Shown here one piece after another: positions 1 to 64,000 of a stretch of 64,000 bases of DNA (positions within the stretch are counted from its first letter, which is position 1; each line of letters starts with the position of its first letter). Origin of the DNA: a virus; the IMG/VR virus record IMGVR_UViG_3300021197_000592, positions 34,439 to 98,438 of that record. The stretch is one strand, 5' to 3'. The notes beneath the pieces are model-generated. The model was not told the origin of the DNA. It saw nothing but the letters and a program-made list of their open reading frames with translations, and ran no database searches. Both the position numbers and the translations under genes were made by a program.

Positions 1-1
1 A

Positions 2-1468
2 GCAACGAACAGGGCCAACGGATTTGAAACTGAGTTACAAGATATGGTTTCGGGGTTGTATGTAGGATGCATGGCAACTGTAACCGATGACAGTAATTCT
101 GATTTAGAAACTGTAGCCATGATTACCGCCAATGACGGGGACAGCATAACTTTCGATAGGGATGTCGCTAATGCAACTAGCAATGTCCTACATGTGAGAA
201 TACATGCCTTTGGCGCACCTGTCCCAGCAAAGACGGTGAACTTAGGAAGCGCAGACAGGCCAGTTCTTCTAGGAGACAACTGGTTGGGTCTTGTAAACAG
301 CATCACTCCTCCAACGGTGGATGTCGAACTAGGAGAAGTTCCCCTAGCATTGACTGGTAGGAACATGGGGTTCAGATTCAAGAAGGGAGAGACTGTCACT
401 GGTGGTTCGATGGACTTGTCCATGAGCAACGGAATGTGGTTGTACTACGCACTAGGAAAAATAAATTCGGTAGGCCACACAAAGGGTGCTGCCGCAGATA
501 CTAACACAAATGATTTCGTGACTTTAGGAGATAACTCCACAACCTTCGTAAGAGCAGAGAGTAACAAATTGTATCCTCCTGTTTTCGCTCCAAGTAGTCA
601 AACTGATTATACTACGATGAAAGCACCGGCAAATGCCTTTGTTCTTGGAACCGGAGCGATAACATATGGTTTCTCTGAACACAATGGGGATACTCTGCCC
701 TCCTTCGCATTAGAAGTCACGATGGAGAAAGACGGTCTTGCCAATGCCAACTACTATGTTGGCTCTGAGGGGACAGACACGGATGACACCACTAGGCCAT
801 TCAAGGACATTTACTCAAGGATATTCACTGGATGTCAAGTGAACACACTAACGATGAACTTTGAGGAAGGGCAAGAACTCAAGGCAAACCTAGACCTAGT
901 GAGTAGAAGAGCATTCGATTCTCCAAATGGCTATGTTCCCAAGAAGAACCAGAGAAGCACAACCAGTCTCAAGAATTACTCAAGCACCGAGGCAGACAAC
1001 CAACCATACCTTTTCTCTGAGGGGTTGATTCAGGTGTTCGGACAGGATGTCGCTAGAGTGAAGAGTGGAAGTCTGACTATAAACAACAACATCGCACCTC
1101 AAAGATTCATCGGCACATACGACAGAGGAATAACATCTGCTCACATTCCCGGTGCTAGGACATACGAGGTTTCCCTGAATCTACTAGTGACCGACACGGA
1201 TGTGTGGGATAACTTGAGAGCGGCTAACGAACATGGCTCTGGTGAGACACTAACTCTCAAATTCACAAAATCAGCAAATGATATCATACAGATACAATTA
1301 CAGGACTACATAGTGCAATCACTAGACGTACCCTTCCCCGAAGACAAGGGACCAATCGAGTATGCAATCACGCTTACGGCTAGAACTCTAGTGGCGGGAA
1401 GCGGTGTGACTGGCACTCCTGCTGGAACGTTCTACAAAGGTAAGTGGGTAATTCAAAACATAGATTAG
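2..1468 (+). CDS. Major tail tube protein (5' end probably outside window)
   Basis: Frame is open from position 2. Phage_tail_tube-like motifs (LPSFALEV, FTGCQVNTLTMNF, SLTINNN, G-R-YEVSL). Lies immediately upstream of chaperone and tape-measure genes. Confidence 0.8.
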   Translation, partial: ATNRANGFETELQDMVSGLYVGCMATVTDDSNSDLETVAMITANDGDSITFDRDVANATSNVLHVRIHAFGAPVPAKTVNLGSADRPVLLGDNWLGLVNSITPPTVDVELGEVPLALTGRNMGFRFKKGETVTGGSMDLSMSNGMWLYYALGKINSVGHTKGAAADTNTNDFVTLGDNSTTFVRAESNKLYPPVFAPSSQTDYTTMKAPANAFVLGTGAITYGFSEHNGDTLPSFALEVTMEKDGLANANYYVGSEGTDTDDTTRPFKDIYSRIFTGCQVNTLTMNFEEGQELKANLDLVSRRAFDSPNGYVPKKNQRSTTSLKNYSSTEADNQPYLFSEGLIQVFGQDVARVKSGSLTINNNIAPQRFIGTYDRGITSAHIPGARTYEVSLNLLVTDTDVWDNLRAANEHGSGETLTLKFTKSANDIIQIQLQDYIVQSLDVPFPEDKGPIEYAITLTARTLVAGSGVTGTPAGTFYKGKWVIQNID

Positions 1469-1549
1469 GAGGGATATCAAGAGTAACGATATCTCTCAAA
1501 AACATTCCACCAACATCTGTTTGTTTGTTGGTTAGAAAAAAGGTGGAAT
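1469..1549 (+). promoter_or_regulatory. Intergenic hairpins, one occluding the chaperone RBS
   Basis: GAGGGATATC(1469-78)/GATATCTCTC(1488-97) stem. ATTCCACC(1504-11) is complementary to GGTGGAAT(1542-49), which contains the SD-like sequence before ATG 1555. Confidence 0.45.
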
Positions 1550-1554
1550 AAAAT

Positions 1555-1914
1555 ATGACAAATGTAGTAAATGATAAGAGTATGCTGTTCGCAAGAACAG
1601 AAACCGAATGCCATGAGTTGAGGGTCAGCCCTGACTCAGATGAAATAATGAAAGTGTGGGTAAAGGAACCTACTTGGCTTCAAGTCGAGAAGGCTACCTC
1701 TCAGTTGATGAAGGTAAATTCCAGAACCCAAGAGATGGAAGTTGACATGAACAGTCTCTACAAGTACCTAGTGACGGAGTTTGTAGAGAAGACAGAACCG
1801 CCATTAGAAGCGATAGACATGTTGAGGCTGAGTCCTTACATCGGCGCACAACTCAAGGAAGTCCTCCCAAATCCATTCATGGATGTGGAGGATGATATGG
1901 GAAAAGCAAGTTAA
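1555..1914 (+). CDS. Tail assembly chaperone (lambda gpG analogue)
   Basis: 119 aa, between tail tube and tape measure; ends with slippery G GGA AAA at 1899-1905. Confidence 0.8.
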   Translation: MTNVVNDKSMLFARTETECHELRVSPDSDEIMKVWVKEPTWLQVEKATSQLMKVNSRTQEMEVDMNSLYKYLVTEFVEKTEPPLEAIDMLRLSPYIGAQLKEVLPNPFMDVEDDMGKAS

Positions 1915-2117
1915 TTCAAAAGGCACTAAGAGGAGGAGAAATAGAACCGGAGTTAGCAATGAACATGATGCTATACTCCTACTGTAGAATATTCAATATC
2001 AATCCAATGGAGGCAAAGGATACACCGATTTCAAGAATGTTAGGAATGTTGCAGATACATGGGGAAGTTGAGACATACAAGAATGAAGAGTTAGAACGAA
2101 AAGCAAAGAAGAAGTGA
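1899..2117 (+). CDS. gpT-like -1 frameshift extension of tail chaperone (gpGT)
   Basis: The -1 frame is open from the slippery heptamer to TGA 2115-17 (SKLIQKALRGG...FNINPMEAKDTPISRMLGML...KAKKK) and fills the gap to the TMP start at 2122. Confidence 0.8.
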   Translation, partial: GKSKLIQKALRGGEIEPELAMNMMLYSYCRIFNINPMEAKDTPISRMLGMLQIHGEVETYKNEELERKAKKK

Positions 2118-2121
2118 GTGA

Positions 2122-3399
2122 ATGGCAACCAAGGAGATTTATTCGATATCTGCGGCTAACAAAGCACTTGCAAGTAGTTATGATGAGTTATCTGAGAGTC
2201 TTTTATTGAATGACAAATTTCTGAAAGGCTGGACTATTGTTGCTAGAATTACCTCTGGTAGTGCTTTTTGGAGGGCGCAAAACAAGATACGTGCAATTGC
2301 AGACGCTTATGCTGTTATGGATAAGGCACAGAAAGATAATATCGAAAGCATGAGCAAAGCCGCTGAGACAATGGAGATGTTGAGAAAGGCTCAGAAGAAA
2401 ATGCCAAAGCGTAGTGAAATCACTAAAAAGTTTGACCCCGAAGAAATTAGGAAGACCAAGGAATTCAAGAACCAAAGAAAGGCATTCGCTATGGCTTATG
2501 GTAGTGAGGAAAAAGGCGATAAAGCACTAGAAAGCCAAATCATAGGTCAACTGACAACCAACGAGGATGTGATGGCTGGTATGCATAAGAGACAAGCAGA
2601 GGCTATTCGATATCAGGCAATGGGTTGGAGATTGGACAAGAAACTCGCATTCAAGACCATGAAGTTCATGCAATTCGTTGGTGGCGTTCTGAAAATGTCT
2701 GCCAAGTTCTTAGGCAATGCATTGCTATGGTCGTTCCTTCTCATACTGCTCATCCCACTTGCACTCAAGTTCTTCAAGAACTTCAAGAACATTTTGGGAG
2801 AAATGGGCATATCATTAGGGTTGGAAGACATCAAGAAAGCGTTGAACTTTGCAGTTGATATACTCAAGACGTTGTTTGAAGTATTTCAATTGGCCTTCTC
2901 AGGGGATGTGGTAGGCGCGTTGAAATTGTATGTTGGTGAGATACTAATCCCAATATTCGGGTTGGTTATGAAAGCCCTTCCAAAGATAATACTAGTAGTA
3001 TCCGCTTTGTTTGGTGCATTTGTCAGAACTCTCATAGAAACGGCCAAGGCCATACCCGGTATCATAATGAAAGAATTAAAGGCATCATTATTCAAAGGCA
3101 TGAAATCTGGTTTGGGCGGCAGCGTAAGTAAAGGAAGGATGTTTGCAAGTGGAGGTACTTCGGCTGGCGGTATGGCTTTAGTCGGTGAAAGAGGACCGGA
3201 ACTGGTGAATCTCCCTCCCGGTGCTAGGGTGCATTCCAATGCCGCTAGTAGGAACATGGGCGGTGGAGGGGCGATACACGTTCATGTCAACGGCAGAGTG
3301 GGTGCATCTGATGCTGAGATAAGGGACATCGCTCAGAAGGTCGCTAGGGAAATCAAACTACAGATGAACAGAACAGGAAGCGCGGTAGGTAGATTCTGA
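2122..3399 (+). CDS. Tape measure protein (short, 425 aa)
   Basis: Position; helical, with hydrophobic/TM middle; C-terminal FASGG...ALVGERGPELV motif typical of TMPs. Confidence 0.8.
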   Translation: MATKEIYSISAANKALASSYDELSESLLLNDKFLKGWTIVARITSGSAFWRAQNKIRAIADAYAVMDKAQKDNIESMSKAAETMEMLRKAQKKMPKRSEITKKFDPEEIRKTKEFKNQRKAFAMAYGSEEKGDKALESQIIGQLTTNEDVMAGMHKRQAEAIRYQAMGWRLDKKLAFKTMKFMQFVGGVLKMSAKFLGNALLWSFLLILLIPLALKFFKNFKNILGEMGISLGLEDIKKALNFAVDILKTLFEVFQLAFSGDVVGALKLYVGEILIPIFGLVMKALPKIILVVSALFGAFVRTLIETAKAIPGIIMKELKASLFKGMKSGLGGSVSKGRMFASGGTSAGGMALVGERGPELVNLPPGARVHSNAASRNMGGGGAIHVHVNGRVGASDAEIRDIAQKVAREIKLQMNRTGSAVGRF

Positions 3400-4100
3400 T
3401 GACAGGTGAGAACTTCTCCAACTTTCAGGTGTTCCTAGAACTACAAAGAAGAAACGATGAGGGTATTGGAATACAAACCGGAAACGTGAACAGGATACCA
3501 CTGATGGCTGACTCAATCACCATAAACACATCAAAGACCGTGATGAACATGGGGGTTCCATTCTCAGGAGCCGTGACTGGTGAATCACTGAACCTAGCCT
3601 TTGACACTGGCATGGCACAGAAAACCGTGAATATCTCTGGTACTCTTCTAGGGCAGACGATAACGAAGAAGAGAGATGGTGAAGATGCGAAGAGCAGAAA
3701 ACTAACGTCATATGAACTGGCCCAGTTGATTCACACATATGTAGACTCAAGCGCATTCCAAGACGACCAAAGCCTGAACAAACTCATCATACTAATTCCA
3801 AGTAGGGTTAATCAGGCATTTGAATACAGAAATGCGGCAGATGAGGATAAGGATTTACTTGAGTTGCCTAAAATACCATTCACTTTCAAGAATCGTGGGT
3901 ATGACAACGTATTCACATCACAGGGTAGCAACGAGGAGTTCTACGCGGCATACACCGGCTCAGAAGCAGATTCTATAGGATTAATGGGTTTCATACGGTC
4001 TTTCAATACTACATTGACAGGAATGGATTTCCCAGCAGTTACATTTACTCTCGACTTTGAGGAGGCGTTCGTTCTCGCTGAGAACTTCTTGGATGGGTGA
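3399..4100 (+). CDS. Distal tail/baseplate hub-like protein
   Basis: Directly after TMP; tube-like beta motifs (VNISGTL, GFIRSFNTT, FTLDFEE). Confidence 0.5.
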   Translation: MTGENFSNFQVFLELQRRNDEGIGIQTGNVNRIPLMADSITINTSKTVMNMGVPFSGAVTGESLNLAFDTGMAQKTVNISGTLLGQTITKKRDGEDAKSRKLTSYELAQLIHTYVDSSAFQDDQSLNKLIILIPSRVNQAFEYRNAADEDKDLLELPKIPFTFKNRGYDNVFTSQGSNEEFYAAYTGSEADSIGLMGFIRSFNTTLTGMDFPAVTFTLDFEEAFVLAENFLDG

Positions 4101-7100
4101 ATATGGTCAATGCGTTTATTGAGAACTCGTACAAATTGGTATTTCCCCTAATGTCCAATGGGTATCTCAATCTTGATTACGACAAGGCTGTGAATCATGC
4201 GGCTGGTGCTGTTGAATCAAGTGGTGTTCTAGTTAACAATGGTAGTGGAATAGGAGCCACCTCTACAACAACGATAGCAGTTGATACTGTTGATGCTACA
4301 ACCAAGTTCTCAATCGAAGACAACGTGTTCGATGATACTGGTGCTTTGGTTGGAGTTGTAAGTGCAGTAACAGCCACACAGATAACACTGGTGGCAAACA
4401 ACGCAGTTGCATTGAACAACAATGAGAATCTCAAAAAAAACATAACACCAACGTCATCGTTGAGAGACAGAAGCATCTGGTCTGATAACGCTGACATAGG
4501 CATAGCAAACGGTTTCGTGTTAGAAGCCATAATTACCCCATACGATGTGAATGGAGCGGGTTCTAGGGCTTCGGGTAGGCATGGAGTGCTTGACTCCCAA
4601 AGAACGCCTCCATACCCCACAGATGCGATAACCGATAGAACGGTATACGAGAGTATAGATTACCTCGGTGCGTCTGCTTATCTAACTCAGAAGATGATGC
4701 TGTTTCACAATCAATATCTCAAGTTCTACTTGCAGAACACTACAAGCAGTTCTTACAATCAACCAGCAGAATACAAGTTGAAGGCTGAACTCAGCAATGC
4801 GGCTGGCTCCTCGGTTAGCATAGAGAGCGGTACTATCATCAGTGCGGATAGTGCCTTACAGGGATACTATGACGCAAGTGGATACTACAAAGGTCTGACT
4901 ACCAGTCATAGTAGGGTATCGGCATCTGCTAGTGGTAGTAATCCAAGCAACGTTGTGACCATTGGCACATTTGGTAATCTTGAGAAGAATACGAAGGCAA
5001 CTGGTCAGATTGTGGTTTCGGGTGATATAGCAAATTATATCAGTCCAGTTAACGCTACGGCTACTATAGGGATAGTAGATAGAAACGCATTGAACACTGA
5101 TGTATTTCCAGTGCTGGAACAGGGAGAGGTAGTCTTCGGTCCGACCAATCCGACAGATGCAGTATCGGCAGGTCTTATCAATAATCATATTCAACTAGTA
5201 CATGAGTTGGGCGGTGAAACAACAAAATGGTATGCTATAGCATCCGGAGGAAGTGTAAGCAATGGTGATGCTTTATCTGGTAACAATGGTGCTTTCACAT
5301 ATCCTAGTGGTTCCAGAGCATATCTGATAGGAGGCGATTTAGATACAACAGCATCTAATTTTGCAACTGCTGTAAATGCATATGATGCCGGTTTTGCTGG
5401 TACTGCTTCAAGTCCTAGAAACACGACAGACCTAAGCGGGGCCACCACAAAGAGCGTTACACTGACTGTAGTGCAAACTGCTTCTGCTCCAAACAGAATA
5501 GGCATCACTAGTGCCGCATTGACCACAGGCGCACAGGTTTCCAGTGGACAATTGAAGACAAACGATTTCAGTAGTGGTGCGGCGGTTGGTGCTGGACTTA
5601 ATGCCGGAGTCAATGAGTTGATTCTAGGTGAGTCTACTGGTTCAAATGACAACACAATCAACTACTTCACGATAACAGATAGTGCTGGTAATGTGAAGAA
5701 CTACTTTCCAGCACACGATTCATCTCAGTCTACTGGTTCTACTGGCACTAGGACATTAGATGACAGTAGCACTGTATCTGTGGTTTACTTCAATTTCGCA
5801 AGTAATGCAAGCAATACTACGGCGGCTATTGCATTAATATCAGCAATCAATGGGTCATCTGGACACCCAAGCACAATAACAGCACAGAACAACGGTAGTG
5901 GAAACATCGGATTATCTCATGATGTAACTGGAACTGCTGGTAACGGTGCGGCCTTAGCAAAGGCAAACATCGCTAACGGCGTAGGGACCATCTCTGGTGC
6001 TAATTTCACAGGAGGGGTCAATGAGGCAAATGCGACTAGCACCCCTTTCATACAACTAATAGACAACGAATCAAGCCCAACTACGAAGAAGTATGTCCCG
6101 GTAAAGAACGGGGATGCCTTGGGTAACGGAAATAACGGTGGAGGAAGCATCGGGGATGTCAGTGGTGGAATAGCGTTCCAAGAGGGAGGTAGTGCTTCTG
6201 CTACTGCTGATAATCTAAGAACTGCTATTGCTCATAGTAATGGTCACAATGGAACCATACTCACAGACTCAGCGGGTAGTGCTACAATCAACCTGACTCA
6301 GAACAAGATAGGTGCTAATACCGCCGCAATAACTCTAACCAATCTGCCTTCAAACATCAGCAGGACTAATTTCAGCGGTGGTGGAACACCCGATAACTTC
6401 CTTGGTCTGACAGATGCCGCTGGTACATTGAAGAAGTACAAGGCATCACAACATGAAACCACTGGAACAACAGATGGCACATATGTATTCTACAAAGCAG
6501 AAAGCAACAACGACACAACTGCCGCAAATCTAGAGACTGCTATAGACGGAGCAAATGGGCATAATGGTACTCTCATCACAACTAGAGCCAGCAATGCAGT
6601 TACAGTGAAGTTGAATCAAGCCGGAGCCGGAAGTTCAGCAGTAACAGAGAATGTCACAGGATTATCCACAAATCCAACTAGTGGAAATGGGTTCTCCACT
6701 AGCACTGCTAACACAGTTGAAGTCGGAAGCGGTGAAGCAGAGGGTATCAGTGCAGGAAACAAGATATACGATTCATCGACCACTCTCATAGGTACAGTGC
6801 AGAGCGTATCCGGAGATACAATCACGCTCGATGCCACACCTGCTACGGCTATTACTAGTACAGTATACACTGACCAATTGAAGGAGGCTCTATATCTTGA
6901 ACAGGTATACAAGGTAGCATTAGTATATACCAAAAGTACATTGTCTTTGTTTCTAAATGAGGAGTTAGTAAAGAAAGACACCCACACTCTCAATCCTTTC
7001 CATCTGCATCACAGTGATTGCAAGATAGGAAGGGGAGCGAACAACGCAGAGCAGTTCTTCGGTGAACTGTTTGAGATAGCAATGCACAAGGGAAAGAGGC

Positions 7101-7171
7101 CATCTTCCACACAAAAGACACTCACGCCGGGATTCTCGGACATCTTGTTTTACTATACGTTTGGTGAGTGA
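4097..7171 (+). CDS. Tail protein with interrupted LamG/ConA-like domain and internal repeats
   Basis: N-terminal FVLEAIITP and C-terminal KVALVY..LSLFLN..CKIGRG..FFGELFEIAM LamG strands flank G/S/T/N-rich repeats (TDxAGxxKxY; AxNLxTAIxxxNGHNG). Confidence 0.6.
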   Translation: MNMVNAFIENSYKLVFPLMSNGYLNLDYDKAVNHAAGAVESSGVLVNNGSGIGATSTTTIAVDTVDATTKFSIEDNVFDDTGALVGVVSAVTATQITLVANNAVALNNNENLKKNITPTSSLRDRSIWSDNADIGIANGFVLEAIITPYDVNGAGSRASGRHGVLDSQRTPPYPTDAITDRTVYESIDYLGASAYLTQKMMLFHNQYLKFYLQNTTSSSYNQPAEYKLKAELSNAAGSSVSIESGTIISADSALQGYYDASGYYKGLTTSHSRVSASASGSNPSNVVTIGTFGNLEKNTKATGQIVVSGDIANYISPVNATATIGIVDRNALNTDVFPVLEQGEVVFGPTNPTDAVSAGLINNHIQLVHELGGETTKWYAIASGGSVSNGDALSGNNGAFTYPSGSRAYLIGGDLDTTASNFATAVNAYDAGFAGTASSPRNTTDLSGATTKSVTLTVVQTASAPNRIGITSAALTTGAQVSSGQLKTNDFSSGAAVGAGLNAGVNELILGESTGSNDNTINYFTITDSAGNVKNYFPAHDSSQSTGSTGTRTLDDSSTVSVVYFNFASNASNTTAAIALISAINGSSGHPSTITAQNNGSGNIGLSHDVTGTAGNGAALAKANIANGVGTISGANFTGGVNEANATSTPFIQLIDNESSPTTKKYVPVKNGDALGNGNNGGGSIGDVSGGIAFQEGGSASATADNLRTAIAHSNGHNGTILTDSAGSATINLTQNKIGANTAAITLTNLPSNISRTNFSGGGTPDNFLGLTDAAGTLKKYKASQHETTGTTDGTYVFYKAESNNDTTAANLETAIDGANGHNGTLITTRASNAVTVKLNQAGAGSSAVTENVTGLSTNPTSGNGFSTSTANTVEVGSGEAEGISAGNKIYDSSTTLIGTVQSVSGDTITLDATPATAITSTVYTDQLKEALYLEQVYKVALVYTKSTLSLFLNEELVKKDTHTLNPFHLHHSDCKIGRGANNAEQFFGELFEIAMHKGKRPSSTQKTLTPGFSDILFYYTFGE

Positions 7172-10100
7172 ATGGGTACGACAGACAAGGGCAAGGCACT
7201 ATTCGTGATGAATGCTGGTAAAACGGAGTCAGACATCACAGACGACAGTACGTCATTTGACTATGGTGACCATGCTACGAAGAAAACAGAGGCATATCTA
7301 TCTACATCTGTAAATCCTCTATTCGTACAGAACAATCTACAGTACGAGAACTCATTAATAGGCACAGACTCTACGTGTGATTACAATAATGACCCTACTA
7401 TTACAATGGATGATACGTCTATTTTAGTAGTGGGAATGGGAGTTTCGGGAACTGGAATACCATCAGGAGCAACAGTTGCAAGCATCACCAATAGTACAAC
7501 ATTTGAGTTAAGTGTATCTACTACTGGTGGTGCTGTAACTAATGGCACACTTACTTTTAGCAAACTTGTCAATTCAGCGAACTTCATAGAGATAAGAAAG
7601 GACTCTCATGGCGGGTCTATCAGCAATGATTTGGCAGATAAGGTAGGAAACAGATTGTATCCCGGTAACACTACGCTGACTTCCTTCGCTCAGAACAGAA
7701 ATGAGACACATTCCTTCAAACTAAAAGTATTTGACTCACAGGTTGCTAACTCTGAAACAAACAGGAAGTTAGTCTACTCCACATCTAATTATCCTGCTAC
7801 CGAGGAGATAGGGCTGGATATAGAGAACTATGACTACTTCGTTCTCTTGAATCCCGATACGGTCCAGATGGGTGCTGATGCAGTAAGACCACACTTTGCA
7901 AAGGTAACTAGAATCATAACGTTCGATGAGTTTGGAGATGGCTTAGAGTTCAGTCCACCGTACCCAACCGAGGTTCCCCTCAACACCAAGTTTGAGATAT
8001 ACAAGGGACCAGCGAAGACCGCTACTGATATCGTAGCAGTCAGTTATGGATTGAGAGGAGATACATCCTCTTCTACTCCGAAGCATGATAGGGTCAATGT
8101 ATGCAGTAGACCAACTTGGTACTTCTATGATGAGAGACTGGATGAGAAAAACCAGTTGGATTACATGACCAAGTACAACGCTACTCATCTACGATGGTGG
8201 GGATACTCAACGAACATATCCATCACCGAGGTAAAGGAACACGCACAGTTCGCAGTCGGCTCTAACACTGTCAAGTTCATCACTAGTGGTAGCAGTGATA
8301 CAAACAAACTCTCTGTGGGTATGTCTCTGTTCAATGCCAGTGATGTGTATCTAGGAAACATAGAAAGCATATCAAGCAACGATGTACTTCTGGACTTTGC
8401 AAGAATAGCAGTCAGTGCGACCACATCTGACTTCAACGTGAAAGTAGGTAAGACGATACAGAATGTGATATTCAGGACAGAGGGCAAGTTTGACAATACG
8501 ATACCAAGTCTAGGTAAAGAGAGATTAGATGCTGTTCTTGTTGATGCGAATCTGACCAGTGACGACTCAAATTCTAGTGATTTCTATCGATGGCAAAATG
8601 CATTCCCGAAGATGCATCGCCATACAGCGAATTCAGATACAACCACTGCTACTACATTGGATGGTAATCTTACTGGACCCGGAAAGTATGTTACCTTTGA
8701 ATTAGCGAATTTTAAGAACAATAGGATTCCTCATGTTATAGATGCTATAGTTAACAATCCTCGCAATAAAATGAGCCAAATAGGAAAGTTCAGCATAATA
8801 GACAACAGTGGACTGCAACACTTGAAGGTTCAAGAAGAGGACGATTTGATTATTCAGAAAAATATCCACAATGATGATTTAAAATTAATCGCTTTTCATG
8901 GCACAGCAGCAAGGGATTCATCTAACACCTCCTTGATTGTATTGAGTGATATCAAGAAGGAAACTGAACTGAGAGCAATACTCTCAACAAACGACATCGT
9001 TGAGATTGATGGCTATCAGTATGTGGTCAATGCGGTAAACGCACAGTCTAGCGGTACGCAATCATTCACGGTAAAGGACAAGAAACTCAGGACTGCCAAT
9101 ACTTGGACTGGCAGTGCAGTAGCAGAGAACTTCACTGGAAAGACGCTGTTCTTGACTCCTTACACAGGAGTTCTCAATACGGAGTTAGAACCTGATACCG
9201 AGTTCAACTATACGCAAAGCAGGTTGAATATTGATGGCATCACCGTAGAGAAGGAGAAGACCAAACTCTACAACGCTAGATTGGTGAATGGCATATTCAA
9301 CGGTCACGACAATAAGATAGACTATGGTGACAGGGACAACAAGTATCTCAAGATGCAAGACTCAGACAGGGTGTTCTACCAAAGAAGTAATGAGAACCTC
9401 AGTCGTTTCTACTACTACAAAGGAGCATATGCAGTCAGTGACACTGTATTCACTGGGATAGTGGAGGATGTGACCAGTAGTGCGGAGAATGGCCTCAGTA
9501 CCCTGAACATCGTGGGCAGGGATGAGACATCCCAACTACTCACTCAAACCATCACTAGGGATACTTTGCTCTTGGATGATGTGGTGCATACCAATGTGCC
9601 ACCAACATTGAGTCACGCAACTACCCTGACTGGTTTCGCTACGGAGGACAGTGGCGTGAATGTCAATGGCGCATTGAGTGCCGGGGCTTACAATTCGATT
9701 GTCGTGGATGGTACTGACCCTAGAACTAAATTCGTGGTAGGTGATAAAATCTACAAAGACGATGGAACATTCATTGGTGTCATTACTGTTATGGCAAATG
9801 CCAATACAATCTCCTTAGACTCTGCTGATTTAAGCACAAGACCAGCACTGGCTGATAATCACAATCTGCACAAGTCTGTAATCATAGACAACGGACAAGT
9901 CGTTGAAACTCTTTCTGGTAATGTAAATGCAACTGGATACATTAGCCTGTCTCCGGGTGGACTAAGTGACCTTAACGTTGCTCCGAAAAGAGGAGGAATA
10001 CTGATGAACCAAGCGGGGGAGTTCGTTGGGGTTGTCAAGGACACAAGCAATAATAGCGTCTTGTATCTATTCAATTCGCCTGTTTCCACGGCTACAGTCA

Positions 10101-13100
10101 CAACCGACTTGAAGTATTACCATCCGTATGATAGTTCATTCGTGAACGTAATGACCGGAACGAAGGTGTTAGCAAGCAACCCGAATAACTCTGGTCTACA
10201 GGGAATGGAATCCACCAGTGAACAGGGAATAAACTTCAACAGTGGATTGAAACTCATCTCGACTCCGGCTAACACCACTCAAACCATTACCACTAGTAAA
10301 CTGAGAGCAACCTCAAACGAAGGAACATACTCCAAAGATAGAACACTTGGATATGACATATCCAATGTCAAGTCGCTCTCTACAAATGACTCCTTCTTCT
10401 CCTTCAACCTTGCAAATGAGAACGGAGTAAGTTCCACAACTCAGGATATTAAGACTGTAGCGAAAGATATGTTCCACGTGGTTGACGTACAAGAGAAAGC
10501 AGAGGGTACGACTACGATGACTCTTGCTCCTAATATGCCAGTTGTGCTTGGAAGACTTGATTCCAACACCTCTGACACTAGAGGTAATACCGCCTTGTAC
10601 TTCGTTAATTCCAACTTGGATACTGGTGGTTTCGTTCATCGTCTAGCAGATACACACGTAGGCGCACATCTGAGTTTTGACCACGTTAACGGAGGAGGAA
10701 CCACGAAGGAACCCGGAATATACGGGACCAAGGAGACAATGAGGTATTGGGATTTTCAAAGATTGACGCCCGGCATACTAAGCACGACATACGATAGCAT
10801 ATACAACATTGGTCTAACACCTCAGAAGATACAGGGATATGCAATTGCCTACGGAACGAAACTAGATGGCACAGTAACCACCCCCTCTACCACTCCTACA
10901 GGAAAGCCGATTCATGGTAGTAATACCCTCAAGGGTTGGGAGTATATTGGTAATTTCTATGGGGGCGGAATAGACCCCGATACCCTTGTCGAATCATATG
11001 ATGCCTCCGATAGTGAGACTGCGTATGAGGCGGATATAGACTATGATGTCTTTGAGCAGATAGACCCACGGGCTACTACTTACGAACTACTGGCTACTGG
11101 TGATATATTGCCAAACTCAAAACTAAGAGATAATAACATTGGATACCACACTTTTAGTTTCGATGAGTTCGGTGTTCTTCTAGAATCAGAGCCTAACGTA
11201 ACGGGGACAACCAACCATGAGAAGTACACTGGAACAAGCCAAACTACATCCCAAACAGAGAACATGTTTGAGGAGAACTCAATACAATCTGCAACGATAA
11301 CCACTAACCAAATCAGGAGATTCGGGGTAATGAGACTAGTGGAGGCTACCTTTGATTGGCATTTCAATCCGGTTGAATTCGATGCTCTGAAGAAAAGCGA
11401 TGAGATTCCACTAGTAGGATACTTTGACTACATCACAATGAAAGACCCTACAGAACATCAAGACACTGGTAGCATCACTGTAAACAATAGTGGTACTATA
11501 ACTTCTGAATCCGTGACTGACACTGCGGGAGATATGTTCTATTCCTCTAACCTTGTCGGAGATTTCCCATTTAAATCCACACTGCCTACCCAAGTAGCGG
11601 GTATCAATGGGTTAGTTGCTATCAAGAAGACTGATAATAGTAGTTTTGTGAGTAATAATGCATTCACAATAAGCGGTGTAAATGGCTTTACTACTAGTGG
11701 GGAACTATTGAAATTTGCAGGAAGCAGTTCTAAACAAGGAGTACACCACTACAAGGTCTTTGGAACCACTGACTACAACATTGAAAGTCTAACCACTAGG
11801 GGCGGTCATGCTAATCTATTGACAGATTTGACACAGGGCAAGAACGCAATTAGATGGACTGATGTATTTATTGCTAGACCTAGTTACTTTGGAACGAACT
11901 TCAAGTATGCCTTATTACAAGAGGACAGTGGTGACGGGTCTGACACATACAACCCGCATAATATCATACTGCCATTGATTGTGGAGGAACAATCTGCTAA
12001 TGGGACTAATCGGACATCCAGAACCAAGCACCCATTCAGTATAGATGGGTTCACTGGATACAATCACATCTCAAGGGTGATTTGTGGATTGTCTGATAGA
12101 ACCTTCGCTACTCACGGTAGTAATTTCGGTGTAGGGGATAAGTTCGGACATGGGAATAGTGCCGCGATTGATGAGGGTAGCGCACACCCATATGCAGGTT
12201 GCATAGCACTGTTCAAGGATGTCAGAAGCAGTGCGGCGGGGGTCAAGTACGAATTGATGAGCAGTCCTTTGCAGTTGGACTCACACTCTAATTACACAGG
12301 ATATATCTCAACTATATCAGGTGAGAACGACCACGACCAGCACACTAGGAATTGCATGATACAAGAGTATGGCACTAACAATTTCCTTGCTATGCTAGGA
12401 ACCAAGACAAAGGATGTCCAATACTTGCAGAATCTAGATGATAGCAATCACGATAGGCTATTTGAGAACACAACAACTAATACCGCATTGGAAGCATCAG
12501 GAGTAACACTCAACGATGGTGGCGGTATTAATGCTAATTCTACAACTACTCTTACCGTTGATGGTAAGGATGCTACTGACCATTTCTCTGTAGGTGATAT
12601 TGTATTTGATGAGAGTAGCGTACTCATAGGTGTGGTGGCATCACTTGTGGATGACGAAATAACACTAGTTGCTAACAATGCAATTGCTGTGTCTGATAAT
12701 GAGAACCTAAAGAAGCATGTTGTTCCTATCTCAACTCGTCTTAGAGTTGATGACCATAACAGCCTAGTTAACTCTTCTAAGGGGACTAAGGTAGATTCAG
12801 CCCAACTGTTGTTGAAACCCACACTCAGGCTAGGCACTGGGCAGGGAGTAACATACAGTAATAGCAATAAAACGGCTACCTTCGTATTAGATGAATTGAA
12901 CTATGTTAGTAATGGGAACCCTTGGTTGAGTTACATGCCTGATTTGACGGGACATTACATTGTCTCAGAGGAAACTACCCTTGGAGTAGATATCACTGAG
13001 ACACAAACAAAGAGTTCACCTAAGTTCATCTCTAAGATAACCAGCCATGTAATCTCCACCGCCCCTTCCGGCTTTACTAATGAGCAACACACAATTACAT

Positions 13101-14788
13101 TTGATAGGGCTATCGACACCAGCACCAACGGCAATGACTATCGTTTGATGCGTCCAGCAGAAACGACCTTTGATTCCAAGAGAGATAACGTGGAATTCAA
13201 CATTATGGATGATACTGGGCTAAGAGGAGATGTAGTTGTTAGTGATTTCAGAGATGGTTCAACTAGTGGTGTCAGTGACAAGTACCGAGAAGGTGTGTTC
13301 TCCATGTACCTGTTAGTAGACATTGACCATTCCAATACGACTGGTAATCAGAACAAATACCTAGAGAAGAGAACTGGAACCGATGCGATTGCAGGTTTCA
13401 CTAATGGTGAGTCCATCGATGTGTTTGTCACTGATGGTATTAACTCTCAAAGAACTCTGTTGAATGTGAGTACGACTAGGAAAAAGGGAGGGGGTGCTGC
13501 TACGGAAAACATACTGAGTTTCACTTTCGATGGTACACTAGACGGTAATGGAGTCGTATCCGTTGGGGGAGTGTTTGACATAACGCTTGGAAAGAGGCCA
13601 CAATTGCAAAACCCGACTCGTTGTCATATAGGAACGACATACAGTGTTTCGTCACAATTGGAAAAAGAAGTCGAGAAGATTGTGAAGGAGGCTAACTTGG
13701 ACTACGACAATGCACGTAGTTTCGCTAACCCAACCGGCATGATAGTGAATAGCGGTACGACTTCCTCAACCTCGATAACATGCACAGAGAATGTAACTGG
13801 AATAAGCGCAGGTGACGTTCTATTCTCCTTTGATGGACATCTGATTGGTGAAGTAGCGAATGGTGGGATATCGAATGCAGTCATAACACTGACAAAGAAA
13901 TATTTCACTCCTTTGCAGTATGATGAATTAGTAAAGATAAACAAGAAGACGTTCGTAACTAACATTAAATTCAACAATGAGAATATGTATAGCGCAGTCA
14001 ACTCTTTAATCTCAAAACGCGGTTTAGATTACACTATCAAGAATGGGTCTTTCATTACAAGGAACATAGAGGACACTAGCATTCTCAGGAAACACGCATT
14101 GTCTTACAAGGAATCAAGTCGTTTGATAAAGGTCGGAAGCAACAAATCTATGTTTGACAAGGCGAATAAGATAATCGTTATTGGAGACAGGGTTCAATAC
14201 GAACTAGAACAACCTACCAAGAAACAAACAAGAGCCATAAAGGTAGTTGATTCAACGATAAAAACAAGAGTGGATGCTGAGACAAAGGCAGTTGAATTAA
14301 TGAGTATCTACAGCGGTGAAACTAGAAAGATAAACGTGGAAGTACAGAAGAAGGGACTTGAACTGATAGAGGCAGGTGACATAATCAGAATGAACTTCCC
14401 TAACCACAACATACCAGTCAATGACTACATCGTGTTTGAGATAGAGAACGTTCTATCTGGAACCCTGAAACTACAAGTCGGTACGTTTGACAAGACAATA
14501 GCAGAGAGATTAAGCGAACTGTCTTCTCAACAATCAGGGGACAGTACAGTGTTACTAGGTAGAGATGCTGAAATAAACAGTTCAGGTAAGTTCCTATTCG
14601 ATGCAATTAAACTAAAGAACATCAGTTTGTCCTATACAATTACAGGGTCTTCCAATGCACTTTCTCGTAACTCTAACATGGGATTCGATGACTTGGTTGG
14701 ATTCACCGAAGAAGTAGGATTTGAGCATAGTGTCGTTACCAAGAAGAGTTACAGAGATAGGTTCTACGAACAGGAGGACTACACATGA
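7172..14788 (+). CDS. Large tail tip/central hub protein (2538 aa)
   Basis: VFTGIVED..LNIVGRD hub motif; C-terminal ANKIIVIG...DAETKA...LELIEAGDIIRMNFP...YIVFEIE typical of Tal/gpJ-like tip proteins. Confidence 0.65.
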   Translation: MGTTDKGKALFVMNAGKTESDITDDSTSFDYGDHATKKTEAYLSTSVNPLFVQNNLQYENSLIGTDSTCDYNNDPTITMDDTSILVVGMGVSGTGIPSGATVASITNSTTFELSVSTTGGAVTNGTLTFSKLVNSANFIEIRKDSHGGSISNDLADKVGNRLYPGNTTLTSFAQNRNETHSFKLKVFDSQVANSETNRKLVYSTSNYPATEEIGLDIENYDYFVLLNPDTVQMGADAVRPHFAKVTRIITFDEFGDGLEFSPPYPTEVPLNTKFEIYKGPAKTATDIVAVSYGLRGDTSSSTPKHDRVNVCSRPTWYFYDERLDEKNQLDYMTKYNATHLRWWGYSTNISITEVKEHAQFAVGSNTVKFITSGSSDTNKLSVGMSLFNASDVYLGNIESISSNDVLLDFARIAVSATTSDFNVKVGKTIQNVIFRTEGKFDNTIPSLGKERLDAVLVDANLTSDDSNSSDFYRWQNAFPKMHRHTANSDTTTATTLDGNLTGPGKYVTFELANFKNNRIPHVIDAIVNNPRNKMSQIGKFSIIDNSGLQHLKVQEEDDLIIQKNIHNDDLKLIAFHGTAARDSSNTSLIVLSDIKKETELRAILSTNDIVEIDGYQYVVNAVNAQSSGTQSFTVKDKKLRTANTWTGSAVAENFTGKTLFLTPYTGVLNTELEPDTEFNYTQSRLNIDGITVEKEKTKLYNARLVNGIFNGHDNKIDYGDRDNKYLKMQDSDRVFYQRSNENLSRFYYYKGAYAVSDTVFTGIVEDVTSSAENGLSTLNIVGRDETSQLLTQTITRDTLLLDDVVHTNVPPTLSHATTLTGFATEDSGVNVNGALSAGAYNSIVVDGTDPRTKFVVGDKIYKDDGTFIGVITVMANANTISLDSADLSTRPALADNHNLHKSVIIDNGQVVETLSGNVNATGYISLSPGGLSDLNVAPKRGGILMNQAGEFVGVVKDTSNNSVLYLFNSPVSTATVTTDLKYYHPYDSSFVNVMTGTKVLASNPNNSGLQGMESTSEQGINFNSGLKLISTPANTTQTITTSKLRATSNEGTYSKDRTLGYDISNVKSLSTNDSFFSFNLANENGVSSTTQDIKTVAKDMFHVVDVQEKAEGTTTMTLAPNMPVVLGRLDSNTSDTRGNTALYFVNSNLDTGGFVHRLADTHVGAHLSFDHVNGGGTTKEPGIYGTKETMRYWDFQRLTPGILSTTYDSIYNIGLTPQKIQGYAIAYGTKLDGTVTTPSTTPTGKPIHGSNTLKGWEYIGNFYGGGIDPDTLVESYDASDSETAYEADIDYDVFEQIDPRATTYELLATGDILPNSKLRDNNIGYHTFSFDEFGVLLESEPNVTGTTNHEKYTGTSQTTSQTENMFEENSIQSATITTNQIRRFGVMRLVEATFDWHFNPVEFDALKKSDEIPLVGYFDYITMKDPTEHQDTGSITVNNSGTITSESVTDTAGDMFYSSNLVGDFPFKSTLPTQVAGINGLVAIKKTDNSSFVSNNAFTISGVNGFTTSGELLKFAGSSSKQGVHHYKVFGTTDYNIESLTTRGGHANLLTDLTQGKNAIRWTDVFIARPSYFGTNFKYALLQEDSGDGSDTYNPHNIILPLIVEEQSANGTNRTSRTKHPFSIDGFTGYNHISRVICGLSDRTFATHGSNFGVGDKFGHGNSAAIDEGSAHPYAGCIALFKDVRSSAAGVKYELMSSPLQLDSHSNYTGYISTISGENDHDQHTRNCMIQEYGTNNFLAMLGTKTKDVQYLQNLDDSNHDRLFENTTTNTALEASGVTLNDGGGINANSTTTLTVDGKDATDHFSVGDIVFDESSVLIGVVASLVDDEITLVANNAIAVSDNENLKKHVVPISTRLRVDDHNSLVNSSKGTKVDSAQLLLKPTLRLGTGQGVTYSNSNKTATFVLDELNYVSNGNPWLSYMPDLTGHYIVSEETTLGVDITETQTKSSPKFISKITSHVISTAPSGFTNEQHTITFDRAIDTSTNGNDYRLMRPAETTFDSKRDNVEFNIMDDTGLRGDVVVSDFRDGSTSGVSDKYREGVFSMYLLVDIDHSNTTGNQNKYLEKRTGTDAIAGFTNGESIDVFVTDGINSQRTLLNVSTTRKKGGGAATENILSFTFDGTLDGNGVVSVGGVFDITLGKRPQLQNPTRCHIGTTYSVSSQLEKEVEKIVKEANLDYDNARSFANPTGMIVNSGTTSSTSITCTENVTGISAGDVLFSFDGHLIGEVANGGISNAVITLTKKYFTPLQYDELVKINKKTFVTNIKFNNENMYSAVNSLISKRGLDYTIKNGSFITRNIEDTSILRKHALSYKESSRLIKVGSNKSMFDKANKIIVIGDRVQYELEQPTKKQTRAIKVVDSTIKTRVDAETKAVELMSIYSGETRKINVEVQKKGLELIEAGDIIRMNFPNHNIPVNDYIVFEIENVLSGTLKLQVGTFDKTIAERLSELSSQQSGDSTVLLGRDAEINSSGKFLFDAIKLKNISLSYTITGSSNALSRNSNMGFDDLVGFTEEVGFEHSVVTKKSYRDRFYEQEDYT

Positions 14789-15117
14789 TAGTTAACACAG
14801 GGAAAGAAGCGTTGGCAACAACAATGGCAAGCACATACACGAAGGTAAAGGTTGGAAATGGAGGGGATGATACTGCTGCTTCACAAAGCGCGTTAGACTC
14901 CTTTGTGGCAGAGAAAACTGTCACTCCCTCTGTTATAGGGTCACAATTGGTTTGGACTGCAACATTCACAGGTGCAGAGTTAGGGACACAAGGAGTATCA
15001 GAACTAGGCATATTCGATACTTCCAACACGTTATTGAGCCGAGTCACGTTCACAAACACCGGGGTTGTAGCGTCAGCGGATACTGTGACATTTACAATTA
15101 GAGTGGAGGTAGACTGA
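14785..15117 (+). CDS. Tail-fibre attachment/collar-like protein
   Basis: IVNTGKEALA..VKVGNG..ELGIFD..LLSRVTF resembles fibre N-terminal anchoring domains (DUF3751-like). Confidence 0.55.
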   Translation: MIVNTGKEALATTMASTYTKVKVGNGGDDTAASQSALDSFVAEKTVTPSVIGSQLVWTATFTGAELGTQGVSELGIFDTSNTLLSRVTFTNTGVVASADTVTFTIRVEVD

Positions 15118-18100
15118 TGGTTAATTCAAATCCGGGCTTTCTAACTACTTTATCCGCTACTCCAAATACAAGAATAGTAGATGGCACAGACAATATCCAC
15201 AGTGGAATAATCAATGCGCTGAATGTTGCAACTGGCGGTAATGCAGTCATCAGTGGGTTCAACATAACACAAGAGGATGGTGGTACATACACACAGTATG
15301 ATGTTGCGACTGGAAAGATACTGAGAGATGGAATATTAGTCAGCGTATCTGCTAGAAGTGATATCGCTCCGGGTGTAGGAGCAAGAGCAGACAATGACTG
15401 GTATGCTACAGTAGTGGTAGATTCTTCAAACGTAATACAAATCAGGACTGGCGGTAGTGGTGTATCTACTGCGTCTGTATCTACTCTAACGGCGAGCGAC
15501 ATTCCTGTTGCAATCATAAAATATCCAGCAGGAACAGACCATGATGCAGTAGACAGGCCTGTTCAGTTTCTAGGATACAATGGCTCTACCAGAGGGCTGA
15601 GCATACTCAACAGTGGTTCTGAGACACTCAGGATAAACGCAAATGCGACACTGACCAAAGGTTCAGCAACGCTGACTCTACCATCATCAACAGGAACGAT
15701 AGCACTCACATCAGACATAACATACACATCTGCCATATCAGAAGGAAATTCTGGACTTATACCAAGTGGTGGTGTAGGTACATCAAATATTGCAAATGAT
15801 GCAGTGACTTACGCTAAGATGCAGAATGTATCAGGCACAGACAAGATACTCGGAAGAGATAGTTCTGGTGCTGGAATAGTCGAGGAAATGACTCCTGCTA
15901 ATGTGAGAACGATGCTAGGCATCGAAACAGGTGCTACTGCTGACCAGAGCGATGCTGAGATTGAAACTGCATATCACAATCAGGTGGCACAAGTGTCCTC
16001 TGCTGAAAGAACAGCAGGAAACTCAACCGCAATCAAGAGGTATACTCCTGCTGATATCAAGAGCATGATTGATGCTCATCAGACAGATACAAACACTGAT
16101 GTCACTGTTGCTAACCTAAAAACCAAACTAAACTCAGATTTTGGTGGAGACTTTACCATTGGTACACAATCAAACGACACTGCGATATTAAGTGGTCATC
16201 TAACAGTCGGTGGGAATCTTACGGTAAATGGTGCGACCCAAACAATCAACTCGACAGTCGTAACAATCGATGACCCTGTATTCACTCTAGGAGGAGATAG
16301 TGCAGGAACCAATGATGATAAAGACAGAGGAATTGAATTCAAATGGCATGATGGTGCTAACCCCAAAGTAGGTTTCTTCGGGTTCGATGACAGTGTAGGT
16401 AAGTTCACATTCATACCAGATTCAACAAACTCAAGTGAGGTCTTCTCCGGCACTGCTGGAACCATTGTAGCAAACCTAGAGGGAGCAGTTACCGGAAACG
16501 CTTCCACTGCAACTGCTTTGGCTACATCTAGGAATTTTAGCATCACTGGTGATGTGACTGCGGGCGCAATTGGATTCACTGGTGCTGGTAATGTAGCGCT
16601 TTCAACTACCCTAGCAGATGATGCTGTGGCAACGGCCAAGATTGCTGACGATGCAGTTACCAGTGCTAAGATTGCAGATGCTACGATTGCCACAGGAAAC
16701 TTAGCCGATGATTCTGTTACATTCGCAAAGATGCAGGATACTTCGACTAACAACCGTGTGCTAGGCGCAACGACTGCTGGAACAATCGGAGAAGTGCAAG
16801 TCGCTACTGCAATGGTAGCAGACGATGCGATAACATCGGCAAAGATAGCAGATGATGCTGTTGGGGCTGACCAACTGGCCTCTAACGCTGTTGTGAACGC
16901 AAGTGTCGCTAGTAATGCGGCAATAGCACAAAGCAAGATAGATGGCTTGGTATCCGCTCTGAGTGGAAAGGAACCAAGTCAAACCATTGGTGATGGACTA
17001 GATAGAACTAGTGCTACATTGAAGGTTGACATCGATGGACTGACGATTGAGAACGGCATAGACAGAACTGCTGATTTCATAATGTATGATGATGCTACCA
17101 ATGGGCTTAGGAGAATCAATCCTGCTAACCTCTTTGGGCTACTGATTGCTTCCGATGTTCCTGATATTAGTTCTGCATACAGAGCAACTGGAACGGCTCT
17201 TGTGAATGCAGACATCTCAAACAGTGCTGCAATAAGCGCAGACAAGATTGCTGATGGTTCGACTAACAAGGTCTTCACGGCTACACTGAAATCAAAACTT
17301 GATGGAGTTGCCGCTGGTGCTACTGCTGGTGCTGACTGGTCTAGCAATGTGTCTAATATTTCTGTAGCCAACTCCCAACTTGCAGGTAGTATCGCTAATG
17401 CAAAACTTGCTAACTCATCAGTTACTATCAATAGCAACTCATTGAATCTCGGTGGGACTCTAACATTAGATACTGATGATTTCGCAGAGGGAACTAACAA
17501 GTTCTATACTGATGAAAGAGTTGATGACAGAGTAAACACTCTTATCACAGATGGAGAGGGAATAACCACTACTTACAATGATAGTTCAAACACCCTTACA
17601 CTAGCGGCAGAACTCGCTACCACATCGAACAAAGGTGTAGCATCTTTCTCCTCTGCTCACTTTGATGTAACATCAGGAGCAGTATCGATAAAGGCCGCTA
17701 GTATATCTGATTCACAAATAGCAAGTAATGGTAGTATAGCACAAAGCAAAATAGCAAATTTAGTTTCCAACCTTTCCGATAAGATTGAAAATCTAGGTGA
17801 TTTGAGCATCACCTCTTCTGCCACTGAGTTAAATGTCTTGGATGGGATACCAGCGACACTCACGGCAACTGAATTGGGATATGTTGACGGTGTAACCTCT
17901 GCCATACAGACTCAACTAAACAGTAAGTTGTCTTCAGTGGCAGTAGCAGATTTAACCGATATAAACTCACTAAGCACAAGCATCAACACTAACTCCACAC
18001 ATACTCAATTAGCCACGGCCAAGGCAGTTAAGGATTACATTACTCAACAGCAGGTAGAGGACCGAACATATACAATATCTGCGACACTAGACGGAGGAAG

Positions 18101-21100
18101 CACTCCTCTGCTTACGATATCAGACCAGTTTGGAGGTAGTTCTACTGTAGCCGTAACTGGTGGAGATAGAATAACTACTACGGTGATTTCTGATAGATTA
18201 CATATTTCTGATTCAGGAAAGGGAGGAGTCGCTAGTGCGGCTTTCAACCAAGGACTACTGACGCTAACTCACGATGATGGAACAACTACCACCGCTACTG
18301 TTCCTGACTCTACGACTGATGCTCATGGTCTAATGACTGACGACCAGTTTGATAAACTGGCGGCGATAGAAGCCCAAGCAGATGTTACCGATAAAGCAAA
18401 TGTGGTGGCTTCTCTTGGACTTCTTAATGAGAGCGACACTCTTTACCTTGGTGACGCTGGCAATGATACTACTGTTAGGGTCAGGGGTAATTTCTTCGTA
18501 GACGGGACGACCACCACAATTAATCAAACTGAGATTAACGTACAAGACGCAATCAAGTTTGAGGGGCAGACTGCTGATGACCACGAAACCATCCTTCGTA
18601 TCATAGACCCGACTGCTGACAGGGTAATTTCTCTACCTGATATCACTGGTACGGTTGTCACAACAGGAGATTCACAGACTATTGCTACTGGTATGATAGC
18701 AAATCTAGGAGTGACAACAGGCAAGATAGCGAGCAACGCAGTCAGTAGTGGTAAATTAGCAACAGGAGCAGTGGCAACTGCTAAGATTGCGGATGACGCT
18801 GTAACAGGAGCGAAGATTGATTTCATCGATGACTCAATTGCGGCTACAGATACTCACATAATGGTAGCAGATGGGACTGACTACAACAACGTAGCAATGT
18901 CGGGTGACGCAACTCTAGCCAATGATGGTGTCCTAACGATAGCAAACCTCGCAGTAGAGACAGGAATGTTGGCGAATCTAGGAGTGACCACTGCTAAGAT
19001 TGCCGCAGATGCAATCACTGGTGCTAAGATAGCAGATGATGCAATAAACTCTGAGCATTACACTAATGGGTCAATTGATGAGGCTCACATCGCAGACAAT
19101 GCAGTTACCGTTTCTAAGATAAGTGGGTTAACGAGTCTAGGCAGTGGAACTGTAATTAGTTCTGCTGAGAGAACCAAACTATCTGGAATAGCGACTTCTG
19201 CTGATGTTACTGGCACTACGAATGTAAATGCCGCAGGTGCGGTAATGCACACAGATATCCCTGATTCAGATACAGGATTCGTAAAGAGGACTGGTTCGGA
19301 GACTTATGACATTGATACTAATACATATCTTACTTCTCTAGCCGTTACTGGTTTAAGTGACATTGCCCAATTAGAACAGAATCTTGCAAGTATCACTGAT
19401 GACCATGCAGGGCTTGCTACTGCAAAGGCAGTCAAGGCTTATGTGGATAGCATTCCCGGTGGCGTAGGTGGAATGTCATTCGTCTTAGAAGACGGTGATG
19501 GAACAGAACTTACGATTGCTGATTCTAAGGAAATTAAGTTTGTACCTGCTTCAAGCCTTCTCACAATAAACTGGACAGATGTTGACAACGGTACGGATGC
19601 TGACCCATACGACCTGACTTTCACAGTAGACAATGACCTTGCAAACTATGACAACTCAAGCAGTTCATTCGCAACTACGACTGCATTGACTAATGCAACT
19701 GCGGCTACTGCGATAACTGGAAAGGTTCTGACAAATCTAGGAAGTGGGACTGGTGGAGCAATAGCGGCAGGAGATACGATTCTAGCCGCAATGCAGAAAC
19801 TAGAGACTAGGACTGCACTGAATGATGCTAAGGTAACCAACACGGATGTCAACGTAAACGTATCAAATCTAACTGCTAGACTACCACAGATTACTGAGAG
19901 TGTCACAATTGGTGATGCAACAGATGTCACTGTGACAACATCAGGAGCATTGGTCGTCACTGGTAACTTGACTGTCAACGGCACGACTACCACTCTTGAC
20001 ACTACGAACCTAGCAATCGAGGACAAGAACATAGTTCTAGGAACTGGTAACAGCGGCTCTGAGGTTCTGGATGCGACTGGTCTGACTCTAGAGGGAGGCT
20101 CTGGTGACGATGTTACGTTCCAGTATAATGCAAGTGCAGATAGGATGGAACTCAAGCATGGCTCTGCATTTGAGGATTTCAAAGCAGGTACAATCCTTGC
20201 AGCATTTACTGGTGACTTAACTGGTGATGTGACGGGTAATGCTGACACTGCTACAACTCTCGCTACGGCTAGAAGCATAGCAGGTAAGTCATTCAATGGC
20301 TCTGCTGATATTACCATAGCAACAACTGACCTATCTGACATCAGTGCATTAGATACTGACCTTTCATCTGTAAGTGCCAATGATGACTCTCTTGCTAGTG
20401 CGAAGGCAATCAAGGCTTATGTTGATGCTCAAGTAGATACTGAGGATACGATTGCTGAGTTGAATGACACGAACATCGGTTCTCTATCAGCAGGTCATCT
20501 ACTCATCTACGACTCTACTGCTGGTGTATTCGATAACGCTATACCAACAGGAAGCGATACTAGCACAATAGACATGACCGTAACTGGTGGAGATGGAACA
20601 CTAGCAATCTCTGCTGATTTGAAAGACCCGAATTCTCTGACTGAGATGACAGACGATGGTGCTAGTTCTACTCGGACTGCGGCAACTGCTGACCAGATAC
20701 TAGTTTGGGAGGATGACCCCGGTGCTTTCAGGAAGATGACACTGGCAAACCTATCAGACTTCGCTGTGCAAAATGGTGCTGGTGGTATCAGCACATTCAA
20801 GACGATATCAGTTAGTGGACAGGATGACATTGTAGCAGATGACACTGCTGATACTCTAACACTAACTGCGGGTTCAGGAATCACAATAGCAAATACTGCG
20901 GCAAGTGATACCATTGCATTCTCGATAGCGGCTGGTGCGATTGCTAATACAATGCTTGCAAATGACTCCGTGAGTTTCGGTGGAGTAAGTCTAGACTTAG
21001 GACAATCAGATGCCACACCAGCATTTGATTTGGCAGATGCCACTAATTATCCTACTTCATCTCTAAGTGGAACAATCACTAATGCTCAACTTGCAGGTTC

Positions 21101-24100
21101 TATTGCTAATGCGAAACTAGCAAACTCTAGCATTACCGTAAGTGATGGCTCTAACTCAACTGCTACTGCTCTTGGTGGAACGATTACCTTTGCAGGTACG
21201 AGTAATGAAACAACTGTAGCAGAAAGTAGTGGTACAGTTACAATAGGATTACCGGATGCGATAACTGCTAATGTTACTGGTGACTTAACAGGTAATGCTG
21301 ATACGGCAACTGCATTAGCAAATGCAAGAAACATCGGTGGAGTATCATTTGATGGAACTGCAAACATCAACTTACCGGGAGTAAACTCGGCAGGTAATCA
21401 ATCAACTTCAAGTCACGCAAGGTTCCTTTATTCTAATGATGATAGAGATTTAGCCCCCGAAGATTTGACTTATGGTAGATATGTGCATACGTTTTTCAGC
21501 ACTAAAACGGGTTTAACTACGGGTTCAGCAGGTTCAGATTATGTAGATGCAATAGTGCTAAACACTTATTCAGGACAAAGCGGTGGTGATGCAAACGTTC
21601 TCGCCTTTAACAAAAACGCAAGTTCCCCCGCTATTTATCATTACACGGCAGACCAAGCCGGTACTAATTGGGGAACGCCAAAAACATTAGCATATACTGA
21701 TAGCAATATTACAGGTAATGCCGCTACTGCAACTACTGCAACTGCTTTGGCAAATGCACGAACAATTAGCGGAGTATCATTTGATGGTTCTGCGAACATA
21801 AACCTAGTTACAGATAGTAGTGCTAACACCAACTTCCCTGTTGTTTTCACAAACGAAACCAGTGGTGCATTGCATGATGACACAGGAGCATTACGATACA
21901 ATCCTTCTACTGGAACTCTACTTGTTCCTAATTTGAATGTATCAGGAACCACTACTCAAGTGAATACTGTGACGATGGAAGCGGCGAATGCCATTGTGTT
22001 TGAAGGAGCGACATCTGATGCATATGAGACTACTCTTACAATAACAGACCCTACTGCGGATAGGACAATTACTCTGCCAAATGAAACAGGAACACTCGCA
22101 TTAATTTCCGATGTAACTTCTGCGGCAGGAGATGGAGTTACTCTAGCAAATGGTGTAGATAACAGAATAGTCACGGCTACTGGTGCGGCGGCATTGAATG
22201 GTGAGGCAAACCTAACATTCGATGGAAGCGTATTAACTGCACCTGCAATAACAATGGGTAATATTAAACTAAGAAGCACTAATGAAATTGAAACAGATAG
22301 TGGTGCAATACATCTACAATACAATACGGGTAATGCTGTCAATATCGGGTATGCTAGTTCAGACTCAATCCTAGCGCATTGGGGAGAATATGATTTAACA
22401 GGTAGAATACATATTGATAGAAATGTAGATTCTGCTACTGATGCAACGGGTTCTGCTGCTATATTCATTGATTATGATTCATCAGGAACTAATACTCCCG
22501 GTCAAGATAATGAGCATTATGCAATTTATATTGACCAAGATAACTCATCAACTGCTGGTGGTTCAGGTTCAGATGAAATAGAGATGGCAGGTATTTACGT
22601 TGACCAAAGACAAAGCGGTGATGCTAACAGACAATATGCTTTCCAAAGTTATCAAGAGTATGAACCTTCAACTGCACAAACTATTCATTCAATGGCTGCT
22701 GTGAGGACTTCTGTTAATTCTCATATGACTCATGCTAGTGCTACTTTAAGCAGCCTATATGGTCATTACAGCGATGTAAGAATAGAAAAGAATGGAGTTA
22801 ACACCAATTCCTATGCTGAATATAACTACATTGAAGTTAATGATGATAGGGAAAGTGATGTAGGGAACATCTATGGTTCATATAACCAAGTAGATATTGA
22901 AGGTGGTAATAGCAATTCAATATCAACAGGATATGTATATGGTGGTAGATACACAATAGACCACAACGATGACTCAGTTACCACCGCACATGGTTATCTC
23001 ATGTATCTTGATTGGCAAGGTGCTGCCAACGTAACTAATCCTTGGGGATTATATGTTACTGGTGAGACAAAGAATTACTTCTCAGGTAATGTCGGTATAG
23101 GCACTACGAGTCCTTCTGAAGCCCTGCACATTAGAAGTTCTAGCGACCATCCATTAGTATTGGAAAATGACCAAAATGCCGCTTATGTTGGTATCCAATT
23201 CAGCGACCACGCAGGAGGAAGTTATGCACAGAAGGGCGAGTTCAGATTCAATCACGCAGATGGTTCATCACAAGGTAGTGGTGCTTCGTTCACCTTTACT
23301 ACAACAGAATCAGACTTGAGTATAATTGGTGGTAAATTCATCAGCGCAGTTGGTTCAGCGAGTGAACCCGGATTTGGATTTAGTGGCGATGTGGATAATG
23401 GTATGTTCCATCCGGCAACAAATGAAATAGCATTTACTACCGCAGGGGCGGAAGCAGTAAGGTTAGATGCTTCAGGTAATGTCGGAATAGGCACTACGAG
23501 TCCCGATTATGCATTAGACGTAGCAGGTAATATCGGTGTAGACAATATAATTTATCATAATGGAGATGGTAATACTTACCTCAATTTCCAAGACGATGAT
23601 TTCAGAATTGTTGTAGGGAATGATTTAGCGTTCCATTATGATGAATCGGGTACTTCTGTCTTGCACCTATCGTATAACGGGGAAGCAGACGTAAACATTG
23701 GTAATGGTCATTTCTTCTTCGGAGGTTCACAAGGTTCGTATGATACTAAAATGGGAATAGGCACTACTGCTCCCGGTAAAACTCTACACGTTTCTGATGG
23801 TTCAACAAGCGGAATTACAGGTGGGACTAATGCCGCCTTATTGATTACTGATGATGCTAACCCGCGTATTTACTTTGAAGATGTAGGTGAGGGTTCAGGC
23901 GATAGAGTCATGGATATAATGTATGATTCTGAATCATTATCGTTTAACTCCCTAAATGACGCGGCATCTGCATATGATACTCAAAACATAATGGTGATAA
24001 ATCGAGATGGTAATGTCGGAATAGGCACTTCAAGCCCTGATGGTAATTTGCATATATCATCAGGAACTTCGGGAGATTGCACAGTTATCATAGGGGCAGA

Positions 24101-24905
24101 TACAGATAACAATGCAGAAGGAGATGTGCCTCGTCTTTGGTTTAGAGCAGATAACAACATAAACGAAGGTGCTATTCAACTGAGTGATAACGAATTAGAT
24201 ATCATATCAAACGCCAATACAAATAGCGCAATAAGATTCCTAACCGGAACTACTAGCAATACAGGAACAACCGACCCCGCTACAAGCGCATCTGAAAGAA
24301 TGAGAATTACATCTGCTGGTAAAGTTGCAATAGGTAGTACAAGCGCAACTGCCACACTAGATGTGACAGTCGTAGGAAGCAACACTAGCACAAGTGGTAT
24401 TGCTTTCGGTGATGCCAGTAAAGGATATTTGGCCGCAGGTTCAAGTTACGTTTCATTCGCAACAAATGACGGCACTACAAGAATAGCCATAGACAATGGT
24501 GGAGATAATGTAGGGAACGTAGGGATAGGAACTACAACTCCTACACATAAACTAGAGGTAAATGGTTCATTCGCCGCAACTACCAAGTCTTTCGATATAG
24601 AACACCCAACGAAAGAAGGCAAGAGATTGCATCACGGTTCTCTTGAAGGGCCGGAACACGGTGTCTACATCAGAGGTAGATTAGAAGGAGACACAATAGA
24701 ACTACCTGACTACTGGCTAGGTCTAGTTGATGAGGATACAATCACAGTTCAACTAACTCCTAACAAGGGATTCCAACAGATTTACGTTGACCACATAGAG
24801 GACAACAAGGTGTATGTCGGAACTCAGACTGATACTCCGATAGACTGCTTCTACTTCATACAGGCAGAGAGAAAGGATGTCGAGAAAATGGTGGTGGAAT
24901 ACTAA
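15117..24905 (+). CDS. Giant tail fibre/adhesin (3262 aa)
   Basis: Repeats AKIADDAV, GNADTATALAxARxIxGxSFDG, QLAGSIANAKLANSS, GNVGIGTTSP; C-terminal KSFDIEHP..HGSLEGPEHGVYIRG domain common at marine phage fibre ends. Confidence 0.85.
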   Translation: MVNSNPGFLTTLSATPNTRIVDGTDNIHSGIINALNVATGGNAVISGFNITQEDGGTYTQYDVATGKILRDGILVSVSARSDIAPGVGARADNDWYATVVVDSSNVIQIRTGGSGVSTASVSTLTASDIPVAIIKYPAGTDHDAVDRPVQFLGYNGSTRGLSILNSGSETLRINANATLTKGSATLTLPSSTGTIALTSDITYTSAISEGNSGLIPSGGVGTSNIANDAVTYAKMQNVSGTDKILGRDSSGAGIVEEMTPANVRTMLGIETGATADQSDAEIETAYHNQVAQVSSAERTAGNSTAIKRYTPADIKSMIDAHQTDTNTDVTVANLKTKLNSDFGGDFTIGTQSNDTAILSGHLTVGGNLTVNGATQTINSTVVTIDDPVFTLGGDSAGTNDDKDRGIEFKWHDGANPKVGFFGFDDSVGKFTFIPDSTNSSEVFSGTAGTIVANLEGAVTGNASTATALATSRNFSITGDVTAGAIGFTGAGNVALSTTLADDAVATAKIADDAVTSAKIADATIATGNLADDSVTFAKMQDTSTNNRVLGATTAGTIGEVQVATAMVADDAITSAKIADDAVGADQLASNAVVNASVASNAAIAQSKIDGLVSALSGKEPSQTIGDGLDRTSATLKVDIDGLTIENGIDRTADFIMYDDATNGLRRINPANLFGLLIASDVPDISSAYRATGTALVNADISNSAAISADKIADGSTNKVFTATLKSKLDGVAAGATAGADWSSNVSNISVANSQLAGSIANAKLANSSVTINSNSLNLGGTLTLDTDDFAEGTNKFYTDERVDDRVNTLITDGEGITTTYNDSSNTLTLAAELATTSNKGVASFSSAHFDVTSGAVSIKAASISDSQIASNGSIAQSKIANLVSNLSDKIENLGDLSITSSATELNVLDGIPATLTATELGYVDGVTSAIQTQLNSKLSSVAVADLTDINSLSTSINTNSTHTQLATAKAVKDYITQQQVEDRTYTISATLDGGSTPLLTISDQFGGSSTVAVTGGDRITTTVISDRLHISDSGKGGVASAAFNQGLLTLTHDDGTTTTATVPDSTTDAHGLMTDDQFDKLAAIEAQADVTDKANVVASLGLLNESDTLYLGDAGNDTTVRVRGNFFVDGTTTTINQTEINVQDAIKFEGQTADDHETILRIIDPTADRVISLPDITGTVVTTGDSQTIATGMIANLGVTTGKIASNAVSSGKLATGAVATAKIADDAVTGAKIDFIDDSIAATDTHIMVADGTDYNNVAMSGDATLANDGVLTIANLAVETGMLANLGVTTAKIAADAITGAKIADDAINSEHYTNGSIDEAHIADNAVTVSKISGLTSLGSGTVISSAERTKLSGIATSADVTGTTNVNAAGAVMHTDIPDSDTGFVKRTGSETYDIDTNTYLTSLAVTGLSDIAQLEQNLASITDDHAGLATAKAVKAYVDSIPGGVGGMSFVLEDGDGTELTIADSKEIKFVPASSLLTINWTDVDNGTDADPYDLTFTVDNDLANYDNSSSSFATTTALTNATAATAITGKVLTNLGSGTGGAIAAGDTILAAMQKLETRTALNDAKVTNTDVNVNVSNLTARLPQITESVTIGDATDVTVTTSGALVVTGNLTVNGTTTTLDTTNLAIEDKNIVLGTGNSGSEVLDATGLTLEGGSGDDVTFQYNASADRMELKHGSAFEDFKAGTILAAFTGDLTGDVTGNADTATTLATARSIAGKSFNGSADITIATTDLSDISALDTDLSSVSANDDSLASAKAIKAYVDAQVDTEDTIAELNDTNIGSLSAGHLLIYDSTAGVFDNAIPTGSDTSTIDMTVTGGDGTLAISADLKDPNSLTEMTDDGASSTRTAATADQILVWEDDPGAFRKMTLANLSDFAVQNGAGGISTFKTISVSGQDDIVADDTADTLTLTAGSGITIANTAASDTIAFSIAAGAIANTMLANDSVSFGGVSLDLGQSDATPAFDLADATNYPTSSLSGTITNAQLAGSIANAKLANSSITVSDGSNSTATALGGTITFAGTSNETTVAESSGTVTIGLPDAITANVTGDLTGNADTATALANARNIGGVSFDGTANINLPGVNSAGNQSTSSHARFLYSNDDRDLAPEDLTYGRYVHTFFSTKTGLTTGSAGSDYVDAIVLNTYSGQSGGDANVLAFNKNASSPAIYHYTADQAGTNWGTPKTLAYTDSNITGNAATATTATALANARTISGVSFDGSANINLVTDSSANTNFPVVFTNETSGALHDDTGALRYNPSTGTLLVPNLNVSGTTTQVNTVTMEAANAIVFEGATSDAYETTLTITDPTADRTITLPNETGTLALISDVTSAAGDGVTLANGVDNRIVTATGAAALNGEANLTFDGSVLTAPAITMGNIKLRSTNEIETDSGAIHLQYNTGNAVNIGYASSDSILAHWGEYDLTGRIHIDRNVDSATDATGSAAIFIDYDSSGTNTPGQDNEHYAIYIDQDNSSTAGGSGSDEIEMAGIYVDQRQSGDANRQYAFQSYQEYEPSTAQTIHSMAAVRTSVNSHMTHASATLSSLYGHYSDVRIEKNGVNTNSYAEYNYIEVNDDRESDVGNIYGSYNQVDIEGGNSNSISTGYVYGGRYTIDHNDDSVTTAHGYLMYLDWQGAANVTNPWGLYVTGETKNYFSGNVGIGTTSPSEALHIRSSSDHPLVLENDQNAAYVGIQFSDHAGGSYAQKGEFRFNHADGSSQGSGASFTFTTTESDLSIIGGKFISAVGSASEPGFGFSGDVDNGMFHPATNEIAFTTAGAEAVRLDASGNVGIGTTSPDYALDVAGNIGVDNIIYHNGDGNTYLNFQDDDFRIVVGNDLAFHYDESGTSVLHLSYNGEADVNIGNGHFFFGGSQGSYDTKMGIGTTAPGKTLHVSDGSTSGITGGTNAALLITDDANPRIYFEDVGEGSGDRVMDIMYDSESLSFNSLNDAASAYDTQNIMVINRDGNVGIGTSSPDGNLHISSGTSGDCTVIIGADTDNNAEGDVPRLWFRADNNINEGAIQLSDNELDIISNANTNSAIRFLTGTTSNTGTTDPATSASERMRITSAGKVAIGSTSATATLDVTVVGSNTSTSGIAFGDASKGYLAAGSSYVSFATNDGTTRIAIDNGGDNVGNVGIGTTTPTHKLEVNGSFAATTKSFDIEHPTKEGKRLHHGSLEGPEHGVYIRGRLEGDTIELPDYWLGLVDEDTITVQLTPNKGFQQIYVDHIEDNKVYVGTQTDTPIDCFYFIQAERKDVEKMVVEY

Positions 24906-25669
24906 TGCACTACGGGCCGAAGATAGTCGTAGACAGTCTCGTATTCTGCTTCGATGCAGGTAGTGACAAATGCACAGATGCAGATGACGATTTGGCTAAT
25001 ATGAGAGACATTGGGCCAGTAGAGCATTCTTCTAGGACAGATAGGAGCATGGCTGGCGAGGGTATAACAGCGAATATCTCATTCCCGACTAATACAGGTG
25101 CGGCCAAGGCAATCAACACAGGAGTCACATGGAGAAGAAGCGATGATGACCCTGCTGACCCTTCTAATTTTAACAATAGAGTAGTAATGACCGATAATCT
25201 CGTATTCGCAGACGAATCTGCTTGGTCAATGGAGTTTTGGGCAAAGCCCGATTCTGATTCAGAACACACCTTCCTAAGTCTAGCAGGAAGGTCGGCAACG
25301 AATAACTGGATGATTTGGCAACAGGGAAGTAGCACATGGTATCCTCGTTATCGAGATAACAATTCTAATTATTACAGGGATAGTGCTAACACCAATGTTG
25401 CAGGACCGGATGACTGGCATCAAGTCGTGTTTACTGCTGATACAAGCAGAAACATCGGGTTCTATGTAGATGGTGCTTTGCTTGGTGGTACTACTCAAGC
25501 CGCAGATACACAAGCAACCGTGAATAGAATCATGGCTGGTTATTCCTCTGGAACTTCTAGGTATAATTTCCAAGGAAGTATGCTTTGTGCTAGAATCTAC
25601 GCTAAGACACTATCAGCCGCAGAGGTATTGCAGAACTTTAATGCCACAAGAGGGAGAGTGGGGATATGA
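24905..25669 (+). CDS. LamG/concanavalin A-like virion protein
   Basis: GPKIVVDSLVFCFDAG N-terminus; WSMEFW, WHQVVFT, FYVDG, RIYAKTLSAAEVLQNFNATRGR. Confidence 0.85.
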   Translation: MHYGPKIVVDSLVFCFDAGSDKCTDADDDLANMRDIGPVEHSSRTDRSMAGEGITANISFPTNTGAAKAINTGVTWRRSDDDPADPSNFNNRVVMTDNLVFADESAWSMEFWAKPDSDSEHTFLSLAGRSATNNWMIWQQGSSTWYPRYRDNNSNYYRDSANTNVAGPDDWHQVVFTADTSRNIGFYVDGALLGGTTQAADTQATVNRIMAGYSSGTSRYNFQGSMLCARIYAKTLSAAEVLQNFNATRGRVGI

Positions 25670-25884
25670 AGTATAGAATAAACGGAGTATCTTATACTGA
25701 GGAAGAATTACAGAGTATCATCTCTGGTACTAATCCAGAGTATTGTGATGAAGAGGGTAACCCAATAGTGGAGTATCAAGACGCCGCTTTGGTTGCGATA
25801 GAAGGAGGTAGTAGTTTCATTCCACTCACATTTGAAGAGGCTATGATTCAATCTAGATTATTATACACTACGGAGGAGGAATAA
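25666..25884 (+). CDS. Small acidic hypothetical protein
   Basis: 72 aa, translationally coupled on both sides (ATGA, TAATG). Confidence 0.6.
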   Translation: MKYRINGVSYTEEELQSIISGTNPEYCDEEGNPIVEYQDAALVAIEGGSSFIPLTFEEAMIQSRLLYTTEEE

Positions 25885-26063
25885 TGTCATTCCACAATGG
25901 TGCTAACGTAGTGACTGATGACATATTGATAAATCAGATTGTAGGCTCAAACACCGATGCTAACTTTCAAGGAGATGTTGCTCTATTCAGGCATTACGAT
26001 GTGGGATTGACAGGAGCAGAAGTAATACAGACCTACGAAGCGACTAGAGGTAGGTTTGTATGA
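25884..26063 (+). pseudogene. Internally deleted LamG paralogue (59 aa)
   Basis: MSFHNGANVVTD (LamG-gene N-terminus) is joined via a short linker to NFQGDVALFRHYDVGLTGAEVIQTYEATRGRFV (LamG C-terminus). Confidence 0.7.
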
Positions 26064-26182
26064 ATAAGGATTGCATTACAAGCACATTTCGCAGATTGGA
26101 ATTCAGGGATGTAATCAAGAGAGTAGAAGAAGAATATGCAGAAGAGCATTTGAATCCCTATATAGCATTGGAGGAAGAGTAA
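26060..26182 (+). CDS. Small acidic protein (40 aa)
   Basis: MNKDCITSTFRRLEF...IALEEE; ATGA overlap upstream, TAATG overlap downstream. Confidence 0.45.
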   Translation: MNKDCITSTFRRLEFRDVIKRVEEEYAEEHLNPYIALEEE

Positions 26183-26964
26183 TGGGTTTCGGTAATGGTC
26201 TTACTCTTGCTTCTCCCCACAGGATTCTCTTCAATGTAGATGCCAAGAATACTAAGTGCTATTCTGGTAGTGGTACAACCGTAACTGATTCTATCTCTGG
26301 AACCACTCTCTCATTGAACAATGGTGCGGCATTCTCCAATGGAGCGTTTGCCTTTGATGGTTCAAACGATGGACTGAAAGCAAGTGCGGTTATTCCCGGT
26401 ATGGATTTCCAATACACTCAGGAGTTCACGTTAGAAGTAGTCGCTAAGGTGAAGGAGACTGGTAATGGTTTTCTCATAAACAATAGAGGCGCAAGTGATG
26501 GTACGCAGAACTATCGTGGTTGGGCGTTATTCTCTTCCGGTAGTAGTCCCAATACGATTATCAAAGGGACTATCGGAATGTACAAGGATTCAGCACATCA
26601 TTGGGTTGGGACAGATTGCACCGCCGCAGATTTCACTAACATCGCATACGACAAATGGTGTCACATAGTCTACTCATACGCAGGTAATGGTATAGAGGCC
26701 AGTCTGTTTCTGAATGGTGTCGATAAGAGCGATTATGCCAACCCACCCAATGATAACACAGATGTGATTTATGATGCTAACAACGTAGCAGATACGATAA
26801 ACTACGATTCTGACAACCTGATTTCAATTGGTATAGATAGCGTGAATGACTCTTCCTACGCAAGTTATAGTGATATTGCAATCGCTAGAGTATATGATAT
26901 TGCGCTCACTCCAAAGGAAGTCTTGAAGAACTTCAATTCACTTAGAGGGAGGTTCGGATTGTAA
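26182..26964 (+). CDS. LamG/concanavalin A-like virion protein
   Basis: True start likely ATG 26182 (GGAGG RBS, TAATG). VDAKNTKCYSGSGT, FAFDGSND, WCHIV, RVYDIALTPKEVLKNFNSLRGRFGL. Confidence 0.85.
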   Translation: MGFGNGLTLASPHRILFNVDAKNTKCYSGSGTTVTDSISGTTLSLNNGAAFSNGAFAFDGSNDGLKASAVIPGMDFQYTQEFTLEVVAKVKETGNGFLINNRGASDGTQNYRGWALFSSGSSPNTIIKGTIGMYKDSAHHWVGTDCTAADFTNIAYDKWCHIVYSYAGNGIEASLFLNGVDKSDYANPPNDNTDVIYDANNVADTINYDSDNLISIGIDSVNDSSYASYSDIAIARVYDIALTPKEVLKNFNSLRGRFGL

Positions 26965-28280
26965 TGGGAGTAGCAGGTGGTTCTAATATCGCTACGCCTA
27001 GCAGTCTAGGTTTCTCCTTCGACCAATACAACAGTAAGTCACAGAAGGGCAAGGCTTCTATCAACGTAGTGCTGAATCAAAATCTACATGCTGGATGGTC
27101 ACAAAGTTATACAGAAGGAATAGAGTGGAATATGATTGACCCGCCAGTAGGTATTACTGCTCCTGTTGTGTCTTTTCACGATGATGGAACCGGAAATGGT
27201 TATTGGTATTCCTACGGTGACCATGCACCACAGGCTAACAGTACCCAATATTCATATTCCATATATGTGAAGACGACAGATAAGACTGGTGCAAATATTA
27301 GAATGTACACCGCAAACAATCAGGAGAGCGATAGGGTGACTCTAGCATACAAGTATTTCACACCCGAAGGTGAGACAAATTCCTCATATGTTCTGCTTAC
27401 TGGTGCAGACGAGAACTTAGCAGATGAGAGAGGATGGATTAGATTAGAATGGGACAATGCCTTTACCACTGATTCGGATTGTGATTCAGATAGCGTCAGT
27501 CACAGATACAATAGTCTTCAATCAGACCCACACATAGAGAGACTATATCTCTGCGCTCCACAATTAGAGGCGAATGATGTTTGCACTCCTTATGTTCCAG
27601 TAGAAGACTTTGCAAATCAGTTAACGAGGAAACAAACTCCGACCAGTGGGTATAATCTAACATCGGTGAGAGGCAATGCATTGCACAATCTAGTTACTAG
27701 TGACGCTACGGCAACTGAGAACGTGACTTTCTTGGGAGACAATACGATTACCTTCGCAAGCGGAAATAACTTCCAAACAGGAGATATATCCTATCCTACT
27801 GCATTTGACCAAGACTTCTCACTTGAGATATGGATTTACCATGACAGTAGTAATACTTGGGCGAATTCATACAGGGGGAGATTAGTCGGTAGGGGTTCCT
27901 ATGCAGGTTCACATGGATTATGGCGACACCCTACTAATGGAGTAGTTAGTGCGTGGGTCAGGTCTGGTGGAACTAGCAAGGAAAGAACGACTACTTTGAA
28001 TGATAATGCTTGGAATCATGTAGTGATGACATGGGCAAATGATTCTCTTTTGGCGATATACAAGAATGGGGAACTAGGGCAATCATATGCCCCCGGCGAT
28101 ATATCAGGAAATGCACCAGATACAGGAACTTGGATAGTCGGAGGTTCCGGTGCGGCAAGTGGGGCTTCTGGTAGCAACTATATTGGCAAAATCGCCAAAG
28201 TACAAATATACAAAAGTGCGCTCACAGCCAATCAGGTGAAGCAGAACTTTGCGGCGCATAGGGTGAAATTCGGGTTGTGA
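26964..28280 (+). CDS. Carbohydrate-binding + LamG virion protein
   Basis: YSYSIYVK..GWIRL..APQLE module followed by FSLEIW, WNHVVMTW, IYKNG, QIYKSALTANQVKQNF. Confidence 0.8.
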   Translation: MGVAGGSNIATPSSLGFSFDQYNSKSQKGKASINVVLNQNLHAGWSQSYTEGIEWNMIDPPVGITAPVVSFHDDGTGNGYWYSYGDHAPQANSTQYSYSIYVKTTDKTGANIRMYTANNQESDRVTLAYKYFTPEGETNSSYVLLTGADENLADERGWIRLEWDNAFTTDSDCDSDSVSHRYNSLQSDPHIERLYLCAPQLEANDVCTPYVPVEDFANQLTRKQTPTSGYNLTSVRGNALHNLVTSDATATENVTFLGDNTITFASGNNFQTGDISYPTAFDQDFSLEIWIYHDSSNTWANSYRGRLVGRGSYAGSHGLWRHPTNGVVSAWVRSGGTSKERTTTLNDNAWNHVVMTWANDSLLAIYKNGELGQSYAPGDISGNAPDTGTWIVGGSGAASGASGSNYIGKIAKVQIYKSALTANQVKQNFAAHRVKFGL

Positions 28281-28284
28281 TTAG

Positions 28285-29904
28285 ATGGCAGATAGTGACA
28301 AGGTAATTACGATAACGCCCAATACTAGCGTAGCGACTACGCACCCAGAAATCAAGTTCGTAGGGAAGGATAACTCTCCCATGTACCTGAGAGTATTGGA
28401 TGACAATTCACTGTCCTTTGAGGGAGCAGAAGGACAGGTCTTCTCAATGAGTCCCACTCTCTCTAGTGGAGATATATTCAGCGTGAATGATATCTCAGGA
28501 GTCCAAAGCATGTCAGTGAATGCTGATGGTACAATCACAATGGACGCTCAGACCAAATCAGTCACGATAAAGAACAACGCATCGGCCACTTCTACTCTCA
28601 TCCTAGAGAATACGAATGCTGATGCGGTTGATGGGCCTATATTGGAGTTCTATCGTAATACTCCTTCCCCCGCAGATGGTGATGATACTGGTGCTATCGT
28701 ATGGGCAATGAAGAATGACAATGGAGACAGACACGAATATGGTAGAATAGTCATGGAGTATAGCGATGCTTCTGATGGTAGTGAAGATGGTGAATTAATA
28801 TTCAAACTAACAGAAGCAGGTTCGGCAGAACAGGAGTTCATGAGACTTCGTGGTGGTTCTAGGCAGATTGAGTTGAATACTGCTCAAGATGACATAGACC
28901 TATGTTACAATTCTGATGCGACTGCTGATTTCTTCTACATCAATGCGAATACTCAACGGATAGGAGTTGGAGATGCAGGTACTGCTCCTGACTATCTATT
29001 ACACCTAGAGGGAATAGATGGTGGCAATGGAGAGTTATTTGTTGAGAGGGCTAGTGGTACAGGTATTCGTATTCAAGCACAGGCAAGTTTTGGGTCTATT
29101 GGGACTACAACCAATGACGATTTTGGTTTGATAAGTAATGGTTCAACTAGAGTGCATGTACAGAATGATGGCAAGGTTGGAATAGGTACTACTAGTCCGG
29201 GCGAACTTCTTCATCTAAGTAGTGGGGCGGCAGGGGATAGCGTTTCCTTGAAGGTCACAAATACTGATGATACTAATAACGCATCCATTGCTTCTCTTCA
29301 TCTTGAAAGCCAAAAGGGAACAGATAGCAATTTCTATATTGAGCATGATGCTTATGGTGTAACTAAATTCTATAACGGTCAGGGAGCAAAGACTCATGCT
29401 TTGACTATAAATGCGTCAGGAAATATAGACATAGTTGGAAAATTACAATCAACTAATGATGATGGTTGGAATCTTTTCCAGAAACTAACATTCGGTAAGT
29501 TGGATTACGGAACTGCCGCAGGTGGTGGTTCAGGACTTACTTCTTTTACTATTGATGACAATGAAGCAGGGACTGGTTCTGTTGGCATACCCAAAGACAT
29601 CACAATAAGAGCCGTACACTTTAGAACAAACGGAGTAGTTCTGTCTGGGACAACTGCACAGGTTTGGAGAATATTCGCAAATGGGGATGCAGGGCAAGGA
29701 ACGTTGACTAACATATCTCTTAACGCTGGCAACTTCACAAGGCAGAATTCCGAGAATGCTAATGCAACAGGACATAATTATGTTGTAACTGGCCTAAGTG
29801 CATCCTACGATGCTGGTGATGTTATGTCTGTAAGGAGAGAATCGGGTGCGGTAGATATGGGTGATGTATTCGTGGATATCTATTACAGTGTAGATAACGC
29901 ATAG
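28285..29904 (+). CDS. Tail fibre/spike-like protein
   Basis: GKVGIGTTSP repeats shared with the giant fibre; followed by fibre chaperone. Confidence 0.7.
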   Translation: MADSDKVITITPNTSVATTHPEIKFVGKDNSPMYLRVLDDNSLSFEGAEGQVFSMSPTLSSGDIFSVNDISGVQSMSVNADGTITMDAQTKSVTIKNNASATSTLILENTNADAVDGPILEFYRNTPSPADGDDTGAIVWAMKNDNGDRHEYGRIVMEYSDASDGSEDGELIFKLTEAGSAEQEFMRLRGGSRQIELNTAQDDIDLCYNSDATADFFYINANTQRIGVGDAGTAPDYLLHLEGIDGGNGELFVERASGTGIRIQAQASFGSIGTTTNDDFGLISNGSTRVHVQNDGKVGIGTTSPGELLHLSSGAAGDSVSLKVTNTDDTNNASIASLHLESQKGTDSNFYIEHDAYGVTKFYNGQGAKTHALTINASGNIDIVGKLQSTNDDGWNLFQKLTFGKLDYGTAAGGGSGLTSFTIDDNEAGTGSVGIPKDITIRAVHFRTNGVVLSGTTAQVWRIFANGDAGQGTLTNISLNAGNFTRQNSENANATGHNYVVTGLSASYDAGDVMSVRRESGAVDMGDVFVDIYYSVDNA

Positions 29905-29912
29905 GTGATAAT

Positions 29913-30236
29913 ATGGTTGAAGACGAAATAGAAGAAGAAGAAACACCAAGCAACCCAAGCAATGTCACGGTGCATTACAACGTAGGGCCGGGTCACTCGG
30001 AGTATGATGGAGATGCACATATTAGTTTTGCTTGGGATGAACTGAGAGCGAAAAGAAACTTCCGCTTGAAGAAAGTAGATGTGTATCAGGGTGTCTTACT
30101 TTACAACGCCTTGACAGAAACAGAACAAAACGAGTTGGCTACATACAGACAAGCACTTCTGGATTTGCCAAGTGACTATGATGACCCATATGAAGCAATG
30201 GCAAACCTACCAGCCAAACCATCTTGGCTAAATTAA
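29913..30236 (+). CDS. Phage tail fibre assembly chaperone
   Basis: WDELRAKRN-x-RL-x2-VD...ATYRQALLDLP...P-x-KPSW motif (Phage_tail_APC-like). Confidence 0.8.
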   Translation: MVEDEIEEEETPSNPSNVTVHYNVGPGHSEYDGDAHISFAWDELRAKRNFRLKKVDVYQGVLLYNALTETEQNELATYRQALLDLPSDYDDPYEAMANLPAKPSWLN

Positions 30237-30241
30237 CTCGC

Positions 30242-30259
30242 AATTCCACCAATGGAATT
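30242..30259. terminator. Hairpin at convergence of late and early transcription units
   Basis: AATTCCA-ccaa-TGGAATT, followed by T-tracts on + at 30273-30295. Confidence 0.5.
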
Positions 30260-30267
30260 TAGTCAGT

Positions 30268-30393
30268 TTAACTTTTTTTAGCGGCAATTTTTTTTCCATA
30301 TAATCTCTCACAAGTGGCACAATATGTGAATGACTTTCTGGTCATTCTGCGTTCGCACCTAGCGCATTTGTATTCGTCATCGAGCAATCTCAA
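30268..30393 (-). CDS. Small zinc-finger protein (41 aa, TTG start)
   Basis: ..YKCARCERR..YCATCERLYG.. (CxxC-x11-CxxC); below the ORF-track cutoff. Confidence 0.5.
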   Translation of the reverse strand: MRLLDDEYKCARCERRMTRKSFTYCATCERLYGKKIAAKKS

Positions 30394-30441
30394 AATGAAA
30401 CCCCATTGCAAATATGAAACGCAGTTAAGCGTTCTACCCCC

Positions 30442-30645
30442 CTATTGCGAAGACGCATATTCAATATCCAAATCTTCGTAGTCTTCGGGTACATCATTCC
30501 ATTGGTTCAGCCATGCATACTCTCGCATCATTGCACCAAAGGCAAACAATCCGAGGGTCAGGGCGAAGAACAACAGAATGAGTATAGGTCGAACATCACC
30601 CCAACCTACCAAATCACCCGATGCTACGTCATTTACTGTAAACAT
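30442..30645 (-). CDS. Small membrane protein
   Basis: One hydrophobic TM segment, acidic tail, GGAGCG RBS. Confidence 0.6.
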   Translation of the reverse strand: MFTVNDVASGDLVGWGDVRPILILLFFALTLGLFAFGAMMREYAWLNQWNDVPEDYEDLDIEYASSQ

Positions 30646-30649
30646 TTTA

Positions 30650-30910
30650 TCACGCTCCTAGTTCGTTATTTCTTACAATCTGACAACAGAAGCGAATCTT
30701 CTGTGTCGAATGTAAATTCCAAAAGTGGTCATCATCCACCTTGAATTGCGCTTCTATGTATGTGCAAAGTTCTCTTCGTGACATCACTTCAAAATCTTCG
30801 TCAATCTCTAGACCTAATACCGGACCTGTCTCATGGACTAGTTTCCTATCTAACCAAACATAGGTGTTACCCATGATGGAAAGTAGTTTCTTAATTATCC
30901 ACTGACGCAC
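30650..30910 (-). CDS. Hypothetical protein
   Basis: 86 aa, GGAGAG RBS before GTG. Confidence 0.6.
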   Translation of the reverse strand: MRQWIIKKLLSIMGNTYVWLDRKLVHETGPVLGLEIDEDFEVMSRRELCTYIEAQFKVDDDHFWNLHSTQKIRFCCQIVRNNELGA

Positions 30911-30964
30911 GATATATCTCTCCTTGATTGTATAATATTTTGAAATTTATGTCTGTAGTGAAAA

Positions 30965-31077
30965 TCATCTGACCTGTGCCACCCAATAATCCCAATTCCA
31001 ATCTGGATGTTTTTTCTTCATCGAATCAATATGCCTATCTTTCTCATTAGCCACTCGGTTTTCCTCCCGACATCCAT
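30965..31077 (-). CDS. Two coupled micro-ORFs (19 aa 31077-31018; 18 aa 31021-30965)
   Basis: MDVGRKTEWLMRKIGILIR and MKKKHPDWNWDYWVAQVR joined by an ATGA overlap, downstream of an AT-rich promoter-like stretch. Confidence 0.35.
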
Positions 31078-31333
31078 GTAGTGTAGAATTTACACCACTA
31101 GTTATTTTACTTTTTTATTAGATGTGAAGGTTTTTCATGTTTAATGCAGAGTTTCGATAGAACCGCGACAGGTTTCTAGTGTGAAAAATCACACATTTCC
31201 GAGGTTTATATGCGGATAGAACGGGTAGTTACACAGAAAAAACATTTATTCCTAATGCAGAACGAATTCGTGAGGATTCGACTAGTAAAAGCCACAATTT
31301 TTGCGATAAAAAAAGCAGAGCCTTGGCCGAAAA

Positions 31334-31468
31334 TTAATCCGACCAAAGCCCCTTACATTCTCTACACTGCCAAATCTTCATCTTGGCAGGAGAGCCTACT
31401 ATCTGTCCCTGTATGCGAATGGGTATGGTTGTCTTACCACAGAACCTACATGTTTCCTTGAGAGCCAC
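31334..31468 (-). CDS. Zn-ribbon protein (44 aa)
   Basis: MALKETCRFCG...WQCRECKGLWSD; followed by a T7 tract on the - strand (terminator-like, ~31309-31315). Confidence 0.6.
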   Translation of the reverse strand: MALKETCRFCGKTTIPIRIQGQIVGSPAKMKIWQCRECKGLWSD

Positions 31469-31613
31469 GTTCCATCTCCTCAGAAATTAACTTGTCCATG
31501 TACTCTTCTATATTAGTCTCTGAATACTTAGAACCACCAAACGCGGCAAAGAAAAGTAAACTAATTATCATCACAAATACTGTCCATGCTACCCACTCTA
31601 ATGCTGTTGCCAT
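31446..31613 (-). CDS. Small single-TM membrane protein (55 aa)
   Basis: MATALEWVAWTVFVMIISLLFFAAFGG...; TAATG coupling to the exonuclease. Confidence 0.6.
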   Translation of the reverse strand: MATALEWVAWTVFVMIISLLFFAAFGGSKYSETNIEEYMDKLISEEMERGSQGNM

Positions 31614-32206
31614 TACCAATCAACTCCTAAATCGAGGACTTCCTCTTGGTCTATGGAGAACCCCTTTACCATTTGATTGTTTTGGCCGTATTGCCAAAGG
31701 TCATACACTAATTGACAGTCTTTTAGACAGTAATCTGCTACCTCTGAGTACCCTCCGGCCTTCCATACTTCGGGAGCCATTGCACTCTCCATCATCTTGT
31801 CAGTACCAAGGGTATGTTGTACCAAGTTCGATAGCGAGTATCTTTCTCCGTATTCTTTGTTAAGTATTCTACTAGTGTCGATATATGCTCTGTTATCCAG
31901 ATACTTCTTAATGCAATAGATATCCATTGCGTTCTTCAATACAGGCAAGTCGAAGCCAGCGATATTGTGACCAAGCAATGTGCCTCCTTTCTCAAGGTGG
32001 TCATCCAAATCAAACTTCAATTGTGAAAGAGGCTTGACTTCTATGTTGCTTTTCTTCAAGTCATCTACTGCTTTGTCGATGTAAATGGTTCCCTTATCTC
32101 CATCCCATGTGCATACCGTTGACACTTGAAACATATGGGTATTACCCCAGCCGCCTATGTCGTGAGACATGTTCTTTGTTTCCAAGTCTATTGCTAAAAC
32201 GCTCAT
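31613..32206 (-). CDS. DEDD/RNase H-like 3'-5' exonuclease
   Basis: ExoI AIDLET, ExoII GHNIAGFD, ExoIII YCLKD. Confidence 0.85.
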   Translation of the reverse strand: MSVLAIDLETKNMSHDIGGWGNTHMFQVSTVCTWDGDKGTIYIDKAVDDLKKSNIEVKPLSQLKFDLDDHLEKGGTLLGHNIAGFDLPVLKNAMDIYCIKKYLDNRAYIDTSRILNKEYGERYSLSNLVQHTLGTDKMMESAMAPEVWKAGGYSEVADYCLKDCQLVYDLWQYGQNNQMVKGFSIDQEEVLDLGVDW

Positions 32207-32475
32207 TTCTTGCCCTCATCACCAGACCATAACTCTGCAATCTTACTTTGCTTAGTTTGTTCAGGGTCGGGAGCCTCTAGCATTGTAGCCTTTTTCATCC
32301 AAGCAACGATGTATTCACCATCGTTGATAGTAACCATCGTAGCCAATTCCCAACCTTCAGCGCCGTCAGTATTCAGGGATTCTAGAATAACTTTGGGTCC
32401 ATCACTGGTGTTAAAGACAACATATTTGTTCTCAACTATCCTACTCATTGCCCTCTGCCTCCTTGAACCGCACAT
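32203..32475 (-). CDS. DUF4177-like small protein
   Basis: KY...LNTDGAEGWEL motif; true start probably MSRIVE. Confidence 0.55.
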   Translation of the reverse strand: MCGSRRQRAMSRIVENKYVVFNTSDGPKVILESLNTDGAEGWELATMVTINDGEYIVAWMKKATMLEAPDPEQTKQSKIAELWSGDEGKK

Positions 32476-33916
32476 AAGCCCTTCGCCCTATCATCTTTGT
32501 CTCAAAATTGTCGCCTAAGTCATTGAACCATCGATAAACAGTGGCTTGTCCCTTACGACTTTCCTTTCTAACGGAGTCTAACATCGCTGTTTTATTCACC
32601 CAATCATCGTTTCCTTTGCGTAGTTGCTTGTATGTTTTCTTGAATACTGCTAGGTTTGCCCTGTCCCTCAATCCATTCGCCTGAACCTTAAGAGCCATAT
32701 CCAACCAAGAAACCAATGATTGATAGCACTGTCTTACTAGGAACGAAGCCTGTCTTACGTTTCTCTCAGTAACTATGAATCTCTTTGATTTGTCTTTGAT
32801 GCTCGGTGCTTCTGCTATTGCAGAGAGAACTGCCATCCTGATTAGAGTACCATTCAACCTAGTGATGAAGTTGCTTGCAATCTCAAATACTTCGGGTCTA
32901 CTGTTGGTAACGTAATTACGCATCTTCCATGATTCGTTCTTCAAGGCATCTATGACACCATCGCCGAACTTCACTGTGGACAACGGGTCTTCCCCGCCCT
33001 CCTCGTAGTGTTCCTTCAATACCTCATACATCTTCACGAAGTTGTTGGCGAACTTAGTGATGGGCAAGTCTCTGTTTCTAATTGTGCCTACCTCTTCCAA
33101 TATAGCATCACGAAGTTCATCCTGAATCGTCTGAGGAACTTCACGGATGTAGATAGCACATCTCTGAATCACACCCTTTTCAGCAATAACACCAGTTAGT
33201 GACTTGGGGATGTATGTCGTAGCGAACAACGACCTTCTACATCTGCACTCAATAGTATCTCCTTCCTTGAGTTTCTTTGTAATAATCCAATTCTCACCAT
33301 GTAAAGAATTCATAAATGTGTTAAGATACATCACTACATTCTCTTTGTGCTGTGATTGCTTGAACACACCAGAATACTCAAACTCGTCATACGCCGCTAA
33401 TCCTTCACCTTCCAATGCTCCATCGATTTGAACGGAAACCTGTCTTCTGACTGTATTGCCGTTATCATCCTCTTCCTCTTCAAAGTCACTTCCCATAGAA
33501 CCAACTAGTGCCGCATCGGTAGTATCCTTCACTGAGAATATGTCAAACTGCGTGCGATGCTTCTGATTGATTAGGTCAAACGTCAATCTGGACACAGGCC
33601 CAAAGAAATCGTACAATGTGGACTTACCAGTGCCGGATGTCTGCATCCATAGGAACTGTATCCTAGTGTCGTCTACTCTCCTACCGTGTGGTATTGCAAC
33701 CATGTCCTTGCATAACTGCCCTAGTAGGACATAGAAAGACATGGCAGAGGGAACCGGATTGTGCAGAGATACCTCCGATGCACTTCTCATGTATGCCTCT
33801 ACTACCTTCGGTAGAACCGACTGTTGCGTTCTTCTCTGTATCTGAGCAAAGGATGCTTTGTTCTCCTGTTGTTCAAAATACAGTCTGTCATCTTCATCAT
33901 TATCATATATTTCCAT
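32441..33916 (-). CDS. MCM-like AAA+ replicative helicase
   Basis: Walker A TSGTGKS, LVGS..GAL, Walker B AAYDEF, R-finger VIQR, IRMA, C-terminal winged helix. Confidence 0.7.
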   Translation of the reverse strand: MEIYDNDEDDRLYFEQQENKASFAQIQRRTQQSVLPKVVEAYMRSASEVSLHNPVPSAMSFYVLLGQLCKDMVAIPHGRRVDDTRIQFLWMQTSGTGKSTLYDFFGPVSRLTFDLINQKHRTQFDIFSVKDTTDAALVGSMGSDFEEEEDDNGNTVRRQVSVQIDGALEGEGLAAYDEFEYSGVFKQSQHKENVVMYLNTFMNSLHGENWIITKKLKEGDTIECRCRRSLFATTYIPKSLTGVIAEKGVIQRCAIYIREVPQTIQDELRDAILEEVGTIRNRDLPITKFANNFVKMYEVLKEHYEEGGEDPLSTVKFGDGVIDALKNESWKMRNYVTNSRPEVFEIASNFITRLNGTLIRMAVLSAIAEAPSIKDKSKRFIVTERNVRQASFLVRQCYQSLVSWLDMALKVQANGLRDRANLAVFKKTYKQLRKGNDDWVNKTAMLDSVRKESRKGQATVYRWFNDLGDNFETKMIGRRAYVRFKEAEGNE

Positions 33917-34600
33917 TTATATCACCTGTTTATCTTCTGAGTTTAACAACCCATGAATTCTTTCTGCTAACACCTTGCCGAACCCATCTAGCATAGCAAT
34001 CTCCGATGGTGGCGTTTCTCCTATTTCCATAACAGAACCAAACTCATCAATGAGTAGTTTGGCTTTCTTCTCACTTATTCCCGGTATGGTTGTGAGTACA
34101 TCTAATCTCAAATCAGTGGTACTGATTCTCTTTTGTTTAATCAGTCTAGGATTGTACACATCCCTAGCGATTGGTTGCATCTTGCAGACCACACAAATCA
34201 TGTGAGCCGCAGTCTTCGCATCTTTGACCCATAGGATGCTTGAGTCCAAATCAAGTATTATCTTACCCATAGCCCCATGAAACTTATTGGATACCGTGTT
34301 GAAGTGTCCTTGACCATATGCCTTGTAGGAATCGAATGCTGACTTGAAGTCACCATGCACAATCACCACGTTGTTGTCGAATGCTCTATCCATGTTGTCT
34401 AGTTGGTTCCACAGTCTCTTGTTCATCACGGACTGTAGGAAATCAAACGAAGATTTGGCTTCAAAACAAACGTCATTGAAAACATAGTCACCAATGTCCA
34501 ACCATACCTTCTCGTATGGGATGTTCATCTTCGTAGCCTTGTCGATAACATAAGCAGTCAAATCAGAGTCTTCCCTACTATCAATAACTAACTTACTCAT
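33917..34600 (-). CDS. ERCC4/XPF-family nuclease with HhH
   Basis: VIDSRE, GDYV, EAKS..DF..S, RL..QL; two HhH motifs (IPGISEKKA, LDGFGKVLA). Confidence 0.9.
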   Translation of the reverse strand: MSKLVIDSREDSDLTAYVIDKATKMNIPYEKVWLDIGDYVFNDVCFEAKSSFDFLQSVMNKRLWNQLDNMDRAFDNNVVIVHGDFKSAFDSYKAYGQGHFNTVSNKFHGAMGKIILDLDSSILWVKDAKTAAHMICVVCKMQPIARDVYNPRLIKQKRISTTDLRLDVLTTIPGISEKKAKLLIDEFGSVMEIGETPPSEIAMLDGFGKVLAERIHGLLNSEDKQVI

Positions 34601-35588
34601 CGTGATACCTCCAACACTTGCCTACACAATATCCCTGTGGTATCAATACGTTCTTGCAACCGGGAGCATGATACCCACGGTTGACGATAAAATCCACATG
34701 GCTCTTCGTTTTAGCCTCATCCCAATCCAACCATATCTCATCATTACTGGCAATGGTTGTCAGTTCATTCATTATTCTACTAGTAATTTGCTTCCTTGAA
34801 TCCATGTCCACATCACGCACACCAAGGCTCAACAAGTCACGATACCACTGAACCAGATACACCCTAGCATAGTGACTAGGGTTCTCTACAGTGATAGCAT
34901 TGTGCAAACAGGGAAGTATCGGTAGAGTACCTAATGACTCAGGCACTTCTATCTCTACTTCTGATATTGCGACTGGCTTTACTTTCGGCCATCGTATTAG
35001 TTTGTCACCAAACTGGAAGCGGCTAAGTGGGTGTCCGTTTCGACCCATATCTATATGCCAATCTCTAGGATTGACGGGCATACAATATAGACCATCTGTG
35101 CTAAGATTCATCGTATTAGGAATCCTACGAAGTCTATTGGTTTGTATGCCAGTTCTATCAAGCGTAGGGTAATCCTTAGCCATCTCGGAATAATACCGTT
35201 GAACGCTTCGGATATCATCAGCCAACTCACCGTAAGCGATGATGTGAAATCCTTTCCCCGAAAATATAGTGTCATGCTTGATATTGTTACTACGGAAGTA
35301 TTCGTGGACTGCCCTGAAATCCTCATACGCATTCTTAAGAGGCTCATCATGAGCATCGAAATCTAGAAACATTCTATCTATTACGACAGATGAATCCACC
35401 TTCGCATTGTCAGTGAAATCAGCATAGTCATACACTGTCGTATAGCAGTTCATCCTACCGTTGTAGGTGTTAACCCAATCAACGAATTCCTGCTTACTCT
35501 TCACTATTCTTCTTTTCATTTGTGGTGCGTTTCTTAGGTGACTTCCTGCCCACACTTCCCTTGGGAACCTCATTCTTATCTCCTCCAT
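34593..35588 (-). CDS. AEP primase, PriS catalytic domain fused to PriL-like Fe-S domain
   Basis: FLDFD, SGKGFH, RLRRIPNT; C-terminal LPC..H..R..GC..YC..C. Confidence 0.85.
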   Translation of the reverse strand: MEEIRMRFPREVWAGSHLRNAPQMKRRIVKSKQEFVDWVNTYNGRMNCYTTVYDYADFTDNAKVDSSVVIDRMFLDFDAHDEPLKNAYEDFRAVHEYFRSNNIKHDTIFSGKGFHIIAYGELADDIRSVQRYYSEMAKDYPTLDRTGIQTNRLRRIPNTMNLSTDGLYCMPVNPRDWHIDMGRNGHPLSRFQFGDKLIRWPKVKPVAISEVEIEVPESLGTLPILPCLHNAITVENPSHYARVYLVQWYRDLLSLGVRDVDMDSRKQITSRIMNELTTIASNDEIWLDWDEAKTKSHVDFIVNRGYHAPGCKNVLIPQGYCVGKCWRYHDE

Positions 35589-35898
35589 TAAAATTTACAT
35601 TCGCATTCATTAGTTCTTCTTTCAGGTATTGCGCTACCCAAGCCTTCAATGTGTTCTGTCTTACAACCCAAAACAAATCGCCAAAGGTCTGATACAAAGG
35701 CATACCATCACCTGTTGTTTCCTTCATCGTTTCTACGATGGGTTCTCCTTCACATAATCTAGTGATGAAACCGTAGTCCAGTTCCTTCTCTAGGATATCG
35801 GCAAACTCCTTCACAATGCCTTCCATGTTCTGCAAGTCTGCAAAAGTCCACTCCTTTTCGTTCAACAATTCTTTAACTCTATTTTCTATTTTTTCCAT
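35494..35898 (-). CDS. Hypothetical protein
   Basis: 134-aa ORF within the operon. Confidence 0.55.
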   Translation of the reverse strand: MEKIENRVKELLNEKEWTFADLQNMEGIVKEFADILEKELDYGFITRLCEGEPIVETMKETTGDGMPLYQTFGDLFWVVRQNTLKAWVAQYLKEELMNANVNFNGGDKNEVPKGSVGRKSPKKRTTNEKKNSEE

Positions 35899-36087
35899 TT
35901 ATATCAACTCAAATACTTTCGCTATCAATACTAACGACAGGAATATGTTCACCCCTGCCGCTAAAGTCCTAAACAAGGCCATCGTAGCGAAATGGTCTTG
36001 CCCCCAATGTTCTATGTCATCTCCGTTCAGAACCACTCCCCCAACGTGCTTTGGCTCAAATCCCTCTTTATCTGCATTGTGTCCCAA
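35899..36087 (-). CDS. Small membrane protein (start uncertain)
   Basis: C-terminal hydrophobic helix; stop abuts next start. Confidence 0.4.
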   Translation of the reverse strand: MGHNADKEGFEPKHVGGVVLNGDDIEHWGQDHFATMALFRTLAAGVNIFLSLVLIAKVFELI

Positions 36088-36899
36088 CCCATCGCTCTGA
36101 AAACCGGCTCTGCCTTCTTAACAACTGAATCAGCATAGTGCGCCCAATCCGGGTCATACACATCAAAGTCAGCCTCAGTCAAACCTGCCACATAGTTAGG
36201 TGTGACATAATCCTGCTTAATTGGATGCCAATACTTGATGTGCCTCTCTTTGACTCTGAGAAAGAGATACGAGTCCTCAATAGGAATATCATTCATAGTG
36301 TTGTAGTAAACAACTCCCTCGACACCAGCACCAACTGTTGGCCTCTTACCCTCAAGGGTTTGAAGGTTCAAGTTGTTACAACATGGTCCCTTGGTCAACT
36401 CATTCAGAGTCTTCTTCCTCTTGCAATTAGAACACTTAACTGAAAACCTAGCCTCTCTATATCGACTACGCTTCAATACCTCACTAATCGGAATCTGTCC
36501 TGATAAAACTTGATTATATCTATCTCTCAAAAAATCCGCTATTTCTTGTTCAGTATTATTCTCAACCCACATGTTGAGTACAGCCAACTGAGTTTCTTTC
36601 GCAAGTTTGGTTTCTGATAATCTCTTAGCAGTAAACCCTGTCATCACGAACTCTTTCTCATCCAAGAACTTACCATCCTTCCAAGTAATCAAACCAGCAT
36701 TCCTGTTCTTCGTTGCTCCAACACCTAGACTCTCAAAGTATTTCTCAAACTCTATGGCGACTGGATGTTCATCTAACTCTAGTAAGTTGGGAAAGAACTT
36801 TCTGACATGTTCATTCAGTTCCTCAAGCACTCCTTCTGCTTGCTCTACTGAATCGACAGTACAGTATATCGAATCTGTATGTCCATAAACCACCTTCAT
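36027..36899 (-). CDS. polB: Family B DNA polymerase, C-terminal half (motif C, thumb, PIP box)
   Basis: Begins KVVYGHTDS; EFEKYF..KNRNAG..GF..KR; CxxC/CC insert; ends QSTLGEWF (PIP). Confidence 0.9.
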   Translation of the reverse strand: MKVVYGHTDSIYCTVDSVEQAEGVLEELNEHVRKFFPNLLELDEHPVAIEFEKYFESLGVGATKNRNAGLITWKDGKFLDEKEFVMTGFTAKRLSETKLAKETQLAVLNMWVENNTEQEIADFLRDRYNQVLSGQIPISEVLKRSRYREARFSVKCSNCKRKKTLNELTKGPCCNNLNLQTLEGKRPTVGAGVEGVVYYNTMNDIPIEDSYLFLRVKERHIKYWHPIKQDYVTPNYVAGLTEADFDVYDPDWAHYADSVVKKAEPVFRAMGWDTMQIKRDLSQSTLGEWF

Positions 36900-36994
36900 T
36901 CTTCCTCATCTCCTAATTGCTTTCGCAGTTGCTTCACGTTCATCTTACCTTGGTTCAGTCTATGCATCATAGACCAGTACATACCAGAATTCAT
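36896..36994 (-). CDS. Micro-ORF (32 aa) between polB halves
   Basis: MNSGMYWSMMHRLNQGK...DEEE; ATGA overlaps at both ends. Confidence 0.5.
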   Translation of the reverse strand: MNSGMYWSMMHRLNQGKMNVKQLRKQLGDEEE

Positions 36995-37227
36995 TCTTCT
37001 CTCTCCATATACTCTGGATGTTCTTTCGGCAACTTATGTTGCCTCCTATCCATCATGTTTCGTAGATATCCACTGATGTTAGTTGCGCCCTTTCTGAATC
37101 TCTTCTCGGCAACCTTGTCTCCTTCTGGAACCATATCAGCCATCAGACCATCTAACCATGCTCTACGTCCAACCCATTCTAGTATCTCATATTCCACATG
37201 GGCTACGCTTCTTGCTCTACGGGTCAT
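36991..37227 (-). CDS. Hypothetical protein between polB halves
   Basis: 78 aa, ATGA overlaps. Confidence 0.6.
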   Translation of the reverse strand: MTRRARSVAHVEYEILEWVGRRAWLDGLMADMVPEGDKVAEKRFRKGATNISGYLRNMMDRRQHKLPKEHPEYMEREE

Positions 37228-37442
37228 TCTTCCTCACCCCCAAGTGCGACATTATCTATCCAGTCTCTAATGTAGCCCCAACTCTTCAAATCTTCTTCGG
37301 TCCAAGGGTTTCTCATCTTGATGACATCACCAACTAATTGATTGATGCATCTAGGACATACCATGCCGTGTGTAGTGCTTTGTAGGGTTATTACACCTTT
37401 AACATCATTACCACCTACTCTATTACAAATTACACATTTCAT
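37224..37442 (-). CDS. Zn-finger protein between polB halves
   Basis: MKCVIC...VCPRC. Confidence 0.6.
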   Translation of the reverse strand: MKCVICNRVGGNDVKGVITLQSTTHGMVCPRCINQLVGDVIKMRNPWTEEDLKSWGYIRDWIDNVALGGEEE

Positions 37443-37537
37443 TTTTTATCCCTCTTTTCCATATTACGTTGGTATCGTTCCCATGTCATGCCTTCATCAA
37501 AGGTCAACCAAGCCCAAAGTTTCTTCAGCCATTTCAC
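37439..37537 (-). CDS. Micro-ORF (32 aa) between polB halves
   Basis: GTG immediately after the polB-N stop: MKWLKKLWAWLTFDEGMTWERYQ...; ATGA overlap downstream. Confidence 0.45.
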   Translation of the reverse strand: MKWLKKLWAWLTFDEGMTWERYQRNMEKRDKK

Positions 37538-39223
37538 TTAACTCATCTCCTTGACTTTGAAAGCGGCTAGACGTATTGCTTCTCTCGCACTAGCAGTGAT
37601 GCAAGCGGCAAGTTCGACATTAGCCCATCCGAATCCTTGATACGCGATGATACCATAGAAAGATGCCATGAGCCTCTTGACTGCAAGTTGGTTATTATTC
37701 CACTTGTTGTAATCACTTTGGGACTCAGCATTCCTCGCCAAGGATTTGTATTCGTTTCTCAGTTGTTTCAACTCTAGAACTGCCTTTGGTAGTAGGCCCA
37801 AATCATCCACCTTGAAATATTTCATATCGTATTCCTTTACATCGCTGAAATCTTTTGGGGTTCTGATATTGACTGCAAACGCAGTAGGTTCTTCCGATAC
37901 GGTTTCCCAACTTATATTCCTAGCGATTATCATAGATGGATACAGTTGTGCGTAGTCGAATGCAGCGACACCTAAATGGAGTCCATTTGTAGACTCACTG
38001 AGAGGGTCATACACCATCGCACCATCATAGGACACCCGCTGCCCTTTCACGCCCGTAGGAGCCTTCCAAGGGGCGTTACGCATGAAGTATATCCCACCCA
38101 TGTTGCTTGCGTAGAAACAAGCATCGAAGGGAGCCTTGAGAAGCCTTTGGAGTGATACGATTGCTTCTGTTGTGTGTTGCATTTCATCTATTCGGACTAA
38201 TAGTTCAACGTCTACTTTAGCATACTCAATATATCTCTGAGTGTCCTCAAGCCATCCTCTAGCAAAGAACTCGTTCTTATCGGGAAACTTTTCACTGACT
38301 AACTTCTTCTGTCCTAGAACAGTTTCAGAAATGTAATCAAGAGCCATTGATGCAAGTGTTCCTCTCTGTGCATCGTTCCATTGTCTCTCAAATGCCAAGT
38401 CAAGCGGAACACAAATTCTACCCTTGATTGGTTGCGATATGGGAGAGTACGAAGTAACTGTTCCTTCATCCATTGTTGGCTTACTCTTGTTCCAAGAGAC
38501 ACCAATAACTTCATTCCACGGTGACATTAGTTTCGGGTCCACTCCATGATACACCATTCTCTCAATCAACTTCGGTAAGTCGAACTTCCAACCGAACCAA
38601 GAGATGAGCATGTCGGGGTCTTTGTCTATCATATCAGATAGGAAGCATATCAACATCTTCTCCTCAGAGTCGAACAGATGGCTAGTTGGAACATCATACC
38701 CTTGCTCCAAGAATGACTCCATGTCTGGTTGCCAAAAGTAAGTACGATACTTCCTATCATAGTTATCATACATGGCGATACATGTGATAGCACCATCATG
38801 CTCACCGCCTTGCATCCACTCCATGTCCCAATACCACTTACGCATCTTGTACTCAGGCATCTCATCGATGCAATCAACAGCGTACCTGTAGTGGTGTGAA
38901 ACATCTGCTTCGTATGTCTCAGGGAAATGATTCCTCAGACGATATGAGTATGATGGTCTTGATGGACTCCAAGTCACCTTTACTAGTTCATCTCCTTCTA
39001 GGCTCTCGTAATCGCCTTCTTCGTATTTCGCTTTCAACTTGAAGTGTCCCCACTTGTCCTTGAACTGAATTGTGCTTTCTTGGCCGTCTTCATACTCAGG
39101 ACTCTTCTTCACGAAGAAGTGTGGTGGAAACTCATGGAAGGAAACCTCCTTGCTCTCTCTTTCAAGAGTCTCGGGGTTTCTCCATCTAAGTCCTATTCCT
39201 TCTTTCACTTTGTCTATTATCAT
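37538..39223 (-). CDS. polB: Family B DNA polymerase, N-terminal half (exonuclease, motifs A and B)
   Basis: WDMEW (ExoI), FDLPKL (ExoII), YAKVD (ExoIII), FDYAQLYPS (motif A), QLAVKRLMASFYG (motif B); stops at AREAI...EMS. Confidence 0.92.
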   Translation of the reverse strand: MIIDKVKEGIGLRWRNPETLERESKEVSFHEFPPHFFVKKSPEYEDGQESTIQFKDKWGHFKLKAKYEEGDYESLEGDELVKVTWSPSRPSYSYRLRNHFPETYEADVSHHYRYAVDCIDEMPEYKMRKWYWDMEWMQGGEHDGAITCIAMYDNYDRKYRTYFWQPDMESFLEQGYDVPTSHLFDSEEKMLICFLSDMIDKDPDMLISWFGWKFDLPKLIERMVYHGVDPKLMSPWNEVIGVSWNKSKPTMDEGTVTSYSPISQPIKGRICVPLDLAFERQWNDAQRGTLASMALDYISETVLGQKKLVSEKFPDKNEFFARGWLEDTQRYIEYAKVDVELLVRIDEMQHTTEAIVSLQRLLKAPFDACFYASNMGGIYFMRNAPWKAPTGVKGQRVSYDGAMVYDPLSESTNGLHLGVAAFDYAQLYPSMIIARNISWETVSEEPTAFAVNIRTPKDFSDVKEYDMKYFKVDDLGLLPKAVLELKQLRNEYKSLARNAESQSDYNKWNNNQLAVKRLMASFYGIIAYQGFGWANVELAACITASAREAIRLAAFKVKEMS

Positions 39224-39371
39224 TGTTTATCATCCTCATTCTCATTGGTAGCACAACGCTATAATTGCACTGACTACAACATCTTCCTTCCTTGACAGGA
39301 GATGCATTGTGACCATGTTTCCATCCATAGTCCTCCTCTTCTATCTCTATGTTGCAAATTACGCACTTCAT
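39186..39371 (-). CDS. Zn-finger protein
   Basis: True start MKCVICN (39371); HNASPV..GRCCSQCN. Confidence 0.6.
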   Translation of the reverse strand: MKCVICNIEIEEEDYGWKHGHNASPVKEGRCCSQCNYSVVLPMRMRMINNDNRQSERRNRT

Positions 39372-39375
39372 GTCA

Positions 39376-40194
39376 TCACCTCGATAGATAGGGTGCTTTG
39401 ATGAGCAACCTGTTTGGTGAGTAGAACATAACAGGACTATCATCCTTTAGGAACACACTTACAAGCCCATTGACGAAACCACTGAATGGCCCGGTGAACT
39501 CAACGGTTGAATCAACACCATCGGCATGTACCATATCCACTGTCACCTCGACTCTATCAACCTCGGTCTTCTTAGAAGATATCGTGAGTTTGGTATCCCT
39601 TGTGTTTGAGTTTGGTAACACATCACCAGATGTGAAGTCAAACTTGTATCTAGCCAAGTTAAGCACATCACATGCCTTTGCCGCATCGACTACATCATCC
39701 TCAAGCAGGGTAACCACACTGTCAAACAATGTCTTACCAAACTGCACTGTACCCAACTGACCCGCTCTCTGTGACCTCGATAGTGGGTCAAGGTCGTAGT
39801 CCAATATCCTGTTTATCATATCCATGTGTGGATGTGTCAGTGCCTTGGACAATGATGCCTTCTTGGTACTATCAGTCATTATTATGTGGTCATTGCAGGT
39901 GAAGGTCATATCACCACTGAACACCTTTAGATGTTTGAGAACGTTGTCGATGTCAATGATACATGCTCCTTGACTAACATCCTGCTCATCCGTAAAGTGG
40001 TGGTCTATTCTACAGGCAACAGACGGACTTGCATTCGCAATCCTCAATTCACCTGTATCCTCTACTGACATCATTGCATAATCAGAAAGTATGCTGTTCT
40101 TCGATGATGTACCATCGTAATACTTACCCTTTAGGTATACGTCTTCTAAGTAATTCTTCAATTTTTTTGCTTCTATTTCTATTTTCATAACCAA
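39376..40194 (-). CDS. pcn: DNA sliding clamp (PCNA-like)
   Basis: ~270 aa, two-domain clamp-like pattern ending DDSPV...LLIKAP; adjacent to polB; PIP boxes present in PolB and RFC-L. Confidence 0.7.
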   Translation of the reverse strand: MVMKIEIEAKKLKNYLEDVYLKGKYYDGTSSKNSILSDYAMMSVEDTGELRIANASPSVACRIDHHFTDEQDVSQGACIIDIDNVLKHLKVFSGDMTFTCNDHIIMTDSTKKASLSKALTHPHMDMINRILDYDLDPLSRSQRAGQLGTVQFGKTLFDSVVTLLEDDVVDAAKACDVLNLARYKFDFTSGDVLPNSNTRDTKLTISSKKTEVDRVEVTVDMVHADGVDSTVEFTGPFSGFVNGLVSVFLKDDSPVMFYSPNRLLIKAPYLSR

Positions 40195-41087
40195 CTCTCC
40201 TCGTTAGCCGCATCACAGATTCCGTAGAAACTGCAACTCGCGCACGTTCTTGCGAAGTATTTCGTAGGGAAGATGCCTTGCTCATACGAGTGTAGCATCT
40301 GTGCGATACCCTTGATGACTGATGTGTAACTGCCTTTCTTCGCTGGTTCCACATACACGTAGTTTGATGCAGGATAGAACCAACCCCAGTGTGTGATTGG
40401 CACATCACCGTCAAGACCGTGAGTTTCCAATAGTTCTCTTGGGCAGTTCTCAAACAACAACTGATAGAATGCCATCTCCTTCCTCATCATTGTTCTCTTG
40501 TAGTCCTTCCAAAGACCAGTCTTCAATTCCATTGGAATATAAGACCCCTCTTCGTAGAACATGCGGTCTACTATTCCCTGTAGATGAACCACGTAGTCTC
40601 TAGAGAGGGGATACTTGTCTGTCGTGTCTGCATCTATCGTTATCTCTGCGTCAAACATAATCTCATTGACGACAGGCACGAAGTTATCCAACGTTCCTTC
40701 ATCCTTAGACTCTAGAAACCTATTGGCCTCAAAGATGGATATTGTCTCGTACATCTCACTGTAGTCATCTATGGGATGTAGGCTCATGTTGTAGTTTACG
40801 AGTTCCGAGTAGGAGAGGTTCTCCGCCTTCTTTATGTCGAAGGCATTGAAGAAGTCCTCTCTAGCATTGTGAACGATAGTTCCCTTTGCCATTGCCTCAG
40901 TCTGGTCTTGGGGCAACCTCTCGATATAACTGAACTCGTACTTCTTGGGACACCACTGATAGGAACCGAAAGACGATTTCGTTATCTTCAAAACCGGGGC
41001 TTCGGGATTATCATAGTTCTCAGGCAAGAACTGATATGTGTACTCTCTCATAGTTCTCCTTCCTTGAGGAAGGGAAGACCAGACCAA
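40185..41087 (-). CDS. Cas4/AddB-like PD-(D/E)XK exonuclease
   Basis: YQWCPKK, GTIVH, GIVDR, ELKTG, C-terminal CxxCxxxxxC Fe-S ligands. Confidence 0.85.
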   Translation of the reverse strand: MVWSSLPQGRRTMREYTYQFLPENYDNPEAPVLKITKSSFGSYQWCPKKYEFSYIERLPQDQTEAMAKGTIVHNAREDFFNAFDIKKAENLSYSELVNYNMSLHPIDDYSEMYETISIFEANRFLESKDEGTLDNFVPVVNEIMFDAEITIDADTTDKYPLSRDYVVHLQGIVDRMFYEEGSYIPMELKTGLWKDYKRTMMRKEMAFYQLLFENCPRELLETHGLDGDVPITHWGWFYPASNYVYVEPAKKGSYTSVIKGIAQMLHSYEQGIFPTKYFARTCASCSFYGICDAANEESWL

Positions 41088-41950
41088 TCAACCTTGCCGT
41101 TCTCGATAGAGAGAACAGTATGTCTAGTACCAATCAGTTCGGGTCTACTAGCACTTGCCTCAATCAATGCGACATATGTGGTAGGCCCGTTCTTCTTTAT
41201 CTTGCGCTCCATTCTGATTGTAGATGTGAAGATGTCCTCTGTGGAGTCATGCCAATTGGCGACTACACCAACGGGGTTGGCATCCACGTACTTCTCCTTT
41301 GAATGTGCTATCACGACTCTGTGACAGTCCATCTCTAGTATCTTCTTGTGCAAGAAGTTCTTGTATGGCGTGTTCCTATCTCCCCATACGAAAGGCATCT
41401 GCTTGATTACAGTGTCAGCATCTAGGTTGTGCTTGACTCGCATGTATGTCTCACACACATCAGTCAGGAACTTGTCGGCCCCATCGACTATCACTGCTTT
41501 CAGTTTGCCATCTTTCAGGTATGACATAGCCTCCTCGTAATGCATCTGCGCATTGTGCTTGGTGGCATCGATGTCTACCAATGTGTCAGGATGTCTCTCA
41601 ATGGGATTGAACACAACGAGGTTCTCGATGTTGGCGTAATGATTCCTCTTTACGTCAATGAACCTATTGTCATAGTCCCATACGAAGACATGCATATCAT
41701 TCGCTATATCCTCTTCCGTGAGGATATCTGCGGCTATTCCGGACTTGGCTGATTTAGCCTCGCCCCAAATACCAACACAAAGGAAGTTCTTGTTCCTCTC
41801 CTGCGCTTCCTGTCTCTTAGCGAGATACGCTTCCCTTCCCAATGCAAAGGAACCCTTCTCTTTTTCAGTCGTTGTTATTGCTTCTGTCTTACTTGTACTC
41901 CATGCCATTCTCATCACCATTCTCATCATAATGTACCATACTATTTCCAC
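41048..41950 (-). CDS. AAA_24/Sak4-like P-loop ATPase
   Basis: Walker A variant GEAKSAKS, VIVDG, IAHSKE; between SSB and exonuclease. True start probably MAWSTS. Confidence 0.65.
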   Translation of the reverse strand: MEIVWYIMMRMVMRMAWSTSKTEAITTTEKEKGSFALGREAYLAKRQEAQERNKNFLCVGIWGEAKSAKSGIAADILTEEDIANDMHVFVWDYDNRFIDVKRNHYANIENLVVFNPIERHPDTLVDIDATKHNAQMHYEEAMSYLKDGKLKAVIVDGADKFLTDVCETYMRVKHNLDADTVIKQMPFVWGDRNTPYKNFLHKKILEMDCHRVVIAHSKEKYVDANPVGVVANWHDSTEDIFTSTIRMERKIKKNGPTTYVALIEASASRPELIGTRHTVLSIENGKVDWSGLPFLKEGEL

Positions 41951-42185
41951 AGGTTGTTAGTATCCTGTTGAGGTCTTCGTATGAAACCTTCAATCTCACT
42001 TCCTTACCAGACATTGTGTGGAGTTTAACCCAAAACTCGCCTGTCTCATGGTTCTTCTTCCAAGTAACGAAGTCCACGTTACTAGCGGGGATAGCGTAAC
42101 TACCCCCATGTATCACATGGTCATCATCTCGATAGTTGCTGATGTGATACGACTTGTAATATCCCTTGCTCATGAGAAAAACCAA
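41889..42185 (-). CDS. Hypothetical protein
   Basis: 98-aa ORF within the operon. Confidence 0.55.
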   Translation of the reverse strand: MVFLMSKGYYKSYHISNYRDDDHVIHGGSYAIPASNVDFVTWKKNHETGEFWVKLHTMSGKEVRLKVSYEDLNRILTTCGNSMVHYDENGDENGMEYK

Positions 42186-43390
42186 TCCGTTTCTTCTTCC
42201 TCGTTGAACTCAATAGCGTCAGGGCTACCGCCTCTTGACTTGAGAACATGAAGTCCTGTCACGTTTATCGTTACGTTCTGTAGGTTGCCTTCCATGTCTG
42301 TTGACTGTGAGGTTCTACCTACTACAACCACGTTTGAACCTATACCGAACTCAATCTCCATGTGTGGTGGTATCCAACATGTGGTTCCGCTCCAACCATC
42401 ACTGTCAAAGTCGAAGTCGGTGTTCAGGTCATCAAGCGTCAGAATCCTGTTACCGTTCTTGGTAGGAGTCATGTTGATGCTCGTAACACTGCCATCAGTG
42501 AAAACGAACCTGTCGTTGTATTCCTTCTGTCCGACTGTGCTGTGGAACCTCTCCAAGTCAATCAGCGGGCTGAAGTTGCCTTCTGACTGTTCCATGAGGG
42601 AGTCCTGTATCGATATGTCAGATACATCCATTGCATCAGGTAGGTCACTGTTGTAGACCAGCGAAGAAGCAGTTGTGTCTGTGACACCGTGTATCCTCTC
42701 TGCCCTGCTTGAGTTGACGATGCATGTGAACTGCACGAACTCAAACGTCTTCGGATTGAAGTTGACCGAGTGTGGACCCTTGTAGTTGAAGAAGTATTTG
42801 CCTAGATTGCCAGCAACCTCTCCAATGAACACTCCTCCTCTCCTGAATTCTGACTTCGGTAGTGGCTTGCCGTAGTTCTTGTTGACATACGTGCCGTACT
42901 TCTCAGTCGCATCAAGAGGGACTAGGAACTCTCCACTGTCCAACTCAACGTGGTTCTCAGGTAGTTTGGGGAATACTCGGTTCACGACCTCCCCATCCTT
43001 TACCATTGAGCCATCATACTTTCCATCATTCATGGGTGTGAAGATAGCAACCTTACCCATGTCAAACGTAGTGTCTGCGTCCCTGTGGTAATCTGCTAGA
43101 ATCCTATCCCTCTGTATTGCCATCATGTCCCTTGCTTCGTCAACGGATATGAAGAAACCAAAAGCAGTCTTCAATAGGTCATTGTCACCTGTTGATGATG
43201 CTGGTCTTTGCTGTGCTAGTCTTGCACTGCTAAAATACTGTCTCCACAGTCCCTTGGCTAACAGAGGTTCATCTGTAGCATTCAAATTGTTCTGAGCGCA
43301 GATGTCGTTGAACTTAGCCAACGCTTCCTCTTCACTCATGCCGAGTAGTTCGGCGGCTTTCTTTATCTCATTCATTATTTCATCATTCAT
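42170..43390 (-). CDS. RPA-like OB-fold ssDNA-binding protein
   Basis: C-terminal OB fold (GSVTSI..ILTLDD..TCW..GSNVVVVGR..INVTG) and acidic-aromatic tail EETDWFFS. Confidence 0.7.
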   Translation of the reverse strand: MNDEIMNEIKKAAELLGMSEEEALAKFNDICAQNNLNATDEPLLAKGLWRQYFSSARLAQQRPASSTGDNDLLKTAFGFFISVDEARDMMAIQRDRILADYHRDADTTFDMGKVAIFTPMNDGKYDGSMVKDGEVVNRVFPKLPENHVELDSGEFLVPLDATEKYGTYVNKNYGKPLPKSEFRRGGVFIGEVAGNLGKYFFNYKGPHSVNFNPKTFEFVQFTCIVNSSRAERIHGVTDTTASSLVYNSDLPDAMDVSDISIQDSLMEQSEGNFSPLIDLERFHSTVGQKEYNDRFVFTDGSVTSINMTPTKNGNRILTLDDLNTDFDFDSDGWSGTTCWIPPHMEIEFGIGSNVVVVGRTSQSTDMEGNLQNVTINVTGLHVLKSRGGSPDAIEFNEEEETDWFFS

Positions 43391-43658
43391 TTTTATTCAC
43401 CTTCTTTCTTGTTTGTAAGATTTCCAATATGGCTTCTGCACTTATGACAACACCTGCCAATATCCAGAACCAATCGGAATCTAATGTCCATACCCCTGCT
43501 AGTTTTAGCATGGGCAATATGATTAGGAGTACACCCCCAACCAATATTATCTCATAGCGTAGCATCAAGTGTTTGATGTCTTCTATGTCCGTCTTTCCGT
43601 CTTTGTTAAAATCTAATATATTTCTTACCATTTTAATTCCATCTTCTATCATTATCAA
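43383..43658 (-). CDS. EF-hand-like motif + 2-TM membrane protein
   Basis: DFNKDGKTDIED loop, two hydrophobic helices, basic C-terminus. Confidence 0.6.
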   Translation of the reverse strand: MIMIEDGIKMVRNILDFNKDGKTDIEDIKHLMLRYEIILVGGVLLIILPMLKLAGVWTLDSDWFWILAGVVISAEAILEILQTRKKVNKNE

Positions 43659-43715
43659 ATATTATTTTGTATAGCCCTCTCATTATTACGAATGCAAAGA
43701 AGACCTCTATTCCAG

Positions 43716-44627
43716 TCATATCATCTGTCCTATCATCCAAGAAGCAAGTACCTTTGGGGTCATGCTATTACTCCGCCACTCTGCTTCTCCGACAACACGT
43801 AGTAATTTGAATTTTTCATTGGGTGTCATATCCGTCTTGATGATGGTATCATGCAATCCAACGCATACAGCCTTCATCTCAACAGAGTCGTATAGTAGGT
43901 TATGCACTTTCTCCACCGCATTCGTATATTCATTGTTATTTACTAATTCTAATAATTCAGTGTAGGGCATCAACTGTTTGTCTATCATGTTTAGCAGACT
44001 GGACTTGCTTGAAACAGCCGCTTGTAACTCTGTCAGCCCTCTCCTCAAGTCTCCATGTAGGGAGCCTATGAAGATTTCCAAGTCATCCTCGCTGATGTGA
44101 GTGACTCTTTCCTTTTCCAGTACATCGAATATTACATTCCTAATGGCATCGTTATTCAGTCTCTTGAATGAATAGTTAGCGCATCTCGATATGAGAGGGT
44201 GGATAATCTTGTGCCTGTCATTGCAAGTTATGATGAACCTACAGTTGTCAGCATACCTTTCCATTATTCTCTTGAGCGCATTCTGCGCATCTCTAGTCAT
44301 ACCGTCCATCTCATCAAGGAGTATAATCTTGAATGGTGCTTCACCTATCTTGCTCGTTGAAGCAATCTCCTTGATTCGGGTTCTGACTGTCTCCAACTTC
44401 CTGTCATCTGATGCATTGATTTCAAAGAAGTTAGCCTTGACATCATCACCTAGCATATCATTCGCTAGGGATAGACCTGCGGCAGTCTTTCCTACACCCG
44501 CTATACCATACAACAGGACGTTTGGCATCTCTTGATTAGTCACCCAATGCTCTGCATCTAGCACAAAGTTAGATTGTCCTACGACATGCATTAGTTTGGT
44601 TGGTCTGTATTTCTCTGTCCATAGCAT
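43716..44627 (-). CDS. rfcS: Replication factor C small subunit
   Basis: LWTEKYRP, GIAGVGKT, EINASDDR, ILLDEMD, SRC, GDLR. Confidence 0.95.
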   Translation of the reverse strand: MLWTEKYRPTKLMHVVGQSNFVLDAEHWVTNQEMPNVLLYGIAGVGKTAAGLSLANDMLGDDVKANFFEINASDDRKLETVRTRIKEIASTSKIGEAPFKIILLDEMDGMTRDAQNALKRIMERYADNCRFIITCNDRHKIIHPLISRCANYSFKRLNNDAIRNVIFDVLEKERVTHISEDDLEIFIGSLHGDLRRGLTELQAAVSSKSSLLNMIDKQLMPYTELLELVNNNEYTNAVEKVHNLLYDSVEMKAVCVGLHDTIIKTDMTPNEKFKLLRVVGEAEWRSNSMTPKVLASWMIGQMI

Positions 44628-44896
44628 TACTCATCACTCCTCATCTCTGCAAGTAGCAGATTAGTCCTGTCCATGAAACGATTTATTTCGTCCTCAGACT
44701 GTTGCCTAAATTCTAGCATCTGTAGGGTTAGTTCGTTTGCTTTCTTATTGTGCCATCTAATGATGTCCATTGCTTCCATAGCAATCTGTGCAGGATACCC
44801 TACCGCATTGCTTACCTTCTCTATTATTTCATTTAGATGTTCATTATGATTTCCATTCATGTTTATTCCTCCTCTAGTTCTCCAATGTACTGCCAT
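44627..44896 (-). CDS. Hypothetical coiled-coil protein
   Basis: ORF within the operon; start probably MNGNH. Confidence 0.5.
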   Translation of the reverse strand: MAVHWRTRGGINMNGNHNEHLNEIIEKVSNAVGYPAQIAMEAMDIIRWHNKKANELTLQMLEFRQQSEDEINRFMDRTNLLLAEMRSDE

Positions 44897-45138
44897 TGTC
44901 CTGTTTGTTCTGTGACTGACGGGTGGAACCGAAAGTCGGGGTGTATTCTTATCAGACTAGTTAGTTGTATGGCAGTAGTAGCCGCTTGTTGGCTTATTCT
45001 TCCACTAACTCCGATGTAGTTATTCATATAATGTCTCATTTCCGAAAGGTAGAACGGTTCTCTTTTCTTCATCTTACCGAACTTTACCATTGCTCTTTTC
45101 TTGTATTTGTGCTTAATTGGCCCAGCCATCACAACCAC
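44863..45138 (-). CDS. Basic hypothetical protein (possible winged helix)
   Basis: K/R-rich; helix-turn-strand pattern ending GQWQY. Confidence 0.5.
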   Translation of the reverse strand: MVVMAGPIKHKYKKRAMVKFGKMKKREPFYLSEMRHYMNNYIGVSGRISQQAATTAIQLTSLIRIHPDFRFHPSVTEQTGQWQYIGELEEE

Positions 45139-45980
45139 TCCTCAAGGGTTCCCTGTGGAATGATTGGAGCATATCGCTTCTTCCTCTTCTTCTCACCTAA
45201 CTTCAACATCCTACATTCAGTGTTGTCTAGTTTGGTTTTAGCATATTCCTTGAATTGCTCGTCCTTCAACAAGTCCTTCAATAGATGAGCATCTGCTCTC
45301 CTGAGTCTCAACTTATAGCATATCTTTGGTATGGTGGAATACGCCCTTCTCTTGGGCATTACCATCTTTCTCTGCATCCTGCCATCATGAGAGTATGCTA
45401 ACATCTCGTAGAAGTATTCGTTAGACCACCTTCTTTTCACATAGAAGTCAATGAATCCTAGTTTGTTGGGGTGTATGTTCGGTGCTATCCAAGACAGTAG
45501 TTGTATGTCTGGTGGTTTGCTCACCATCAACATGTCCTTCACCTCCTCCCTGTCAGTATTACGAAGGTACTCACGTATCAACGAGAAGATATCCACATCG
45601 AAGTTCACTGGTTCGTCTGACCTTGGTGCTATCTCCTTAATCTCCTCAAGCATCGTCTTCTTCGTAGCCCTCTTCAACTGGCAGATGCTCAACAGTTTCT
45701 TGGATACATCCTTCTGGTTGTCAGATAACAGGACTACCTGTCCTCTGTATTCCAATATCGTCTTGCGTATCAAATCGATGTTCGCTCTGTAATGCACCTC
45801 ATCTATTATGATACCACGTTCAGGTGGCATCGAATAGTTGTCAGTTATGTCATACTCATTGGCATATACAACTATCGGGTCATCGGAAACGAAGGTCATT
45901 GCCTTCTTCATCTTCTCTGTGTCTGTCTTCCCTACTACTATTATTGCTCTATTCTGATTCATCGTTTTCTTTAGGCTCAT
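45129..45980 (-). CDS. Degenerate RFC large subunit-like protein
   Basis: Decayed Walker A (VGKTDTEK), IIIDEV, LLSWI..N, C-terminal PIP-like QGTLEEWL; near rfcS. Confidence 0.65.
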   Translation of the reverse strand: MSLKKTMNQNRAIIVVGKTDTEKMKKAMTFVSDDPIVVYANEYDITDNYSMPPERGIIIDEVHYRANIDLIRKTILEYRGQVVLLSDNQKDVSKKLLSICQLKRATKKTMLEEIKEIAPRSDEPVNFDVDIFSLIREYLRNTDREEVKDMLMVSKPPDIQLLSWIAPNIHPNKLGFIDFYVKRRWSNEYFYEMLAYSHDGRMQRKMVMPKRRAYSTIPKICYKLRLRRADAHLLKDLLKDEQFKEYAKTKLDNTECRMLKLGEKKRKKRYAPIIPQGTLEEWL

Positions 45981-46275
45981 CTATAACCCTCACTTCCATT
46001 ATCTCTTCGTACTTCGCTTCGCATTTATCACAGTGGACTTGAAGTATAAACCACTTCAAATTGTTCTCTTCCTTCACACCAGCCTGATAACCGAAGTCAT
46101 TGTTACCACACTCCACACAACCGCGCTTGACTCTCTCAAAGATGTGGTGTTCTATTATCTCCGCATCTGTGACCATATTCGCCTTTGTTTTGTTCAGGGT
46201 GACAGTCACATGACAAGCACCACAGAGTTCCCCCACTGAAGAGGGGCGAAGATTACAGCGCGGGCATCTCTTCAT
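45949..46275 (-). CDS. Double Zn-finger protein
   Basis: Four CxxC pairs. Confidence 0.65.
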   Translation of the reverse strand: MKRCPRCNLRPSSVGELCGACHVTVTLNKTKANMVTDAEIIEHHIFERVKRGCVECGNNDFGYQAGVKEENNLKWFILQVHCDKCEAKYEEIMEVRVIDEPKENDESE

Positions 46276-46667
46276 ATGGAACCCTTCATCTCCAATATCT
46301 TGTCAAGTCCCTTTTGTGTCAGGTGTTCGCCATTCTGACACATCTCCAATATGTCTCGGAAGACATGCCAAAATGGATTACAGGGTAAGTCGGGTATCAA
46401 TTGCCCACAAACCTTGTCTACGTTTTCCAATCCATTGATTAGTAGTATCGGCCTTGGTCTAGCCTTACTCTCCTTTTGCTTGTATGTGGCGTCTATCTCA
46501 TGTTGTAAGAGGGAGCGCTGTATCGCTGAAAGAAACACACCATGTCCCCTCAATGATATTCGTAGTCTCACACGATACCCTAGTCTCACACCATTGTCCT
46601 TTGCAACAATAACCTCTGGTTTGCTTGATGCCAGCATTATACCTTGCAGTTGGTGTCTGTTAAACAC
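46272..46667 (-). CDS. LAGLIDADG-fold protein, probably catalytically degenerate
   Basis: QLQGIMLAS..GYRVRLRISL..L..IQ..L and HLTQKGLDKILEMK tail typical of single-motif LAGLIDADG proteins; acidic catalytic residue not evident. Confidence 0.6.
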   Translation of the reverse strand: MFNRHQLQGIMLASSKPEVIVAKDNGVRLGYRVRLRISLRGHGVFLSAIQRSLLQHEIDATYKQKESKARPRPILLINGLENVDKVCGQLIPDLPCNPFWHVFRDILEMCQNGEHLTQKGLDKILEMKGSI

Positions 46668-46698
46668 AGGCCATCGTCTGCAAATTGGTATTAATATT

Positions 46699-48228
46699 TT
46701 ATGCCATTGCTACAACGTCTTCCATCTTGTTGATGTCCGAAACATATTTGTCTCTTCTGATTCTCTTTACCCTTGGAAACCTGACTGAGTATTTACCGTC
46801 AACATCCCTCGTTATCAAATCGGCTGTTATCTCAATGACCACTCTTGGAAGAAAGTGGAAGGTGTTGTTGTCATATACATCCACTATTCTCTTCAATTCG
46901 GTGGTTAACACCATCAAATCAGTGTCAGAGAATCCACTGCCCACGGAGCCTATCTCTGTAAATTGCCCATGACCATCGTTTACCGATACACCAAACGAAC
47001 CGAATACATCTGACCTCTTGCCCTGACCGTACTTAGCAGATGTGATAACAACGTCAAGTTCTATTCTCGCTGGCTTGTGTTTCAGTATGGTCTTAGACCT
47101 CTTGCCTACATCATATGCCATTGTCGTGTCCTTTATCATCACACCCTCATAACCCAAACTTATCGCTATATTGTAAGCGGCTTCGATTGAGTGGTTGTTA
47201 TCCCATGATATTGCCCTGTATTCACTAGGAAAGTCCTGAACATGGCTTAGTCTGGTGGAGTATGGTTTGTCTATCATCGACTCTTCCATGTAATACAACA
47301 CATCGAAGATAGCGAGATTAACAGGACACTCACGAACTGCCATAGCCTTGTCTTTGGAATGTACTCTTTTCGCAAGTAACTTATGTTCAGCAGGTCTACC
47401 TCTGGTATCAATGGGATATATCTCAGTATCAACAATAAACTGATGAGCATTGAATTGCTTCACGATGTCAACTACATCAGGATACTGCTCAGTAACAACA
47501 TTGCCCTTCCTATTGAATATGATGACACTATCATCCATTCTGTGTATCTGGTATCTGTTGCCGTCATACTTCACATCAACGTGATAGTGTTCTGGAATTT
47601 TACCATTGAAGGGCTTTGCCAAAACGCAAGGTATGAACCCCCCATGTAAAACTGTACATGGTGGGGTTTGTTCATTAACGAGATACCTGTAGACAATCGA
47701 AGCCTTGTGGAACTTACCATAGAGTAGGACATCTTTACCAGAGAAGTAATCTGCTAGTGCCTTCTCTACTGTAGATACTGATACACCGTTCCTCGGCGTT
47801 CTCAACCAGTACCGCAAGAACCACTTGAGTTCAATACCTGACATGTTGTTAACTGACTCCTTGAACAAATGATAGGATTGCCCATCACTTCTTGCGCAAT
47901 CCATTGTCAAGAGATTCATCAGTGTCTTCAATGAGATGTCAGAATCCTCCTTGTCCAAACCAATGAACTGATTCATTCCCTCTCCGATATCAGACCACGT
48001 TCTTTCCGCGTTTTCTACTTCTTCATCGAAGATACCAAACGATGTTGCTATCCATTTCCTCGCAGTCTTCTCTCCGATGTTATTAGATTCATACTCCTCG
48101 CATAGTATACGAACAAACAACTCACCATCAGAGAAGGAAGACAGGTTCTCGGATAGAGTCTGTCTCTTCTTCGTTGGCTTCTGCTTCTCTAATACTTCAC
48201 ATAGTCTACTGAACTTACTCAGCGTCAT
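46699..48228 (-). CDS. lig: ATP-dependent DNA ligase
   Basis: KYDGNR, DTEI, FDVLY, EGVMIK, KHK, DVVI, VGSGFSD, RFPR..RIR.DK. Confidence 0.95.
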   Translation of the reverse strand: MTLSKFSRLCEVLEKQKPTKKRQTLSENLSSFSDGELFVRILCEEYESNNIGEKTARKWIATSFGIFDEEVENAERTWSDIGEGMNQFIGLDKEDSDISLKTLMNLLTMDCARSDGQSYHLFKESVNNMSGIELKWFLRYWLRTPRNGVSVSTVEKALADYFSGKDVLLYGKFHKASIVYRYLVNEQTPPCTVLHGGFIPCVLAKPFNGKIPEHYHVDVKYDGNRYQIHRMDDSVIIFNRKGNVVTEQYPDVVDIVKQFNAHQFIVDTEIYPIDTRGRPAEHKLLAKRVHSKDKAMAVRECPVNLAIFDVLYYMEESMIDKPYSTRLSHVQDFPSEYRAISWDNNHSIEAAYNIAISLGYEGVMIKDTTMAYDVGKRSKTILKHKPARIELDVVITSAKYGQGKRSDVFGSFGVSVNDGHGQFTEIGSVGSGFSDTDLMVLTTELKRIVDVYDNNTFHFLPRVVIEITADLITRDVDGKYSVRFPRVKRIRRDKYVSDINKMEDVVAMA

Positions 48229-48436
48229 CTATATCATCCACTATCTTATTGAGAGCCTTTGAGAGTAGCACTGCTTCTTCCATGTTCACTCTCAGTCCTT
48301 TCTTGGTGGGTTTTCCGTTGTTGAACCATCTCAGGTCAACTACATCCAACTTCCAATACTTACCGCTCTTCACAATAACTTCGTTGTTTGAGTCTCTTTG
48401 TATTCTTGCTATTATCTTCCAATCATCATTGTCCAT
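48215..48436 (-). CDS. PC4/Sub1-like ssDNA-binding protein
   Basis: VDLRWF..GKPTKKGL signature. Confidence 0.85.
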   Translation of the reverse strand: MDNDDWKIIARIQRDSNNEVIVKSGKYWKLDVVDLRWFNNGKPTKKGLRVNMEEAVLLSKALNKIVDDIDDAE

Positions 48437-48836
48437 CTTGTATTCCTCCTTTGAATTCCTGTAGTTGTACTAATGACTTGAAGTATCTAGGAGACTCCAA
48501 TTCATCTACTCTGTGTGCTACCCATACAACACCACCCAGACTACTAATCTTCACTAGTTCATATGTCTTCTCCCCAACTTGAAACATATCCTCTGTCTCC
48601 ACATTAGGCATCAAACCAAAATGCTTGGTTAGTTCAAAGGATATGGAATTTAGATTCTCAGCAACATACTGAACAATCAGGTGTCTCTGAATAGGAACCT
48701 TAGCATCAACAGTGACTTCTATTCTTCCCCTCATTTCACATACCCTACATTTGTTTCCCTCACATATGGGGCAGGGAATCTCAGCAGGTAGTGGTGCGGG
48801 GAACCTAACAGTCACTGCGCGTTTCACAGTTTCCAC
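48426..48836 (-). CDS. Zn-binding hypothetical protein
   Basis: CPICEGNKCRVC motif. Confidence 0.6.
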   Translation of the reverse strand: METVKRAVTVRFPAPLPAEIPCPICEGNKCRVCEMRGRIEVTVDAKVPIQRHLIVQYVAENLNSISFELTKHFGLMPNVETEDMFQVGEKTYELVKISSLGGVVWVAHRVDELESPRYFKSLVQLQEFKGGIQDGQ

Positions 48837-49207
48837 AACCTATACACAATCGTACAGTTGTAGTCATAGCCCTTCATCTCCATCAAATCCATTGTGACTT
48901 CACCCATTGCAGGTGCATGTTGTTGCTTGAACATTACATCCCTTACTATGAAGTAGGGTTTCATCTCAACTGTTAGATTGACAGTCTCGTTATACATGGT
49001 CACACTTGCTGAGTGTATCTCTACAAGAGTGGAGTTATCTCCGAATGTAATCACAGGTAATGTGCTATTGTTGGTATCCTCGTATGTGAAGTTGTGATAC
49101 TCCGTAGTCCAGATGGGGTCATTTCCCTCAACTGGTGGGTCGGGTATCATCTCTGCACATCCAGCGAGAGAGGATGATACGAGAAGTAGTATTACCAAAC
49201 TCCTCAT
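48824..49207 (-). CDS. Lipoprotein with multiple N-glycosylation sequons
   Basis: Signal peptide with LAGC lipobox; seven N-x-S/T sequons. Confidence 0.75.
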   Translation of the reverse strand: MRSLVILLLVSSSLAGCAEMIPDPPVEGNDPIWTTEYHNFTYEDTNNSTLPVITFGDNSTLVEIHSASVTMYNETVNLTVEMKPYFIVRDVMFKQQHAPAMGEVTMDLMEMKGYDYNCTIVYRLWKL

Positions 49208-49209
49208 AT

Positions 49210-49305
49210 CTATTCCTCCTCATCGGATTTCTTCGTAAAGGTAAACCCGTATTCTTCCAGCGTTGTTTGTCTTGTGTTTTCTCCGGTTATTTTTCTCATT
49301 TTCAT
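49210..49305 (-). CDS. 31-aa micro-protein with PIP-box-like motif
   Basis: MKMRKITGENTRQTTLEEYGFTFTKKSDEEE; ATGA overlap with the JAB stop. Confidence 0.5.
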   Translation of the reverse strand: MKMRKITGENTRQTTLEEYGFTFTKKSDEEE

Positions 49306-49847
49306 TCCTCCTCCTTTTTTATTTGTTCATCTATTTCTATTACAGACAGTTCCTCTTCCTCTGTCTTGTAGTCTATCACTGTCTCCGGTGGTTCCATTAG
49401 TCCGAACAACACCTTCTTGCCAATCTTTGTCTTCAAGTCATAAGCAAGATACTCGTTGTCGCCCAGCACAATCGCCGACTCTAGGACAGGCTGCCACGTT
49501 TTCAAAGATTTCCAATCAGTCATGCTCCAAAAGGCAGTGCCAAATGGATGCGTGTGTATCCAACATTTGATTGGTAACTTCATCGGTGAGCCATTGATTA
49601 ACTCGTCTTCGTGTCCCTCAAAGGATACGAAACCGGGTGTCCCGTAACTGATGTACAGGTTCTCATTCGCATCAATCATCACTTGTACTTCCCTCGGTAT
49701 GTCGAATGCCTTCTTTGATGCATTCCAAATCACACTTAGGAAAGTCTCAGTCGTATTGTTAGGATACAACCAGACTATATCATCGTTCATCTGCTCATAT
49801 GCTTCTCTTATATTTTGCTTCCAATTCTTATTCATTATTTCTTCCAT
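49302..49847 (-). CDS. JAB/JAMM (MPN+) metalloprotease
   Basis: RE...HTH-PFGTAFW-S-MT-D = E-xn-HxH-x7-S-x2-D. Confidence 0.9.
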   Translation of the reverse strand: MEEIMNKNWKQNIREAYEQMNDDIVWLYPNNTTETFLSVIWNASKKAFDIPREVQVMIDANENLYISYGTPGFVSFEGHEDELINGSPMKLPIKCWIHTHPFGTAFWSMTDWKSLKTWQPVLESAIVLGDNEYLAYDLKTKIGKKVLFGLMEPPETVIDYKTEEEELSVIEIDEQIKKEEE

Positions 49848-49848
49848 T

Positions 49849-50091
49849 TTATTGTCCTCCCATTTGCACCATCAGTGAATCTTGGCTGTTCTGGAACTCA
49901 TGATATGCTTGGTGTCCCGCTATGAAACCACCAGCATGTCTCTTCGTTCCCAAGAACTCCTCTCCACAAACAGGACATGTTACCTTCACTATCTCTGCTT
50001 GCAGATAATACCCATCCGTGGATATTATATCCATTATTTTATCTAAGTCATCATCTGTTAAATCGTCTATATTACTATCTTCTTTACTCAT
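49849..50091 (-). CDS. C2H2-type Zn-finger protein
   Basis: CPVCGEEF...HQAYH. Confidence 0.65.
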   Translation of the reverse strand: MSKEDSNIDDLTDDDLDKIMDIISTDGYYLQAEIVKVTCPVCGEEFLGTKRHAGGFIAGHQAYHEFQNSQDSLMVQMGGQ

Positions 50092-50657
50092 TCTTCTTCA
50101 CTCCATTCTCTTTTCTTTTCCCAGTTCTCATATTGTTCATCATAGTGTTCAAAATACCCGGTATCATGCGGATTGAACATCTTCACCTCATGTATGTAGC
50201 ATTCCCTGCACATGATGTGTCTAGCAATTACTGGCATCTTCCCGCTACTTCTAAAAGGAACATAATCCTTAGCACCTCCAACTAGGTACTCTTCGCAGTT
50301 GAAGCAAACGGTATCTCTATTCTCATTGCTCTTCACTAACAAAGTCAAGGGAACCATGTACTTGCTACCACGCGAGTAGAGAGTTCCTCTCACAATGTTT
50401 GGTAATCGACCAATTGCCCTAGCAAAGTAATCCTTAGATGTATACAGTTGCTTCAAACCTACTTTGCGATTTTGTGACCTATGCCTCGGATGTACGTCTT
50501 TCAATCTAGTCAATGGCACAGTCGTCAGGTATTCCAATACCTCACGCATCGTACACATGTCACCCACATTCAGATAATCAAAGAACTCCGCAAGGACTTC
50601 CTTCACTTTCTTGTGGTTGAAATTTATTACTTGTCCTTTGGGCATACTATCACACAT
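50088..50657 (-). CDS. HTH-like + half-RING Zn protein
   Basis: C-terminal CFNC-x25-HIMCREC. Confidence 0.55.
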   Translation of the reverse strand: MCDSMPKGQVINFNHKKVKEVLAEFFDYLNVGDMCTMREVLEYLTTVPLTRLKDVHPRHRSQNRKVGLKQLYTSKDYFARAIGRLPNIVRGTLYSRGSKYMVPLTLLVKSNENRDTVCFNCEEYLVGGAKDYVPFRSSGKMPVIARHIMCRECYIHEVKMFNPHDTGYFEHYDEQYENWEKKREWSEEE

Positions 50658-51249
50658 TCATAATTATCTTGTCAATAACATCATCATGATTGTTCCACCA
50701 TCTCTGAATCCATTGTGTGGCAATGCCAGCAATCGCCATATGCATAGTGTTCATCGTGTCAGCCGCGCCTTCCCATCCCTCTCCTTGACAGGAGAAGGAA
50801 CCATCGGGTCCACTAAGCAGGGCATCGACCAAATCCTCATCCACCTTGTATGAGATGAGTGCCGCATTCCTACCCTGTGCGCGTAAATCTAGCCACTTAA
50901 TCTTGGCAGAGTCTCCATACCCCTGTCGGTATAGAAGACGGCGTACTGCAAGGTTATCTGCACAACAGATTACCAAGTCATATCCCTTGAGTTGCTTGTC
51001 AAGTAGGACTTGATAGGGATGCACAGTACAACTGCCTGACCATGTGTCTACCTTCAATTCACCAACATCGTGTTCGCTATACATCTGGTTTCCAAGATTG
51101 CTCTTCTCAACCGTGTCATCATCGAACACTGTGATGTTGTATAGATGCACACCGGGGGTGTCTGTTCTACATCTCTGGTTTATTCTATTCAGGTTGTGAA
51201 TAAGGTAACTACCTATTCCACCTGCTCCTATTATCATTATCTTTCTCAT
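50650..51249 (-). CDS. ThiF/E1-family Ubl-activating enzyme
   Basis: IIGAGGIGS, DDDTVEKSNLGNQ, CADNLAVR, WLDLR, candidate catalytic Cys in FSCQ; no CxxC Zn motifs. Confidence 0.9.
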   Translation of the reverse strand: MRKIMIIGAGGIGSYLIHNLNRINQRCRTDTPGVHLYNITVFDDDTVEKSNLGNQMYSEHDVGELKVDTWSGSCTVHPYQVLLDKQLKGYDLVICCADNLAVRRLLYRQGYGDSAKIKWLDLRAQGRNAALISYKVDEDLVDALLSGPDGSFSCQGEGWEGAADTMNTMHMAIAGIATQWIQRWWNNHDDVIDKIIMNV

Positions 51250-51446
51250 TGTTTTTCATCTCCATATATTGTTCTAGTGTCAAGTTTAGTCCTCTTTCCT
51301 TCATCTCAAAATACAACTGCTTGACCAGTCCCATCTCAAGTTCTCCGTCTTTCTGCTCTCTTTTGTTTCAAGTAGCATCTATCGCATATGATGTAGGAAC
51401 GTCTGTACTTCTTCCTACCACACTTGCAATAATCCTCTCCTTTCAA
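51209..51446 (-). CDS. Two micro-ORFs (36-aa Zn finger 51446-51336; 41 aa 51334-51209)
   Basis: MKGEDYCKCG...ICDRCY... (TTGA overlap with the TFB stop) and MGLVKQLYFEMKERG... Confidence 0.45.
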
Positions 51447-52354
51447 TAGCGCACACCCGATACAAAGTCCTCGACTTGCATATCAGATAATGTCTTCCTC
51501 TCTATTTGGAATATCTCACTCAATGTCACCACTGCTCCTCTCAGGCCAACATGTGAAGAGTTCCAGTGTTTACAGATGGCAGATTGTGTTATGTCATACC
51601 TCGACATCATCTGACCCGACATCCATATGCAAGCCGCTAACATCGTATCTGCGAATCTCATATCCAATGATTCGATGTGTCTTGCCACATACTCGACTAC
51701 TCTCAATGCATTTGCCCTGAAATAATCATCTATATCCACTTCCATTCTTGACATCAGAGTTTGCGCTCTCTGCTCATGGTTCCTAGTAATGAACACACCA
51801 GAGTTTCTCTGATGTCTCGCTATTCTTCTAGCGAACTTTGAGATGTCATTTGGTTTGACCCGCGTTCTTCTAGAATGTTCCTGTATGTTACATACAATGT
51901 CTGCTTCTTTGAGAACATAGAACGTAAGAGAGGCGCATCTTCTCTCAACGTCCAAACCGCGAAACAATTCTCTCTTCATCATATCATAGTATTTCTGCGT
52001 TCTTCTCTTCAAGTCGCTTGATACATTGTAGTACGAGAGTGTGCTGTTGATGAGGAGTCTTGCTGTTTTGTCTGCTTCGGTTTCAGGCTGGGTTCTCACT
52101 TGCTCCCTGTAGAGAGCGAACCTATCCTTGTTACCATAGGCATCTGACTTCCTAATGAAGGAACCCAAACTACCAATGGTCTTGCTTCTTTTATCCTCAT
52201 CGGATATTGAAATCATGTGTGTAGTCTCCTCAAAGGGATTCACCACAAGAACAAGACCACACTCATCACAAGTCTTCTCACCCAATCTATCGATGTAAGT
52301 GAAAGCCGTGCTACCGCACTCTTTGCATGATTCACTGACTGTCATAGGATTCAT
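51443..52354 (-). CDS. tfb: Transcription initiation factor B (TFIIB) homologue
   Basis: CKECGS..GEKTCDECGLV Zn ribbon; two cyclin-like repeats (FRG...AS..FY; LAACIW..TQ). Confidence 0.85.
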   Translation of the reverse strand: MNPMTVSESCKECGSTAFTYIDRLGEKTCDECGLVLVVNPFEETTHMISISDEDKRSKTIGSLGSFIRKSDAYGNKDRFALYREQVRTQPETEADKTARLLINSTLSYYNVSSDLKRRTQKYYDMMKRELFRGLDVERRCASLTFYVLKEADIVCNIQEHSRRTRVKPNDISKFARRIARHQRNSGVFITRNHEQRAQTLMSRMEVDIDDYFRANALRVVEYVARHIESLDMRFADTMLAACIWMSGQMMSRYDITQSAICKHWNSSHVGLRGAVVTLSEIFQIERKTLSDMQVEDFVSGVRY

Positions 52355-53610
52355 TTGTTCATCGCCCCTATGTTGTACTTCTTGTATCTTGCATCCTTTC
52401 TCTTATCGTAAGGGATGAGAAAATCATTGAATCTATTCTTACCGAACCACTCCTCTACCATAGGTGATAGTTGTCTGAGTGTGTATATCATCTCACCTGC
52501 ACCCTTGTCATTCATCAGCATCATCGCCCTTGATGATAGTTGGTCACCAATGCTAGAGTTGTGGTGTAGGTTGTCGATGCATATCGGTCCCTCCCACTTT
52601 TCGCCATTCCAATAGAACGTGTTGACGTTCTGGTGTCCACGCTTCCATCCCTTGTTGGCATCTGCGACAATCCAGTCAGCATGAATACCTCTAACGAACA
52701 GAGCCATGTATCCCTCATGCATAACCACTTGGATGTTATCGAACTCATCGGCTAGTTCATAGACTAACTCAAACGCTCTTTCCTCTACCATTTTCTGCGT
52801 TCTGTTCTGTAGTAACCATGCTATCATCAGTTTCTTCTGACTCTCAGATGGTTCCTCACCCATGAGTGCAGTCCACAGTCTCGTAGGTGATATGCGATAC
52901 CACTTCTTGGAACGGCTTGAGTTCAGACCGAATGTGTTTACGAATGTGTTTAGTTCTGAGATGGTCATCGAACCCCATATTCCCTCTGATATCTCAAGTG
53001 CGATATCCTTCTTACCAACCATCTTCGTGTTGATTCTGACTTCACGCCTAATCCCTCCGTCCCAAAAGACATAGGGGGTTCTGTTCTCTAGAGCGTACAT
53101 CACATGTGGTGGTGTATCAAGCACCCTATCGATATACTCCTCAAGACTGATTGCGCTTCTATCCATAACGCTCCTGTAGAATATCTTAGCCAAGGCCAAT
53201 GATATGTCATTCAATGACATCCTCTGACTGTTCATGGAATACACGGTGTTGTTCTTCTGTATCCATATCATGGCATCTCCATCATCTCTCTTGAAAGTGA
53301 TGATAGTAGTCCACTTCTCATATGCACTGTTGTCATAATTATAGTACCTGCTTCTTCTTCCATGTGTGTTTGGTAACACGTGATGTCTGATAGTGTAGGC
53401 AATGTTCTCCGTCATCGGTTCAAGCGTCTTGGTGAACCTGCTCGTAATATCCAACGGGGGGACTCTAACCCTTCTCTCACCTATACGGGTCGGAGTCGTT
53501 CCCACCTTCCAACGAACGCCATTGACGCGCATGAGAAAAGTAGTCTTATCGCTTTCTGAACCATCACCTGTTCTCGGTATTGTAAATCGTATTTTCATAA
53601 TAATCACCAT
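52351..53610 (-). CDS. Hypothetical protein with C-terminal E2/UBC-like motif
   Basis: HQNV...GPICIDNL resembles UBC HPNV/I...GxICLDIL; Ubl/E1/JAB context. Confidence 0.5.
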   Translation of the reverse strand: MVIIMKIRFTIPRTGDGSESDKTTFLMRVNGVRWKVGTTPTRIGERRVRVPPLDITSRFTKTLEPMTENIAYTIRHHVLPNTHGRRSRYYNYDNSAYEKWTTIITFKRDDGDAMIWIQKNNTVYSMNSQRMSLNDISLALAKIFYRSVMDRSAISLEEYIDRVLDTPPHVMYALENRTPYVFWDGGIRREVRINTKMVGKKDIALEISEGIWGSMTISELNTFVNTFGLNSSRSKKWYRISPTRLWTALMGEEPSESQKKLMIAWLLQNRTQKMVEERAFELVYELADEFDNIQVVMHEGYMALFVRGIHADWIVADANKGWKRGHQNVNTFYWNGEKWEGPICIDNLHHNSSIGDQLSSRAMMLMNDKGAGEMIYTLRQLSPMVEEWFGKNRFNDFLIPYDKRKDARYKKYNIGAMNK

Positions 53611-53926
53611 ATTCTTCTTTATTCACTCTGTAGTATTCCTTTCTATCATACAGTTCTTGTATGTCATCCATGTCCTGTAAAGCCGAATACCCTTGCTTCA
53701 CAAGTCTCAATATCCCATGTCTCAATTCTCCTAATGAGATTGGGGATGGAGCCAAGGCATCTTCACTACCCTTGTATCTCCAATACCAAGTACGAACGCT
53801 TTCCTTAGCGCCCGCATTTGTCATTGAGTCTACTATTTCTTCCTCTATCGATAACCATGCCTTCGGATTATATTTCACAAGCACCACCTGCACAAGCAAC
53901 TTCGCCTTGCAGATTGGTATTATCAT
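53564..53926 (-). CDS. Hypothetical protein (start probably near 53880)
   Basis: Between nrdJ and the E2-like gene. Confidence 0.5.
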   Translation of the reverse strand: MIIPICKAKLLVQVVLVKYNPKAWLSIEEEIVDSMTNAGAKESVRTWYWRYKGSEDALAPSPISLGELRHGILRLVKQGYSALQDMDDIQELYDRKEYYRVNKEEYGDYYENTIYNTENR

Positions 53927-55736
53927 TGTATTCCTTGACCTGTGTTAGGTCAATCGATTGTAATTTAGCGAACATGTCCTCATATTGTTCTTTCTCGATA
54001 GCCTCAAACGGTGCTTGTGTGTAAACACCGTTATCGAATGGTAGAACAGAGATGCCATTGTAGTGTTCTCTGTTATCCCACATCCATTCTTTCACTACAT
54101 CCCACTCGTCATCTCTGACGTTGACTGTAGCAGAGACATTGTGTGAGTTGACTCCACTCACATGTCCCCTTCGTACCCACTCGATTGAATACTGCTTCAA
54201 TCTCTTCAACATGGAAAGAGCAGACTCCTCCCTTGTGATGATGTCACCTCTAGGTGCTTTCTGTGGTATGGCAAGTATTGCTTGATTGTCGTCCCACTCA
54301 TCATCTTCTACTAACTCAGGCAGCATCTCATTGAGATACAGATACATTGATTCATTCTTCATAACCCTGATTCTTCTTATGTAATACTCGGAGTACCAAG
54401 CATGTATTCCAGAAGAAGTGCCTAGTACCAAACTGGTAGTACCGGCGGGTTTCACACAAGTCACTCTTGCGGCTGAGTTTATCCCGAATTTGTCAGCATA
54501 TGCCTTGTTGACGATGACTGCACAATCAGACGCTCTTTCAAGGTTCAAGTCCTTTAGAGCATTGCTTGCTATACCAGTCATTGATATTCCGACAAGTGCT
54601 TCCCTCTCTGTTGTGGTCTTCCACGTTTGTCGTAGATAATGGAAGTCCGTGTAGCATGCTTGCATCGTTCCTATGATGGTAGCGGCTTCCACTCTCTCTT
54701 CCAAGTCCTTCTGACTGGAAACAGTGGATACGTTAATTTCACAGAGATTGCAGAACTGATGGTTCTTCAAGGAAATCTCCGCACATGGGTTTGTTCCCCA
54801 ATTCTTGTCATTGGAGAAGAATATCCCCGGCTCGCCAGTCTTGTTGGCCCTCGTCCTGTTCCAGAGGTCATCGAAGAACTCCTTCTCACACTTCTCTCTG
54901 ATGAGAACTGCTGAGTTGTTCGCTCTTGCTCTTTGTGGGTTAGTCTCCCAATAAAGACCGTTCTTTGAGTTAATCATCTCGTTGTCGTCTGCATTGAACA
55001 GACTAATCATAGCCGCTCTTCTGATACCACCAGCAAGGACGGCATCTGCGATGTGGCACATCATATCATGTGCTTCGATTGGTGTAATGTGATGACCATC
55101 CTCCATGTTCAGTAGCATGTTCTCTATGGTAACTATGCACTTCTTCAATGGGGCAGGGCCGGGTGCTTTACCACCGCTAGTCTTCAACGGGCTTCCCTTT
55201 GGTCTAATGTCTGAGTAGTCGAACCTTGGTGTTGTTCTCCTATCTCCTGTGTATGCGTTAAATAATACCTTGACTGCATCTGCCCATCCTTCTATCGAAT
55301 CAGCAACCAGATGCCTGTAAGTCCTCTCAGGATTAGGCTTCTGTATACTATCCAATTGTGATACGTGGTGTCTCTGAACAGAATACCCAACTCCTGTGCC
55401 GCCCAGCAACAGGAACATGGCTTCTGAAAACGCTATTGTAGAATCAATAGCCATGTACGCACAGTTGTATATTCTGTTCGGAGACAAGTCAATCGGCTTC
55501 CCTGCAAATTGCATGGAGCGCATGGATGGTAGCACTTTCTTGGTTAGAACGAAGTTGTCATAGACATAATCTATCTTCTCGTCAAACCCTTGAATGTGTG
55601 TGAATTTCCTCTTATGCATTTCCTTGTTTCTTCCTACAATCTCTGTCCAAGATTCCCTCCTGAATTCAAGAGGCAAGTATTTTGCATACTTCATGTTCGT
55701 TGTTATTTCTGACAATATTTCTTGTTGTAATTCCAT
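53868..55736 (-). CDS. nrdJ: Class II (adenosylcobalamin-dependent) ribonucleotide reductase
   Basis: LPSMR, NCAY, GTGVG, TNPCAEI, FCNL, VKPAGT, C-terminal CAGGACEI. Confidence 0.93.
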   Translation of the reverse strand: MELQQEILSEITTNMKYAKYLPLEFRRESWTEIVGRNKEMHKRKFTHIQGFDEKIDYVYDNFVLTKKVLPSMRSMQFAGKPIDLSPNRIYNCAYMAIDSTIAFSEAMFLLLGGTGVGYSVQRHHVSQLDSIQKPNPERTYRHLVADSIEGWADAVKVLFNAYTGDRRTTPRFDYSDIRPKGSPLKTSGGKAPGPAPLKKCIVTIENMLLNMEDGHHITPIEAHDMMCHIADAVLAGGIRRAAMISLFNADDNEMINSKNGLYWETNPQRARANNSAVLIREKCEKEFFDDLWNRTRANKTGEPGIFFSNDKNWGTNPCAEISLKNHQFCNLCEINVSTVSSQKDLEERVEAATIIGTMQACYTDFHYLRQTWKTTTEREALVGISMTGIASNALKDLNLERASDCAVIVNKAYADKFGINSAARVTCVKPAGTTSLVLGTSSGIHAWYSEYYIRRIRVMKNESMYLYLNEMLPELVEDDEWDDNQAILAIPQKAPRGDIITREESALSMLKRLKQYSIEWVRRGHVSGVNSHNVSATVNVRDDEWDVVKEWMWDNREHYNGISVLPFDNGVYTQAPFEAIEKEQYEDMFAKLQSIDLTQVKEYNDNTNLQGEVACAGGACEI

Positions 55737-55744
55737 TCTTCTCT

Positions 55745-55890
55745 CTCCGAAAATTTGGTTGTCGGGCTTCTCACCCGATTGGCAACAATCCTACCCGTTG
55801 CTGGGGTTTTTTGCGTTATTCAGCAGACCTATAATGCTTAGGCAAAAAATGCAGAGTTGCACTTAAGCATTGCTCAGTTGAGAACGAGTT
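55745..55890 (-). promoter_or_regulatory. Structured leader between Ubl and nrdJ
   Basis: On - strand: AATGCTTA...TAAGCATT and TCGGG-tgagaag-CCCGA stems ahead of the nrdJ RBS. Confidence 0.35.
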
Positions 55891-55894
55891 AGGC

Positions 55895-56101
55895 TCAGAG
55901 TGAGCCTCCGACCATTGCCGGAATTAGGTTGACAGTATCAACCTCGTCCCAACTGATGTTCGGGATTTCCTGTCTCGATACCATCTCACCCTCAACGAAA
56001 ACCCAGTGTGTGGGGTGGTCGTTGATTTGGTCGATGACATCTGAAACAGTTACGTCTTCTAATACAGTGTGTCCTGTGTCATTCATTATTCTTAATTTCA
56101 T
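55895..56101 (-). CDS. Ubiquitin-like (beta-grasp) protein with GG-SL C-terminus
   Basis: 68 aa; MKLRI..TVSDVI..VFVEGE..DTVNLIPAMVGG|SL, a ThiS/MoaD/SAMP-type pattern; GGAGG RBS. Confidence 0.85.
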   Translation of the reverse strand: MKLRIMNDTGHTVLEDVTVSDVIDQINDHPTHWVFVEGEMVSRQEIPNISWDEVDTVNLIPAMVGGSL

Positions 56102-56137
56102 TCAGATTCCTCCTTAATCGTTCCACTAAGTCAGAGT

Positions 56138-56404
56138 CTATGAAGACTCCGGTGCGTTCTGCTGTTGCTGTAGTTGCTCCACCAACCTCTGCTGTTCTTG
56201 GAGCCTACCTGTGAGGATGTTAATCGTCTGCTCGTAGTGCTTGCATAGTTGCATGTACTGAGACAGTTGATTAGCAAGGTTCTGTGCAGTTCCTTGTAGG
56301 TTCAGTGCGTTCTGTTGCAATTCAGCAAGAGCCGCCTGAGCCTCTTCCTCGTCTTTCTTCGTTGTTGCTTTCTTTGTTGTTTTCTTATCACTCATTTTTT
56401 TCAC
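56138..56404 (-). CDS. Q-rich coiled-coil protein
   Basis: Basic N-terminus, then heptad-rich Q/L helix. Confidence 0.6.
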   Translation of the reverse strand: MKKMSDKKTTKKATTKKDEEEAQAALAELQQNALNLQGTAQNLANQLSQYMQLCKHYEQTINILTGRLQEQQRLVEQLQQQQNAPESS

Positions 56405-57533
56405 CTTTCAGTTTGTCTATTATTATGGATACTTGCCTACTCGTCATCTCTGATGTGTCTTCTTCGTATCCTAATGCTACAACATACGCCAGTTGCTTAA
56501 CACTCGCTGGCCTATCGTTGCGATTTATTATCTTATTTAGTTGTTCAGCCTGTCTTTCGGTAGGCTCATGGTTTTGTAGGATTCTGTTCTTCATGTCAAT
56601 CAGGAATCTTCTCTCCCAATCGTTGGTTCCATCAGTCTTATCGAAGGCCCTCCAACCGTAGTAGTCACAGGATATCTTGAACCTCTCATGCTCCTTCTCT
56701 TTCCTTGCGGATTCGGCAATAGCATACTGTTCCATTCTCCTCTCCCTACGTGCAAGAACCTCTTGCTGATGGTTCTCCATCTCTTCGATTCTCAGAGCGA
56801 CCTTCTTATCCATTAGAGCAACCTTCTCCTTGTGTTGCTCGATGAAAGCCCAAAACATAGTCAAGTCCTTCCACAGTTTGTCATTTGGATAACCCCTTGT
56901 GTTAACTTGCGCTCTTGGGTTGTCGGGATGATTCCATCTCCATACGATGGATGACATCTCGTAGTCGGGGTCACCGAACTTACCACTCGATACCTTACGA
57001 ATGGCAGAGATGTCCTCGTAATACTGCAACTCCTGATTGTAGATTCTCTTACCAGTCTGCCTGACGTTCAATCTCAAGTCAAGTTCCTTGATGTCATCGA
57101 ACATCTCAGTGAAGTCATCACCATGAGTGTTCCACCAAGCAGTCTTGATGAGAGCATCGACTCTCACTGTCACCCACTCATCAATCATGGAGTCAGTAAT
57201 CTCGCCATCTTTCAGACCAGTCTCCTCACGGATTGCTCTCATAATTAGGTACGAGTTGATATGGTCTGAACCAACGGCCATCCTTGCGTTAGTCTCCGTG
57301 TTGTGTATCTCATAATGATACACGATATGGTGACCGCACAGGCAATAGCCCTCCCTGTCAACCCAACTAGGTTGGGGTATTCTCAGACCCCTCCACCAAA
57401 CATCACCAGTGGCAATCCACTCATGCTTGGCTTCATCGTAGTCTTCAGCCTTGGACAGTGTAACCATGTTCTCCTTCAGTTTCCTGTCCCAGCGACCATC
57501 ACCTAGTTCTCTCTTGTACTTCACATCACTCAT
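56388..57533 (-). CDS. Zn-binding hypothetical protein
   Basis: CLCGHHI...VGSDH; C-terminal TERQ/ASVKQLAY..MTSRQVS..ID motifs. Confidence 0.65.
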   Translation of the reverse strand: MSDVKYKRELGDGRWDRKLKENMVTLSKAEDYDEAKHEWIATGDVWWRGLRIPQPSWVDREGYCLCGHHIVYHYEIHNTETNARMAVGSDHINSYLIMRAIREETGLKDGEITDSMIDEWVTVRVDALIKTAWWNTHGDDFTEMFDDIKELDLRLNVRQTGKRIYNQELQYYEDISAIRKVSSGKFGDPDYEMSSIVWRWNHPDNPRAQVNTRGYPNDKLWKDLTMFWAFIEQHKEKVALMDKKVALRIEEMENHQQEVLARRERRMEQYAIAESARKEKEHERFKISCDYYGWRAFDKTDGTNDWERRFLIDMKNRILQNHEPTERQAEQLNKIINRNDRPASVKQLAYVVALGYEEDTSEMTSRQVSIIIDKLKGEKNE

Positions 57534-57776
57534 TCAGTCCATCCTCTCGTATGCGCGTTGCTCCTGTAGGTGTGCTGTGAGCAACTCTTCTATCTTCTCA
57601 TACAGAGCCTCTGCACAACCACCTATGGTCTTGCGATGTAACGCAAGCCATATCTGGTGGTCGGCATTCAACACAACCTTCGGGCTGTCGTTGTCATTCA
57701 TCGTTATCACAATAGGTGGCATCTCCTCATCGTTGACCAACCTAAATTCTACATTTGTTTCATTTCTCATTTTCAT
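57534..57776 (-). CDS. Hypothetical protein
   Basis: 80 aa, GGAGG RBS. Confidence 0.6.
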   Translation of the reverse strand: MKMRNETNVEFRLVNDEEMPPIVITMNDNDSPKVVLNADHQIWLALHRKTIGGCAEALYEKIEELLTAHLQEQRAYERMD

Positions 57777-57846
57777 TCCTCCAATTTCTTATTCATTCCA
57801 TTCATCTTCTCTCTCTTCTTTCCATGATTTCCTTTCATTCATATTC

Positions 57847-58359
57847 TCATTCCTTACTTATCTGACAATCCATGTTGTCATTGCCGTTCCATATGTAATC
57901 GGCCTTCTCGTCACTTCTCAGGTACGCATTGTACGCTGTGTTCATTCGTAGTCTCGTTGAGTCTACTATCGACTGTGCGTAATCCTCTGCGGTTGTGAAG
58001 AACCCTCCACCACTTCGCTTGTTCCTGACAAGCAACTGTTGCATTTGCGGGGACTTCTCCCATGCTTCTGCTAGTGCCTTCTTCAACAACTCCAACTGTC
58101 CATCTCTGAACGATTGAATCTCATCAGGCATCGCACTCTTCTTCCCTGTTGTGAAGGGCTTGTCGGCGATATCCGAGAAACAAGTCCTGATTGCACTGTA
58201 AAGCGCGACTCTCTTCGCGGGCTTGTTGTCACCTGCCTGAACTAGGTTGGGAACCGATATCAGTTCGATATGTTCCGACTCCCAATCCTCATGGTTGGAG
58301 AACCATAGGTCTATCTTCGTTTTTATTGCATTCCATCTTTCATCTGTCATTTCTGCCAT
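57847..58359 (-). CDS. Hypothetical protein, paralogue of 60953-61414
   Basis: Shared motifs W..K, SAI(R/K)T, (K/R).SA, L..N.RS..F. Confidence 0.7.
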   Translation of the reverse strand: MAEMTDERWNAIKTKIDLWFSNHEDWESEHIELISVPNLVQAGDNKPAKRVALYSAIRTCFSDIADKPFTTGKKSAMPDEIQSFRDGQLELLKKALAEAWEKSPQMQQLLVRNKRSGGGFFTTAEDYAQSIVDSTRLRMNTAYNAYLRSDEKADYIWNGNDNMDCQISKE

Positions 58360-58361
58360 TC

Positions 58362-58658
58362 TTATTCCTCCTTGTTATATCTTGGTAGTTGCCTTGAGAT
58401 AAAATCCCAAGAGGCCTCCAACTCTACGTTGTCCTCTACAACTTCCTCGACTGTCTTGTTACCACGCATCACATCCTTTATCTCATCACCCCATAATGTG
58501 AGCAATGACCATGCATACGCTGGTATCATCAATTGGATTGCCATGTCATCACCAAGGAACTCTTGGATTAGATACCATGTTGCAACCATCGATGTCAGTA
58601 ATGTGGATGTTATTCCACTTGCTATTGTTTTAATTATTATTCCATTCATTTCATTCAC
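58362..58658 (-). CDS. 2-TM membrane protein
   Basis: Two hydrophobic segments, GGTGA RBS. Confidence 0.6.
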   Translation of the reverse strand: MNEMNGIIIKTIASGITSTLLTSMVATWYLIQEFLGDDMAIQLMIPAYAWSLLTLWGDEIKDVMRGNKTVEEVVEDNVELEASWDFISRQLPRYNKEE

Positions 58659-58689
58659 CTTTTATCTCTCTAGATTTCATTTGTTTTAT

Positions 58690-58850
58690 TTTCCAGTGTA
58701 ACAGAAGTCATCTGGAAACATAGGTAGGTCACGGGTGACCCCTTGAAGCAGGGAAAACGGATTCGTGCTACAGAAGAGAGAAAGAAATTGAACACTATTC
58801 CAATGATTAGAAACCTTTCCCGTTTTTACTTGGTAAACCCTGCTCTTGCG
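58690..58850 (-). ncRNA. Candidate structured RNA element
   Basis: AGCAGGG/CCCTGCT and AAAACGG/CCGTTTT nested stems, plus GGTCAC/GTGACC and TTCCAG/CTGGAA hairpins. Confidence 0.4.
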
Positions 58851-58854
58851 AGTG

Positions 58855-59358
58855 TTATGCTGTGAACCAACTTGGCCTCTCGGTCTTCCAAGAAGCAAAG
58901 TGGTTTTTGTCGTGCATGTAATACGCACGGTATTTATCGACAACTGACATTTCGTCAAAGTCGTCTAGTTTTCTACAGTTCATATCGTCAGATATTGCAA
59001 CTGCAAATGGAGTTAATCCGATGTCTGGTAGTTCGGACTCCAAGGTAATCCATGTGGCATCATACTCAGTGAGACACCATTCTACCTTGTGGCGCTTACC
59101 ATACCTGCGAGTGTACTCCTTGCAAAGCGCAAGGGTATGCTCTCGCAACCAATTGAAGTTCTGCCTTGATTGTCTAGCCCAAATCGTGCAAGGGTGATTC
59201 AGCATCACGGGAGCAAATGGAGTTTGGTAGTCATGTAGATTCGCAATGGTACACATCATCTGCATACTCTCGGTCGGCATCTTGACTACGTGTTTATCCA
59301 CCATCATCTTCGCACTCTCTGTTGGGCATTCGCTTAATACAAATATATTCATTTTCAT
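58855..59358 (-). CDS. Pyrimidine-dimer DNA glycosylase (T4 endonuclease V-like family)
   Basis: MNIFVL...DKHVVKM..E..Q, NHPCTIWAR, LCKEYTRRYGKRH, YRAYY...W..R.PSW. Confidence 0.85.
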   Translation of the reverse strand: MKMNIFVLSECPTESAKMMVDKHVVKMPTESMQMMCTIANLHDYQTPFAPVMLNHPCTIWARQSRQNFNWLREHTLALCKEYTRRYGKRHKVEWCLTEYDATWITLESELPDIGLTPFAVAISDDMNCRKLDDFDEMSVVDKYRAYYMHDKNHFASWKTERPSWFTA

Positions 59359-59364
59359 TCACCT

Positions 59365-59895
59365 GTTATTTTGTTGTGGGGAAGGACAGAGGAACCACCC
59401 TCGTTGCTACAGTACGGAACTAATGGCAAGCCAAAACGTTAAACAGAACTGTCCTTTTTATTCGCAACAAACCCCGTTTCTCTACCATCGGATGTGAAAT
59501 GTAAACATTCCGCTCTGACAGTTGGAGTCTAATTGTTACAGAGAAGTAGTCGTTCTATGCCGAAGTCTTCGGGTGGGAACTAGTGGACTCTACAGCCATT
59601 TCGTGCATTGAAAGTCTCTCGACTCTCTTGCCTTACTAGTGGGTAGAGATGGTTTCCACATCTCAATATCCAAACGTGATTTACTTTGCTTTACACGTTT
59701 TACTGTTGTCAACATATGCGTATTTATCGCGGTCTGATTCGCTACGACTTAATCGGTGATATCAAGCCAATGCGTTCCGGTATAATGTTCCTATTAATGG
59801 AAAATCAGATACGGCAACATACCCTATCACTTTCTACTTTTTATTTTTACAAACTCTGTTTTATTCCCAAGGAGACACCACTCTACCTTGGTTTT
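59365..59895 (-). ncRNA. Candidate large structured ncRNA (~500 nt)
   Basis: No convincing ORF; many stems, with GNRA tetraloops (GAGA, GAAA) on the - strand. Confidence 0.5.
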
Positions 59896-59899
59896 CACT

Positions 59900-60350
59900 T
59901 CAAGCGTCCTTTTGGGACACTAGGAGTAATACGAGATATCCTATCAAATCCTTGATAACATCCTCATCGCTTTCCATTGAATCATTGCCTAGCATTAGGC
60001 GATTCAACTTGTCGTCAATCCTGACCTTGATTTGCTCATCCGTGGATGCCTTGGAGAATATGCGGTTCGGACTCAATGCCGAATCCCCATACTGCTCGTT
60101 CTTTGCCAAGAGCATCTTCTTCACTTCCTCAATTACTTCTTCTATTCTTTTCTGACTATCACTTTCTGTCATGTTCTTCACTTCCTTCCACTTTCCATCT
60201 GGTGCTGGTTGCATATGCTGCATACCGTTGAAAGGCTGGGTTGTCACCTGTGCCTTCGGTCCTAGAGTTGGCTTATACTCCTGCTTGAAGTTTGCAACCA
60301 TCTCATCTATTTCATTTTCACTTTCACTTTCAGTTTTCTTCTTCCATGCC

Positions 60351-60361
<11 letters not shown>
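59900..60361 (-). CDS. DUF1599/nucleotide-modification-associated domain protein (start uncertain, possibly 60172)
   Basis: KNEQYGDS...VRIDDKLNRL...EDVIKDLIGYLVL. Confidence 0.75.
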
Positions 60362-60740
<379 letters not shown>

Positions 60741-60952
60741 AAAGAGTAGAGTCGGTTAAGTATAGATTAGGAATAAGTCGCAGATAGAAGCGACTCAGGA
60801 TTCTCACTAAGGGTTTGGCTAAAACCCCTTTAAACGGACCCCGCGCTCATCTGTACCTTTTCCAAGTTTATTTCTGAGATTAAAAGTTGCTACCATATGG
60901 TGGGAAACTTTGTGTTCACCCTAATGTGTGCCGGGAAGACAACATCACCGAC

Positions 60953-61414
60953 TTAGTTAGCCTCCTGAAAACTAACTAGGCTGTCGGCAGAGCCGTCCCA
61001 ACCTGCTTTGCTGGCTGAGATTGCGTTTCTGCGCATGACTCCAATCATGAAGTCTGCCCAAGCATCCCCATCACGGAAGTGCGATATCTTGCTCCTTCCG
61101 TTTGGTAGGACAAGCCCAGCAATAGCCGGGTGCGAATCGAAGACGGTTGAAACCGCCTTGATTGCCTCACTTGCCTGAGTGAAGGTCGTCAATGCCTCAC
61201 CGGATAGAGCGGATGCCCTGCCCACTGGTGCGCCATCGAAGTCCTCTAGCATGGTCTTGATTGCTGAGGTTACCTTCGTCTGTGTCGTTACGTTGTTGTC
61301 TCCCTTACCGATTAGTACCTTACAGGTTGATGCAGTCATTTCATCGACTGAACCTCCCTTTAGGAAACTGTTCACGGTGGTCTTAAATTCATTCCAATTT
61401 TCCATTTGTGCCAT
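60953..61414 (-). CDS. Hypothetical early protein, paralogue of 57847-58359
   Basis: True start MAQMEN (61414) with AGGAG RBS. Confidence 0.7.
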   Translation of the reverse strand: MAQMENWNEFKTTVNSFLKGGSVDEMTASTCKVLIGKGDNNVTTQTKVTSAIKTMLEDFDGAPVGRASALSGEALTTFTQASEAIKAVSTVFDSHPAIAGLVLPNGRSKISHFRDGDAWADFMIGVMRRNAISASKAGWDGSADSLVSFQEAN

Positions 61415-61562
61415 ATTTCTTTCTCTCCTTTGTTGGTTGTGTCTTTCCCGACATCTAAGAGGCTGAAACAACTCTTATGAGGTAGCATTTACAAAGTTAT
61501 ACTACCATATGGTAAGACACTTTGTCGGCGTACCCTCATAAGGCTGAAAAAATCTGTTGGGT

Positions 61563-61799
61563 ATGAGAACTGAGATTGAATACGAGTCATATATCAAAAA
61601 TGGTGGCTTGATTGAGAGAAAAACGATGGTCTACTTTGACAGTGATGAAGAACTGATAGATTACTGGGAAAGCCTCGGTGAATTTGCCGAAAAGGTCTAT
61701 GGAAGCATGAGGCAAAGGTGGTTAGTCACCAAGACCGAGTGGGTCACACTAGCGGAATACAAGAAAGACATGATTTTAACAGGAGATGAAGAAGAATGA
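61563..61799 (+). CDS. Hypothetical early protein (probably leaderless)
   Basis: ATG 21 nt after the CTCATAAG box. Confidence 0.6.
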   Translation: MRTEIEYESYIKNGGLIERKTMVYFDSDEELIDYWESLGEFAEKVYGSMRQRWLVTKTEWVTLAEYKKDMILTGDEEE

Positions 61800-61978
61800 T
61801 AACAGAAGCAAAGGAAATGATAAAGCCATTCAAGTACGAACTAGAAGTTGGACACTCCAAGTCTGGTTCAGACCACGTAATCATCATCAAGAGCCTTAGA
61901 GTTCGCGGTGATGACCTAGCGGAATCACTCGCAGAGTTGAAAGCCGCACTAGTCGCATTCAGGGAGATGAACCTTTAA
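61796..61978 (+). CDS. Hypothetical protein
   Basis: ATGA and TAATG coupling. Confidence 0.6.
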   Translation: MITEAKEMIKPFKYELEVGHSKSGSDHVIIIKSLRVRGDDLAESLAELKAALVAFREMNL

Positions 61979-62373
61979 TGCCTCTAATCGTTGGAATCGT
62001 CAACGGACCTGACAAAGGCTTCACAAGTCGAGAAATATCACTAGTCAACGGGTTCGGCTTTGGTATACTGGCGACCCAAGCGGGTGTTGGTCACATTGGT
62101 GATAGGTACGGGACAAAAATGACCCCTGCTGAGTTCAGGCGAAGAATGCTCATGGTCAACCTAGCCAATGAGATATTCGACATGGGTGACTTCTATGATG
62201 TTATGACTCTTGAGTTCTGTGAGAGATTGGCTGAGGCTGATTGGTCTTGTAATACAACCAATTGGGATAAGAGGAAGTTCAACAACGAGTTCAAGAACTG
62301 GTTGGTTCGTTTGGAGGAAACAAAATTGAGAGATTTTGAGAGGAAACACGCAAAGAGTCGTGAGGAAGAGTAA
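61978..62373 (+). CDS. Hypothetical protein
   Basis: 131 aa, coupled to the upstream ORF. Confidence 0.6.
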   Translation: MPLIVGIVNGPDKGFTSREISLVNGFGFGILATQAGVGHIGDRYGTKMTPAEFRRRMLMVNLANEIFDMGDFYDVMTLEFCERLAEADWSCNTTNWDKRKFNNEFKNWLVRLEETKLRDFERKHAKSREEE

Positions 62374-62501
62374 TTCTTCTCACTTCTCAAGGTGGTCCCC
62401 CAAAGTGTCCCCACCATATGGTAGTGCAACTTTGTAGAGACTACCTTAAGAGATGTGGGTATGACACCCTAGCATGAATACAAAGAAATGGAGGAAGAAT
62501 A

Positions 62502-62693
62502 ATGCCGACATACAAGATTATCCGCTTTAGGTTTGAAGGCAGGAATAGAACCATCAAGAGGGGATTAACCCTTGAAGAGGCTCAAGAGCATTGCAAAGAC
62601 CCGGAGACATCCGGTAGTACCTGCTCAGACTTGAAGAAGCGTGGCATGTGGTTTGATGGTTACGACATTGAAGGCGGAGATAGGTACTCTTAG
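62502..62693 (+). CDS. Small phage protein
   Basis: YKIIRF..RTIKRGLTLEEAQEHC.DPETS..WFDGY; GGAGG RBS. Confidence 0.65.
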   Translation: MPTYKIIRFRFEGRNRTIKRGLTLEEAQEHCKDPETSGSTCSDLKKRGMWFDGYDIEGGDRYS

Positions 62694-62701
62694 TGAACTC
62701 A

Positions 62702-62807
62702 AGCCCCGATGATAGGTGAATCGCACCCTCCCCGGTAACTCGGTGTTGGCATACGTGTCAAACAGAAAGTGCCGGGGGCATGGGCGCACTGAATATCATT
62801 CGGGGCT
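62702..62807 (+). ncRNA. GC-rich rod-like hairpin
   Basis: AGCCCCGA-TGATA / TATCA-TTCGGGGCT outer stem; CCCGG/CCGGG; TGTT-GGCA-TACG-TGTC-AAACA apical stem. Confidence 0.5.
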
Positions 62808-62894
62808 GGTTCCAATGGGGGTTCTGCAAAGCACAACCATATGGTAAGCAAACTTTGTATGCGCACCTCATAAGTCATAACAACGCCCCCTTAT

Positions 62895-63432
62895 TGTCAG
62901 TTGACGGACTGACACGGTAGTGACGGAATACCCCCCACCGGGGTAACGTGCAGTATCCCCTGTCGTGGGGCAATCACACCTAGAGATAGGAGTCGTTGGA
63001 AAGGATGGTAACGCATCTGATACTGGCTGGTGTCGTAAATTTACTTAATGTAGGTGAAGGAACACTATTCGGGTACACATAACTCCCGACTACCACTCAC
63101 ATTCCCCACGGAACTGATGGGTGTCAAGACACTAGAAGTGCGCTTGGTTGAAGGTTGAGGTCTTGAATGAACTCCCTTACCTAGACTTCAACGATGATGT
63201 CCTCTCCCCTGACGTTCTATTCACATTCCTTAAGGAACTGACGGAGATAAAGTAGCCAAAGGGGGTAAAGCCTCGTAAAACGCGATTTATCAAAAACTTG
63301 CGACAACAGTGGTGTAAGACGCGGAGAATTCTAGATAAACACTCCACGCTGTAATGCCTGTCCCTCCATGTATGAAACGGTATGCTTGCTGCCGCTGTCT
63401 CCTAACGTTCCTTCAGGGATGCTAGGTAGTCT
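62895..63432 (+). ncRNA. Candidate large structured ncRNA (~540 nt) behind a dyad promoter
   Basis: Starts ~21 nt after CCTCATAAG with a TGTCAGT/ACTGACA hairpin. Further stems: TACCCC/GGGGTA, CAGTATC/GATACTG, CGTGGGG/CCCCACG, GTTGAAG/CTTCAAC. No ORF >=60 aa. Confidence 0.55.
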
Positions 63433-63507
63433 GCCAAAGTCTTCCTACCATATGGTAAGTAAACTTTGTAAACGCACCATATAAGATATTGAAACCGGCC
63501 TTAGTTG

Positions 63508-63684
63508 ATGTATTACGATATGGAATGCGAATGTTGTGGCAAAATAGTGGAGATAACTGGGGCCTACCTCGGTTTGATTCAGGATGCATACTGTGAGGTA
63601 TGTGGGTTTGATGGTGAGGAATGTGGCCTTGTCTGTCAAGACCTTGAGAGTGAGCATAAACAGTATGAAAAGGGGGAGAACTGA
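63508..63684 (+). CDS. Cys-rich Zn-ribbon protein (58 aa, leaderless)
   Basis: MYYDMECECCG...YCEVCG...CGLVC; ATG 23 nt after CCATATAAG. Confidence 0.6.
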   Translation: MYYDMECECCGKIVEITGAYLGLIQDAYCEVCGFDGEECGLVCQDLESEHKQYEKGEN

Positions 63685-63686
63685 TT

Positions 63687-63854
63687 ATGTTTCAGAGGAG
63701 ACACTTCAACTGGATGATTGACCTAATGGTTGAACTTGACTTGAATAAGGTTCAGGAAGAATGGATGATTATCAGACTATCAGAGACAAACGAGAATTTC
63801 AAGCATGATAGATTTAGGGCAGCACTACACGCAGAAAAGGACAGATATGAATAA
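63687..63854 (+). CDS. Small phage protein (55 aa)
   Basis: MFQRRHF...LSETNENFKHDRFRAA; GGGGAG RBS. Confidence 0.6.
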   Translation: MFQRRHFNWMIDLMVELDLNKVQEEWMIIRLSETNENFKHDRFRAALHAEKDRYE

Positions 63855-64000
63855 ACAGGAGAATATGAATAATCGGGATTCGTCCCACTTGGGGTTATCT
63901 CAAAGTTCACAACCATATGGCTTTGCTTTTCAAATTTTTTTTTCTATTTGTTTTCTGTTATGCATTCTAAATGCTGAATTTAATCAAGAATGAATAAAAT

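Follow-up and report, generated by a model that had tools for sequence, protein, structure and literature searches.

The window analysed here, the right-hand part (64 kb) of a complete virus record of 98,438 bp, carries a gene that we consider, with slightly better than even confidence, to encode a very divergent E2-like (UBC-fold) conjugating enzyme of a virus-encoded ubiquitin-like protein (Ubl) modification system of magroviruses. The basis of this E2 assignment is gene context and a weak similarity in fold; homology at the sequence level was not detectable. The preliminary description of this DNA had proposed an atypical UBC-like E2 encoded by a 419-aa ATG-to-stop open reading frame (ORF; P0001), and this ORF was confirmed at 52351..53610, yet on the minus strand. 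The E2 proposal is sustained by an invariant sole Cys, a UBC-like predicted topology and the company of Ubl, E1 and JAMM genes, but not by the HPN parallel that had been drawn or by detectable sequence homology.

Conserved cysteine and predicted fold of the E2-like protein

The only Cys of the protein is Cys344, within EGPICIDNL (window positions 52567-52593), as had been noticed earlier. Its codon (52579..52581, minus strand) specifies the candidate catalytic (thioester) cysteine of the GPICIDN motif. Conservation of this residue across homologues was a check called for in the preliminary description, and it came out clearly: Cys344 was present in 36/36 diverse homologues, in 27/27 homologues of a set reaching down to about 20% identity, and in 125/125 unique full-length members of the family. 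I345 and D346 were each kept in 122 of the 125 members, and Q327, Q357, R361, D368, T377, W212, N269 and G308 were invariant in addition to C344. The Cys is flanked by a conserved I-D and then by GDQ...R...ND on the following helix; H349, 5 residues downstream of it, was found in 70/125 members. Around the Cys, G-P-I-C-I-D is similar to the active-site motif of canonical E2s, G-x-I-C-L-D, as well as to the G-x-V-C-x-G of Prok-E2_D. Proteins of 150 to 200 aa that start at profile position ~245-270 were considered as standalone E2 modules and rejected as contig-end fragments, because they begin at a conserved internal Met and the N-terminal pieces stop in the middle of a motif.

In canonical E2s, the HPN motif comes after the fourth strand. 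The segment HQNV, which had been likened to HPN, is indeed present at residues 326-329, but the parallel fails, since H326 was found in only 40/125 members (32%) and N328 in 33/125 (26%); Q327 (125/125) and V329 (114/125) were the only conserved positions of the segment. In the structural models described below, HQNV forms the start of the fourth strand, not a loop after a strand. It is separated from the Cys by 16 to 18 residues versus about 8 for the canonical HPN-to-Cys distance, and a variable, indel-rich loop lies between the fourth strand and Cys344 in the 36-homologue alignment. The HPN motif that UQ_con proteins carry about 8 residues ahead of the Cys is thus not a feature of this family. 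Bacterial E2-like proteins without the classical His have been documented (PMC1779556).

The fold was examined using AlphaFold2 with the 36-sequence alignment, both for the full-length protein (pLDDT 83.5) and for residues 255-419 (pLDDT 85.5, pTM 0.78). The two models agreed on a UBC-like domain at residues ~269-400 (52411..52806, minus strand), in which helix 272-289 (α1) is followed by five sequential, short-looped strands forming a β-meander (293-343), Cys344, a 10-residue loop, helix 354-366 and further short helices (up to residue 385). In both models, the last strand is immediately followed by Cys344, and helix 354-366 starts 10 residues further on; E2s carry their active-site Cys in the corresponding segment, between the meander and the crossover helix. 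In four structure searches, nearly all of the top rows were E2, UEV, RWD or FANCL-ELF domains. E2 residues ~2-150 mapped end to end onto residues ~269-397, with 100 to 116 residues aligned, and the fractional position of Cys344 (~58%) was that seen in Ubc13 and UbcH5. The structure prediction and Foldseek comparison proposed earlier thus returned the UBC superfamily almost throughout, over the whole domain, but the fold similarity was weak. When the full-length model was compared with the PDB using Foldseek, only noise was obtained, and a BFVD structure search found only three unnamed members of the E2-like family.

Compared with canonical E2s (UQ_con PF00179; UbcH5, Ubc13 and Ubc9), the viral domain shares the predicted order of α1, antiparallel β-meander, Cys segment and crossover helix, an end-to-end alignment of the cores, and G-x-I-C-[IL]-D around an invariant Cys. 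E2s also have a conserved Asn/Asp after the crossover helix, and a conserved N-D is found there in the viral family. The viral protein differs in having neither a profile match nor HPN, in a domain that is shorter by about 20 residues and has an additional short strand ahead of the Cys, in the region of ~268 aa that precedes this domain, and in being encoded by an archaeal virus.

The sequence searches led back to the family itself. The protein had 111 homologues from marine metagenomes at E <= 1e-41, and a profile search of 1.84 billion protein representatives returned the compact E2-like family alone, in 193 clusters; among the 150 of these clusters that were listed, none formed a bridge to known E2s. 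The family members carried no Pfam domain, and their few source names were "hypothetical protein" or gene-call coordinates. No match to a known family was found in Pfam, PHROGs, PADLOC or NCBIfam, and neither PDB sequence and profile searches (phmmer and hmmsearch), the ESM Atlas, nor a tblastn search of the INPHARED phage collection gave anything beyond the family. Searching 36 members at E <= 10 and a further 10 at E <= 1 gave no hit to any Pfam profile, UQ_con included, and PF00179 had no match in the whole virus genome. For the Prok-E2_D profile (PF14460), PRTRC cassettes on plasmids were found through the viral E1, and ten PRTRC-B proteins were aligned. Comparison by hhalign of the E2-like protein, or of its C-terminal domain, with this alignment was not significant (E 0.1-0.54, probability < 1%). 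The sole stretch that aligned, statistically empty in itself, placed GPICIDNLH on GKICIGSAH and C344 on the catalytic C160, a motif-level match that is suggestive.

The protein could instead be a Cys-dependent enzyme or carrier unrelated to E2s, in which the UBC resemblance would reflect a common α+β arrangement; examples would be a persulfide or sulfur-relay partner of the ThiS-like protein and the E1, or a nucleotide- or nucleic-acid-modifying enzyme of the replication module. We regard this as rather unlikely, given structure hits that come almost exclusively from UBC-superfamily proteins and cover the entire domain; the gene context, treated below, also speaks against it. Less probable still, and distinctly unlikely, is a non-catalytic UBC/RWD-like adaptor or scaffold that binds the Ubl or replication proteins, leaving the Ubl, E1 and JAMM to conjugate without an E2 as in SAMP/UbaA. 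The non-catalytic UBC-like folds (FANCL ELF, UEV and RWD) have no catalytic Cys, and UEV/RWD-type domains are defined by the loss of the active-site Cys (PMC1779556). The viral family departs from them in this very respect, because Cys344 is its most conserved residue and the sole Cys of the protein, embedded in the conserved flanks described above.

The N-terminal region (residues 1-268; 52807..53610, minus strand) is of α/β type and, according to the alignment, the model and the structure searches, has no known fold, as the preliminary description had supposed. Its length is about 268 aa and not the ~290 aa given there, since the UBC-like domain starts with a helix at ~269-272. Residues 1-98 are variable, and residues 151-254 are conserved like the UBC-like domain (ENR175-177, E206 and W212); the mean top-residue frequency among the 125 members was 0.53 for residues 151-254, 0.48 for the UBC-like domain and 0.27 for residues 1-98. 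Comparison of segments by hhalign revealed no internal duplication of the UBC-like unit in the N-terminal region.

Neighbouring genes and related systems

Related loci were collected through the E2-like protein (80 loci in IMG/VR) and through the E1 (77 loci). The co-directional order Ubl, RNR, E2-like, TFB, E1, (p80), JAMM, ..., ligase was conserved across the 80 loci, where the Ubl was found in 66, the E1 in 76 and the JAMM in 75, each being absent only where contigs end. Conversely, the E2-like gene was present in 69 of the 77 loci found through the E1, and the other 8 were cut upstream, before its position. All four members of a Ubl-E1-E2-JAB cassette lay within about 7 kb, with their motifs intact, in every related locus with enough flank. 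This co-occurrence is no independent proof of a functional link, because synteny extends over the entire replication module in these viruses. A class II ribonucleotide reductase (RNR; 53868-55736, minus strand) and a TFIIB-like protein with a Zn ribbon and a C-terminal region (TFB; 51443-52354, minus strand), the latter between the E2-like gene and the E1 in 77/80 loci, interrupt the Ubl-system genes.

The Ubl gene (55895..56101, minus strand) encodes a ThiS-like protein of 68 aa (ThiS, E=8e-4) that ends in ...MVGG-SL. Its orthologues always end in (V/I)GG plus 0 to 2 variable residues, and such a GG-plus-tail end is the mark of a trimmed precursor. Besides the GG, the Ubl has three invariant histidines (G-H11-T and H29-P-x-H32-W), a feature that is not known from ThiS, MoaD or ubiquitin; they may form a metal or partner site.

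The E1 is a minimal ThiF-type protein of 199 aa (50650..51249, minus strand; Pfam ThiF, 2.5e-16) with GAGGIGS, CCADN and an invariant Cys154 in GSFSCQ. Among the orthologues, GxGxxG was found in 76/76, and CCADN and the invariant Cys of GSFSCQ were kept. Its best named relative was PRTRC ThiF (1e-16), ahead of ThiF, UbaA (7.7e-8) and MoeB. The E1 is unusually small, 185 to 206 aa across orthologues versus ~230 to 280 aa in the PRTRC ThiF proteins examined, and its chain stops shortly beyond the invariant GSFSCQ Cys and a conserved QWIQRWF helix. A partner domain may be required, for which the N-terminal region of the E2-like protein is a possible candidate. A complex prediction with two copies of the E1, the mature Ubl and the E2-like protein scored 0.58/0.70/0.50 against 0.00 for two partner-swapped controls, but this score is not specific to the E1, since a control with the E1 replaced scored 0.57; the prediction therefore counts neither for nor against binding.

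The JAMM/MPN+ metalloprotease (181 aa; 49302..49847, minus strand) was recognized by its motif, HTHPFGTAFWSMTD (HxH-x7-S-x2-D), which was intact in 75/75 orthologues; Pfam Prok-JAB matched it only at E=0.098. Between the E1 and the JAMM, locus comparison placed p80 (49849..50091, minus strand), an 80-aa zinc-finger-like protein (CxxC...H...H) ending in ...MGG-Q. This second GG-tailed small protein was in the cluster in at least 43/80 loci. It has an invariant zinc-finger-like motif, C..CGE.F.GTKRHAGGF..GH...HE, and its C terminus was ...(M/L)GG plus one variable residue in 32/33 orthologues; its likeness to the S27ae zinc ribbon was weak and non-significant (E=0.14). It is possibly a second modifier or a substrate of the E1 and JAMM. 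A 189-aa CxxC...HxxCxxC protein (50088-50657, minus strand), considered as a "half-RING" part of the system, was rejected: it was syntenic only in the two closest loci and gave 4 weak hits in all among the 80 loci.

Prok-E2_D is the PRTRC protein B of bacterial mobile-element cassettes that also encode Prok_Ub, Prok-JAB and ThiF (class 6d; Iyer et al. 2006, PMC1779556). The plasmid PRTRC cassettes found here were confirmed to encode Prok_Ub, alpha-hel2, Prok-E2_D, Prok-JAB and ThiF. The viral cluster resembles them in its four parts (a small GG Ubl, a JAB/JAMM, a ThiF-type E1 and an N-terminally extended E2-like protein), in its place on a mobile element, in the best named match of its E1, and in a G-x-[IV]-C motif with a His 5 residues downstream (the partly conserved H349), as in GKICIGSAH. 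It differs in that the viral Ubl is of the ThiS type instead of Prok_Ub, partners such as alpha-hel2 and ParB are absent, the E1 is shorter by ~70 to 80 aa, and RNR and TFB stand among the genes. An E2-cascade context is supported because the best named relative of the E1 belongs to a PRTRC cassette that includes an E2. This kinship also argues against an enzyme unrelated to E2s, as does a GG-plus-tail precursor with a dedicated JAMM, which is typical of conjugation systems (PMC1779556). Against a sulfur relay in particular, the neighbours scanned included no rhodanese, cysteine desulfurase or thiolation enzyme.

Archaeal sampylation (SAMP) works without an E2. Like the viral cluster, the SAMP/UbaA/HvJAMM1 system is archaeal and combines a GG modifier of the ThiS/MoaD type with one ThiF-type E1 and a JAMM, and there were weak hits to SAMP1 and UbaA models. 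However, the viral set is accompanied by a conserved Cys-bearing UBC-like protein, and its E1 matches PRTRC ThiF with a better score than UbaA. The Asgard "Nidhogg" viruses, also archaeal viruses with ubiquitin-system genes, were reported to have E1-like genes only and are presumed to exploit the host E2 and Ubl; such genes were stated to be previously undescribed in archaeal viruses (Rambo et al., bioRxiv 10.1101/2021.07.29.454249). In contrast, magroviruses encode in this cluster a Ubl, an E1, a JAMM and a candidate E2 of their own.

Proposed mechanism and its meaning

Magroviruses probably carry their own protein-tagging system. We infer homology of the viral protein to E2s, targets that would be host or viral proteins, and the following steps. 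The JAMM would trim the Ubl precursor by the 0 to 2 residues after GG; the E1 would adenylate the GG end and then carry the Ubl on Cys154. The Ubl would be handed to Cys344, between the β-meander and the crossover helix of the UBC-like C-terminal domain. Invariant residues on the helix and loop that follow (GDQ355-357, R361 and ND367-368) would position the donor Ubl and assist the attack by the lysine, like the crossover helix and Asn/Asp of E2s, and the invariant Q327 might, speculatively, stand in for the HPN Asn in its structural or oxyanion role. The conserved residues 151-254 and the variable N terminus would serve to dock the unusually small E1, to select targets, or both, so that a separate E3 would perhaps be unnecessary. 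In its fullest form, the proposal is a self-contained magrovirus E1-E2 cascade with a new UBC-like E2 family whose built-in ~270-aa targeting module makes it E3-free and which handles the ThiS-like Ubl and p80 to tag host or viral proteins; taken as a whole, this is unlikely.

What is new here is an E2-like family that is a sequence orphan, lacks HPN, carries an N-terminal extension and belongs to a Ubl system encoded by a virus. Ubiquitin, ThiF, JAB and MPN were unmentioned in the magrovirus papers, the archaeal tailed-virus review and the ICTV Aoguangviridae profile examined, and in the literature examined archaeal viruses were reported to have E1-like genes at most. If the E2 reading is true, abundant marine archaeal viruses encode a complete Ubl tagging machinery (modifier, E1, E2 and deconjugating/processing protease), which suggests that Poseidoniales viruses manipulate host or viral proteins by Ubl conjugation. 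The UBC superfamily would gain a new sequence-orphan branch without HPN, and a compact four-protein system would become available for studying E2 catalysis without the canonical motif. The family would also bear on the evolution of E1-E2 cascades in archaeal and bacterial mobile elements.

Limits of the gene and genome setting

The E2-like gene is real and conserved. That it is a chance ORF or an assembly artefact has a vanishingly small probability, nothing having been found in favour of this and the conservation data refuting it: full-length conservation among the 111 homologues, the 193 cluster representatives, a syntenic position in ~150 viral contigs, the confident full-length model, and a 4,062-nt contig over 50959-55020 from the DNA run of an independent study, which covers the gene with 2 differences and thereby shows that the sequence is no assembly artefact. 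Short contigs from the RNA libraries of a single study match, at >= 95% identity, stretches of the E2-like gene (52555-53048), TFB, E1 and p80; they were not counted as evidence of transcription, since DNA carry-over is possible. The true start may be Met5 (53596-53598), because a 100%-identical 415-aa cluster representative and many homologues begin at MKI. A 120-aa ORF (53564-53926, minus strand) shares 47 nt with the beginning of the E2-like ORF and could be detected in no more than 18/80 loci; if it is real, Met5 becomes the more likely start.

Judged by gene content, the source is a magrovirus, a tailed virus of marine group II archaea (Poseidoniales); magrovirus gene content was taken from PMC5434244 and PMC10768690. 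Magroviruses rank among the most abundant archaeal viruses of the surface ocean. The magrovirus-type genes in the window comprise a split family-B DNA polymerase, RFC, an archaeal-type ATP-dependent ligase, ERCC4 and Cas4-like nucleases, the TFIIB homologue, the class II ribonucleotide reductase and two giant ORFs. The polymerase is encoded by two ORFs (36027-36899 and 37538-39223, minus strand) about 640 bp apart, a split that has been described for some magroviruses. The giant ORFs (7172-14788 and 15117-24905, plus strand), 2,538 and 3,262 aa long, belong to the structural arm, adjoined by a laminin-G/ConA-like protein (26964-28280), and probably encode tail fibre or adhesin proteins.
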